The notes under the pieces are model-generated. The model worked only from the letters and a program-made list of their open reading frames with translations. It searched no databases and was not told the origin of the DNA. The position numbers and the translations under genes were made by a program. A stretch of 64,000 nt of DNA from Podarcis bocagei (lineage: Eukaryota): assembly GCA_964188305.1 (NCBI GenBank), contig OZ076886.1, one strand, 5' to 3'. Positions 1 to 64,000 of the stretch are shown piece by piece; the first letter of the stretch is position 1, and every line of letters starts with the position of its first letter.

Positions 1-274
1 ATCTTCAAAGCCCAGGAAGTATTAACAATACCCAACTAATCTGTCCTGAAGGTTTTTGGCTACTTTGGGGATTATGTAAAGCAGAACTGAAGGAACAGGT
101 GAACAGGAACTTTAACGGGATGTATTTAAAAAGAATGGTGGTAATTAGTGATACAATCAAGTACACTAATATCAGATGTCCTCCTGTTCCATTTAAGGTT
201 TCTTAAATGGATAAATAAAGAAAAAATACTTGTATTTTCAAGAATTCAAGGCTAATTAGACATTCTATGACCTT

Positions 275-370
275 TTAAACTGGCGTGTGTTGTTTTGTTT
301 GTTACTATGTTTTGGGTTTTTATACTGTAAACTGCCCTGTGATCCTTGGATGATGGGTGGTATAGACATT

Positions 371-427
<57 letters not shown>
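275..427 (+). mobile_element. L2-like LINE 3' end with (AAT)n tail
   Basis: tgtaaactgccctgtgatcc...ggtatagacatttt followed by about 18 AAT units; a related copy lies inverted at 8960-9080. Confidence 0.65.
372..427. repeat. (AAT)n microsatellite
   Basis: Perfect trinucleotide run. Confidence 0.97.
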
Positions 428-1021
428 GGGGAAATTGACAAGGGATGGGACAAAGCCAATGAAAATAACAAGAATGTTAAGGTGGCTATTGATAGTCCAC
501 CTCTCAGTTCCCAACAGAAACCAGCAGCAGATGGGGTAATGGGTCCCTGAATTCCCCCTCTACTCAAGAGAAAGACCAACTGTAGAGTCTGCTTCCATGA
601 TAATGTAACAGGAAGTACCAGAGAAAACAGTGCCTGTATATACAAGAGAAAAATGATATAGCAGGAATTTGTCCTGAGACAACACAGCATGAGAGGTTCA
701 TATGCACTATGATAAGTTTGGGATTTAGTTCCTGGTGACATCTGTAGCTATAAGCTGGATGGGAGGAGTTCTGAAGAGCAAAAGCAATAGTTGAGCATTA
801 CATTCCACAAATCTTCTTTGTGAATTACCTCCTTTCCCTTTGAGTCAAAAAATTGCTAGTCCTGTTATCTCTTCTTCAAAAAAATATCCAGTACTCTCCA
901 ATAAAGTTTGCATCTCAGTAGTTGACAAGCCCCAGTTGTTCCCAATCTCTATAAAGAATTACACTTTGCAAGTCAGCCTCTCAAAAGTCAGGAGTGAGCA
1001 GTCTTAGACAATCAGGTGTGT

Positions 1022-1031
1022 TTTATTTATT
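1022..1031 (-). promoter_or_regulatory. APEH polyadenylation signal
   Basis: Overlapping AATAAA hexamers on the minus strand about 320 nt after the stop codon. Confidence 0.65.
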
Positions 1032-1348
1032 TTTGCAGCAGGAGTCTTTGTAGTTCACCTGTTGTCCCCAAAGACTAAGGCTAAAGACAGAGATTCAAAA
1101 ATCAGTACCCAGCACCTGACACCTCCAAATCAGCCACCTGCTATGGTGGAACTACTTATCAGAGGGCAAGATCTGACAAAGTGTGTGATGAAGGTGACCT
1201 CTGCCATGTACTTATTCAAGTTCTGGACGACAACCAGTCCCTATGGTGGCTGTTTGGAATTGAAGTGCCTTGCATTATGTCGGCTTCACCACGCTGCTTA
1301 TTAGTATGGAAGCGGGTTACAAAAGGAGTAGGCCAGCTTCTGTAGTCA

Positions 1349-1451
1349 TCATTTCAGGTGCTGGATCAGCCAGAGTGCAATATTCATGAAACCGTCTGCC
1401 TCGGCCTCCACACCAGAGAGCGAATGGTTATTGCCCGGATAAAGCAGCATC
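1349..1451 (-). CDS. APEH: APEH exon 22 (catalytic His, stop)
   Basis: tttctag acceptor; [33 protein letters not shown] followed by TGA TGA. Confidence 0.95.
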
Positions 1452-4400
1452 CTAGAAAGAGAGAGACACAAATATTAGGTGTAATGTGTTTATTTTTCAC
1501 ACCACTCTCTCTTGCCAGACCTTCTGCCCACACACAATTCTCCTCTCCTGACCCAGTCGCATATATTTCTAGCCTCTTGACCACCACCCCTTTGTCTCTA
1601 TAGAGCCTCCTTTCAGCCAGCTCCTTTGCATTATTTGCCAAGTTTGCCTATTATGCTTACCGGGTTGGGACACCCTTGGCCTTGAGAGCACGGTAATACT
1701 CCAAGCCTTGCTTGGGGGGTACACGTCTATCTTCCTCTCCTATCATTAAAAGAACAGGTGTCTGAACCTAAGGAGGAAAAGGGCAAAGATATCAAGGCAG
1801 CTGGAGAAACCAAAGCTCTGAAAACGAAGTAGCGGAATCATGGAGTTCTTGGACCAATGGATGTGGAGAGGGAAGGTCTGTGTGTATTGTACCTTGTCAA
1901 CGTATTGCATAGGTGAACAAAGCAGCATCTCTGCCCCTTGCCTGGGATCTGGGAGGGCAGTCTGGTCATACGGTAAGCCAGCCTCCGTCAGGCACCTAGG
2001 AGTAGCAGCACAGCAGGTATCAAAACAGAGGGAACGGGAAGCAGAGAGCCGGAATAAACAGAAAGTTCTTCCAGCTGACAGGTGCAGCAAGTGGGGTAAA
2101 CCCTGTACATTGGGACCAGTGCATTTTATGAAAGTGCAGATTATAAATGAGTAAATAAATAAATTAAAACTATGGAATATAGTGATGGTCACCAACTTGG
2201 ATGGTTTTAAAGGACAATTCAATTAATTCATGGTATGTGTGTGTTAAGACTATCAATAGCTACTAGCCACGATGGGTGTGTTCACCGTGAGGTGGTACAT
2301 CTCTGAATACCAATTGTTGGAAACCACCTTGGGAGACTGCTCTTGCCCTTGGGTCATGTTTGCAGGCTTCCCATCAGCAGCTGATTGGTCACTGGGAGAA
2401 TAGGATGCAGGAGTGTATGGGCCTTCTTGTGTCCTCATTACAGCAGCCACAGGTATGAAGGAGAAACTGCAGCTACTCAGGCTGCCTTTGGTACGCACCA
2501 GTCAGGGATGTCAGTGCTTCCGACCATGGAGGCCACGTTGACCACGGGATTCCTGGCCACACAAGCCTTGTAGGTGCCAGGGTATTGGCCGATGAGATGG
2601 CAGGATAGGAAGCCTCCATGGGAGCCACCAAACACGGCCACTCTCTGTGGATCCGTCAATTCCTCCTGTAGCACCTGTTCCACACAGAACTGCAAAGAAG
2701 GTGGTGGGTGCAAGGGGGAGGAAACAGCACTGCAGCATCTTCCCACCAGTGAAAAAATCTACAGCTCCCCACCCCTCCCTGCTTGCCCTGGAAAGGGGGA
2801 TTGCAACCCTCTTACCTGCACATCCTTGACGTCCTGACTGCCCACTTTCCCTGGAAGGGAGTCCACACTGTCCTGGCCAAAGCCTAGTGATCCTCGGTAA
2901 TTCACTTAGGGAAGGGAGAAAAACAGGCTCATTGAGATCTCCAGTTCTTTGCTATACCTGAGCCTCCTGCTCTCCAAGGAGGTGTCACTCTGCTCAACCA
3001 GGTTGCAGAATCACTGGGCAGGAGGATGCTTCCTCTAATCATCATCATCAAACCTTTTATTGGCATCACATACAAACATCCAAAACAAATCAATGCAGAA
3101 TTACCACTTCCCCAGTGGCACAAAGCACTGCTAAAAGAAAGGAGGCAGAGCAGTCTATCGTCATAGCTTCCTCTAATGGAAGGATGATACCATGGCAGGA
3201 ATCTCCAGCTCTCCCTACCTGCTACCTGAACTTGACTACTGTCATTCCTCCTCCAGTGTCACTCCCCTAGCACACCTGTTGAGCAACTGAGACAGACTGG
3301 ACTAGACAGAAAAAGGCCAAATGATTTGGACCACGCTGCAGTCATTTACCACTGTCATGGGAGAGGATCCATCGACAGTCCAGTCTCCTAATTGTGATGC
3401 CCTATTCAAAGATAAACTGAGACCCCACCAGCCCACTGGGTGACTGAGAATGCTCTGGGCCACCACTTACCCAGCAGCACAGCAAACCCCATCCGACAGA
3501 GGAGTGCTGGGTACAGCATCCAGCTGGTGGTGAACACTGAGTGTGGGCCTCCTGCAAAGGAGAAGACGGGAGTGCCAGTGAGATGAAGGGCGAAGGAATC
3601 ACCCTGTGCCTTGAATGAGGGGAAGGGAGTGATGAAGACAAAGTACTTACCATGAGGTGACACCACTAATGGAAACTTGGCCTTCTTTGGCGCCTGAGTG
3701 GGCCGCAGTAGGATGGCTTCAAAACTGAGGCCCGCTGTGAGGAAAGACCACAGTTTGCAGATCTGGTGAAAGTCAGGCACAAAGGCCTAGATTCAACTAA
3801 CCCAGTACACTCACAGAAGTCAACGCAAGGGCTCCCACTAAAGCAACAGGCCTTCCCCCCTGTGCTTCCCTCCAATCCTGCTGTGGAGGGTCAGGAGAAC
3901 TTCCCAGAACAATACACAGGGGAAGGAGAGGAGGATAATTCCATCTCCCTGCAATGGCAGATCTAGCGTGAGTGAGTGGTGTCAATTTCCTCCCACAATC
4001 TGCATATCACAACCTTAATGCCCTAATTTCTTCCCTGGCTCAAAGCAGGGAATTAAATTCCTTGATCTCTGGCGATGTCTGTCCAATTCTTTTTCTCTGG
4101 GTCCTCACCATACTGGGGGTTGTCCTGTTCTGGAGGAGGCTGCAGGGTACGAACATCCCAAGAGATTTCTTGAATTGGGCTGGCTTCTTCCAGGCACACC
4201 CAGTTAACTTCAGCTTCCTTGCCAGCAGGAGGCAGGAAGGCCACCATCTGCAGCAAGAGGACATAGAGGAATCCAGCACCACTGGAGCAGATCTCTCTTA
4301 CTCGGACCACACAAGGTCACCCAGAACATAAGGAGCAGAGCATGTCCGCTAAATAGCAGCACACATCTGATATTTGAAAAGAAAAATGGAGGCAAGTCCA

Positions 4401-7400
4401 ATGGAAATACTGGGGACAGGGGGTCGACGCTGTGTTCTGTCCCTGGGCTCTTAATCATTACACACTGCACTGCCGACAATCCTTGACCCTACAGCCTCTG
4501 TGCTGTTTCAGCTTTGGCTGTAAAAATCTGTACTATGGGCAACAAAACATGATGTCCAGTGCCTCATATTTTGCCCTCATCAGAATTCCCCCCCTCCCCC
4601 AAAAAAAGAATCAGTTAAGCACATAACTAATAGGATGTTGCATCCCGGCCACGAAGTTTGTGCAATCACAGCCAAACAAGTTTTTGACACTTGGGGCCCC
4701 GACTGATTAATTTGATACAGGCCAGTTCCTAAGTCAAAGTCTACAGGCTTGGTCTATTTAATATTTGAGTAATTCTAAGCAAAATGTAAAGTGACAGAAA
4801 GCACAGGAAGTATTATTTTAGAATTACTGCAACAAGCAATTCTGAGCCCAGGTCCCTCTGCCCAACCTTTGGCCACTGGACACTTACAAGCATGGGAGGG
4901 CAGTTTGGAGTGGAGAATCTGGCCACCAGCAGATCTCGGTCGACAGTGAGCAGGGCCCAGCTTCCAAGATGGGAACCTAGGTTAGTAAAAGAACAAAGTT
5001 TTTCTCTTCCCCCGTATTCTGTGCTCAGGTGGAGTGTGCAACCCTTGCTGCTTTGTTTCTGATCTGGTATGTTTGCATTTGAGCACTGAAGGCCTGGGCA
5101 AGCTGGCCTGATACGAGCAAAGCTTTGGGGCAGAGAAAAACTGACTTGACATGCGGAAAAATTTATAAAAATGGACGGAATATGCAACAAAATGGGTTGC
5201 ATCCAGAGAAGTCCTCCTGCTTGTGCAATGGAGGTTTGCCTCACTCTCCTCCCCCCATTGGCTCCAGGGCTTGGGGAAACTCCCAGAATAGATCTGGGAG
5301 GGGGTTCTCGTGGGGTAAGGAGATAGGGAAAGGTCTGTTGTGCAAACGTAAGTCATTCTGCGAGTGTTCTGGCTTTGTTGGATGCATCCCAATTTCCAAC
5401 TGCTGACGGCTGGAACCTGAACTAAAATTAAGAACGCAGCGTTGGCAAAATTTGGAGGGGGTTGGAGAAGGGGGCAGTGCATGTGAAGCAAAGGTCAGTA
5501 GAACAACGGGGGTGTTCACATTGGATGATCAGTGGGCATTAAGAAACTAGGATAAAGATACTGGCTTGGGATGCATCTTCCACCCAAATGCTTACAAAGG
5601 CAGTATAGTGCGATACTAAAAAGGGTGGAGAAAAGCGAAAGATAAGCAAGTGAGGACACCAGATACAATTATCTCCAACTGTGCTAGCTGATGACAAAGG
5701 TCTGAAGAACTCCCTGAACAACAGACTGCAAGATGGCTTGCCTGTTCTCTTTGAATAGCTCTGCCCCAAACGGATTAAACAAATTAGGACTCACTTCTGC
5801 CAGAAGATCAGAGGGTTGCAGTGGCAGGACACAGCATAGACTGCAGTTACTGGAAGGAACTAAGTATGGAGGGCCAAGTTATCGAGTTTGCTACTTACCC
5901 TTGGTCAGAGAGCACACACTGCCTGACACTGTATCAACTACAATCAGCTCCTAGAGGAAAAGACAGCATGAGAGAGATCTACTCTCAGTTGCATCCAGAA
6001 AGCACCTGCTCACACAACAAGCTGTCCTGCAATTTATCAATGGGGAGACACACACACACACACACACACACAAGGTTCTGCAAGATTTGCACAACAATCC
6101 CTTCTCCACCACACTATTTGGAAAGAGCCAAATGTTCAGATAGTGCTATAATCCTTTGCTTTGTTATATGGATCAATGTGAGATCCCCATGAAGTTTAAA
6201 GGTATTAGATGTGCTGATTCAATTTGCCTGTTGCCAAATAAAGCCTTCGATTGGAGGTACCCTTTGTGCTTAGTTTGCCCGAACTACCCGTGGCTTCAGT
6301 CTGAAGCTCAAGGTGATCTACGCTTTGTTCTTACCTGCCTGCTACGTTGAATTGTGTCCAGCACAACCCTCTGGCTGTCTGCTGCCCAGCAGTGCTCTGA
6401 CAGTGCTGTGCTATAGATCCCAGTGAAGTCACCTGTAAGAGACAAAGCGCCTTCACTGAAACAGCAGCTGCCCTTCTGGTGGAAAACACAGGGATGCCCC
6501 TGGGCCAGGAAGCCACATGATAAGCCCCTTTCATGGATGCCAGTCAGAAGTAGCCCATGAAATTCTGACACCACGGCAAAAAAACAACAACAAAAAACCC
6601 CCAACTGGCATTCCCCAGAGTGGTAAAAATGATAAAAAATAAATTCAATTCTTGTCAATTTCCTGCCCTTTCAGGGTAACAAAAATGATAATAATCTGCC
6701 AACTATAACAAGTGACTTCACCCTGCCTAATGAGAAGGTCAGCCGTGATGCTGTCTCTCTTCATATATATTCCAAGGCCCCCCAATCCCTCTTTGCAGCC
6801 AGTCCCCGTGATATTCCACAGCCAGGATCTGCCGACTGAGCCTGCTTTTCTAATGGCAAAGTAGATGTGGATTCTGAATTCCTGAAAAAAACTGGCAAAA
6901 GATTCTGCAGAAAAATACTTGCTGAAGACACAGAACCTAATTGCCATTGCTGATTCCAAACTTGAGGCAGGCAAAGAAGCTGCTGCTGCTTCTAATAATA
7001 ATAATTTTATTATTTATGCTCCACTGGCTGGGTTGCTCCAGCCACCCTAGGCGGCTTCCAACACGTATAGAAAGATTCCAAGGGGTGCTTCCTGAGACAC
7101 CCTAATAGAGAAGGTGCCATGTGGCTGGTTTTCATGTTTTCCCAATGCTCAAGTCTTTTCCCTATTGCCCCAGAATCTCCTCCTTTCGTTCCTCCTTAAC
7201 ATCACCTTGTTTCTCCCAAACCATCCACAGCCCTGTAGGCGGATTTCACATTCCACACTTCTGTAGTTAACGCAGTGATAAATGTTGACCATTCTGAACA
7301 AGATACATGACTGTGCGTGATATGCAGCAGTCCTAACATTTGGCTTCGCTTGTTGTTGCACATGGAACGCTTGGCACAGGGTTCTATCGGATTCCATCAA

Positions 7401-10400
7401 ACACCCCTGGGAGCTCCAGCACGGTTGTAATACATACCTTGGCTCTGCCGAGGCACAATCTCCACCACGACGGAAGTGAGCTTTGTGTACCAGTCGTACT
7501 GGGGGGGGGGAGAGATCAAAAGGCATCAAAAAAGGATGTGGCAGTGCACAGCTTCCTGGCCCACAAATATTTTACAGCATCAAGACATGCTTCACGGAGG
7601 TGCTGAGGTGGCCTGATGTGATAGTTCTGGGTGGACAATGACAGGCCTTGGTTCTCCTTATGCTCTCACCGAGGAGCTCTGCCTCAATTCCTCTGACCAA
7701 GCTCTCCAAGAAGGAACCCTCATAACCCCTGCCAGCAAATATGGATTCCCCACTATAGTTGTCAACAAGGCAGAATTTACTCAGGCTCATGCAGAGCTTT
7801 GCCTGATCTCTCACACAACAGTTTGGCAAAGGCCAAAGAGCTCAATGACTTGTTCACAAAGCTGCCAACAGGACTTTCTGCATGGGGATTGGGCCCACTT
7901 CCCTATCTGCAGAAGAGGCCTCCGATTTGCAAAAAAATTGGGCCATATGCAAATACATACAAATTGACATTCTCTTCCGCGGGCAGGGAGGAGGACCCAA
8001 CAATAAATCAGGGGCCACACACAAGTAATAAGATGTCTGGGAGGCAGAAGGCCAAAAGCTGGAACTTTCCCCATAATTGTGTTTCTGTCCTAGAAAATAT
8101 GTGACCTGTTGAATTTCTACCTGACACTGCTCTCCCCCAGTGACAACTCCAAACCAGGCAAAAACCTCAATTTTCATGAACTGTAACACATTGTGAAGCT
8201 GAAATTTGTTTTTCCCTGGTGCGTTTGTGACTAATATTTCTCTACGGCGATCATCAGTCATTCACAACTGTGACTGTACTCCTTCAGCTGCAGCACAGAA
8301 AGACAGGAGCCGACTCATTTCTTACAAAGCAGTGGGTTAGACTGATGCCTCCGCATTTTGCTTTGTAACAACCTTCTTTCTGGAAAGGGCTAGATATTTA
8401 CATTTTTCAAAATGAAAACTCAGTCTTGGTCCCCTGCTACCTCTGGGCCCAGTTCAGAAGCATTCCTGATGCCTTCACCTCCGAAGTCTATATAGAGGGC
8501 AGGAGCTTATTCGTCTCTCATGCAAAGACTCAAGGCTCAAAAGCAATACTCACCATGCAGAGACGGCTGCACTGTTGGTGAGGCCCAGAAGCCGGGTTCT
8601 CCAGGTACACAATGCGACATTGGTCTGGACTCAGGCGTGGAGACCAAATGGCTTTGTTGTCGTCTGATAACAGCTCTGCAATGGGAAGGGAGACAGTGAA
8701 TTAAGAGAGAGGACTGAGAAGTCACTGCATGGCTGCTGCTGCTGCTGATAAACCAACAGGAAAACATGTCTCACCACAACGACCACCTGTCAGGTCCACA
8801 TAGAAGATAGCTGATCTGGAAGGAAAAGCACAAAACAGAAGTGGAGCTTACATGGAAGAGCACCACGTGAGACTGGCTAAGGGGGTGGGGACATCTATCT
8901 TCTCTCTGCAAGCTAGTGTCTCATTCATCACCCAGACAGGAACATAACAGGAATACTATTATTAATTACATTTTTATACCGACCTTCATCTGAGGATCAC
9001 AGGGTGGTTTACAATATAAAATCACAAAAATACATAACATAGTAACAAACAAAAACAATCCCCCCCCCCCCTGTTTAAAAGGACAGGGTGAAGAGGTGAC
9101 TTCTTCCTGATGAGGCAGCAGGGTGGTTCCCAAACAGGAAATGGGCAAGTTCTAGAATCGAAAAGGGCCCAAGTCCAATCTGGGCGCCTACTTCATCTGC
9201 ATGAAGCCACACTAGCTCCTCCATAGCCACAAGACCACATCCTCCCTGGCTACAGGTGTGTTTTGCAGGCATACAAAGCACCTCCAACCCCAAAGACTCC
9301 AGAATGTTCGTAGGCCCACTCCCCCATTTGGTCCCTCATCTATCTAATATAGTCAATCCCATTTGGATTCTTACTTGTCCTGGTAGGAAACTTACCTACG
9401 ATTGGTGCAGTACCTCAACCCTAGGCGGAAGGGCTCGTGCCACCAGCCTGTGAACACCACCCCAGTGTCGCCTGGAGCCCAGAAGGCCTGGGGGAGAAGG
9501 GAATGCCATGTCAGGTGTGGAGAGGAAGGCGGGTGACTCTAGCACATCTCCAGCATGCGGGGTTAAGATAGGTTGGAAGACAACAGCAGATGTATAATGA
9601 CCCAGCTAATATATACAGTGGTACTTCTGGTTGCAAACAGGATCCATTCTGGAGGCCCGTTCGCAACCTGAAGCGCTGTATCTGCGCAGGTGTGTGGCGC
9701 GATTTGGCGATTGTGCGCATGAGAAAGTGGCGAAACCCGGAAGTAACCCTTTCTGGCACTTCCGGGTCACCGCAGGACGCAACCTGAAAAAACGTAACAT
9801 GAAGCAAACGTAACATGAGGTATGACTGTACCATGGAAACCTGGAATTAAATGGATGGGGAACACCCCCTGGCTCTTGTCTTGGAAGATAATTTTGAAAT
9901 TATCTTTCCAGGAAAGCAGCATCTTGGCTGGCAAGCACAGAGTCCTTCCCGCTATATCCTAGCCATTTTGGAACAGCTATTATAGTATCGGAGTTGGCAA
10001 ATAACACTTTTGGGGGTGGGGGTAACAGGCAACACCGAGGATGACTCCACACTGTTTCTGTTCCAGATACCAAACTTGTGGGAATCTTCTGTAAGTTGCT
10101 TTTAGAGCCCCTCCTTGGGGCTAGAAGGCAGAATGCAAGTATTTAAAATAAATAAAAATACCCTTATCCAACTGGGCTTAACTGGGTGCCAACCTTCTCC
10201 CTCAGTTTATCCTGTACTGACCTGCCCAGGGGAGATGTGCTCTGGAACACTCTCCAGGACCGAAACGTTGTTGCTCTCAATGTCCAATACACACAGCACA
10301 GGGGTGCTTTTAGCCACCAGGGTCTCCCCCCAGTCTTCGTAGAACACAAACTGCTCTCCCTAGGAAAAGCAAAGAGAGATCCTGATGCAGAGGCAGCTCG

Positions 10401-13400
10401 AGTGACAGCAAAGGGAGTCTCACCTGCCTGGGAGATTGCCAGGGCCCGCATCACTGGTTTTGAACTTGGCGTCAGTTAAGTACTTCCCACTTCCTGAAGA
10501 GTGAGGAAGCCCACACACACATTTGCTTACAAACGCCGCAGTTCCACTGCAGGGACATCACCCTTGGAGGCAACTGCTCCCTCAGAGCCAACTGTTCAAG
10601 ATGCAAGCATTAGCTTTACTGCATTTCAGGTATAAGTGTAATTGGTAGTGCATTGCCTTATGAACAGAGATGCTTTGAGTATGGAAAAAAATGGCATAGG
10701 GTGATGATGAAGAGAAACTGAAATACTGGCTCGCAGGACACAAGGCAAAGCAGAAGTTCATTTTACCTTAATGGCTTTATCTCGTCGCTCTGTCTTGGCC
10801 AGCTCCTCTTCGCTGCTCAGCTCAGGGGCTTTTGGCTTAAAGAACGACTCAGCCTTGGGGCGCTTCTTCTCCGCCACGTAGAGAAGGTGCGTCTCAGAGT
10901 GTGACCAGGCCAAGCAGCCAAATTGGTCTGGGGCAGGGAACAAGATGACAACAGATTTCACTCAATCAAAAATGCAATGACCAGAAACATTCCTAGGTTT
11001 CTGTCAGGGTGATATGTGGGTGCTTGCGAAGATAACAGCTCGGGACTCCAGCGTGTCTTTTACAGGATTTATTGAGTGCAAAAGCTTATGTATAGTGCAG
11101 AGGTCTTGAAAGCATGTCTGCCTCAATCGCTAGCAGATTCCGGAAGTGGTTCTCGCCTGTTCCCCCTCCAGCAGAAAAGCCTCGGAAACCCCCCTCTTCT
11201 TTTCCTTTCCTTACGTGAAAAACTAAGCACCGGAAGCTGCTCTTTTCTCTCTTTTATAGCAGCCTTTGGGCTTCTCTCTCTCTCATCTTCCGTGTCTCCT
11301 GACAGTCTCTCTTCCCCTGACTCTGACGAAGTACAGCTGCTCATCAGAGGAGGCTCTCTGTACATTCTGGTGTCTCCCCCCTTCTCTGCAAACCAATCCC
11401 TGACAGTTCCCCAAGTCCCCTTTTCAAAAACAACTTCCCCTTATCAGTGCATATCAGGGATATCGGAGAACACCCTACCACCACCAGCACTCCCGAGCTG
11501 TAAGGAAAGGATGAATGTTGGGGCCTGGCTATCCTCTTCACTTGTCTCTTACAAATGGAAACAGAGCTGCAGGGAAAGCTCACCGTCCTCATACACTTGG
11601 CCATGCTTCTCCAGGGCTGTCAATTCAATGCTCTTCACCTTGCGGTTCTTTTCCCACACCTGTGGGAGCAGACACATGGCACATTTAGTCTCTGAACCCC
11701 TTTGCTTATGTACCCAGTGTCTTCTCAGAGACCGGACCTATTCTGAGCCACATGAAAGAGCCACAAACTGACCCCTTTCCTTTCAAACAAAAAGAAGCAA
11801 AAGCCACTCAAGTCAGAGTGCCATACAACTGCCTCCCGGGTTGGAAGCGTGACGGATAGTTTGAGAACCACTGAGCAAACGGGCCACATATGAAGCCACA
11901 TTGCTCTGGGAATGAAGGAGCAGAGCATCTCTGGAAGGTCTACCTTACACAGGAGAAACCTATTAGAGAGCCAGGGTATAAGTCTCTTCTCTCAGCTTTC
12001 TTCAAGCCAGCCATATATACCTCTAGGAACTGTTTCTCTTCGCCTTTGGTGTTGCTAGTCTTTCGTAGAACGGCTTTCTGTGCTCCACTGGGAGAGTCCC
12101 GACTGAGCAGCCTAAGAAGGAAAACAGCATGGTTAGCCTAGGAAAGATGGCTTTGGTCAGGCACAGGCCAGGACAAAAAAGGTACCAGAAAGGAAGGCAG
12201 CTCAGACTGTGCCCATCCTTCCAGGACAAGCAGGGGACATGTGGCCCTCCAGGTGTTGTTGGACTCCCCACTCCCCATCAGTTCAGATCACAGGCCATGC
12301 TGGCTATGCCTGAAGGGAGCAGCCCATCTGTCCTGGGAGAAACAGCCAGTGCTGACACCAAGGAAGGGGTCCTGCCGCTGCAAAGGGCAACAAACAAACA
12401 AACACCACACACAAGAGGCTTTGGAAGCACACCAAGCTAGGATATTGAAAGGGATGGATGGGTCGTGTGGATCATCTCCATTGCCATTTGATAAAGAAGT
12501 AAACATATGGCAATACATATAATGTATTAGAAGAACTACCTCGCCTTACATGTTTCCCCAGGGCAGGATGACACAAGAGAGAGCCTTTTTAAGTGTGGTG
12601 CCACAGCTGTGGAACATCCCTTCCAACCAAGGTCTGCTTATCTTTAGTAAGCAGTAAAAACTGGGAATTTCCAGAAGTTCCTGCTCAGTAAGTATATGCT
12701 GCTGGGCAGGTTTGCAGTTTTGTCTTTCCCTGTGGCTTCTGACAGTGCTAGATATTGCAGATTAGGGCACTTAACCATTGTTTTAGTGTTCTGATTTTCA
12801 GTCAGCTGCCTTAGAGGCCCCTTCGGTCCAAAATTATGGACTCTCAAATAATTTTGAAAATAAAGCAGTCTGATCTCATTAAAGGATTCGGATTGTTTTG
12901 GTGCAGAACCTGTATCCCAGGACTGGAAGTTCAAGGCTATGCTGATCCTTGGGAGACCCCCTTCAGCACAAGGCTTTGGGTAGTGATCTGCTGTTTCTGC
13001 AGAAAGCGTGGTGAAACACAACAAACAAGAGACTTACTCTCCCTTGATTTCCGTGCAATTGCCAGAGGGGCTTGAGTACACGATGGAGTGGCTGTCATGG
13101 AAGATGAGGTACTGATGGCAGAATTTTATATTTTCAGCTCTTTCCAAGTCTCGCTGAGACCACTCTGTAAAGGGAGGGAGAGAACTCAGTTTCTGTCCAG
13201 CCTACCACAGGAAGAACCAATCTTCCTCTACCACAAAAAAATCCCAACATCACTGTCCCATCCTCCTCTTCCCCCAACTATTTCAGGCAAGACCAGGAGC
13301 AGACAAGAGAAGCCTCCCCACACAAGAGACTTGCCTGTTAACCTACCTTAATATATTTCCAACACCAGTCAAATAACTTTATTTTCCCATGTCTAAAGTT

Positions 13401-16400
13401 ATGATTTCATCCTAGTTTGACTTCCGCAGATTTTATTCCATTGCCCCCCATTTTACATTGATTTGTTGCTGCAAAAAATATTTTATTTACTTTCTTACAT
13501 TTATATCCCACCCTTCTTCTGTCATGGCTTGCAACGTGGTTGGCAGGTGGTCTCCCATCCAGACACTGACCATACTCAGGCCTGCTTAGCTTCAGTAAAG
13601 CAGTGACCTCATGTGCATTCAGACCATACCCAGGGACCTGTTTTAATGTGATTTGTGACTATGTAATGATGCGGATTGTAGTTTGTTTTACTGTTAATTT
13701 CGGTCTCTCTCTGTGTGTTTTAAATCCCATTAAGCTGCCCAGTTATAGGGTCGCCTATACATTGAATGTATGTAAAAAGGCCCATCATGCCCATTCCTGG
13801 TTCAGGGTCAAGAATGCCAACAGCTCTATCTTTGGGCTTTATTTCTTATGATCATCAGAGGAAGATGAAAGTTGGTTTGATACTGAAGCACAGGAACCAG
13901 CCAGTCAAAGCCACAGAAACCATGGTGCTGACAGCTAGTCTCCTGGTTTATCTTGCCAGGAGTGATGGTTCAAGGCAAAGAAAAATGTACTCATTGCTTT
14001 TCATGAGGCATCCCAAAGTGAATCACAATATAAACACAGGTCCCAACTAATGTTGGCAACTAGGAGGGAGAGGGTTTACCTGTGTAAACGTTGCAGTATT
14101 TCCCACCATATTGAGTTGTTACCTCTGGCCCAATAGAGGCACTGGAAAGAGATGGGAACTGGCTAAGCTCACGGTACAAAGCAGCTATCTCCTCTGCGTC
14201 ATTCAACAACTGCACAATAAAAAGAAAGTAGCAGCGTAATTAGTTGGGACCAACTCCAGGTAAAAGCAACACAAGTACCTTTGCTCATGGCAAGTACCAA
14301 CTGCTTCCAGGTGAGAAGCTGGAACAGAGGGCAGGAAGCATGTAAGGTGGGGCCACTTTGGTGAGTTGAAGGAGAGAGAGCACACAGCTAGCTGGAGACA
14401 TAACAGTCCTGGCTTTGCACCTTCTGCAGGTTACAGGAAGGTTGGCTGTAGCAGCTGCTCCTAACTTCTTTTCCTACCTAAGCAGATGTACTGATGTGCA
14501 TACAGGAAAAATCACATCACTGCTGTAGATAGGAGAGAGAAGCTCATCACCTGCTTCTGAGCAAATTAAGCTGCCACACTGATATAGGGTGTATGTTTCT
14601 CCCTGTCTCCTGCTCAGTTTTCCTTTTTCATTCCCCACCACAACCAATACACAATCTATATTACTTATAAGTCCTTTCTCCTGGAACATTTTGGGTCCTT
14701 AGTTAATCTTTAAGGTGACACACAAGACTTGTTTTGTCCCAAGTTTGAAATCCAAAACAGACAAGAGCTGGACGTTTCTTGTCTACTTGTTTTTGAAACA
14801 GACAAAACCAGGAAGTCTGTTCTATATCAAGTTGCAGGTGCTGCAGCAAAAGTGCTCTTTCAACTACCAATACATTCATCAGCCCAGCAGCCCAAGTTAA
14901 TGTGTGACACTCTAGGCCTGCAGCAATTGAAACATGGTTTGTGGAAGGACAAAGTTTCAATAGCTACATTTGGCACACTATTTACTTTGGAAAGGCAGGG
15001 CAGGCAATCACATGGTAATTAAAGGCCAGTTATCACTCCTTCTATCTGAAAAGTTCACAAGCATGTGAGGATCCCGAATCAGCAACTTCCATGCAAAAGA
15101 GGGACATAAATTGTCATTGAAGCTAAATAGGAGGAGGGTAAAAACATTCCCTGCCTCCCTTGCTCATTAACATTTCATTTGTGCCATCAGGGCCACTGAC
15201 AACTACAAAATTTTGTTTGGAAAGGTGTCCAGGAAGAACTCTTCCTATATCCTTCCTGCTCCCCCCTCCCCTTTGTGTTTTTTCTAAACCAAGGATAGGG
15301 AACCTGTGGCCCTCCAGATGTTGGACTCCACCTCAGCTAACATGACCAATGGTCAGAGATGATAGGAGTTGAGAGTCCAACATCATTTAGGCTGCAAAGT
15401 CCAAACCCTGAGCAGACAGAAGAGCTGTTTATCAGATTGCCATGGCTGCCATGGACGCAGTCAGGATTTTTGTTAGGGAGGGCAGAACCTCAGTTAGCTA
15501 TGTATTTTTGCTGGTTTTTATAATTAGCTACACCCATGCTGTTTCGGCTGGCCAGGGTGGAAGGTGTGGGGATGCCTGGAGCTGGTGCAGCAGTTGGATG
15601 GAGACTGGGTCCGGTACCATCAGCAGTGAGGCTGACTTGCAATGCAATGGATCTCAGGCTGGTTCAGCTCTTCCCTGCCTTCACGTCACCTGGTTTTGGG
15701 GCTTTGTGTGGGCAGCTGCTGACAGGGATCCTGTCAGTGACACTTCCATAAACTTGTAGGCTCAGCAGGCAGAACAGGGGGGTCCATACTGGCAGACTGA
15801 TGCCACTGTGCAGGTGGAGGCCAGCAGAGCTGAGCAGAGGGACACCTCCACCCAATCTACCTGCCACACTGTGTCCAAGAGCCACAGGTCAGCCACTCCT
15901 GCCCTAAAGCAACAGGTCTCCTTTAGTGCAAGAGTTCAAAGTCCAGTTCTCTCTGCTACAGCTACTTCATACACTCAGTCCTCCGAAGCAAGTGAGAAAC
16001 CTTACCCTAATAACCCACTTGATATATGGGAACAACAGTGTGGTGACAAAGAATAAAGATATCCACCCCTCTCTCCGCCACCACCTTAAGACTTTCCCCC
16101 TGTAGCAACCTAAATTCATGCCACATCCAGTCACCCATGCGCTCAGGGTTCTTAAACCATGCCAGGTCAACACGCTAAAAAACAAAATGTTTTAGAGCTG
16201 TGACGGTTCCCACCTTGCGTGCACGTGATTTTATTTTATTTTTTGAGGGAGGGAGTACTGCGAAAGGAAGAAACTTTTTCTTTTGACTGGAGATATAAAG
16301 AAGAGTTGCCACATTCTCCCCACCCACCCCCAATTATATCTCCATATTGGCCGGGTGTGCCTGTGGAGAAGAGTTGTTTCACACGTTGCAGTTGTGCTCA

Positions 16401-16725
16401 TCTCGCGGCTCTTAAAAGCGGAGGTTGGGGGAGAGGAAGGGAGCCAGCAGCCTTGGAGCGCGGCCCGTATGCCGCCCCCAGGAACAATCCTAGGCGGACA
16501 GCTAAAAGGAGTCCATTCACACGTTCGTGCCCCTCCGAAGGGGCTGCTGGGAACCCCAACACACAAACACGCCCGCCCGAAACAGCGCGGAGCATTGTGG
16601 GAAGGTCTGCTCAACGAGCACCAGGAGCTGCTTCAGGCGGGCGCAGCCCACCCCACCCCCCGCATCCTCTTGGGGGGGCGGACCCGGGGAACCCCCTCCC
16701 CCGCGTTTCTCACCGGTGGTTCCAT
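1349..16725 (-). CDS. APEH: Acylamino-acid-releasing enzyme (S9C serine peptidase), complete 22-exon CDS, 728 aa
   Basis: The 22 exons listed below join in frame to 2187 nt with GT-AG junctions. Motifs: GGSHGG nucleophile Ser, EEDRRVP Asp, NNHSL His, HGGPHS, VNYRGS. Position next to BSN matches vertebrate synteny. Confidence 0.97.
1661..1767 (-). CDS. APEH: APEH exon 21 (catalytic Asp)
   Basis: [35 protein letters not shown]; 107 nt, AG/GTAAG. Confidence 0.95.
1893..1995 (-). CDS. APEH: APEH exon 20
   Basis: [34 protein letters not shown]; 103 nt. Confidence 0.93.
2150..2440 (+). mobile_element. Degenerate CR1 LINE 3' fragment
   Basis: gtgatggtcaccaacttggatggttttaaa...ctatcaatagctactagcca...ctctgaatacca; resembles 42720-42840. 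Confidence 0.6.
2499..2689 (-). CDS. APEH: APEH exon 19 (catalytic Ser)
   Basis: [49 protein letters not shown]...DIPDW; 191 nt. Confidence 0.97.
2816..2904 (-). CDS. APEH: APEH exon 18
   Basis: [30 protein letters not shown]; 89 nt. Confidence 0.95.
3471..3551 (-). CDS. APEH: APEH exon 17
   Basis: [27 protein letters not shown]; 81 nt. Confidence 0.95.
3651..3734 (-). CDS. APEH: APEH exon 16
   Basis: [28 protein letters not shown]; 84 nt. Confidence 0.95.
4109..4247 (-). CDS. APEH: APEH exon 15
   Basis: [46 protein letters not shown]; 139 nt. Confidence 0.95.
4888..4976 (-). CDS. APEH: APEH exon 14
   Basis: [30 protein letters not shown]; 89 nt. Confidence 0.93.
5899..5950 (-). CDS. APEH: APEH exon 13
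   Basis: [17 protein letters not shown]; 52 nt, ctag/GTAAGT. Confidence 0.92.
6048..6072. repeat. (CA)n microsatellite
   Basis: Dinucleotide run. Confidence 0.9.
6335..6432 (-). CDS. APEH: APEH exon 12
   Basis: [33 protein letters not shown]; 98 nt. Confidence 0.95.
7438..7498 (-). CDS. APEH: APEH exon 11
   Basis: [20 protein letters not shown]; 61 nt. Confidence 0.94.
8554..8675 (-). CDS. APEH: APEH exon 10
   Basis: [41 protein letters not shown]; 122 nt. Confidence 0.95.
8775..8815 (-). CDS. APEH: APEH exon 9
   Basis: [13 protein letters not shown]; 41 nt. Confidence 0.92.
8960..9080 (-). mobile_element. L2-like LINE 3' end
   Basis: Reverse-complement similarity to 275-380. Confidence 0.6.
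9396..9487 (-). CDS. APEH: APEH exon 8
   Basis: [30 protein letters not shown]; 92 nt. Confidence 0.95.
9616..9828. mobile_element. Tc1/mariner (Tigger-like) MITE
   Basis: TA|CAGTGGTAC...GGTATGACTG|TA termini with TA target duplication. Confidence 0.8.
10222..10359 (-). CDS. APEH: APEH exon 7
   Basis: [46 protein letters not shown]; 138 nt. Confidence 0.95.
10767..10927 (-). CDS. APEH: APEH exon 6
   Basis: [30 protein letters not shown]...DKAIK; 161 nt. Confidence 0.95.
11002..11405 (-). mobile_element. Solo LTR in APEH intron 5
   Basis: TGTCAGGG...CCCTGACA 8-bp inverted termini, 5-bp flanks gtttc/gttcc, TATAAAA (11252-11258) and AATAAA (11068-11073) in LTR order on minus. Confidence 0.8.
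11584..11659 (-). CDS. APEH: APEH exon 5
   Basis: [25 protein letters not shown]; 76 nt. Confidence 0.95.
12021..12111 (-). CDS. APEH: APEH exon 4
   Basis: [30 protein letters not shown]; 91 nt. Confidence 0.94.
13038..13164 (-). CDS. APEH: APEH exon 3
   Basis: [43 protein letters not shown]; 127 nt. Confidence 0.95.
14080..14209 (-). CDS. APEH: APEH exon 2
   Basis: [43 protein letters not shown]; 130 nt. Confidence 0.94.
15290..15410. mobile_element. Old hAT-type MITE
   Basis: gatagggaacctgtggccctccagatgttggact... similar to 29132-29267; other decayed copies near 12235, 19640 and 20150. Confidence 0.6.
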
Positions 16726-17080
16726 CTCCTATGCCGCTGCGCCCAGTCCTGGAGGTTCGAAGTTCGGTCACCTTCCGCTCGGTACCTCCAGGGTGGGTGG
16801 GGCTGTTCCTTTTCGGTCCCGCCTACTTCCATTGGCTGTGGACCTGCCCGTCAAAATCAGCGCGCGCTGCTCAGTGGGAAGCCTGGTCATCGCTTTTATC
16901 TGGAGACACGACTTCCTGTGTTGCAAGGCAAAGCCTCGGCTTGTCGTGGACGTCTCTGACCACCCGGCCTGTTCGTGCTCTTGTCTTTCTAAACCGACCC
17001 TTTCCCCCACACTAATGTGAATTTGCAATCACTTAAAAATGTGTTTCAGGCGAAGATCTTCGTGGCGGGGCTTGAAGGAC
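16380..17080 (-). promoter_or_regulatory. APEH CpG-island promoter
   Basis: CpG-dense segment around exon 1; GC box (cccgcc, about 16818-16823), CCAAT on minus (16831-16835), ETS-type CAGGAAGT on minus (16911-16918). Confidence 0.8.
16714..16725 (-). CDS. APEH: APEH exon 1 coding part (MEPP)
   Basis: GAG-ATG-G Kozak context, ATG GAA CCA CCG then GTGAGA donor, inside the CpG island; phase 0 fits exon 2. Confidence 0.82.
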
Positions 17081-20000
17081 AGTGGCTTAAAATAGGCCAC
17101 CCCACAACGTTAGCCCCATACTTCTCCTTATTCTCCTCTCATCCTAAATTGTTTCTTTACTTTCCTAAATAAATGTCGTGCTTGTGTTTATTATGAATTT
17201 GACTCATATTTTCTGTGTAGGTGGCGGCGGCGGGGAGAGGCAGCAAATTTAAAACCGTTTCTGCAATCATCTGGCTGCCAGGAACTTGGAACGAAAAGCC
17301 TACATTTTTATGAGGGTTGTTCAACCACCTACTACTTCCAATCTGAATTTTATCTTTGCAAAAGTCAAATGAAGTTCAGCGATTCTGCTGCTACTAGCTT
17401 GAATTGTGAATGTACTTTTTTTAAAAAAAAAACACCAGCCCTAATGGAAATGAAAACAGGTTTGTTTTCAAAAGTAGTGACATAGGTTGGTGTGGTTGAT
17501 ACCTCCAGGTCAGTTACAGTGACATTCAGGCATGTTTGAGTAAAGTCCAGCCGAGTAAAGACCCACATGCCGTTCAGTGTGGGGCTCACACTAGGCATTC
17601 AGGAATAAGAATTGGACACCAAATCTCATGCCAGTATAACTGTTCTTGGATCTTATTTACAATTTTATCAGCTCCACAGGCAGGGTGGCAAGCCAATTAT
17701 CAAAGCCTCTTCCAATTTGTGTCCATTGCATGTGAAAGTCACTTGTAATTCCTTCACCCTTAGGTTGTGTTTTAGCAATTATGGAGCTGCAGTTTGTCTT
17801 GTTACCATTGTTTTCTGCACTGTGTGCTGGTAAGAATCCCTGGGCTGCTTCAGCATTTCCAGTTGTTTCTGTGAGAGAGTTTTTAAAAACAACAGCACAG
17901 CTTGGATGCTCCTTTACCATCACTGATGTTGCTCAATGAAAGTTGTGCCTGTTTCAGCTGTATCTGTTCTTGTGATGCTCAGCAGATGGTGAAGCATTGC
18001 TTAGCTCTGCTGTTTTCATAAAGGAACATGGCCACTGGGAAGAGGGCAAGGTCACTGGGTTCTCTACTGCCCTACCAAGGACTGAGCATCTGGATCCTGT
18101 TCTTAGTGATGCTGCTAGACAGCAGTCAAGGGGGAGAGGGAAGGCCCTAGCTGCTCTGTGGTCCACTGTGTTATTTGTGGTGCTATGATAAGCTGATTTT
18201 ACCACATGAAGTGGAAGGTGACAGAAGAGGTGTCCTTTGAGAAAAAAGCAGACTGCTGGCAGTCAGCGGAGGGAAGGAGGGGTTACAGAAAATGGAGTAG
18301 GTCCAAAAGTTTGTAGAGTGAGACCATTGGTTTTTGTGTGTATGGCACTTGAACTATGGATACTCCTGCATCCCATAATTCCTCACAGCCCCCCCCCCCC
18401 CGGTTAAGTATTTATAATTCAACTGTGGAAGATTGTTCATGAGCAGTTCCTCTCGTCTTGCCTTTGCAACAGATCTAGTTATCCATCTAACCCGCTTGGG
18501 TACCCGGCACCTGCAGCTTTGGAAAGGAGGAGTCATTTGCTTGGTTTTGGCTGTCACTTCATGCACTGTACTTTCATCTCAGAAGGGCACACACGTCGCT
18601 TTCATGACTCCATGGAATCAATGCAGACACCTCTCTTGGCAAACAAGGGGTGCCTCGCACAAGCTCTTGCCAACTCTGGCTGCGTGGGACTAAATGTTCC
18701 TGCGCCAGTACTTGAACGGGGAATAGCACATGCCATGTGACTCCCACAGGAAAGCTGTGCAGCTCCTGGGTCTGCAGGCAGCCGCTTGAAAATGTGAATG
18801 GATGGGGCTCCTAGAAGGAGGCAGTGTCTGTTGGAGGCAGGCAACAACCCTTTCCAGCTTGTTAATAATGGCTTAAGGTCTATGGGAGCAGCTTCCCTGC
18901 TAATCCAGCCAGCCAATATCTCAGGGTCAGGAGAAAACCTCGCCCTGCAAAGCCGAGTGGGAAGCTGCCCCCACGGCAGGGTGACTGGAGTGGAATGACA
19001 AATCACACCTTCCAGATTGGCGCTTCCTGTGTGCTGCTAATCAGCTGAACTGCAACAGGAAGCACTCGGTGGCAGATGGCTCTGCAGGCATTGAGTGGGA
19101 GCTGCATCCATATGCGGTGGGTGGGCTGAGAGAGACCCAGGTATGGTAACATGAAGGGAGAGGGATAAACAGTTAAAAGAAGAAGAGGGGGCAGGGTAAT
19201 TGGCTTTCTGAGAGAAGCAATGTCTTTGACAGGCCTTGATGCTTTAAGCCCTTGCAGCCTCAGGGATGGAGACAGCAGCAGGTGGGCATCCTCTTCCATG
19301 CTATTCCTGATATGTAATGTGCTTGTTTAAAACCTTGGATGTGGTATGAACTATGTCTCCACCTGAAGTCGATTTGAGCTCTCTCTGTGTGTGCGTGCTG
19401 AAAAAGCAGAAGAAGCAATTCTGAGAAGTAAAAGACGCTGTTCTTTTTGATAACACAACCCCGCCTAAAATCATACAAAGACATAGAAACAGGGAGAAAT
19501 TGGCTCCTTTGGCTGTGGTTTTGTGGTTTTTTTAATGGATTATTTTGGGAAAGTGCTGGACAGCCTTAAACCCACGGTAATTCAGTCCCTAGTTAAAAAA
19601 AAAAGAGAGAGAGAGAGAATCAATCAATCTTGGGTCCAGGCTCCCAAAGTGGTGCCTTCTGAAAATTGTTGAACTTTGAGCTCCCAACACTGCCAGCCAG
19701 CATGGCCAGTGGTTAGAGATGTTGGGAACTGTATAGCCCAACATCATCTGTAGGTAGGTAGCATGTTAGCTACTAACCAGGGATGAATTAGTTTTAAACC
19801 TTCTCCAAGGAAGGCTCCTTGATTCTGTTTCTTCTGTGTTTCCCAATACCATTTATTTTTCTAGACTCTTTAAAAATGTTTCCCTTTTCCTCCCTGAAAC
19901 TTGACCGTATCATTTGTGGTCCTTGTTAGTGAACTTGACCTTGAGGTGGAAACAAATCATTTCCACCTGTTGAGCTCATGAAACCTTTTTGCAGGCTTCC

Positions 20001-20549
20001 ACATTGTTCATCAAATAGTTCATATTGTTTGAGTGACTTGATGATGCCCCTTGCCGCCATTTGTATCCTTTAGAGTGGTCTCACTCACTGCTAGTTTGTA
20101 GGATATAGATCTATCTGTTCATGGCATTTCCCCTCTAGGATAGCAGTGTTGTTGAATCACGATTCCCCTCATCCCTGATCACTGGCCAAGCTCGCTGAGG
20201 CTGATGGGAGTAATAGTCCAACATTTTGCAGGCACTGTGTTTGTGAGTCCTGCTCTAGAATCTTATTAGGTTCCAACCAAGTATATCACCTTTTGAAAAT
20301 AAACATGAAGTTGCTAAATGAGATTGTGAAGTGTTCAGTGTGTCATCAGTCTGCTAGGATACAGCCCTTTACATCTTACTTTGATTCTTCTATGAAGGGC
20401 TGCATCCATGTGAGGCTACTGAAGATTGCTCTTGGCAAGACTGCAATGAAGGAAGCAGATATTGGGGAAGGGAGCTGCGACTCCTCTAGCTTTTCTGGTT
20501 CATAGCCTTATGATGCATCTGGCTACATTTTGGGATACCTTTTTTAATG

Positions 20550-20720
20550 CTACCCAAACCTAGCAAATATGCTTTTGTGACCTCACGGCTAGACTACTGT
20601 AACACGTTCTATCTGGGTCTGCTATTGACTACCCAGATGACATCTGCAGGGGCTAGACCAGGTACCTTTCTGGTGGAGCACAGATCTCAGCTACCTGTCC
20701 TAAAGGATTTGTCTGAAAGT
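20550..20720 (+). mobile_element. L2 LINE ORF2 fragment
   Basis: Encodes AFVTSRLDYCNTFYLGL, a typical L2 ORF2 motif. Confidence 0.7.
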
Positions 20721-20804
20721 CCTGGAACTCTGTCTATTGAATGCGGCAGGATGATGTGATTAATGGATTAGTAGCAAATCTAGGCACAGCAAGTCTGGAT
20801 TTAC

Positions 20805-21000
20805 GGGAAGGGCTGTCACTCCATGGAAGTGCAGAAATCCCAGTTTCAATCCCTGGCATCACCAGTTAAGAGAACTCTGCTAGCAGAGCTGGCAAAAACC
20901 TTTGCCTGAGACTCAGGTGGGGGTACTGCTGTCCGCCAGAGTAAACAGTATTGGACTAGTGGGACCAGGGGTCAGTGTCTGACAATGTGAAGCAACTTCA
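20805..21000 (+). mobile_element. Degenerate tRNA-derived SINE
   Basis: gggaagggctgt...gcagaaatcccagtttcaatccctggcatc...; same family as 30895-31070. Confidence 0.55.
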
Positions 21001-21955
21001 TGAGCTCACCTGTCATGAAGATGCAAGTTAGTCCAATCAGGATCCTCAGAAAGTCATTGATGCTTATCAAGGCCCTGGGAATATGTGATGTAGCAGGGAA
21101 TCTGTGAATTATGGGAGCAGGCTTTGGGCACTCATGGTGTGACTAGATCTGTGACAGCTGCAGCTACAGCAGGTACAAGCTGTCTGCTTTCATCAGTCAG
21201 GACTCCACTGGATATATCTCTCTGTGTGTAACTCCTCCCCTCCCCTAGAGCTGACTGCTGATGCCTGAGGCATCCATCTATACTGCTTGTTGGGTTGGCC
21301 TGGCACTGCAACATTATGCTTATGGATGCAGTAAAAGAAAGAGACACCAGCCACAGCCCCCTTCTCTCTGGGATTTTTCAGTAATGCAGGAATGTTTTTT
21401 AGTGCAAAGGGAGAAGCACACTGTACACACAAAGGACCATTCTGGGTGCTCTTCCCTCCCCCCCCTTTTTTTCTCCCGAGGGGGACTGATCACACAAATT
21501 GACCCTGTGGACATACAGCTAGATGGCTGATTGTAATACTTGTGTCACATGTTCCTTTGAATACAGTCAGGGTGGGGAGCAAATCCTCTACTGAACATAT
21601 TTGGATCTCTTGCCAGATGAGTGTGTTTGAAAGGACTCAAGACATCTGGAGCCATGGGTGTGTGTGCACCTTTCTGTGGCACGTAAAACCACCTCCATTC
21701 TGGTACACTGTGGTCTGGATGGCCGGTGCATAGATGGCGCTTTCCAGCTGGTACAGCTCCCCTTTTAGAACCCAGACTAATTTGACCATGGCAGCCTCAT
21801 GTGCTGACTAGGTCTGTGACAGCTGCAATCTATAAGACAGTGACTGCCTTATCAGAGTGGTGGTTTTCTGTGTGTCCAGGCCATTTTCAGTTACATTCAG
21901 CTACGGGAATTGTCTTCCATAGTCTGAAGGAGTGCTGTCCAGATATGGCTGTACC

Positions 21956-22078
21956 CAGGGCTTTTCCCCTCCCACAACCGGAACTAAGCGGAACTCTCTC
22001 CCGGCACCTCTGAGGTGGGCACCATTGCCACTGTAAGAGAGTTCCAGCACCTCCTTTTCTAGAAAAAAAATAGCACTG
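21956..22078. mobile_element. hAT MITE
   Basis: CAGGGCT...AGCACTG termini, perfect 8-bp TSD GCTGTACC. Confidence 0.85.
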
Positions 22079-22769
22079 GCTGTACCACCAATCTGAAAAC
22101 TAGGCTCTAGAAGGAAGTGTATGGAGAAGCAAGGAAAGTTTACACAGCTTTCAAATCTAGGTAACCCCCCTGGGGGGGGGGAAACCATCCTAACTTTATG
22201 TGCCCCCAGCAGGCAGGGACTCAGCCTTGTGAATCATATTAAGTCCTTTTATTCTGTTTTCCACAGAAATACCTTGTAGGGCAACTTCCCATACGGAATC
22301 ACAATACATGAGGTGGTACACTGAAATACTACAAGTTCTCACAGAGCACAGCAGGACACACACATCATTTACAATGTTCAGATAAAGGATTTAGGTCATT
22401 GCACTTACAACTGTAAACTTCTTCTTTTGTTTGATGGGTGGTGGTTGGTATTTTTTAAAATAATTTTTATACAGAACCCCTCCTGCCTCCAAGATAATAA
22501 AAATAAAAAAGAGATAAGGGAACAACTCAAGATACATGGGAGGCAGGACGAGGGCATGAAAGGTACATGTCATGTGACAGCCACAACAACTCTACAAGAC
22601 TCTGCTATGCTTTGCAAGAAGAGGAACAGTCCAAAGGAGCCAGTCACAAACACCAGGCTTTGTTTGTTGATCTTTTGTACACAAAAGCAAGAGTTGGCAG
22701 GTGTGCTGGTTGGTGAGATGGAGCCCCCGAAAAGGGGCCTGTGAGTTGTTGTTTTTCTTTTTTTTCTTC

Positions 22770-25700
22770 ATACCACATGAGTTTTTTAATTTAGTTTTAT
22801 TATTTTACACACTGTACAAATATTTACAATGGAAGGGAGGGAGGGAGGTTGTAGCAGCCACTGTTGAGAAAACCTGTAGGGGACACAAATTCAACCTAGA
22901 GCCCTGAAGAAGCATCCTCAGATTTTGCACTTGTCATTGTGGGTAATCCTTTGTATATTTTGGGGGGCGGGGGGACAGGGGAGGCCTGAGTGGTGGGGAA
23001 GGAGCTGGGTGGAGAAACTTGCAGTTGTTGCTACCAAATGCCTTGTTTGACTCAAGTTGGAAGCAAATCTCCATTTTGGGAGTCTCTACCCCAGCTTGCC
23101 ATCCTAGCTGAAGCAGCTGCCAAGAACATATGCTTACCAACCAAGCCTTCCATCCTGTATGTAGGTCCACTATGAGTAGCTGCCACCCCTTCTACTTGGA
23201 ATTGTTTCCAGTCTGTCTATCATCAGAAAGATCCATGAACTCCATAACTGCTATGGTGGCCACAACTCCAAGATGAACCAAACAGGTATGCAGACTGCTG
23301 CCAAAACGGTCTTCACAATGGGTGATTGCCAACAAGGCGAGTGTGCAGTTTCCTTGCCCATGGAAAACTCAACTAGCATTCTCTGAAGCTAAGGTGATAT
23401 TTTCTGGTCTCCTCCAATGAGACAGCACAGTGAGGTAGGGCCCAAGTACCTGCGTATGCTTTTATTACTAGAGTAACCAATTCAACAGTGCAAGGAATTC
23501 AAGAGGCAGCCAGCTTGAAAGCATGGCCTCTGCCTTTATCTCCTACATGCATTTCCACGTCCTAAGCCAACTGCTGTATCAAATGATTGGCCTTTGTTCT
23601 ACAAAGCATTCTACGCTGGTAAAATACTCTGGCTTGGCTACTTTAGAAGACAGCCTCTAGTCTACATACATATGATAACTTTCCCCACATTGTAATCCAT
23701 GGGAAGGAATAACTTAAGGCTTAGAGGTCACTCAAGGGTACCAGAGCAGGAGGGGAAGATGGTGCCAAAGGTTGTGTAGGCAGTATATCTGCATCTTGAC
23801 TGAGAAGCTGGATTCTTAGCAAACAACTGAACTACCATCAAGAGACCTTCCTCCTAATATTTTTAGACTTGCAACTCAACATCATGTCTGCACCAGACCC
23901 ATTCAGGTATCAGGTGCAGTTGCATTGCCCGTGTAGCTTCTACCCTGTAGACTTTGACCCTGGTCCCCTTTATCCATCCACACAGCTGGTGGGGATGACT
24001 GTGTCTCCCTCAGGCAGACACTGGTTCTCATTGCATAGGTGTCCGAGGCAAAAAGGGACCTGCCTTTTCTAAGGCTTTTGGCCAGATCTCTAGTTGGGCA
24101 CCATAGTGACAAACTAGGAGCACAGGCAATTGCTGTGTGAATGTGCTCTCTAAGATGACAAGGAGAGGCCACTGCTGTCCAAAGATGTTGCAAAGTGTGA
24201 GTCTTCCCTAAGTGCACTCCATGGGAACCATGCAAGCATGTCTGCCTTTACAGTTTTGCTTATAGTGTCACAGTCCTCTTTTCTTTTTAGTTAGAAAATG
24301 AACCACACAATATGCTAGCTGTTCACATGAGTCTCTTGTAACATTAAGGCTTATATCAAAATAATGCAGACCTGGATTAATTACTGTAGAGAGCTCATGT
24401 GAGTCCAACCCCCAGCTGCCTAAGGGCCACAGCATACATTCCCTTTTCAGCACGCTCCTTTTTTAAGCGCTCACATAAAATAGAAAAGCGTGAAAGCGTG
24501 AAACACATTTGCAAGTGTGTTTTAAGTATCAAATAGACCAGGAATACGAGTCAGGGAGTCCTGGTGAGCTGCTGCTCCCTGAGTGTCCAGTTGGTACCCA
24601 GGTTTGCCTCTGCAAAAGGGGTGACGTGGCCCTTAGACTCACTGATCTGTCAGGTTCTCTTAAAAATGTCACAAACTTCTGGGTTTGCAAGAACCTCTCG
24701 TGTAACAGAGGTAGTTGCCTCTGAACCTTTCCCCTTCTCCTCTGTCAGGAAAAGCCCATACAGTTTTGTTCCAATTTTTGCAGAGCTCTGCCTCGGAGTC
24801 TAACCATGGAGGAAAAGGCCCTGCACCACCATTGTACCAAGGGTGCTTGGTATGGCGGAAGTGAGTTGGAACGGTCTCTATTCTGGAACCTACTTCAGCT
24901 TAAACTGCACCGCTCAGTGGCTGCCAGCCTCCCATTGTCAGGAGCTGCCGTTTAGTAGGTCTTTATTCAGTGACATTGTGCTTGTGGGAACAGGAGACAT
25001 CACTGCTGTTTCCCAGGTTCTGAACTTAGGGGAGGGGAATAAGGTGCTTTCTTTACACTAACCGATTCCACACTGCTCAAATTGTCCATGCAGAATTTAT
25101 TGGGGTAACTGAGTCTTGGAACACCTCCCCCAGCCTGTGGTGCTCTCGAACCAAGATAGAATTTGGGCTTAATATTGTTTTGGCCAGGAGGAATGTGCTT
25201 CAGGTCTCAAGAAAGCCCAGGAAGTCCCTTGAACTGGACACTAATGGCTACTCCAGGGAAGGATGTGGCAAAGGACCAATAGTTAATGGAGTTCCACAGG
25301 ACACATCTGGTGTTATATTCTGCAGGATAATGATGCTTCGTGGTGTCACTGACAGGCCTTCAATAACAAGTGCATAAATCTGCTAATGGCATTCAGAAGT
25401 GATGATGAACCAACTGGAGAGAGAGAGAGAAAAAAAAACCTCAAGCAAAGAACGGCAAGCATTCTAAATAGATGAAACCGTGCAGAGAAGTAGCAAGCCA
25501 TGCTCTACAACAGACAGAGACAGTCACCGGCTCTATGGCTACCCTTTGGCAAAAGTGTCCCTCGGATGGGTCAAGCATGCCACTAATTGAAAACTTCATA
25601 CGCACAGGTGTTCAATATAAAGATACCTATCCAGTTTCTCAATAGCACATTTGCAATTAAATCCTTATACATAACATTGAACTTATTAAATATTAACAGT

Positions 25701-27187
25701 TGTTTTTTTAAACTTTTTTTTGTTTTGTTATTTCATTGCATAGAACATTAGACATGAGAATCATTTTGCTGTTACCCACGGTGAATGGAAGCTCCTATGG
25801 GTCACACCAATGAATTGTTGCTCTTGAGCATGCTCAGTGTGGACGAGAGACGGGCAGGAAACAGACAGCGCAGACAAATGGGAGCCAGAGCATCCATACA
25901 CTTGCTGGATTCTTTACAGCAAAGGAAAAGAGGAGCCGTTTCACAGGGTTTTCTTTCGGCTCTCGCGGGTAACAGTGCCAGGAGCTCCTCGCCAGCAGGT
26001 TCAGCAACATCCTGCCCCCAGGGAGCTCCTCCGTCGTTCTGAGCATGCCCACTGGTAATGGCTTAAGAAGGACTTGAATTGCACAGTAGTAGTAGGAAGG
26101 AGGATGGCAGAGGCAAGCTCTCCTGATCTCATCACACTGGATTGTGCTCTTTTTTGTAGCCTTCTGCACTCTATTGCTTCTACCGACAACAGTCCATGTG
26201 CTAACGCAGGACAAAGCAAAGAGGAAAAACAGTATGTTCGATACAAAGTAAAAAACAAAAACTGAGAACAAAAAAGAACCTCACAAAAAAAAGAAAAAAA
26301 AAGAAAATTTAAAATAAATCCAAACCCCCAGTTGCTGGGTGCTGATGAGGTATACGCATAAATAAAAGTGGAATGATTAAGGCTGTTTTTGAAATAAAAA
26401 TAATCCCCAGGCATACATAAAACAATGCACAACACTAACAACGGAAAGCACTGCCATTTGAATGCTTTAGAATGGCTTCAGGATGGCTTTGGGGTGGCTG
26501 ATAGACATGCCTGGCCAGCATTTGCTTCAGTCAATAGTCAGCCAGTTTGCACTGCCTTTCAGAGTCCTATGGCCTCTTATCTCAGTGGTGAAACAGTGTT
26601 AGGTCCTAGTCAAAGTTCTCTTCATCCCATGCTTTCCATTGCAGGGAGGATGAGAGGGAACAAACACTGTGCAGGCGGAGCGACCGACAGGGCAAACTGG
26701 AATGTGAAGAGCAGAGCCTCCAGCTCCCAGCCCTCAACTCAAGCACATCTTGGAGAGTGGGAAAAACCTATGAAGAGTTAAAATTCAGTAAGAGAGAAAA
26801 CTCTGCGTATAATCTCAAGAAAGGGCCATGGCTCCCAACATTAGACCTTAGGCACAAATGGAACCACCGCAGTGAGTAGTCTCTGGAGCCCCAGACATCC
26901 CCTCCAAGATCAGGGAAGTGGCCAGTCTGTGTGACAAGCTGGGACCGGGCCATGTTCTGTAAACGTCTTTTATGTACATCTTCTCAGACTAAGCATCTGC
27001 CTTCACCCCTTGGGGCTCATGCGATGAACACCGTGGAGTTGACAGCAGGCGGCTTCTGAAAGCCTTTTGCGACAGTTGGCTCAGATGTCCTCAAGGAGCT
27101 TCTTATGGGATCCACTGGCAAATGTCTCCGTAAAGATCTTTTCCGCCTTCCATCTCGCAGCCTAGTGGTTTTCCATGGTTTCAAAAG
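22770..27187 (-). other. BSN: BSN terminal 3'UTR exon (about 4.4 kb)
   Basis: ttctctcttttgtctcatcaag acceptor at 27187; repeat-poor; ends TGTAAATATTTGTACAG...AATAAA (22796-22801) and ATTAAA (22785-22790). Confidence 0.7.
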
Positions 27188-27654
27188 CTTGATGAGACAA
27201 AAGAGAGAATCAGAAATATTCTATTTACAAGAGGTCATTCACAGAAACACAATTTCTTGCCATGCCATGGTTTGGCACAAATTTTCCTGATCCTCTCTGG
27301 ATATTCACTCACAGCACCACCCGAGAAAGCTCTGCTGTACTGTACTGTTTATGGCTGCAGTGTGCCTCTCTCATTTCTCAAAACCAAAGCACAAAAGCAA
27401 CCCAAAGAACTAGCCAGAAAAGACCACCAATCAAAGAGCATGAACAGTTTACATAATGACATTAGCTGCCCACGCTTACTGAGATGCAACCGTTTCATAC
27501 TGGGGTTGTCTAAAACTGAGGATTGAAAGAGCCAGCACTTTCCCCAAAGAGATTTGTTGTTTGCTTTCACCTCTCCACTCAAACCCGGGGGCAGACCTGG
27601 CTCATACTGCAATGTACAGACTGAGGCAGCAAGTGTAAGAAGCTACCCACTTAC

Positions 27655-27719
27655 CTCAGCTGGGATAAGTTCAATTTCCCCCTCAAATCAAAAAGCATGC
27701 AGTCCTTTCAGTGAGCTCT
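27655..27719 (-). other. BSN: BSN non-coding 3'UTR exon (65 nt)
   Basis: tttttgtccattttag acceptor and GAG|GTAAGT consensus donor. Confidence 0.7.
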
Positions 27720-28968
27720 CTAAAATGGACAAAAACACAGACAGGGCCATGAAAGGAGATAGTGCTGTAAGTGGCAAAGCTCTGAGCACACCCAGGGGAT
27801 GGAATCAGCTGGACAAAAATGTTCTCTGCTTGTGGCTCAGGGCTGTGGCCCTGGGACCTATGCAGGCTTGTGCTGCTACCCACATTCTGGAGCTGCCATG
27901 GGTCTCTCTGCCTCTTCCCCTCATTTCAACTCTTCCCAAGGTAAGAGTGTTCTGCATATGGCACACTGGCTTTCCTGGTGGAACTTAGCACAGCACTGCA
28001 CAAAACAGGCTCTTTCCCCTCCCGCTTCCAGATGAGCTGCTGTGTTCTATTGATAGAGCAAAGAGAAAGGATTGTTGTCTGCTGCCTGCAGTGAGAGGAC
28101 TGCTAATAACAGCTGCTTTCCCCAAAACAGTCACTGCAATATTGTGCTGAGCGAAGCGGTATTTCTTAGTCAAAATAAGCAGCAAAAAGCAAATATCCTC
28201 ACTCATGCCTTCTTCTTATGCTCCCCGTTATCCATTTTACATCTGGATTGCTGGTCTGGGGGCTTAATTCTTTAAGGCTGTGGCTGACAGAATAAATTTT
28301 ATGCCACAGCAAAGCCATTTTGATGCCTTACCATTACAGACAACAGAGTTAAGCACCAAACAAATGGGACACATTTCTACAGTTGGTTCCAGACAATCTA
28401 TTTACTGGCCATTCATCCTGATTTGTTTGCAAAGCGTTTGCGGGGACAACACCAGTTATTTATGGAGCATCCATACTGATTTGTTTGCAGGGAGGTTTTA
28501 TGACATTGTGCCAACTACGTGTTATCCCACACCTTAATTTTCTTGCTTCCTCTATCACAGTAGCAGAGTTCACCCAGTTGGGTGCAGCTGCAACATCCTG
28601 GCAGGTGTGTCACTGCTGCTTAATGTGAGGAGGAAGAAGGGGAAAGAGGAGATGGCGGGGAGGCTGGTGTGGCATGGTTACCATGGCAGGAGCAAAGGAA
28701 TAGCCCCACTGTTGAGCCCACACCATCCTAGCCTCCCTCTTGCCTAGTCCCTCTTGCTCCTGGTTAAGCAGCAGAGGCACTGCTGCAAGGAAGTTAGCGC
28801 TGCAACTCTGCTGTAGCAGGCGACCTGCTGTTTTGCTCCATCATGCTTTATCATCTCTTTTCCCCCGCCACGGCTGTCCCCAGACATGCTGTCCTCTGTG
28901 TCTAGAACATCTTCCCGCTGTATGTAAGAGTATTTAGTGCCTCAGCCTCCTTTAAGCCCTTCTTCTTT

Positions 28969-29095
28969 AGAATCATAGTGTAGAGTTGGAAGGGGCCCTC
29001 AGCGTCATCTAGTCCAATGCAGGAATGTCAGCTAAAGCATCATGACTGATGGCCATCCAACCTCTGCTTAAAAACCTCTAAGGAAGGAGATTCCT
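28969..29095 (-). mobile_element. CR1 LINE 3' terminal fragment
   Basis: agaatcatag...agagttggaagggg...ccatccaacctctgcttaaaaacctc is the reverse CR1 tail (ATTCT). Confidence 0.75.
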
Positions 29096-29115
29096 TTAAC
29101 ATGGCCTTTCCCAAA

Positions 29116-29379
29116 CTCAGATGGTTAAGAGCAGGCTTCCTCAACCTCGGACCTCCATATGTTTTGAGACTACAATTCCCATCATCCCTGACCACTGGTC
29201 CTGCTAGCTAGGGATCATGGGAGTTGTAGGCCAAAAACATCTGGAGGGCCGAGGTTGAGGAAGCCTGGTTAAGAGTGTGGTGCTGATAACGCCAATGCTG
29301 GTAAGGGCCAGCTGCATATTCCTGCATTGCAGGGTGTTAGACTAGATGATCCTCAGGATCCCTCCAACTCTATGATTCT
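29116..29379 (+). mobile_element. tRNA-head/CR1-tail SINE interrupted by a MITE
   Basis: ctcagatggttaagag/tgtggtgctgataacgccaa head and ccaactctatgattct tail. Confidence 0.7.
29132..29267. mobile_element. hAT MITE (palindromic, 136 bp)
   Basis: TIR CAGGCTTCCTCAACCTCGG, perfect 8-bp TSD GTTAAGAG. Confidence 0.92.
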
Positions 29380-29784
29380 TTGAAACCATCCTAGCCACAC
29401 CGACCTGCACCTTCATTTCCTCCTCCGTGTCAGTCCCTGCCTTCCCCTGCCCCCACTAGCTATATCCACCTAATACAGACTGTAAGGTCTGAATGGGGAC
29501 TGTCTCTTTTCTCTAAGTCTGTACAGTGTGTAGCATGCTGTGGACATTAAACAAACATTTAGCAGCAACAGGATATACTCTTGACTGGAAGTGGCACGGC
29601 TTACCTAAACTATCAGGCAAATTGCCATAAGCTAAGCAGGATATCATATGACTAGGTAAAAGAAATATCTTCTCTGGGCTTTGTATCTTGGGGGCCATCA
29701 CTGAGCCTTGATGAAAGCCAAGTATCCGATCTCATCCACATCCTCAGAAGAATGTAGGAATGGAGGCAATGAGGTGACACTCAC

Positions 29785-29883
29785 TGTTATACTCAGAGTC
29801 TGGTGCGGCAGACTGAATTCCAATGGATTCTTCATAGGTTTTTCCAGTGCAATGATGAGATCTCCATTTATTCTCCCAAACTC
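29785..29883 (-). other. BSN: Candidate BSN 99-nt exon downstream of the stop exon
   Basis: Long polypyrimidine tract (ctttttcttgtgtctctccatcaccccggcag) and ACA|GTGAGT donor. Confidence 0.6.
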
Positions 29884-30300
29884 CTGCCGGGGTGATGGAG
29901 AGACACAAGAAAAAGATATGGCTATTAGGAAAGAATCATATACATGTGCAGAAAAAAAGAAAAATGTCAGAGTAACTGAAGGGGGCGCTTGGATTAACAG
30001 AGCAATAGGTTAGCTCTGATGTTAGGGTGCTGCAGCAATGAAAGGCGCCTGTTGAGGGACAGAAGTTGAACCAAGCTATTAAACAGGAAATTACGCCAGG
30101 ACCTCTTTCGATGGCAATGGCCAGAGAAGATGAAATGTATCAGGAGCTTTGCTTGGCAGCTGTAATGTCATTGGGGGTTGTGTATATATACTTTGTTGGA
30201 AGCCACCCAGAATGGCTGGGACAGCCCAGTCAGATGTGTGGGGTACAAGAAATAAATTATTATTACCACAACAAAAAGTGACTCACCCAGCGATGTTCTC

Positions 30301-30341
30301 TCACCAAAATGATGTGAATTTCTTGCCAAAAGCTGACACAG
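30301..30341 (-). CDS. BSN: BSN last coding exon (equivalent to exon 10)
   Basis: cccatag|AVSAFGKKFTSFW-TGA; the exon continues 14 nt to a GTGAGT donor at 30286. Confidence 0.94.
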
Positions 30342-33300
30342 CTATGGGAGTAAAGGTAAGAGAAATAAATGTCATCAGGATATGTTGTACCAAAGACTGA
30401 CTGAATCTTTTCCCCACTCACCTCTTTCCCACTGAATCTTCAGTTTTTAGGGCCCTTCTTCTATTTCACAAGAGCCCCTCCTCCATATTATCAGCCTTCA
30501 CATTGCCAGTCCTGTTATCACCCTCTGTCCCCACATCTCTGTTTGTGACACAGGAAGGGACTATGGCTACGTGCTTTGCATGTAGAAGGAAAGTCACTTC
30601 CTGGCATTTCAAGTAAAAAAGGATCTCCCAACAGAAGGGTTGGCCTGAGCTGATAGAAAGCTGCTGCTGGCCACTGGGATAAGGCAATTCTATTTTAACC
30701 CTTAGTGATCCTTATCATCAAGTGAGCACTTATGGCCTGCTGTGTTGATGGCCTGCTATGCTAACGTGGCTTTTTCCTTCAGTGTTCTACCACCCAATCC
30801 CCATTTTCTTTATTTTGATTTCGTCTTCACAGCTTTTACTTTTCTTGCTGGCTTCTTATTTCTTGTATTCTCACATAGGTGTAAACTAGAACAAGGGCTG
30901 TGGCTCAGCAGTGGAGCATCAGCTGTGAGTGCAGAAGGTCCCAGGTTCAGATTTCTGCCTGCTCCGGAGAGGCCTGAGGGAGACTCATGCCTGAAATCCC
31001 AGAGAGACACCACCAGCCAGTGTAGATAACACTGAGCTAGACGGACCAGTGGTCTGAATTAGCAGTTGCCCTGTAGTTCTGCCATTTGTCCTGCAGGAAG
31101 TGTTGAACAAATCCACCTGTGCAAGCATGAAGACAGGTGAGCTGTCTCCAGGAGCAAATCCCGCATGCTTTGACACGGGGCATCCAAGAAAGATGTCTCT
31201 GAAACCTCTCACCTTCTGTCAATTTGCCTGCTTGTTCTGCTGCCCCTCCTGGCAGGATTTTGGAGAAGACGCTCTCTCCCTCAGCTCCTGGCAGTCCAGT
31301 CGCTGCCCCTGCCGAAGTGGGAGCACCTGCTGGTTTGGAACCTATCTTAATGCCTGTTGGAGAGAAAGAAATTGATTTGTATGGATTTATTTAGCTGCAT
31401 ATATGCATTTATTTAAATATATATCCTCCTATATCACCAAGGGTAGGTCCAACTGGCAATTTGCACATACCCCTGCCCCATATTCATAGGCCATAACCAA
31501 TCTCTGTCTAACCACCTTCACCAGAAAATGATGGCCACACTATTTCTAAGAGTGTTAACCAAGATGCACAATGTGTTGGTGAGATATCAGTATGACAGGC
31601 ACAAGAAACGACTAAAACTTCTTGGTGAAAAAAGTATTTTAAATTGAAGCTGAATGATGAGAGAACTCAACTTACAGTCATTTCCCCAATTGGTTAATGA
31701 GACAGGAGTGGGAAGCCTTTTATTTTTGACAGCTATGCAAAGCGAACCTATTGTACCCTATGTGGAATGAAGCTGGAAGCTGCTTTGGGGCATTCTACTT
31801 ATGTTTATCTTTTCTAAGATAAACAGAATACTAGTTTCAAGTGAATTAATTCTACGCTGACAGGCCTAGACTCTGGGGCCAGCCATGGCTAAATGACCTA
31901 AAGCATTTGCCTTCTTAATCTCAGGTAGGACATCCCTCCCCACCCACAGTAATTGGTCTTGGAACTCCCTTTGACTTCAATCTAATCATCCCTCAGAGAG
32001 ATCTGAGCCTACTGAACTACTGGTGCTGCCTCCCTTTTTAAGGAAAACACATACAATTGCAGGTGCTGGAAAGGAGATACTGACCTCCTGCTGCTGCTCC
32101 CAGTGGCTGTGTTTGGGGTGCTTTCCCCACCTGTGGCACTTTTGTGGTAGGTTTGGATGCATCCATCTGCTCTGCTTTAGACTGTAATATAGCAAACAGT
32201 GATTTATGTATTTATTTAATGCAAATGAGAATGAATAATGGTAAAATGAAGCCCATCTCCTGGGGTCTTTCTCTTAGCCTTCTTCCTAGAGTTTAACTGC
32301 CAGGTCACCCTGGCTGTCTCACAGCAATCCTTATCCACCCACCCTATTCTCCACCAGATACTCCCCATCCTCTAGGATTCCTGAGGTACTGCCTGTGATC
32401 TCCATCAAGAAAGCTACATATACAAAGGCAATTCCCTTAAGTGCACTCCTTTCCTTTCCTCTTCCCTCCCTTCTTCTTTGTCTGTGTCCAAATTGCCCCC
32501 TCTATAACTTACTGCAGCCTATTGTTAGTTCCATGAACCTCCTCTCTGCTGGGAAGACTCCATTCTCCACAGCGACCTAGACTGTACAATGCACAGTCCA
32601 TCTTGCTTTGACATTCTAAGGTGAGGCAATCCCAGCGCGACTCCTGTACTGTAGAACAGGCCATCGCTTAGCCCAGCCCTCTCACCTGACATGGGGCAAA
32701 ACAAGCTGTCATCAGCTCTGACCTACTGCATAACTGACCCCAAGCAAAGGCACATAGGTACTTACTGGTCCCGCTGGGTGAGTGCCAGGTTGTGCTTGGA
32801 GGGCAGATTGGGGTTTGCCTGCTGGCTGGGCTTGGCCAGGCTGTTGTTGGGCTGGCCGTGAGGAGGGCTGGGCTTGGGTTCCTGCTGGCGGTGGCTGCTG
32901 CTGCTGCTGCTGCACCCTAGCTTGCTGTTGCTGTTGCTGAGAAGATTGTTGCGAGGGAGCTGCTTGCTGCTGCTGCTGCTGCTGCTGTCTGCTCGACGGC
33001 TGCTGCTGCCTGGATGACGGCTGCTGCTGCTGCTGCTGCTGCTGCCCAACTTGCTGCTGCCTCGCTTGCTGCTGCTGTTGGTGCGAAAGAGGCTCCGATT
33101 TTGGCTGCTGAGATGGCGGCCCATGTTGCACCTGCCTCTGCGATTTTTGGGACTCTGAGGTATGATGGTAGCCCGACGGCTGCCGAGACTGCTGGGAGTA
33201 CTCTGAGGAGCTGGAAGGATAACCTGGCTGCGCTCTTATATCGGCCTGCTGAGCCTTCTTCTGGGAAGAGGGCTGCCCATGTCCGCGTGACTCGTGGCGG

Positions 33301-36300
33301 CCAGCATCTCTTGGATGTTGCCTGGATGACCTCTTTGGCAGGTCATCGGTGGAGTGCCGGGAGGAGGACGAATGCCTCCCGTAGTCTCCATGGTGCCTGT
33401 GTTCTTTGGAAGAGGAGTGCCGCGGGTGAGAGTAGTCATCGTGATGCCACATGTCTTCATCCGGGGGCTCGTCATAGTCGTGATAGGTGTGCTTAACTGG
33501 ACCCCTCCTTTGGGAGGATGAGGAGTGGCCACCATAATGCCTCATCCTCTCCGAACGAGGTTCCCTCGGCTTATCAAACCAGTCTGTCTCCTCCTGACCC
33601 AAGTGATAGGCTTCAGAAACCAAAAACAAATCACAGTCAATCCCCTCATCCACAGTTGGGAATGTACCCCAGGATGAAGCCATGCAATGGATTAAAAGAA
33701 AGCAAGGAACCGATCGCATGCACACAGGATATGCCACAGTAGCCGCTCGGGAAATAGATATCTATAAATAAACAGGAATCATAGCACAGTATCACACTGA
33801 ACAAGCAGTGAGCAGAGCACCAGTAGGACATGCAGAGTGCAGCATGCTAACACAGAACCACCAAAACAGAAAGCAAAATGCGGGAGAAAGGCACCTGGCA
33901 AGGAAACGGAGGCTGTGGTATTGTCCTTGCAAATATGACCCGCTTGGGCATGCTCTGGGGTTAAGTTACCACAGGTAGCCATTACCTTCACTGTCTGAAA
34001 CAACACAGTGTGAATCATCCATGATGTAACCTTCCTCATGCTTGTAAGAGTGGGTTCTTGGCACATCTTTGATATGTTCTTGTACATCAGGCAATGAGTG
34101 ACTGGAGCAGAACTGAGAGCAGCTGTCCCCAGCAGACTGAGGGAGAGGCCCACCCGAGGACCGTGATACGCCCATGGACTTCCCCAACGGACTGATGGGG
34201 CTCTCTTCTTCTGAGGTTTGTGTGCGAATTGGAGGTCGCCCGCGACTTTGACTCATGCTAAGGGAAGAAGGTTTGGAACTGCCTCTCTGAGGCCTCTCCA
34301 TGCTCTCTCTCTCGTAGGACCTGCTCCTGATCTCGCGGCTTGACATTCTCTCCGACACATAACCAGACGATCTGGATCGCCCGCCACTGTATGCCCTGTC
34401 ATCTTCTTCCATCGTATCCCTGGCAGACCCACCATAGTACTTCTGCTGTTCATAGACATTCTTTTTGAGGCCGTATGTGATGTCGTCTTGCATCTTCTTT
34501 GCTCTGGATGCCACACTGCTGCTGCTGACTGACGTGGTTGCTGGGTAAGAGGCCAGGTCTGATTCCACATCTCTCGCTTCTTCTATAGGGGAGAATTTTG
34601 AGATCTTCTGTTCCATACCTTGTTTCCGGTGCTTGCTGCGTTTGGAAGAGATGACAGCTGGGGCCAAGTTTTTGGAAGAGTGCTTCTGCACTCCCATGGT
34701 GGACCCAGGCTTGTCTGGGCGAGTGGAGTGCCTGTAATCACTGTCCCCGTAGTAGTAGGAGCCGGAGCTACCCGACATCCTCCCATTGCTCTCTGGGCCC
34801 CTATGGTAGCCTCTCCCACGATGGTCAGGGCCGTGGTGATCATACATGTCCTCCTCTGACTCTTCTCCCTTTGGGTAGCAACAAGGCCTGCTGGAGACAT
34901 CTGTGTCTGTGAAGTCACTCTTTTCTTTCATATATCGCCCATTGCTGCTCTGCAACTGCGAATCTCCCTTTTGGCCCTCTGCTGAGGTGCTTTCTTTGGT
35001 TAGTTCACTGATGTCATCAATCATTACATAGTTCCGAGGAATGTTCTGCTCCAGGTTTGTGTAGAGGGAGTCAGAGGAATAGCTGGTCGAGGGACTTTGA
35101 GCTACACTGCTCCTGTCCACCAGCCTTCCTTCTGGCGGCTTGTACTGGTCGTAGCTGCTGGTCACAGTTGTGGTGCTGTACGTCACTTCTGGAGTTGCGG
35201 CTGAGATGACCACAGTGGGGTTGCCTATTACTTCATAATTGGTGGGCATCTTCTGCTCGAGGTCAGCTAGCGATGTCTGCCGCGGTTTCTGGGAGGTGGT
35301 GTGTGTGTCCGCATGGGTCTGGAAAAGAGCGCTCTGTGCTGGCTGAGGTGTCTGACTGGGATACGTGGTCTGTGCTTGGTAAGGTGGCCGGAAGCCTTGG
35401 TGACTTTGCAGAACCTGTTCAGACTGATACCTGGTGCTTGGAGTAAAGCTGTGACTCTGGTATGTCGTTTGGGAAGGGTAGGCCGGCATCTGGCTTGCTT
35501 GGAATCCGTTCTGTGCAGGGACATTGCTTGCTGAGGGGTAGTGTGGAGGCTGAAACCTTGCTTGCTGGAATGCGGCTGGGGCTGGTGGGGCAGCTTGTCC
35601 TGAGGAGTACTGATATGGGGTGTAAGAGGAGGCTGATGTGTACTGTGCACTGGAAAAGTCAGCGTATTGATTGGAAGGGGCAGTACTAGGCCTGGTCAGA
35701 CTCTCATAGCCAGAGAGTCGTAGGTTGTTGAGCTCACTGTCAGACATATAATCCCTGTTTTCCCCCAAGCATCTCAGGTAGGGATAGTCACGGACGTTTC
35801 GGTCCTTCAGCAAAGACTCTTTTCTCTGCGTAATCCCCAGTTCCAAGTACTTGAGTTTGGCATCAATCTCCTTTTCTTCTTCATCAAGCTCAGCCTGTTT
35901 CTTCCGCAGCTTTGTGGACTCGTGCTCCACTAGCTTCAAGTCGCGGTCAATGTCTTTGAGGAGGCTGGCCTTCGTCACCTGAATGGCTGGCCCTGCCACT
36001 CCCTTCTGCATGAGGCCCGGCATGTACATCTGTGAGTGAGCTTGGCTGGCCAGAGGGAGATGAGCTTCTTCTGGTGGGGGGCTAGGCAGTGTCCGCTTCA
36101 CTTTCCGAATGAGGGTGTTTGACTGCAGGGTTGAAATCTAGAAGGTAATGGGAAGCTTAATTTAGATAGCAGGTAACCATGTGTGTGAAAGAACACATTT
36201 CCATTTTTAGTTACCAGGTGGGTGTATTACTCAACAGTGGCCCACACTTCTGGGGTTCCTATCTTCTAAGGCAGGCCCATTATATATATCTCATATTTTA

Positions 36301-39300
36301 CCTCACCCTTTTCAACTCAAAGTGGCATAGATGATTCTCCCCCTCATTTAACCCCCCCCCCAACAATCCTCTTTGAGGTAGGTGAGGCTGGGAGAGAGTG
36401 ACTGGCCCAAGTGAGCTTTGCCTAGTGGAGAATTGAACGCTGGTCTCCCAGGTCCTAATCCCACACTTTTAAATACAGTGGTACCTCTGGCTACATACTT
36501 AATTTGTTCCAGAGGTCCGTTCTTAACCTGAAACTGTTCTTAACCTGAAGCACCACTTTAGCTAATGGGGCCTTCTGCTGCCGCCGTGCCGTCGCCGCAT
36601 TTCTGTTCTCATCCTGAAGCAAAGTTCTTAACCTGAGGTACTATTTCTGGGTTAGCGGAGTCTGTAACCTGAAGCGTATATAACCTGAAGCGTATGTAAC
36701 CCGAGGTACCACTGTACTACACCACACTGGCTCTAATCTTGTGATGGAGACAAAGTGTAACCTTGCACATTAATGGTTGTTAAAACTCACCAGGACTCAG
36801 AAGCAGGACTTGAGTCACAAGGATGCCACATGCAGCCAGACCAATGAGGACAAGCGACAGGAATTTTAGTTCTTTATTAGCAAGGCACTTGGTTACATCA
36901 GCTGCTAAGGTGCAAGGGATATGCACACCCCTTCCCGCTAACTAGCTGTCTAGGAAATCTACCTCTGCGGAACAGTACTCTATCTTGGAGAGTTGGAGCA
37001 ACAGTGTGGCCTCACCCTTTCCTGTTTTCTTACCTCCCACCCCTTGGGGTGCTGGCAAAGCTGCTCAGCTTGTCCTCTCAGGAGCCACGGCTCCCATCCG
37101 TCCCCCTCCCTCTCTCCCCGGCTCGCTGTAAAGCAGCAAAGCAGTAGCCACTTATGGCGAGCCGGGGAGCGAGGGAGGCTGGGAGGGGGCCCCCCAGCTC
37201 GCTGTGAGCGACTCCTACTGGCAGTGGAGGGATCTCACCGTGTCTGTACGGTGCTCCAGCGGCGCCAGTGGCAAACCGCTATGTACAGCGCATGCGTGGC
37301 ATCGGTATGCACAGCACATGCATGTGACACAGTGCATGCGTTGTATGTAGCGGTTTGCCACCGCTGCCACCAGAGAGCCGTATGGACGGTGGTGGGATCC
37401 TTTGCTCGCAGCTGCAGCCATGAGCAGAGGATCCTCCACATTTGCCTGCGGCGCGATGGCTGCTCGTGCTGACAGGCCCGGGCTGGGGCAGCAGGGCAAG
37501 CACCCCGCGGGGTGCCAAGACACCTGGGGGTGTTTTGTCACCCCCCAGACATGGAACACAGGGCGCACCGCCCCCCCTGCCCCCAGCTTGTGACGCCACT
37601 GTTTGGGTGCGGCTTATATTCGGGCCAATATGGTAATGATTCTGCTTAATGATGCTTCACCCTCTCCATTATATTAAATTAAATTAGGTTAACGAAATTG
37701 TATTTCTATGGAGGTTTTGAAATTTGGCAACACCCTAGATTAGCATGTCCATGGCTCATTCTGCTAAAGTACTCACTGGATATAGAGTACCAGCACTTCT
37801 TTTTATTTTATTCATTTGCAGCACATGGCAGCCATTTTGTGCTGGCACCCACAACACTTTTATCATTATATGAGTAGAGGCGCCTCATTCTTTTACCCCC
37901 TCCCCCCAAAAAAAACACCCACTGAGAATATCCAATTCAGGAAGCCTTTGGGTGGTTATCTTCAAAACTAAAATGTACAACTAAAATATACTGTATATAA
38001 ATTCTCGTGATTTGGGGCAGGTGTGTGGGGGACTGCTTCTTAATATTGGAAAGGCTAAATTGAATAATGATGTTAATGGCAATATTATACTATATGAATC
38101 ACCACAGCTACTGACATTGAGGAAATGAGTTCTGAAAGAAGCAGGAATCAACTTGAATATTTTTCTCTAATGAGCCAGAACAAAAATCAACTCAGTCTGG
38201 TTCACAGATTTTTTAAAAAAATAAAAAAGTCAAAATAAAAATCTCTGCTTAGATTATCTTGGGAAGATTTCTGCTTTTGCAGGCAAAGCAAGTTTCTAAT
38301 AATGCAAAATTTGTCTGTCTGGGAAAGGCACTCTTATTTAGTCTGAAGGTGTAAATCCACTGTCTTTGAAGTTCAGATGATCCTGAGATTATTATTATTT
38401 TTGGTCTTGCTTTTGTGGAAGCCCAAGCCAAACAGTATGTAAAATCCAGGTGGAAGGAAATCTCCCCAAAGGTCTTGCCACTTTGGCAGATCTTACATAA
38501 CCAGTGGAAATATGAGACCCTAACAATGTTAGAGAACAACGTTTTGCAGTGTTAGAGTATCTGAGGTCATGCAAGTAACATGTTTTGAAATGACTATACA
38601 GGATCAGTAGGGCCCTAGAAAGAGACCGCTATCATGTAGATCTTGGAGGAGGGGATAACAGCTATTCCATCAGTATCTCTGATTGGTCTCTAAGGGCCAT
38701 GCAGCCTGCAGGTTTCCATTGGGCCAAGCAGAGAGGGAAAGGAAGCCTTGCAGGCAAAATGTCATCTGTCTGACATGAAGACATTCTGATGAGCAGAAAT
38801 ATTAACAATTAGCTTTTGGGCAGTCAGAGATCATTTCATGAGTATTTTCATAGCAGCCAGTTTTTGTTTCTCATTGCTGAAAAATGAGAGATGCTTTCCC
38901 ACACAGGGTCTGCTAGCCCTAGGTCACCAGTGGTGTCCCTGGGCAAGTGTCTCTAGCCTTCTTAGAAAGAAAGTTAAGGGGTAAGATTTGCAGGTACCTT
39001 CTAAGTGATTTCTGTAAAATGAGAATGGTGTGGCTACCTAGTATATTTTTGCTTTTTCCTGGGGAATGCTCCCTGTTATTAGAGAGCAACAGCATCTGTC
39101 AGTGTTGGATCTCCATAATCAGGACCAGCAGAACGTAGCTGACTTTCCATGGCAAGAATAAGGTTGTCAGTGGTGGGCATCTAATTTTGTGTTATGGCAC
39201 CCCTGCCTTCATGGCAGTCATTGTGAGACATGGAACTCTCTGAAATTTCATAATGTGCCCACTATTCCAAAAAGGTTGGTGACTTGTGCCCTGGAGGAAT

Positions 39301-42300
39301 GGTGCAGTTTCGCAAAAGCACACTTTCTTGCTTCTCTATTGCATTCAGCAGTCACTCTTCATTGCAGGGGAAAAACAGAAAGATAAATGATAAGATAGGG
39401 GATGCCAGTGTTTTGATGTAGCAGGCTTAACTTTAAACAAGAAAAGAGTAGATAGATGCTCACTTTCATTTTTCTGGGATCTCACCAACCTGTTGATCTC
39501 ACAAAAATCTTTGTACAGGCACCAGATATAACTTGATCTTCATAAAGTTTCAGTATATATCAGTCTAACGTGGCCTTGCTTTGTTTTGAGATTTTCAAGG
39601 CAGGTATTAACCCTTGATTCCTTTATATCCTGAACCATCTAGAAGTACTGCACTTTTAGCCAGTATTTTGACTCCCTTAGAGAAAGGGAGCAGAGAGGAA
39701 ACAAGGGATACAGAGAATGAGAAGGAAAGGAAAAAGTGTGAGAAAGGAAGAGAGGCTTACATAGTTCCACTGCTCTCTGCCTCACACCTACTCAATGTAT
39801 TGGTAGCTTGCGATACTTAACAGTGCACTTATAATGCAGCCATATTTAGCCATCTCCCTTGCACTCCTGCATCGGGAGGACATGTCTCAACAGTCCATTT
39901 TGCAGCAACACAACAAGCAGCATTTGGATTCCTACATCATCTTAGGTAATTGTCTTTTAAAAGCCATGCAACAGCACCAGCAGCAATTGCAGAAGGGAGA
40001 TTTCTGCTGCTGAAATTTGGGCAGCAAGTATCAGTGGGTATCAGCAGTTCTTCCAGATTCTAGAGCTGACAAAGAACACTCTTGGACCCTAGTGTCATTA
40101 CTATCTTGGCCTGTCAAAGCAGCTGATTTTCAGGGATTTCTCTCACTCCTCAGCTGCAGGATGTCAATAGAGAAGGAGAGACAATTGTGGCAGATCCTGC
40201 AGTAGCAGCTCCAAGAAGAACTGAACAGCACATAAAACAGGCCGCAGCTTTGAAGCCACATGCTGAAGAATGGGAAAATTTCTCCCTTTCTTACTGCATA
40301 CAATTTGTAGTGGCCTAAACAGTAGCAGACTATACCTAGGTGAGTTCCACACATTCTCAGTGCATATGTCAATCAGACGTGTTTATACTGTAGAGGTAGG
40401 TCTAGTGCTGGTGAAATCAACAGAATTTCAGTAGTGACCGGGGATAAATGACAGCGTGGAGGAATCAAATGAATCTGCCAAGAGTTTGAGTCTCCATCAT
40501 TTGTAAAATGTGTCATCTCTCATGTGTGTCTAACCTATTAAAGTACATCATGTAGTGCTGAGCTGAAGTGGAGGTGGTGGAGGAGAGCTGTGGAAGAAGC
40601 ATGAAAATAATATTGAAATGGAAATAAAGGGGAAGTTGTGGACCCTTTGAAATGACGGTTTTTGCATGAAAATATTGAAGATCATGAACATTTTACACAT
40701 CACTACCACTATGCATCCTCAGCTAGTAGCTGATACACAGAGAGGTACTAATCTTTTATTCTGTCAGCTAACAAACACAAGCTGTTCATCAAACAATAAA
40801 TAACTATCCTGCAGTACTTGAAGTCCCAAGTGTAAAGCCTGAAGGCAAAAGCAAGATGAGAATAGTGTCAGAATACCAGAATGCCAATCATAATGTTATT
40901 GACGGAAGAAACCTAATAAATGAGGGGATTAGTTAAAAGGAAGTTGAAAGGGAAAATCAGATGTCTTCAGAACACTTGAAAGCTAATGAAACATGCTGTA
41001 CTAGAAGCTCAGATAAAATATATACAGCAGATTAGAAAGGAATAAACAAAGCCAGGAAGATGCCCACCTAGTTAATGAGCAGACTTCAAGGAAACAGTAA
41101 AAGGAAGAAGCTTTCTTTTAGAAAATGGTTGCCTTGTCCAAATTGGGAAAACAAAAAGAGCTTAAACTCTGGTAAAACAAATGTAAAATGATAATAAACC
41201 AAGTGAATAAAATTTGAGGGAGATATTGTTCAAAACTATACAGCTTTATTTTGATCCTTTAGAATGAGGAAACTAGCCTGGGGAGCTGTCAGACTGTTAA
41301 GACAAAAGTGGTGTGAAAGAATTGCTGAATGAGAATAGGAAGATTACTGAGAAGCTGGATGAATTCACTGTGGAAGATACAGGAACTAGTATTCATTAGA
41401 GATGGCAAGAGATGAAGGTCTATGGCTAATTGACCACAAAAAAGTCACCAGATGCCACACACCCAATATGAAATTGTTGATCATCCAATTAAAATATGAC
41501 CCTTGTCATTAAAACTGATTTCCTTAAAATAATACTGTATCAACTTTTTAAAGCTGACAGAAAATCAGGAAATTAAAAATCTATTAGTTTAACCATTGCT
41601 CAGGGTCCTCTCGTGATAATTGGTTAAAGAAGAGGCACCATAAGACAGGAATAAACAAATTGACAGTATTCACAATGGACAGAAGTAAGCAGTGGAGTCC
41701 CTCAAGGATATGTATAGGAACCAATGCGATTTAACTTATTTACATCAGGCCAAGGAGTAAGTCGTAAGGTGGCCAAGTTTTTGGATGATATCAATCAGAA
41801 TGGGGCTTGATGTAGAATGAGAAGAGCTCCTTAAGCAGGGAAAGGGATCCTACAGCCCACAGGCCAATCTTGGCCTACCAGGGGGTCCAATTTGACCTCT
41901 AATTTCTCCCAAAGCACTTCCACATGCCAATCAGCTGATAGGCAAGGTTGAATGCTGCATTGGCTGTGCCCACCAGGTCCCCACAGGGAACTGGTATACA
42001 GTCAAAATAGCAGGATTTAACACCCCTCTCATCAGCTGATGAGCAGAGAGTTCAGTCCTGCTGTGTGGTGCTTCCCTAGTGCACTTCCTGCGGGGAGTGT
42101 GCTGGCCAAGCTGACCTCTCCCTCACAGTTGAACTCTTGACAGAGTCCCTACTCCTGTCCTGAAGGGTGTCCGCAAACTGAGTGAATGGGCAAAACATAA
42201 TGGCAAGTTAGGTTAACTGAAAATGGAAAAGTGATAAACACTGAGAGAAAAAATTCCACCCACATATATGCCGGGTGGAAAACATCACTTCATTGTGAGG

Positions 42301-45300
42301 CATCAGTGATAAAAACAAATTTCATATAAAGGGTTGTTTACAAGATTCTAAATAATAAAGTGGTTAGTATTGTAATGGCTTGGTACAAAGCTGTAATACA
42401 ACGGTATTTGAATATGTAAAGAATATTGTAGAGCTGGAGCAAATGCTGAAAGGGGGCACACAATGATGAGTGCATAGCACCTTCCCTACCATGAAAGGTT
42501 AAAGCAGCTGAGGCTTTTACAGGTGAACAAGAGGGATATTGTAGAAGTTGTACTGGAGAAAAACATTTCGAATGGTCTAGAGAGAATAACTAAAAAAGGG
42601 ATCCCCCCCCCCCTTTCCAACTAGAATTCAGGGCCACTATTTACATTAATTGGTGATAAGATTCAGGACAGACAAAAGAAAGTACTTTTTCAAACAGCAC
42701 GTAATGAGCTTATGGAATTTGTTGCCGCAAGATGTTGTGATGACTTTAAAAGAGGATTAGACAGGTTTACGGAGGATAAGGCTATCAACAGCTATCAGTC
42801 ATGGTAAATAAATGGAACCTCTGAATACCAGTTCCTGGGGGCAGAGGGAGGAAGCAATGGGGGAGGCTGCAGGCGGGTCTCCTAGAAGCATCTAACAGAG
42901 AGAGCTAGGGTGGTGTAGTGGTTAATAACGGTAGACTCGTAATCTGGTGAACCAGGTTCGCATCTCCGCTCCTCCACACGCAGCTGCTGGGTGACCTTGG
43001 GCTAGTAACACTTCTCTGAAGTCTCTCAGCCCCACTCACCTCACAGTGTTTGTTGTGGGGGAGGAAGGGAAAGGAGATTGTTAGCCGCTTTGAGACTCCT
43101 GAAGGGTAGTGATAAAGCGGGATATCAAATCCAAAAACTCTTCTAGAGGGACCCTTCGTCTAACCAACTATTGTGCCCTTACTGATGCTGCAATTAGTGC
43201 TAGTGTTCTAGGAAAATGCCAAAATCAAAGCAACCGTTATGCAATACAGAATACAGCCTTCAGGTATTTTTTGTCACCCAGGAGGACTCCATCTTTTGCT
43301 AAGTAGGTTGGAGAGAGGGTGTTCAGGGAATGAGGGCTTTTTGTCAACCTGGGCCCCAGCCTGTTAATCAAGAAACTGAAGATATTAGCACTGTGTACAG
43401 GGAAATGCACTGAGAGTGCATCTGTAAATGACTGTGTATGTGCACACACCAAGGATGTAATCCAAGTCCAGCCTGTTAAAATATTCATTGTTGGAATGTT
43501 AATCAAATGGAAATGTCCAAGTCTACCTGCTGGGGAAATTCTCCTGCAGAAAAGGTTATTCTACAGCATGGAATACTGGATATGCAGAGAGGTGTGCAGA
43601 GTAGACATGGAGAAATAATGGCAAAACTTAAATATTATTGCTTTAGGCAATCCTCCAGTTGCACTGAGGGACACCTCCCAAAGACTGACAAGGGAGGAAT
43701 ATGTTAAGATGTTCTACTGCATCAAAAATGTAAACAGCACTCGTTTCAGTAGAATTTGCCTAAGAGCATCATGATCAGTTCACACACTGAGGCAGTATCT
43801 TCAAGTCAGGCAAGAAAACACCTTAAAAATCCAAATACAACTCATGGCTGACATATATGCAAGCCTATTCTGGAGAGTTGTCATTCCAGAAGTGTAACTG
43901 TCAAACGCTTTTCATGACTATTGCAGGGCACTTCAAACACTACAAAATTCCTACATGGGAAGCATGTAGGAATTAGCATGTAAGCCCTAAGTTTATCAAG
44001 CTGTTTCCTCTGGAGAGAGAAAGATTGAAAGCTGAACATTTCTCTCTCTCCAGAAGAAATAAATTGGATTCAAAGAGCTGGATGAAGGACTCTGAATCCA
44101 AACCACTTTCTTTGCAGAGGGATAAATCCTCATTTTTTAGTGCTTCCTCCAGCATTTTGAATCCAAGCTGTTTCCTCTAGCCTCCTCAGCTGCACTATGG
44201 ATTTCCCAATGGGGACTTCCCTAGGGCAGCCAATCCCTGCTGCTTGTAAGAGATGTGCTTTGGATTCCCAACAATCAGCTGATTGTTGGCTGTGCACTTC
44301 AGGCACCCACAACCAGTTGACTGTCGATGCTTGTAGAGATCCCTAGGTGGTGATTTGCCTTGCAAACTCCCATTGCGCTTTTACCTGCCCCACACCTGTT
44401 CAGTGTCTGCTCAGATATATGCAACACTCAAACTTACAGACACAAAAAGCCAAGTAAATACAGCTGGTGTTTCAAAATGACACCGTGTGAGTCTAAAGCA
44501 TGCAGGAGAGGGAGAAAATGGAGGTACTGGGACATAAGTTGATGGGATAAGTCCTTGGATGTCTGTTATCACTCATCTACTAAGTACTCTGAGGATAAAA
44601 CTGCTTGCATCTGTGGCAACCTGCACTCTGCATTCTTGTGGATCTGCAATGAATACATCCAGAGTGCCATCTATTCCTTTTTTATGAAATGACTTTCAAT
44701 TTCTGAGACAAGGACCAGAGCCAATTACCTGTTAGGTACGACCATCTTGCTTACTATATCAAGCAGGAGAGGGTTTGACCAGTTGGCTCCAGGAAGTGAT
44801 AAATGTTCCATGAAAAGAGGGGTGTGTGTGCAATCCTGATTACCTTGAAGACAATGGTTACATAGTCCAGTGTTTCCCAACCACTGTTCCGCGGCACACT
44901 AGTGTGCCGCGAGATGTTGCCTGGTGTGCCGCGAGATGTTGCCTGGAGGGAGGCGGGCGAGTCGGGCGGCGAGAGGCGGGGCGGCGGCGGCGAGGAGAGG
45001 CCGCCCAGCGCGGGGCTCTCGCCGTCTGCCTGCCTGGCTGCCTGCGAGCTCGGCGGGCAGCGCCTCCGTCCGCAGCGCCCGCCTCGCGGCTCTCATTCCC
45101 TGCCCCTGCCAAAGCTCACCCAGCCAAGCCGCGCTCTCCTTCCTGCCTCGCTTTGCTGCCTCCTCCCCCCCCACCCCCAAAGCTTGGAGGTTCCCCGGCA
45201 AGGGGGAGGGAAAAAATTGAAACTTACACTTTCGTGCGTCCCTCCCGATGTGACGCTGCGCGCTGACGTCACGGGGCTGTAATGGTGGTGTGCCTCGAGA

Positions 45301-48300
45301 TTTTTTTCATCAAACAAGTGTGCCTTTGCCCAAAAAAGGTTGGGAAACACTGACATAGTCATTCCCTAAGAAGGCTCCTTTGTCTCCACAAGACTTTCCC
45401 CGCCTCTGTTAGCTGGTCACAAACATTTCCATTAGGGGAAAGCTTAAGTGCAACTGCAGACATTCTTGGATGACACAAATTCTTTGGACCCACCCAAATC
45501 CTTTTTCTGACCTGGTTTTGTCATTGAAATAGCATTGCTTGTCCTGAGGAATGAAATCTGCTGGGTGTAGGGTTGGGATACTGCAAAACCCTGTCAATTT
45601 TCCTGGGCCTCTCAGCAGCTATCAATATAATCAATCATGGTATGTTTCTGGAAAGGCTGTTTGAAGTCAAGATTGGGGGGACTTTTTTCCATACTATTTC
45701 AGAAGGTGGTGCTGGGGACTGCAGCTCTGTCTCTGGTGTTCTGCCAGGTTCCATTCTGTCCCCGTGCTGTTAACATTTGAGCGAAGTCACCCATAAATTT
45801 GGGGTGTGGTATGTACAGTATTCTAGTCTGTCTGCCATGGGAGATGCTATGCTGCCTGTTCTGGATGGGGTTGCACTCCCCCCTAAGAATCAGGCCTGTA
45901 GTCTGGGAATGCTATTAGATTTAGTCTTATCCATAGTGGCCCAAATAGTCTCAGTGACACAAAGCTAAGCCAGAGATAGTTGTTCTTGATATGCTGTTCT
46001 TGTTTTGGCACAGTCTTTTTTTAAACTACTGCAATGTGCTGTACTGGGGACTGCACTTGAAGGTCGTTTAAAAACTGCAATTAGTTCAAAACATAACAAC
46101 AGGTTTATTGACTGGAACCACTTTGCAATAAAAAACATTTGTTAGCACTTGTACTGGTTTCTTACAGCTGCAAACTGTAATGCTAAGACTATCTGGAAAA
46201 CCTGTGTTGCCTACCACAATAGCTTGACAGAGCAAGAATACAGATGTACAGCCTGCTAGAGCCAGAAAATTAGAATGCTTCCTAGATTAACCTCCCCCCC
46301 CCCAATGTCTGGAAGCACCTTTCCATTTCAATTTAACTGCTTTACAAAATATAGATTTCTTATGTCTGTGTAGAAAAGGATATGACTGACGAAGGTGAGT
46401 TGATGGACATTTTAGGGAATGTGATACGATTTTCCCTTGCGCAGCTGTCCTGGCAGGTACTAAAGCGAAAGATCTCATGACAATTCCCACATGGATGTCT
46501 TGTTTTCATATGTACTAATGAAGGGAAAGTTCCTCTGAGATGCCACATAGGAGTTCCTTAGCAGCTAACAACATGTTTTTCCCAAAGCACAAAAGGCTAT
46601 TTTTCTTTATTGCCACTAGATGGCACAGGAGAGAACACACAGCTTCTCTGCCTGCATGGGTTTTTAGGATGCAGAAAAGGGAGCACTTGCTATTTTGGAC
46701 TTGGGTGTGTTCAGTATCTTGCTGATACTGAACCACACCACAGAGTATCAAACATATATTAAAAACGAAGCAAAAGAGATTGCTGTAAGTGGGTAGACAT
46801 AATGCAATCCTACATGAGAAGAATTGCTGCAGTTGGTAGGTAGGAAAAGCTGAGAAGTATAATAAAAGCACAAGACTTTATATACAAAATATGTTAGGAA
46901 TGGAGTTCATTATGTATTTCTTGCACAAATTCAGTAAGGATGCTGTGCAATTCAAAACTAGACTTTGCTCCTGAAGACCAGGATGTCAATCTGCAATGTT
47001 GTATGAGTGAGATGTGATGGTCCCCTCTTTAAGATGTCTGTAGATTGCCTGAAGATGTTCTAGTATCTGATATCATACTGGGAACATAAGGAGTAGCAGT
47101 GGATTCTTTCACGCTGTGGGGTATAATAATAATAAATGTATTCATACCCTGCCTGTTTCTCTGACAGGGACTCAAGGTGGCTTATGGACAAAATAAGAAT
47201 AGCCAAAAGCATAGGAAAAAAATACAATAATTAAAAACCAATTAAACATTAATGAAATTAAATATCTATCTACCCATCCATCTATCTATCAGAGATCTAT
47301 TTAAAACATACAGCTAATTATAATAAAAACAGCGCCTGCCCTTTCATTAAAAGCTGACAGTTCCCAAAAGCCTGTTGGAATAAGAAGGTATTCACTTGCC
47401 AGTGGAAGGACAACATGGAGGGAGGCGTAATAACTTCTCCAGGGAGGGATTACCCAAGGCCCTCTCTCGCATCCCCACCAAGCATAACTGTGAGGGTGGC
47501 AGGACCAAGAGAAGGGCCTCACCTAAAGATCTCAGAACCTGGGCAGGTTCGTATGAGGGAATACAGTTTTTCAGATAGCCTGGACTTTGTATATATATTC
47601 ATGCCTTATATACAAACCACACATTAACATCCAGTAAGAGGGAATACATTTCTTAAAGGTTAAGACAGAGGAATCATTTTAAGTATAGTGAAGGTGGTTT
47701 GGAAGTGCCTTTGCTGTATAGAAAATGCATATACCTTTCAATGTCTTGAAATGAACTCTGAAAAAGTGGTTCTGGAAATTTTCAGCATGTCAAGTGAAAG
47801 CAGGCTGCAGTCAGCGTCAGAGCTAGTCGCTTGGGGACCCGGACCCATGCCGTGCACCCAGGGGCGATTGGCATGGCAGCGATCCGCCCGGGGGGGGGGG
47901 GGCAATCGCCGTGGTGGTGATCTGCCCAGGGGGGATTTTGTCACCCCCGTCAGGGATGACATCTGGGATGCACCGCCCCCACCGTCCCCTTCCTATGCTC
48001 CTGGCTGCAGTGGGTACTTACTGGTCAATGTCCACTACCTCACCAATTCTTAAAGCAATTTTATAATTATTTCAGTGTCTTCATGGTTTTATTTTATTTT
48101 AGCAATTTTTTGGGTTTAAAAATGTGGGCACTCTGCTTGAAGGAGAGGAGCATGTTTAAGAGCATCATGCATTTGACTTGCATGTCTGTAAAGAAAGTTG
48201 CAAAACAAGCTTTACATGGAGAGTGAGGGACCTGCTGTGACCAATAAGCCTGTTGTGTCTTATCTTCACGGGGACTTTAAAGCAGCTCTCCTTCATTCCT

Positions 48301-51300
48301 GCTGCATACAGTGATTACGTGATAAGCGGGGGCCTTTAAAAAGAAAAGCAGAAATATCACCAAACTTCTCTTAGTTATCAGACAAGCGGCAATCTTACCT
48401 GGCTACCAGGAAGCAACGCGTGCTGATACAAGGAGAACCTGTCTTTTGCAGACTCCTCTGATGTTGGGCTGATGGGCTTGGGGTCAGATAAGGACCGCTG
48501 CATGGTTTTGATGGGGCGAGGTAGGGTCTGCTGGCGCTGGGTGGTGTCAGCTGTGAAGTGCTTCTGCGGGGTCACGTGGGCCTTGTTGAGCCTCTCGCTG
48601 GTTGTGAAGGAAGACTCTAGCAGCCGATGTGGGGACAGGGGCGAGACTGGGGAGTAGAGCACTTGGGGGGACTTGGGAGGCTGACGGGACACCAGCTGAG
48701 ACAAGGAATCTGTCGGCAGGTGGGATTGGTAGCCAATTTCAAGTGGGTCGGGCTTCTTCTTCCCCAAGGCCTGCTGTCGGACCGAATGGGGATCCAGGGG
48801 GCCTGTGCTTACGATCTGGATGTTGGAGGAGTAAGGCGTAATCGTCGTAGGCACAGTGAGCTGGGGGATCACGATGCCTGGCTGTGGCTGCGCTTCCGGC
48901 TCCGTCTGGCAAGCCAGGCTCTCTCCTCGCTGGGTCTTCTCAGGGGCAGAGATGTATTTCACGATCTCCACCTTGGGGTCAGGGGTGGTGATGTGGATGG
49001 AAGGGGACACTCGGTGGAGCTGGTCAGGTTCAGTTTGCACAGAGCAGTGGCTGATGGTCTGGATCGCTATGCTAGCCGTGCCTTTGGCTGAAGAGTCTGG
49101 CTTGCTTTCTGCGTTGGAGTCTGAGTGCCGCGAAAAGCGGGAGCGCCGGCGCCGCACGGGCTGCTCCCACTCGCCATTGTCTTCCTCGTCCGTCTGCACA
49201 CTACAGTCGGTGCTGCGCCGGGTCCGCCGGCGGCGGGATGCATAGAAGCGCTCCTCCCCATCTTCCTCATCCGTCTGCACACTGCTGTCTGTGATCTTCT
49301 TCACGGCAACATATGGCTCGTGGCCTGGCTCCTTGTCATAAGCATCCCGGAGGCGCGGCATGGAGTTCCTCTTCTTGATCCCCCGACCAGCTTCCCACTG
49401 GTCTTCCGTCTGCAGGGACATTTCAGAGGCTGAGTTGGTGAGAGGCCTCTGGAGTCCAGGGTAGCGAGGCTGCCCTTGCCCGTCTTGCCCTGGGGCCGCA
49501 GTAGCTATAAATGCTTGGTTCATGGGTGGCCAGTATTGCCCATTTTGAGCAAGGGTCCGCTGCATTTCTATGGTGATCTCTGACGCGGCCTGGGGAGGGA
49601 GCCTACCCGATGGGTCACATACGGGAGGGAAGGTGCTCTTCTGCCTCTTCTGCTCCTCCAGTTGGTGCTGCAGTTGCTGCTGCAATTGTTGGATCTGCTC
49701 CAGCTGCAAGCGCTGCTGGGCCAGCTGCTCCCGCTGCAGCACAAACTGGACTTGGCGCTCCTCCTGCTGCTGTTGCAGGACCTGGTGCTTTATGGATTGC
49801 AGCTCCTGGATCTCCCTGTGCATCAGCAGCTGCTCCTTCTCTCTGTGCCTCTGCAACTCCACTCGCTCCCGCTCCAGCTCCTCGTGCAGCCTCATCTGCC
49901 TCAGTTTCTCCAGCTCGACTCTCTCCCTCTCAATCTGGAGGATGTGCTCCTGCTGCTTCCTCTGCCTCTCTTCCTCCTTCTCCTTTTCTTCCCTTTCTGT
50001 GGCTGCTTTGCTGGCAATGCTGGGCTGGGTAGCTTCAGCCTGTTTCTGGGTTGGTGGTGGTGGTGGTGGTGGTGGAGGCGGCGGTGGCGGTGGCTGCTGC
50101 TGCTGCTGCTGTCCTTGGCTGGCATCCCTGACAGTACTCTGCACCCCAGAAGTCACTGCAGCAGCCTCCTCTCGGGTGCCTTTCTGCTCAGGCCTTTGCA
50201 AGGGGACAGCAGTCGGAGCCGAGGGCTTGGAAACTGGTGCTGGGCTTACGCTACTGGCAGCAGTGCTAGCTGCAGTGGTGCTAACAGGCTTCCCCAAATA
50301 CATTGGTGTTTCCATTACTGAAGATGTGGGAGCTGCTGGGAGTCTGCTGGGCACTGGATAACGGTACAGACCTTGGGATGCAAGGGGGATCCTGGGAGCA
50401 ACTAGAGGCACTCTGGTCAAGCTGGCCAGAGGGACAGCTGTGATACTGCCTGGGGCATAGGGTCTATATAGGCCTCGGAGCATGGGGCGCAGCACAGAAG
50501 CTGGCTGGGTAGTGATGGGGAGAGTTGATGCGATTGGTGTGTTGATGGTTGAATAAATCATGCCATCAGCAGCTCGGACGGTGGCCGTGGAAGGGAGTCC
50601 CTGTCTGACAGCTCCAAGTCTGGAGAGGTTGTACTGGGCTAGGTTTCCATAGCCTTGGCCAGACTCTGGGAAATTTGGCTTGTACATCATGTTTGATTTC
50701 ATGGCACCCTGCTGGGCCGAGATGCCTCCGCCCCCTCCTGGCCCATACTGTCCATATTGGAGAAGATCTGAGCTGTTCGTATGCCGGCCACCGTACTGGT
50801 CCATAGAGTTGAGTGCTGCACACATTCGGCTGATTTCGCGAGCTGTCGTGGCGCTATAATGAGCCAGGCTGGCTTCCTGGAAATTTGCCAGGTCCCCTCT
50901 TAGCGAATACCTGTAGTCAGAGTAGATATTGGAGGCCGAGCTATATCTCCGCATTGGGTAGGAATGGCTCAGCAAGTCACTGGCCTGCCTGAGGTCAGAG
51001 AAAGAGCCGTACTGCATTCCGTGCCCCATGTAGCCTCCCTCGGTGAAGCTGTGGCTGTACGGAGGTTTCATGGTGGTCAGATCCACAGCGGAATCCCCAG
51101 GAGGGGCGTTGAAGGGCTGCCCTCCCTTAACTGGGTAATAGTTCAAGCCCATTTCAGAAAGGTTTGTATCTGACATTGAGGAATACAGTCTCCCAAACAG
51201 GCCATGATGGTAGAACCTGTGCTCCTCGTACGGATTAGGCCCTGGTGCTGCTTGTTCTCGATAAGGATATGCCTCTGCCACCTCCTGTTCTCTGCTGCCA

Positions 51301-54300
51301 TAGTACTGGCCACTAGGTTTGTCAGCGCTTCCTGCATCCCCAACATTTTTCTCTGGCACCTTGGAAGAAGGGTTAAAAGCCCCAGTGCAGCTGCCTCCAA
51401 AGGGAAATTTGTACACTACGTCACAGCATGCTACTTGACTTTCAGGCTTCATCCCTGTGAGATCCAAGGCATTGGAAGGAGGTTCCTCTTTGATGAGTTT
51501 GGTGACAGGGCCTGTTGCAATATCATCCATCTGCACCATCATAACCTGGGATTTCTTAGTCCCAATGGTGACTGGGGGTGTCTGAGTTTTCAGTTCCACT
51601 GGGATCCCTCTATACACCTCAGAACTTTGGTCCTGAGGAAATGGTCTGGGAATGGCATTCACAATATTCTGTGCATTGTTGGTCTGAGTGATCAGGGCAT
51701 CTTTTTTCATCAAGGATGTCATCTGGTTGGGCAAATTGTATCTTGCAAATTTCGCTTGCTGGGGACCTGCAGCTTCCGGACGGCCTGCAGAAGCAGAAAT
51801 TCCAGTGCCGCTTGCAACTCCTCTGAAGGTACCAGTCTGAACTGCTTGTTCTACCTGCTTAATGTGTGTCAGGCAGACAGGACTCCCCGTCCCTTGACCA
51901 AAGTCCACTCTGTTCTGGAAAGGGTCTCCATAGACCGCAGGATGCTTTGGCTGAGACACAAGCATGGAAGATGCAACAGTGATGCTGACTGTGGTGGCTG
52001 TGCTTATGATAGCATGGGGCTGTTCCTGGGCATTAAGGTTGATAATTAAGGGTTGGATGGTGCTAGACTGCCGACTTGGTGACTGGTCCATAGTGAGGCA
52101 GTATTTTCTGCTCTCCGTAGCTAGGGATGTGAGATCCATCCCTTGGTCTGTTATAATGATTGGAGCTGACTTTATTGCAGTCCGCAGGTCCACAATATTA
52201 CTACCAACTGCTCTGGGTCCAGGTTCTACTCTGGATGTCCCAGGTATTGATGATATCCGACACAAAGAAATGTTCTCTGCAGGCAGTGTTCCCCAGCTAT
52301 ACACACCAGGCATGCTGTCGGCAGCAGTTGTTTGCACTTTCTGCATTGCAGCACTAGGAGCAGAGGCTCTTTCGAAAGCTGATTGGGTCTTTGTGTAAGT
52401 GGACTGCAGCTGCTCTTGTTGGAGTTGCGCTGCATGGATTACTGTTTGACTGTAGCTATGCTGGCGGCCTTGCCGAGTTGGAGAGGAGGCTGGTGAAATG
52501 GAGGAACTTACGCCAATCGGCTTGGTCTGAATGGCTGCATCCGCTGCTAATGTGATGACCATAAAGGGAGATTCTTGTGATGATTGTTGCCGAGCAAGGC
52601 GAGGGGAACTCGATCGGTAGGGAGTTTGTGTTCCTTGAGCTACCATTGGAGAAGAGGTTGACATAGCGGTAGTCGTGGGGGCATCGTAGGCGAGAACCGG
52701 GCTATGGGTTTGGGTGGAAAACTCTGCAGTTGATTTAACCCCCATCCCTGAACTGGGTGGCACCCCAGCTCTAGGAACAGAATGAGTGGGGCTCTGAGTA
52801 GGAGAAGAAGGGGAAAGTGGTGGGCTTGAGCTTTTGAAGTAGGAATATGTTTTAGGTGTCGACATGGGTCCAGTGGACTTGTCAGTCATGCTTTGGAGTT
52901 TCTCTCTTGCTGACGGCCCACTAATCTCTGCAACGCTCCTGACCCTGGAAATATTTTCTGTTTGACAACCATAGCTGGCTGTTACTTTTGTTTGAGTATA
53001 ACTTCGGCTAGTAGTGGACACGGATGGTGCATCTGAGCCGCTCAGAGAAGTCGGAGAGCTGTAGATTCGTGGTGCACTTGCAGGACTGGAAACAACAGTG
53101 GTGACAGTGCTAGTTCCTTTAGCATATGTGTAGGGCGTTGTTACGCTCTTTGAAACTGAACTAGGTGCTGTGGGTGAGCTATGAAGCTTTGGCTGCTCCT
53201 GACTCTCCTTTGCGAAATGTTGAGTGACTCGAACATCAGGGATTATTCTGCCTGCGCTGCTTTCAGTGGAGGAAAAGGAGACAGGAGCAGACAACTGGGT
53301 TGGGCTTGTCCCAGGAGTGAGTGGGCCACTTTCATAAGCACTCTCTGCATTCAGAAACTGCTTTTCTTGATAAGCATCTTCTCGCCCTTTCTTCTTTACT
53401 TCCTGTTCAAGGGTCAAATCCAGAGAAGAGGATTGATGCATCCTAGAGATATTCTGTGATGTCTGAAGGATTTCTTCATAAACTGCCCCAGATTTGGAAA
53501 GTTCGTTCTGATAGTCTGCTTGAGAGGAGTCTAAATTCCGGCCGTCATAGCTGTAGTCATCTATGTATTGGTATTCGAAATTATTTTGGCCTTCTGAACC
53601 ACGATAGCCTACTTGCTGGAAGGTGTTACTGTAGGAGACGCTTTGCTGGGATGGTTGCTGCTTCTGAAACATTTCTGCCTTCCTCATCATCTCTTCATAA
53701 GCTTCTTCCGCACTTTTCAGGGGCTTGTTGGAGGGGTAACCAGAGCCAGCAGTTTTTTCTGTTGGAGAATAGAGGGACATAAATGTTGGGAGGTTGTACT
53801 CACTGCCAGACTTGTACAGCTTGGAGGCAATGACATCAAACCCCTCTGCCTCAGAGTCAATGGAAGGAGAATATTCTGAACAGGAAGATCTGTGCAGTTC
53901 CTCCATCTCTGCAGCCTGACGCAGTTCCTCGGTGGGTGATGCATCTTCAATGGGAGACAGATTGCTGGGTGGCGTTTTAGACCTTTCCCTCCTCCTCTGT
54001 GCCCTCAGCTCTTCTTTATCTCTCTTTGTTTTCCGAGCCGTGCTTCGGATGCGCTGCTGTTCTACTTCTCGCATTTTTTCCTGTTCTCGCAAGAGCTCCT
54101 CTTCCTCCCGCAGCTCTTCTTCCTCGGAGGAATCTTCTATGGTTGGCAGCAGAGGTCCGTGGGAGCGATGCCGGGCTTTCCTCTGCTGCTTGACCTCCTC
54201 CAGCCTCTGCCTGCGACTAGGGCTGCTATCGCTGTCCTCCTCCAGGGAAGAGATGGAGGTGGGGGAGGTTCCTGATGTGTAACTGGGTGTTGTTGCTGGC

Positions 54301-57300
54301 AAGGTGGAAGAATATTCGCCTCTTGACCTGTCTTCTGGGGATCCCGTCAGGCTTTCCATCTCCAGTTCAGGTTCTCTGTCCAGGCTGATGTCTGCCTCTT
54401 GGCTGATCTCCATGTCTCTGCCATAGTTGTTAGTGCTGTTTAATTCAATGGTTTTGAAACGCCGCAAACCTCCCTGAGATGCAGCCATGTCTTCCCCCTC
54501 AGTACTTTCCAGCTCTTTTCTTTCCTCCTCATATATGCTGCCGGAGCTGTGAGGCAGGCGTCTCTTGGATAAGGCGGCCTCCCTGCTTTTCTCCGAGTCA
54601 GGCTTGTGCCCGTTTTTTGCAACGCTATATTTTACACGATCGTATTCTTCCTCCTCCTCCAGGTTATCTTCCTCTGCGCTCATCTCCAGGAGTTGCCTTC
54701 TCATGAACTCTTCGTCAGTCATTGCAGGTTCTTTGCTTTTCTGCCTTGTTGGTACGATGGAGAACTCTCCTTCGCTGCTGTCTTCCACATAGTCGTGGCG
54801 TAGCTTGCTGCCGAAGTCATCTGAAGATTCCATGCTGTCCCTCTGCTCCTTCTGGTTCTCCCATTCTAGAGAGTCTTCATCTTCTTCCATGATATCTTCT
54901 AGCTCCTCATCAGAATCAAAGGCTTCCGGGGTGATAGAAAGGGACCGTGGCCTCTGCCTTTCCCTCTGCTCCTCTCGTAATTCGTGGTATGTTTTACCTC
55001 TGTCTGTTGGCTCCTGAGCCAGCCCCTTGGACTCCAGTAGGGGCCGCATACTGCTTTCCAGCTTAGTGAGTTCTGAAGGACTTGGAGGGCTCGGCTCTAC
55101 AATTCCAGTTTCGTTTAGTTGTTCTCCTTCTTGCTGCACTAAGCCCGTGATCTCACTCTGGGAACTGGATATGCCATCAGATGAGTAGCCAGTGTCACTC
55201 AAGCTTTGAGGGCTACGAGACAGGTCTGGTGGATAAGGCTTACTGGATTCCTACAAAAGAAGAGAAAACAAATTCCATTAGATGCCATTAAAAGAGACTT
55301 TTATGAGCACAATCCAGTTTATCACACAGGCTTGCAGAAATCCTGAGCTATAATTAACTTGGACATCATGACGGGACATAAAACCCTCAAAATTTGAAGG
55401 AAAAAAAACTACAACACAATAGCCACAATTTAGCAAGTAACAAAAGTGTTATCCCTCACTTTAAAAATAATTTTAAAAATTAAGAAGGGAAGGGCTCCTA
55501 AACTCAGGAGTCATAAGCAAGTAAAAAGGTAAAGGGACCCCTGACCATTAGGTCTAGTCGTGACCGACTCTGGGGTTGCGGCGTTCATCTCGCTTTATTG
55601 GCCGAGGGAGCCGGCGTACAGCTTCCGGGTCATATGGCCGGCATGACTAAGCCACTTCTGGCGAACCAGAGCAGCGCACGGAAACGCCGTTTACCTTCCC
55701 GCCGGAGCGGTACCTATTTATCTACTTGTACTTTGACGTGCTTTCGAAATGCTAGGTTGGCAGGAGCAGGGACCAAGCAACGGGAGCTCACCCCATCACG
55801 GGGATTCGAACTGCCGACCTTCTGAAGTACTGGTAATTTATTTTTAAGCTTGCACCCCACCCTCTCTCTCAATACTCAGATGTCAAAGAATGTAAGCAAA
55901 GCTATCAAGTTTAGAAACAAAAATCCGGCACCCTTGCAAATTAACATGAAAGAAGTATCATTGCATGATGCATTTAATTAAAAATTCCTTCTTGCCAAGT
56001 TCATGACAGTAAAGCAAGACGGACAGGACCTTTCACGCAATCCATTTACAATCTAATAAATGAACAGCTCTTAGTCATTTGTTGCAGATGTCATCCTTCC
56101 AGGAAGCACTTCTGGTTTTGAGAAACAATATATTTTCCCAGAACCCAAATTGAAACATTTTGCTGCTAGGAAAATGTGATTCCCCTCAACTCTGTGTTAA
56201 GAAAATCAGAATTATTCTGATTGCTCTGATTGTCATTCATTAACTATGATCAGGGCTTTTCCCCCCAGCCAGAACTCGCCAGAACTCAGTTCCAAAACCT
56301 CTCAGGTGGGCATGGTGAGTTCCAGCACCTCTTTTTCTAGAAAAACAGCACTGATTATGATCAATTTACATCTCTTTCTTTAAAAAAAATCTTTATTATT
56401 TCATGTTATACACTTAGATATTTCTTTAAAAATTAAATTATGTCTAAGTGTAGCCCAAGTCTTCAACATGCTAACCCTTACTGCATCTGTTTGCTTCTGA
56501 CAGGTCTGGATTTCAGCAAGTCCCTAGGAACAAACAAAACATTTGTAAAATCCAAATAGCTGGCTCTGCAGTTTTGTAAATCTGTGCTCTCTTGTTGTCA
56601 ACCCAGGGGCTAAGATGACAGTGTCTTATTGGCTGGTTCCTTTCCTTTTAAAAAGGACCATCTGGTTTGCCCAAGGCTGGTTGGCTCCAAAGTTGTATGC
56701 TCTAGCATTTTTTTTGTAGCCTGAAGTCTAGTGAAAATATAAGTGTTCCTTTTGCAATAAGAAGGAGCACAAACCTTGAAATCCTACAAGTTAAGACTGC
56801 AAGAATTACCTTGCTGGACCAGGCCAAGGTTTATCTAGTCCAGTGATATATTACCAACAACAGCCAGGAAGGCCCTCTGAAAGCTCACAAGTTAGGTATG
56901 ATTGCCTCAGCACCTGGTCCTCAGAGATACAGGACCTCTGAACATGGAGTTTCCATATAGCTATCATGGCCAACAGTTGTTAATAAGCACTATTTTCAAA
57001 ATTAATGCCTAAGTTGACTATTTTTCATGTACAAATCTGCAGATTGGTGAACATTTGTAGGGAAGTTTGGAACACCATTGTTCGTGACCCCAGCAACTAC
57101 CCACTTTGTGTGTACAGCTCTATTTCAACTTGTTCAAATATTTGCTTGGTGTGTACCTCTGAAAATGTGGGCTGGAAGATTAATTGTCAAGAATATTACT
57201 TGTAAAAAAAATCCCAAACTTGACAGCCAGCTGTCAAAAGACCATTATTCTCTGGTGTGGAAGAATGGCTATTAATGGCTATTTAAATATCTTTAATATA

Positions 57301-60300
57301 CTATAAAGTGATGTGGCACTGTTAACAACACTGTTAATTTCTTGGTGCGGCAAATAAATTAATCTGCCATTGTTGGTTCTAGTCCTGTGATTACAATTTC
57401 TGCATTTATTTCAACCGTTCTCCATAAAATAATGGGTAAAAGAGAAATTGCATTCAAAAATTTTCAGAGGAGGTTTTTTTAATTTAAAAAAAGGATGTAA
57501 TTCTCATGGATAGGGTGCAGAACATTTGGGCAATGGGGCCTTGATATAATCAGGACAGGATTTGACAATCCTGACTAACTGCAGGCAGTCTGAGGCTTCT
57601 TATGCCAAAGAATTAGAGTAATTTGGAAGCAATATACTTTTTTCAAGCAACTACAGAGTTAGGTTTTTTTTAATAGGTGTTTGGCAAAACCTGCCACAAG
57701 CCAGTCATGATCTGACACCTCCTCCCAAAAGCAAACAAAACATTTGCCCAAAGAGCTGGAAAAGTAGGCTCCTTCAAAACTAAAAATATGCATCACTCAA
57801 TATTAGCTTTCCTCTTCCTTTCACACCACCCACCTTTGCTCACTCTCTCTTAAGGGTTTCTTTGCTCATGCCTAGGATAAAATATAATGAGCCTCTTCTG
57901 CCCCAGTAATTCAGCAGCTTCCTGCAGGCTGCCAGCCTCTATAAATAGAGCAAAAGTGAGGATCCTGCTCCATATTCTGCCCTCCCCTAAAAATACTTAC
58001 CCTTCTGCTCCTTTGCAGTCTCGCTCCACCTTGTGCTCCACCCATGCAAATACCTGATGGACATTTGTCTTTGTTTGAGAAAGAAGGCATTGTGATTGTG
58101 TGGCACAAACTCCACCTCCATTCTTTTCTACAAATTCCTCACAGCAAAAATGCGTCGAAAAGGGCATTTCAGAAATGTTGCTGCAGTTCAGCTAAGCGTT
58201 ATGTTTATTCCCAGGGCTCCAGTAAAGTTTATGGTGACTGAAATCCCACATACAGCAGTGAATATTTTAAATCTTCACACAGAACTTGTGGAACTTATAA
58301 TTAGAATTTGAGATCAAGAAGGGAATTTTATTCATGCCCTGAATAGCAAGAGGCTGAAGATCTTAATTCCTGCACTTCAGATGCCAAGACCAGGTGACAA
58401 AATAACAAGAGAGGACAAAAGACCAGCTAATCAGTGTCTCTGGAGGCAGCAACCACTCTGTGGAGTTTAATTTCAGGGGCTGACAATTTTGCAGAGAAAG
58501 CCCAAGGGATTGAGGCAAGGGACAGTGGCACAAATAAAACTTTGTTTTTAATCAATACCCCAATCAAAGCATTGGCAGCAGGATTGGTATTGCATAACTG
58601 GAGATTCCCACAAAGCCCTAACCAAATTAGTGTTAAATGTCATCTAGGCTAATGCTTACTCCCTACTTGCAGTTCAGGGGGACTGAGAAGGCAGATCCTT
58701 CAGCTGTAGTAAACTGAAATTAGTCAATGTGAACAATTGATTAAAAGCAGAAGCAAAGAGAGTCTGTATAAAGAACAGCAGAAACACCAGCTTGCTGTAA
58801 AGTCCTCTGGGAAGTATCTTTGCTGTCCATCCTGGGAGGAGCCAGGAGAGGGGAAAGAGGAAACGTCAAAATGACATTTTGATGTTGAGTATTGGGGCCT
58901 TGCCCTCTGCACTCTCTCTTCCTTCTTTCCACCTTTCCGCTTCTTCTGCTAGCAAGAGCTTTTCACTTATCCCTCAAGCACTCAATTTCACCTTTGTTTT
59001 TTCTCTGGAGCATCTCACAATTAGCCTCACACTGTGCAGGTGGCACCTAACACTCCACCTCCTCTGCTCGCACTTTCATTCTCTCTGCTAAACTCTGCTA
59101 GATCTCGGTAACCCCTATTATTACCCAATAGCGAATGCTATTAAAAAGGAACAGACACTGACTTCACAGGTGCAAATGTTATTCACAGGTAGCCATTTTG
59201 ACTCCTACCGGCTTTTGCTGGATAACCCCCGCCACACACCCACACAAAAGCTGTGTTTAAAACATAAAGAGGTCTATTAGGATGCAACTACATACATATG
59301 AGTGTAACATGTAGTTTGAACCTAAGGCTGCAGAGGCATTACACTAGGGTCAGAAGGAAGGAAAAAGACTCTCTAAAAGGTCTTCTCTGTAAAACATGCC
59401 TTAAATCACTGTGCATAAACAAACACTCTTGTCTTGTCATCATTTCTGCTATTACAAACCACCCAGCAGGGTCACTGGCCTACTGTGCTTGGTCCCACAA
59501 ACAAACAGTGCTGTGATAGGTGAAACCTCTCTGTGCATAAGAGGTACACTTATGAAAGATGCTGGAGACAAATAACAAGCACCTTCATGTCCTGCTTGGT
59601 CTGATCCAGAAAGGCAGTTCTTGCATTTGGACTAAAGCATTACAACTGGAAGAAAGTTGCCAGCTAGGGTAGAGCCACTACACAAGCTTCTGGCAGGTGA
59701 CCCACTGTGGCTTATTTGGAGGCAGAGGAGGAGGCAGTGGGTAGATGCAAACACACCAGCAGGAGCAACACATTGGCTCTGCCAATGAGTTTGCACTATG
59801 CTGACCTCCCCACCATCTCAGCACCTTCATCTCCACCTCACCTGGTGATGTGCTTCTGATTACAACACAAAAGCCTATGTTGTTACAGTTACAGTGGCCT
59901 ATGTTGTTGATGTTAAAGTATAATGTCACCCAAAAATAATCATGCTTTCTCCATTAATTTATTAAGAAGACTCTTGAAATTAACTCCATACATTTTTGAA
60001 ACTAGTATATGTTCAATCCAGTTATGCTTCGAGGCATTAGTGTTTTGAAAATCCAGGGATGTTTTAAAAAATAGCAAGCAATGAAGTGGAGGAACGAATC
60101 TTGGCAAGGGGGAAAAAACCTCAAGAGAGACTTCTGCAAATATGGTGCATTTGTGCGAAGAGGCCTGTTGGATAGCAGACCATGTCTCTATCATCCCCTG
60201 CCTGACTGCAAGCTAAAAACACTTTAATAAACTGTCTCCTGTTGGCTTTTAGGTTGGGTATCAGCTACTCAAAAGAAACCTCTTATAACTAAACCATTGT

Positions 60301-60750
60301 GTCCAGTGGAGCGATGCTTACCTCCTGTTCTCGTGTTTTCTGAGACTCAGATACGGTCGTGCTATCTTTGATATCCGCTTCTGGTTTTGTGGCCATAGTT
60401 TTCCCCTTTGGCAATGGACTTTCAGAAGCTTTGGGAGGCTCTTCGGATAGTTTGGGCAGTGGCTTTCCTTCTGATGGAGCAGGAGGCTTTCTGTCTTGGA
60501 CAGTGGTTGGTAATTTGCTCGGTTCTGAAGTCCTGAGATGGTTTGCTTGTGAAAGGTGCCTGTCGTGAGGAGCTGACATTTCAGGTTGCTGAGGAGCTCC
60601 TCTCTGTTGCTGACCAATTCCTCCGGGTTGGTGTCGAGGGGATCCAGTTGGCTGTTGCTTTGGAGCAGGCAGTGGCATTGGAGCAGGGTCTCCTAGGCTT
60701 CCTTCTAGCAGCCTCTGAGTTTGGCAGTTCAAACACAGCCATTCATTTTT
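30301..60750 (-). CDS. BSN: Bassoon presynaptic cytomatrix protein, 3' part (about 3518 aa in 7 exons; 5' exons outside window)
   Basis: EWLCLNCQTQRLLEGSLG (end of ZnF2), [62 protein letters not shown] and C-terminal AVSAFGKKFTSFW*. No PDZ/C2 domains, so Bassoon rather than Piccolo. Confidence 0.97.
30895..31070 (+). mobile_element. tRNA-derived SINE
   Basis: gggctgtggctcag...gcagaaggtcccaggttc A/B-box head and ...cagtgtagataacactgagctagacggacc body. Confidence 0.7.
31213..31353 (-). CDS. BSN: BSN exon (equivalent to exon 9)
   Basis: caacag|GIKIGSKPAG...AEGESVFSKILPGGAAEQAGKLTE|GTGAGA; 141 nt. Confidence 0.95.
32085..32181 (-). CDS. BSN: BSN exon (equivalent to exon 8)
   Basis: attacag|SKAEQMDASKPTTKVPQVGKAPQTQPLGAAAG|GTCAGT; 97 nt, phase 0-1. 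Confidence 0.88.
32766..33610 (-). CDS. BSN: BSN exon (equivalent to exon 7), His/Gln-rich
   Basis: ttctgaag|[17 protein letters not shown]...poly-Q...HPAGP|GTAAGT; 845 nt, phase 1-0. Confidence 0.94.
32893..33080 (-). repeat. Coding CAG/poly-Gln tracts in BSN exon 7
   Basis: Several (CAG)n runs with a duplicated QQQPSSR unit. Confidence 0.9.
33986..36137 (-). CDS. BSN: BSN exon (equivalent to exon 6), 2152 nt, CC3
   Basis: cttctag|ISTLQSNTLIRKVKRTLPSPPPEE...[37 protein letters not shown]...VVSDSE|GTAATG. Confidence 0.97.
36290..36735 (-). mobile_element. tRNA-derived SINE with nested mariner MITE
   Basis: Minus strand agagccagtgtggtgtag...gacctgggagaccagcgttcaattc...gccagtcactctctcccagcctcacctacctc. 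Confidence 0.7.
36476..36714. mobile_element. Tc1/mariner (Tigger-like) MITE
   Basis: TA|CAGTGGTACCTC...GAGGTACCACTG|TA, internal taacctga repeats. Confidence 0.92.
37075..37636. mobile_element. GC-rich composite non-autonomous DNA transposon remnants
   Basis: Internal palindrome 37230-37400; ttttgtcacccc...gacgccactg end shared with 47812-48003; mariner-like end gcggcttatattcgggccaatatggta. Boundaries approximate. Confidence 0.6.
40900..42850 (+). mobile_element. Old, heavily decayed CR1 LINE ORF2 and 3' end, with an internal insertion at about 41835-42160
   Basis: RT remnants (agcagtggagtccctcaagga = SSGVPQG; gccaagtttttggatgat near the KFADD motif) and CR1 3' ttcaggacagacaaaagaaagtacttt...aaaagaggattagac. 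Confidence 0.8.
42899..43144 (+). mobile_element. tRNA-derived SINE (lacertid-type)
   Basis: ggtgtagtggttaa...ggttcg A/B boxes, gggtgaccttgggctag core, ttgttagccgctttgagactcc...gcgggatatcaaatcc tail. Confidence 0.8.
44868..45352. mobile_element. Young hAT non-autonomous transposon (485 bp)
   Basis: 15-bp TIR CAGTGTTTCCCAACC, perfect 8-bp TSD ACATAGTC, CpG-rich interior. Confidence 0.95.
45580..46120 (+). mobile_element. Decayed L2 LINE RT fragment
   Basis: Remnants resembling DLSAAF-TINH, GV-QGSILSP and LDGVALP-K-Q--SLG motifs. Confidence 0.65.
47123..47585 (-). mobile_element. L2-like LINE 3' part
   Basis: (AAT) tail followed by ttcataccc...gggactcaaggtggctta...aaaagcctgttggaataagaaggtattc. 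Confidence 0.6.
47812..48003. mobile_element. hAT-type MITE
   Basis: CAG...CTG termini with 8-bp TSD GCTGCAGT. Confidence 0.75.
48399..55250 (-). CDS. BSN: BSN giant exon (equivalent to exon 5), 6852 nt
   Basis: Continuous ORF; ttttgtag|[24 protein letters not shown]...HALLPGSQ|GTAAGA; contains coiled coils CC1 and CC2. Confidence 0.97.
50053..50112 (-). repeat. Coding poly-Gln/poly-Pro tract in the BSN giant exon
   Basis: QQQQQQ followed by a run of about 14 Pro, from (CAG)n and (CCA/CCG)n. Confidence 0.9.
55522..55824 (-). mobile_element. Sauria SINE, 5'-truncated
   Basis: Minus strand cagaaggtcggcagttcgaatcccc...gtagataaataggtaccgctccggcgggaaggtaaacggcg...ggggtccctttacctttt. Confidence 0.9.
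56251..56353. mobile_element. hAT MITE (same family as 21956-22078)
   Basis: CAGGGCT...AGCACTG termini, TSD actatgat/attatgat. Confidence 0.8.
56785..57000 (-). mobile_element. Decayed CR1 3' fragment
   Basis: gctggaccaggccaagg...atctagtccag...atagctatcatggc. Confidence 0.5.
60322..60750 (-). CDS. BSN: BSN exon (equivalent to exon 4)
   Basis: tttcag|KNEWLCLNCQTQRLLEGSLGDPAP...KTREQE|GTAAGC; 429 nt, phase 0-0. Confidence 0.95.
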
Positions 60751-62791
60751 CTGAAATAAGATGGAAAAAACAAACAAACAGGGATGAAATCCACATTTCA
60801 TTCAAGATCAGCATGAAGATACCTCTCCTATGGAATGCAACATATTTCTTCTCTTTGAGTTAAACATAATTATTTCCACTTTACATTATGTGGAGGAAAG
60901 CAGATTTTGTTGTAACCCCCAAACTGCCATGCTCTAATGGACTGATGTAAATCCTATTGAATTCAGTAGGGCTAACTCCCAGGTCAGTGCACATAAGATT
61001 ACAACCTTGGACAGATAGGCCGTTGATCCATCTAGCTTAGTTAGCAGCAGTTCTCTAGGGTTTCAGACATGCAACATTCCCAGCCTCACTTGGAGATGCT
61101 GGGGAAATGAATGTTGGACCTTCTGCATGCAAACCTATAACCCTTCCCCTAGCCTTAGATGTTCAAATTATAACTCAGTCATGGACAGGAGGCCTTGGGC
61201 AAGTCAGAGTGTGGCAGCCTCAATTCACCATCTCTAAAATGGGATTAACATTGACCAGCCTCCCAGGATTGCTGTCAGGTCAAACAAGGCTTATTAGGCT
61301 TATTTGGATTCATGATTAATATTGTTAACAACAGCAACTGAAAATGAACATCAAATATTTATTTTTATTATTCTTTTTAGTGCAGAAAAGCCTTTATCAT
61401 CAAAAGGAAGGGTAATGGCTGCAGAGGATTGCCATTTAATGCTCCAGAGACCATGTAAAAAAGAAGAAACAAACAAAATTAGCCAAACAATCTTAAGACA
61501 GAACAGCTATTTCTGACGGTGCCATGCCCGAAGTATTTATGGATTCTGAACTATGTGGACATCAACCAGAAGAACAGATATAAATCACGTTCATCAAAGC
61601 ATTATGGGATGCATTATAGGTCTTGAGTAAAGAGTGTACTCCTTATGAGACAAAAACTTAATAAAGCCTACATTGTGATGAGGATGGGTGGAATAGGAAT
61701 GCAAAGACTCAGTTCTATTGGTGTAAATTTTGCATGATTTGGTCTAATAAAAGTGCACCAAAAAGTGATGTGTCAGCAAGTTGTGAAAATATAAAAATAT
61801 ATTTGCCTGTGGAATGCTTTGCAGCTAAAAAACGACGACACTACAACAAAGTAATTATCAGCTTTTTCTTCTGTGTTCAATTTATGCAAGCCGGGGAGTT
61901 TAGGATTTGAGGAGGTGCCCCATGACACCAGATGCTAGACATTTCATACAGGTAAGGACCCTACATCAGCATAACAGCAGAGCTATGTTGTCATAATATT
62001 ACACTGGTGCATTTCCAATGGAAGAGCCAAAGATGAGCAGTGTTGTTAGCATGGCATTATGGCGACAAAAGAGACGGTGCGTGTTAAAACACATCAAACT
62101 CAACTGAGAGCCAAAGAATACTTCCCACAACCTCCTCCATCTCTGCCTGTACCACCATGACAAAGTTTAAGATTCAGATCAGCTCTGCATCCAGTTACAG
62201 CATATCCACAGCAGTATGAAAAACCCCAACAGGGAAACCTCCCAAAGAAGCTGCCTGGACACTACACTACACTGACTACCCTTTCCCCACTTTTGATAGA
62301 TAATTCAAAAGGATGGCTATTTGCAGATAGAAGCAAAAGCTTTCAAATAGCCATCTATGGGGAACATTGCAGCCTCTCAGTTTCTGGGTCCTTCTTGTCT
62401 GCATCACAGTGGTTGCTTCTGTGCAAGGTGCTATCAATGTCCATGTGTCTGGCAGGCTGTGATTTCTCTTTGTAATGAAGAAAGGCAGCATTTCACAACT
62501 GCTTTATCTCCATCCAATATATATGCATTTGCAAAAGTTATTGTTTGGATATTAGTTGGGGACCCAAATGTTTGCTTAATGTTTTCACCAAGTCAAGTTC
62601 AAGATGTATCTCAACAAGCTAACTGAAACACCGCAGTGATCAAAGAGATAATATTAATATGAAATCAGCATCTTGTCCCTCAACAGAAGCAGCTTAAAAT
62701 CATGAGGTTCTATGCAATGTCTTTCTCTGAAAACATGTAGTAGACAAGGCATAATTTTTCAGAATAATACATGGGGGAGGGAACCCCCTCC

Positions 62792-64000
62792 ATCCAAGAT
62801 TTAGAACCTCAAAGCCAATGTGAGAGCATTTGGGTCAAAATTAAGGGAGAGAAGAATAACAGAGACCTCATTGTGGGAGTTTACTATAGATCCCCAAGCC
62901 AAACGGAGGACATAGATGATGCCTTCCTGGAACAGATGGCCAAGCATGCAAAAGGAAGGGAGATAGTAGTAATGGGGGACTTCAATTACCCGGATATTTG
63001 TTGGGCGTCAAACTCAGCCAAGAGCATAAGGTCAAACAGATTCCTCACTGGCCTTGCAGACAACTTCATTGTCCAGAAAGTGGGAGAAGCAACAAGAGGA
63101 ACAGCCATTTTAGATCTGGTCCTAACCAATGTTGATGACCTGGTTAGTGGGGTAGAAGTGGAAGGATCATTAGGCGCGAGTGATCATGCTCTTCTGAAGT
63201 TTACTATACAGCGGAAAGGAGCAGCCAAGCATACTAGGACTCAATTTCTTGACTTTAAGAAAGCCGACTTCATAAAACTTAGGGAAGTGCTGGGTGAGAT
63301 CCCATGGACAGCAATACTAAAAGGAAAGGGAGTTCATGACGGCTGGGAGTTTGTTAAGAGGGAGATAGTAAAAGCACAACGTCAGGCAATACCAATGAGA
63401 CGGAAACATGGAAGGTGCCTAAAGAAGCCAGGGTGGCTATCTAAAGAACTTTTAACTGAATTAAGATTAAAAAAGGATGTGTACAAAAAATGGAAAAGGG
63501 GGGAAACCACCAAAGAGGAATTCAAACAAATAGCCAGCACGTGTAGACACAAAGTCAGAAAAGCTAAAGCACAGAATGAACTCAGGCTTGCTAGAGAGGT
63601 TAAAAGCAACAAAAAAGGCTTTTATGGGTATGTTCGTAGCAAAAGGAAGAACAAAGAAACAGTGGGGTCACTCAGAGGAGAAGATGGTGAAATGCAAACA
63701 GGGGACACAGAAAGGGCTGAACTCCTCAATGCCTTCTTTGCCTCAGTCTTCTCCGATAAAGAAAACAATGCCCGACCTGAAGAATTTGAAGCAAATGATT
63801 CAGCAAAGGAAACACAGCCCAGAATAACTAAGGAGACAGTACAAGAATATTTGGCTAGTTTAGATGTATTCAAGTCTCCAGGGCCAGATGAACTGCATCC
63901 AAGAGTATTAAAAGAACTGGCAGATGTGATCTCAGAACCACTGGCAGTCATCTTCGAGAAATCCTGGAGAACAGGCGAAGTCCCGGCAGACTGGAGGAGG
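62792..64000 (+). mobile_element. Young CR1 LINE, ORF2 (endonuclease and linker), 5'-truncated, runs off the window
   Basis: Uninterrupted frame: ESIWVKI, VGVYYRSP, VVMGDFNYPDICW, ILDLVLTN, LGASDH, AELLNAFFASVF, KSPGPDELHPRVLKEL, VPADWRR. Confidence 0.95.

What the first reader, a model, noticed from the sequence alone, without database searches (positions are those of the whole stretch)
26760..29845. Splicing-dependent long-range RNA duplex in the BSN 3'UTR (17-bp perfect complement)
Seen: 29829-29845 (tcttcataggtttttcc) is the exact reverse complement of 26760-26776 (ggaaaaacctatgaaga). One arm lies in the candidate 99-nt exon, the other in the terminal UTR exon, and neither is in a recognisable repeat. 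After splicing they would be about 520 nt apart. A 17-mer match inside a 4.6-kb UTR is unlikely by chance (rough expectation about 1e-3), though less surprising across 64 kb. Inference: exon inclusion could switch on a dsRNA element affecting Staufen binding, mRNA transport or decay, or the pairing could guide splicing across the UTR introns.
Basis: partly seen in the sequence, partly recalled or inferred. Interest (0 to 1): 0.7.

Follow-up and report, generated by a model that had tools for sequence, protein, structure and literature searches.

The report
Ancient long-range RNA duplex, Bassoon 3'UTR
The 17-base match is real and is the perfect core of a roughly 60-base RNA pairing between two non-coding exons at the end of the Bassoon (BSN) synapse gene; the pairing is kept from frog to lizard, bird and vole, so it is probably a functional RNA structure whose role is still untested.

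Summary
26760-26776 and 29829-29845 are exact reverse complements, and these are the only two copies in the window.

A 17-mer alone is weak evidence. About 0.28 such pairs are expected per 64-kb window, and this window holds a second one.

The context and the comparisons make it stronger:
- **Gene:** BSN lies on the minus strand. Its true stop codon (30301-30303) sits in a 55-nt exon.
- **Arm B:** it lies in a 99-nt non-coding exon, called Ed in this report (29785-29883). RNA-like contigs of two related lizards show Ed spliced to the stop-codon exon.
- **Arm A:** it lies about 0.9 kb into the terminal UTR exon, which starts at 27719.
- **Extent:** in the window the pairing is 17 + 12 + 14 bp. 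The last helix ends 2 nt before Ed's 5' splice site.
- **Conservation:** I fetched the orthologous loci of three other squamates, two birds, a vole and a frog. All keep Ed, its splice sites and both arms in register.
- **Co-evolution:** some base pairs changed on both sides (vole, frog, Sceloporus). Arms of the same lineage pair better than swapped arms.

Verdict: a conserved long-range 3'UTR duplex, at least about 350 My old. Its function (control of the last UTR intron, or a platform for proteins that bind double-stranded RNA) is inferred, not shown.

The parts
29829..29845 (-).
   Evidence: It is identical in Sceloporus and in both birds. It has 1 change in Rhineura and in Lerista, 4 in the vole and 3 in the frog.
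26760..26776 (-).
   Evidence: In birds it is an island of identity whose flanks have diverged. The stretch 26450-27200 is held at 0.64-0.75 of its words by at least 14 RNA-like runs of 3 related species.
29812..29823 (-). Helix H2, 5' strand (UUGGAAUUCAGU), specific to squamates
   Evidence: 12 bp including G-U pairs; the middle region pairs better than shuffles in the window (P<0.001) and in Sceloporus (0.009). The test is not significant in the GC-rich tinamou or vole.
26778..26789 (-). Helix H2, 3' strand (ACUGAAUUUUAA)
29787..29801 (-). Helix H3, 5' strand (AGACUCUG-A-GUAUAA). It ends 2 nt before the Ed 5' splice site.
   Evidence: 8 + 6 bp with a 1x1 mismatch; all 13 pairs are invariant in 7 amniotes. 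The frog keeps 8 + 7 bp around a small internal loop of 1-2 nt per strand.
26798..26812 (-). Helix H3, 3' strand (UUAUAC-G-CAGAGUUU)
29785..29883 (-). Exon Ed: the 99-nt non-coding penultimate exon of BSN (acceptor cag|G, donor A|GUGAGU)
   Evidence: Joint 29882->30286 in contigs of X1 and X5. An X5 contig ends exactly at 29785. Both splice sites are conserved in 8 tetrapods. It is not coding: Rhineura has a TAG in one frame, the indels are not multiples of 3, and all changes in the other open frame are non-synonymous (and my reading of it).
30287..30341 (-). The 55-nt exon that carries the real BSN stop codon (TGA, 30301-30303), 14 nt before its donor
   Evidence: the spliced translation ends ...AVSAFGKKFTSFW*, as do 85 of 120 BSN proteins; stop + 14 nt + GT in all 8 species.
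26450..27719 (-). The 5' part of the terminal 3'UTR exon. The acceptor uuuuag|AG is at 27720/27719. The conserved block runs on to about 25150.
   Evidence: The X5 contig 27233-27719 carries 30 extra letters at its 27719 end. The acceptor is conserved in 4 squamates. The block is 80-84% identical over 2-3.4 kb with three other squamates. It is transcribed.
27720..29784 (-). The last 3'UTR intron (2,065 nt). It starts GUGAGUGUCA and holds a high-copy repeat at 28979-29370.
   Evidence: the X1 contig 29705-29884 reads through the donor, so the intron is retained or unspliced in that sample. Low-depth contigs cover parts of it.

Best explanation
The 17-bp complement is the perfect core of an ancient, selected long-range RNA duplex inside the BSN (Bassoon) transcript.

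**Anatomy.** One strand is the 3' two-thirds of the 99-nt non-coding penultimate exon Ed, right up to its 5' splice site. The other strand lies about 0.9 kb into the terminal 3'UTR exon. In the window the duplex has three helices: H1 (17 bp), H2 (12 bp) and H3 (8+6 bp).

**Shown here.** The arms are in one transcription unit. They pair in silico. The pairing is conserved in register in 8 tetrapods, with some compensatory changes.

**Inferred: how it works.**
- In the pre-mRNA the duplex ties the Ed 5' splice site to the terminal exon. It thereby sets how often the last 3'UTR intron is removed. That junction lies about 113 nt after the stop codon, so its removal would deposit an exon-junction complex that marks the mRNA for nonsense-mediated decay (NMD).
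- In the mature mRNA both strands are exonic. The duplex then closes a loop of about 1 kb and offers an imperfect stretch of about 45-60 bp of double-stranded RNA to binding proteins such as Staufen.

**My split, given that the duplex is real:** splice-site or intron control 0.4; platform for double-stranded-RNA-binding proteins (localisation or stability) 0.35; both or other 0.25.
For: - **Gene model:** (BSN on the minus strand; stop in the 55-nt exon; stop + 14 nt + GT donor in all 8 species).
- **Splicing of Ed:** (joints in X1 and X5; acceptor at 27719).
- **Arm A transcribed:**
- **Helix coordinates:**
- **Core duplex strength:** -49.8 kcal/mol against 977 control segments of the same region (mean -19.7, sd 5.3, best -39.7; z = -5.7).
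- **Orthologues:** Rhineura, Sceloporus, Lerista, two birds, a vole and a frog all keep Ed and both arms. blastn itself reports reverse-strand hits between Ed and the arm-A region within the vole (63 nt, E = 0.001), within the frog (52/77, E = 5e-5), and across lizard and bird.
- **H3:** 13 pairs invariant in 7 amniotes.
- **Changes on both sides in H1:** positions 11 and 14 in the vole (A:U to C:G and A:U to G:C), and position 9 in the frog (C:G to U:A).
- **A further candidate helix:** UGGAGA/UCUCCA becomes UGGAAA/UUUCCA in Sceloporus (alignments).
- **Co-evolution:** cognate arm pairs rank 1 of 24 permutations in all 8 sets of clade representatives.
- **Islands:** in birds the arms are identical while the spacer and flanks are diverged.
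- **Folding:** H1 is in the minimum-energy fold of spliced forms, with pair probability 0.87-1.0.
Against: - Only 8 species were compared, and there is no phylogeny-aware covariation statistic. The rank-1/24 results are not independent of each other.
- H3 never varies in the 7 amniotes, so by itself it says nothing about pairing.
- H1 also carries uncompensated mismatches: Rhineura 2, Lerista 1, painted-snipe 1, vole 2, frog 3.
- The middle helix is not demonstrably conserved outside squamates.
- The minimum-energy fold of the unspliced 3.3-kb RNA does not contain H1.
- No experimental structure, protein-binding or splicing data were available.
- The Ed-to-27719 junction is inferred from a contig boundary, not seen as a listed joint.
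- The RNA-like runs are only guessed to be RNA, and they are from related species, not the window's own.
Confidence: 0.75

Rival explanations
1. Chance complementarity. Each arm is conserved for its own reasons (an exonic splicing signal next to a 5' splice site; a protein or microRNA site in a conserved UTR), and the pairing has no role.
For:: a 17-mer inverted pair is expected in about a quarter of 64-kb windows, and the scan covers very many windows; a second such pair is in this window. H3 is invariant in amniotes (no covariation) and several H1 mismatches are uncompensated; duplex energies of whole 110-nt segments do not discriminate.
Against: Two separate helices (H1 and H3) are co-linear and antiparallel in all 8 species. 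Some changes hit both sides. Cognate arms always pair best. Core z = -5.7. Arm A is an island of identity in birds.
Confidence: 0.1
2. Relic of an ancient inverted duplication, or a transposon pair, kept at the DNA level or by two unrelated constraints. The complementarity reflects common origin, not RNA pairing.
For:: read on opposite strands, the two sites resemble each other over about 59 nt with small gaps, as copies would. Inverted repeats in UTRs often come from mobile elements.
Against: There are only two copies in the window and read depth is ordinary, so this is not a repeat family. Both sites are at orthologous places in frog, mammal, birds and lizards, so any duplication is older than tetrapods. 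About 350 My of neutral drift would have erased it. Changes on both sides and lineage-specific extensions (19 bp in the tinamou, 7 extra bp in the painted-snipe) point to selection for pairing.
Confidence: 0.07
3. The duplex is an ADAR substrate. The downstream strand serves as the editing-complementary sequence for one or more adenosines in Ed or at its splice site, as at the GluA2 R/G site next to a 5' splice site.
For: It is an imperfect double-stranded RNA of more than 40 bp abutting a 5' splice site in a neuronal gene. H3 carries a conserved 1x1 mismatch whose bases vary but never pair (A.G, G.A, G.G, C.A; alignment).
Against: No A-to-G difference in the arms is listed in the contig comparison, though coverage there is thin and 113 rows were not shown. 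The mismatched A faces G, which is unfavourable for ADAR (general knowledge). Ed is non-coding, so there is no recoding pay-off.
Confidence: 0.08

Closest known systems
Staufen-bound long-range 3'UTR duplexes (STAU1 hiCLIP; Chakrabarti et al. 2023, PMC10164587)
   Same: Both are intramolecular duplexes within a 3'UTR whose arms lie hundreds of nt to kilobases apart. The paper reports a long-range class of more than 100 nt span with a mean near 252 nt, a median of about 20 paired bases, A:U-rich symmetrical stems, and a link to lower degradation rates. The BSN core (17 bp, 11 A:U pairs; loop of about 1 kb after splicing) fits that description.
   Different: No Staufen cross-linking is known for BSN. 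This duplex spans an exon junction, ends at a splice site, and is conserved across tetrapods, which was not shown for most hiCLIP duplexes.
Conserved long-range pre-mRNA pairings that control splicing (PCCRs, Kalmykova et al. 2021, PMC8052449; ATE1, PMC7797038)
   Same: Both are pairs of conserved complementary regions up to 10 kb apart, some overlapping splice sites, and associated with splice-site choice.
   Different: That catalogue excludes all annotated exons apart from 10 nt at their edges, and BSN is not mentioned in its text. Here both strands are exonic UTR and survive in the mature mRNA.
Retained 3'UTR intron of Calm3 bound by Staufen2 (Sharangdhar et al. 2017, as summarised in PMC11446172)
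   Same: A neuronal mRNA with a 3'UTR intron that is sometimes retained, and a link between that retention and localisation by a protein that binds double-stranded RNA. Bsn mRNA is itself found in neuropil and is enriched in presynaptic synaptosomes.
   Different: In Calm3 the protein binds inside the retained intron. Here the paired strands are in the flanking exons. The original paper is not in the held library, so I could not check whether Bsn is among its 28 targets.
Arc-type conserved 3'UTR introns that make a synaptic mRNA a natural NMD target (my own knowledge: Giorgi et al. 2007)
   Same: The stop codon lies upstream of conserved 3'UTR introns, and the last junction is more than 55 nt after the stop (about 113 nt here).
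   Different: NMD of BSN mRNA is not shown, and no long-range duplex is described for Arc.

Membership tests
Conserved long-range RNA duplex (PCCR-like) | Two complementary regions in one transcript, conserved at orthologous positions | tested here: met
   H1 and H3 are present in register in 8 tetrapods.
Conserved long-range RNA duplex (PCCR-like) | Compensatory substitutions that keep the pairing | tested here: inconclusive
   Three H1 pairs changed on both sides (vole positions 11 and 14, frog position 9), plus one pair in a candidate extra helix in Sceloporus. Cognate arms rank best in 1 of 24 permutations. There are also 9 uncompensated mismatches, only 8 species, and no phylogeny-aware test.
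Conserved long-range RNA duplex (PCCR-like) | The pairing changes splicing when disrupted and restored | not testable with these tools
   This needs a minigene. The only hints are that H3 ends 2 nt from the 5' splice site and that a consensus donor is read through in one sample.
Staufen-binding 3'UTR duplex | Stable intramolecular duplex inside the 3'UTR of the mature mRNA | tested here: met
   In silico only. H1 alone is -24.6 kcal/mol with pair probability 0.87-1.0 in spliced forms. The core is -49.8 kcal/mol.
Staufen-binding 3'UTR duplex | Cross-linking of STAU1 or STAU2 to the duplex | not testable with these tools
   No CLIP or hiCLIP data were at hand.
Transposon-derived inverted repeat (IRAlu-like) | Arms belong to a dispersed repeat family | tested here: not met
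   There are only 2 copies in 64 kb even with 2 mismatches allowed. Depth is ordinary at arm B, against about 10,000 for the true repeat at 28979-29370. The arms are orthologous in frog, vole, birds and lizards.
ADAR editing site with complementary sequence | A-to-G differences between RNA and DNA within the duplex | tested here: inconclusive
   None is listed in the arms. However, these are contigs of other species, and 113 rows were not shown.
Coding exon (alternative BSN C-terminus) | An open frame kept across species, with mostly synonymous change | tested here: not met
   Frame 1 has a TAG in Rhineura. The exon length differs by non-multiples of 3 (Lerista -1, birds -1, vole -5). All frame-2 changes are non-synonymous. 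The vole model that reads Ed as coding depends on reading through an intron.

The most novel reading that the evidence does not exclude
The duplex is a tetrapod-wide RNA switch in the Bassoon mRNA. By masking or presenting the 5' splice site of a conserved 99-nt 3'UTR exon, it would decide between two forms. One is a fully spliced mRNA that carries an exon-junction complex about 113 nt after the stop and is therefore limited by NMD. The other retains the last intron and is stable. In the mature mRNA the same duplex would recruit Staufen-type proteins for delivery towards presynaptic sites. That would be a structural link between 3'UTR splicing, decay and localisation of a core active-zone gene.
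Probability: 0.3. Interest if true: 0.8.

Novelty: new member of a known kind. Interest (0 to 1): 0.62.

Why it matters
Bassoon is a core scaffold of the presynaptic active zone, and its mRNA is found in neuropil and presynaptic fractions. A structure kept for about 350 My in its 3'UTR, touching a splice site of a conserved UTR intron, is a concrete and mutable handle on how this very long mRNA is processed, stabilised or localised.

It also shows that exon-exon long-range pairings exist and can be found from sequence. Catalogues built on intronic sequence skip them by design.

The claim is directly testable with disrupting and restoring mutations.

Tried and rejected
- **Chance match.** This was my opening view (65%). 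The orthologue comparisons overturned it.
- **Stop codon at 32712 with a single-exon UTR.** Wrong. Splice joints and translation put the stop at 30301-30303.
- **Small exons belong to APEH.** Rejected. They encode the BSN C-terminus. The APEH exons recognised here lie at about 2477-6658 on the minus strand (Peptidase_S9 hit at 2480-2746); further exons and a CpG-like stretch at 16200-17020, perhaps its promoter, are my guess.
- **Ed as a coding exon.** Rejected (see the membership test).
- **Transposon pair.** Rejected.
- **Anchored-extension test.** It gave only P = 0.03 on one side and nothing on the other. This under-rated the similarity because of its gap costs.
- **Duplex energies of whole 110-nt segments.** They do not discriminate: z = -3.8, and unrelated segments score as well. 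I replaced them with the core test.
- **Middle-helix conservation outside squamates.** Not demonstrable.
- **Database scans.** Rfam has no family at either arm. Pfam finds nothing on the BSN open reading frames.
- **Poly(A) signal.** AATAAA at 25096-25101 is not conserved, so the 3' end of the mRNA is not fixed. The AATAAA inside Ed (29867-29872) is not conserved either.
- **Failed look-ups.** The gene range was too long for Candoia, Caretta and Crocodylus. Varanus and emu are not on record.
- **Literature.** Paper PMC5623867 is not held. No paper links Bassoon to UTR introns and NMD.
- **Read filter.** Read laying showed zero depth at 26400-27199 although the same runs hold that stretch. After that I sent this stretch only by reference to the look-up of sequencing runs, and I compared it only with non-human loci. 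No human contig was fetched or used.
Full report
**Observation**

The plus-strand 17-mer GGAAAAACCTATGAAGA at 26760-26776 has its exact reverse complement at 29829-29845. With up to two mismatches allowed there are no further copies in the window. The perfect run is bounded by mismatches on both sides.

Simulated sequence of the same local composition gives 0.28 long-range inverted runs of 17 nt or more per 64-kb window, so P(at least one) is 0.27. Within a 5.2-kb UTR span the expectation is 0.003. The window also holds another such pair, at 293/9038. On its own, therefore, the match could be a scan-level chance find. That was my opening view.

**Gene model**

- The large minus-strand open reading frames are Bassoon. 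The 2,274-aa frame is 88% identical to Rhineura floridana protein bassoon, and other squamates, birds and mammals follow.
- Contigs of two RNA-like runs from related lizards (X1 and X5) lie on the stretch with GT..AG joints on the minus strand: 32084<-31352, 31213<-30341 and 30286<-29882.
- Joining those exons gives ...SVFSKILPGGAAEQAGKLTEAVSAFGKKFTSFW*. This is the C-terminus of 85 of 120 retrieved BSN proteins.
- So the real stop codon is at 30301-30303, in a 55-nt exon (30287-30341), not at 32712.
- It is followed by 14 nt and a donor. Next come a 403-nt intron and the 99-nt exon Ed (29785-29883; acceptor cag|G, donor A|GTGAGT), which holds arm B.
- An X5 contig ends exactly at the Ed donor. 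Another X5 contig covers 27233-27719 and carries 30 extra letters at 27719. There the genome reads uuuuag|AG, an acceptor conserved in four squamates. I take 27719 as the start of the terminal exon. This is an inference, because the joint itself was not among the rows listed.
- In X1 a contig reads straight through the Ed donor (29705-29884), so that intron is not always removed.
- Arm A lies 943 nt into the terminal exon.
- Read laying showed no depth at 26400-27199. Yet the same runs, and at least a dozen others from three related species, hold 0.64-0.75 of the words of 26450-27200. The hole is therefore the tool's silent filter, and the arm-A region is transcribed.

**Extent of the pairing in the window**

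| Helix | Ed strand | Terminal-exon strand | Pairs |
|---|---|---|---|
| H1 | 29829-29845 | 26760-26776 | 17 bp |
| H2 | 29812-29823 | 26778-26789 | 12 bp, with G-U pairs |
| H3 | 29787-29801 | 26798-26812 | 8 + 6 bp around a 1x1 mismatch |

H3 ends 2 nt before the 5' splice site.

The core duplex scores -49.8 kcal/mol. The same Ed strand paired with 977 other segments of the region gives a mean of -19.7, sd 5.3 and a best value of -39.7, so z = -5.7.

H1 is in the minimum-energy fold of every spliced form tried, with pair probabilities of 0.87-1.0. It is not in the fold of the unspliced 3.3-kb RNA. These are predictions only.

**Comparison with other species**

I fetched BSN loci with 10 kb of downstream flank through exact-protein look-ups:
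- Rhineura (L001), Sceloporus (L002) and Lerista (L003);
- the birds Nycticryphes (L004) and Nothoprocta (L005);
- the vole Microtus ochrogaster (L006);
- the frog Hymenochirus (L007).

What they show:
- In all of them the stop codon is followed by exactly 14 nt and a GT donor. An Ed-like exon with both splice sites follows.
- The terminal UTR block is 80-84% identical among squamates over 2-3.4 kb.
- Arm B is identical in Sceloporus and in both birds. Arm A is identical in Lerista and the tinamou.
- In birds the arms and the H3 strands stand out as islands of identity, while the spacer and flanks have diverged.
- All 13 pairs of H3 are invariant in the seven amniotes. The frog keeps 8 + 7 bp around a small internal loop.
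- In H1, the vole changed positions 11 and 14 on both strands (A:U to C:G and A:U to G:C). The frog changed position 9 on both strands (C:G to U:A).
- Sceloporus turns a candidate extra helix from UGGAGA/UCUCCA into UGGAAA/UUUCCA (alignments).
- The tinamou extends H1 to 19 bp. The painted-snipe adds 7 bp next to it.
- blastn independently reports reverse-strand similarity between Ed and the arm-A site within the vole (E = 0.001), within the frog (E = 5e-5), and between lizard and bird.
- Pairing each lineage's Ed strand with every lineage's downstream strand, the cognate combination is the best of 24 permutations in all eight choices of clade representatives.

Against this:
- There are uncompensated mismatches: Rhineura 2, Lerista 1, painted-snipe 1, vole 2, frog 3.
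- H2 is not demonstrably kept outside squamates.
- Eight species do not allow a phylogeny-aware statistic.

**What it is not**

- **Not a repeat family:** two copies only, ordinary depth, orthologous in all species.
- **Not coding:** stop codons, indels that shift the frame, and non-synonymous change. The vole model that reads Ed as protein relies on reading through an intron.
- **Not a described RNA family:** Rfam gives nothing at either arm.

**Mechanism**

Three things are shown: both strands belong to the BSN 3'UTR, they are complementary, and the complementarity has been maintained since before frogs and amniotes split.

The function is inferred. H3 abuts the Ed donor, and that consensus donor is nevertheless read through in one sample. 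I therefore favour control of the last 3'UTR intron. That junction lies about 113 nt after the stop codon, beyond the usual limit of about 55 nt, so its removal should mark the mRNA for nonsense-mediated decay, as in Arc (my own knowledge).

Both strands are exonic in every species. In birds, terminal-exon sequence already lies between Ed and arm A. So the duplex also persists in the mature mRNA. There it resembles the long-range, A:U-rich 3'UTR duplexes bound by Staufen, in a transcript known to reach neuropil and presynaptic fractions. These two roles are not exclusive.

**Known or new**

Long-range conserved pairings and Staufen-type UTR duplexes are established kinds. The main human catalogue of conserved complementary regions excludes exons by design and does not mention BSN. 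My searches found no paper linking Bassoon with UTR introns and NMD. I file this as a new member of a known kind.

**Limits**

- The RNA-like runs are only guessed to be RNA, and they come from relatives of the window's species.
- No human sequence was used.

Noticed in passing
window 30287-30341, 29785-29883, 27719 (minus strand); L001-L007: BSN has two conserved 3'UTR introns. In all 8 tetrapods the stop codon is followed by exactly 14 nt and a GT donor. The last exon junction lies about 95-115 nt after the stop, an architecture eligible for nonsense-mediated decay, like that of Arc.
   Followed up: partly
window 28979-29370: A high-copy repeat lies inside the last UTR intron. It has a 58-nt hairpin, 88% complementary (29132-29189 / 29210-29267), depth of about 10,000 in RNA-like runs, many opposite-strand joints, and a sub-threshold Rfam hit to mir-5408 (39 bits against a gathering score of 90).
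   Followed up: no
window 22236-22431: A non-coding block between BSN and APEH is 82% identical to frog (L007 44435-44629). It is also found in the vole (L006 53078-53245) and both birds. There is no Rfam match and no convincing open reading frame, so it is unexplained.
   Followed up: partly
window 293-309 and 9038-9054: A second perfect 17-mer long-range inverted pair (TTTTGTTTGTTACTATG), 8.7 kb apart, in the APEH part of the window. It was not examined.
   Followed up: no
window 2477-10454 and 16200-17020 (minus strand): APEH exons lie downstream of BSN on the same strand (Peptidase_S9 hit at 2480-2746). A GC-rich stretch at 16200-17020 may be its promoter. Synteny of BSN and APEH holds in birds and the vole.
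   Followed up: partly
window 26400-27199: read laying returned zero depth here for runs that hold 0.72 of the stretch's words.
   Followed up: yes
L006 46014-46205, 46769-46862, 52175-52273: The deposited vole BSN protein model (P0099) lacks the canonical ...SFW end. It reads through an intron, uses Ed as coding sequence, and adds a far-downstream exon. This is probably a gene-prediction artefact.
   Followed up: partly
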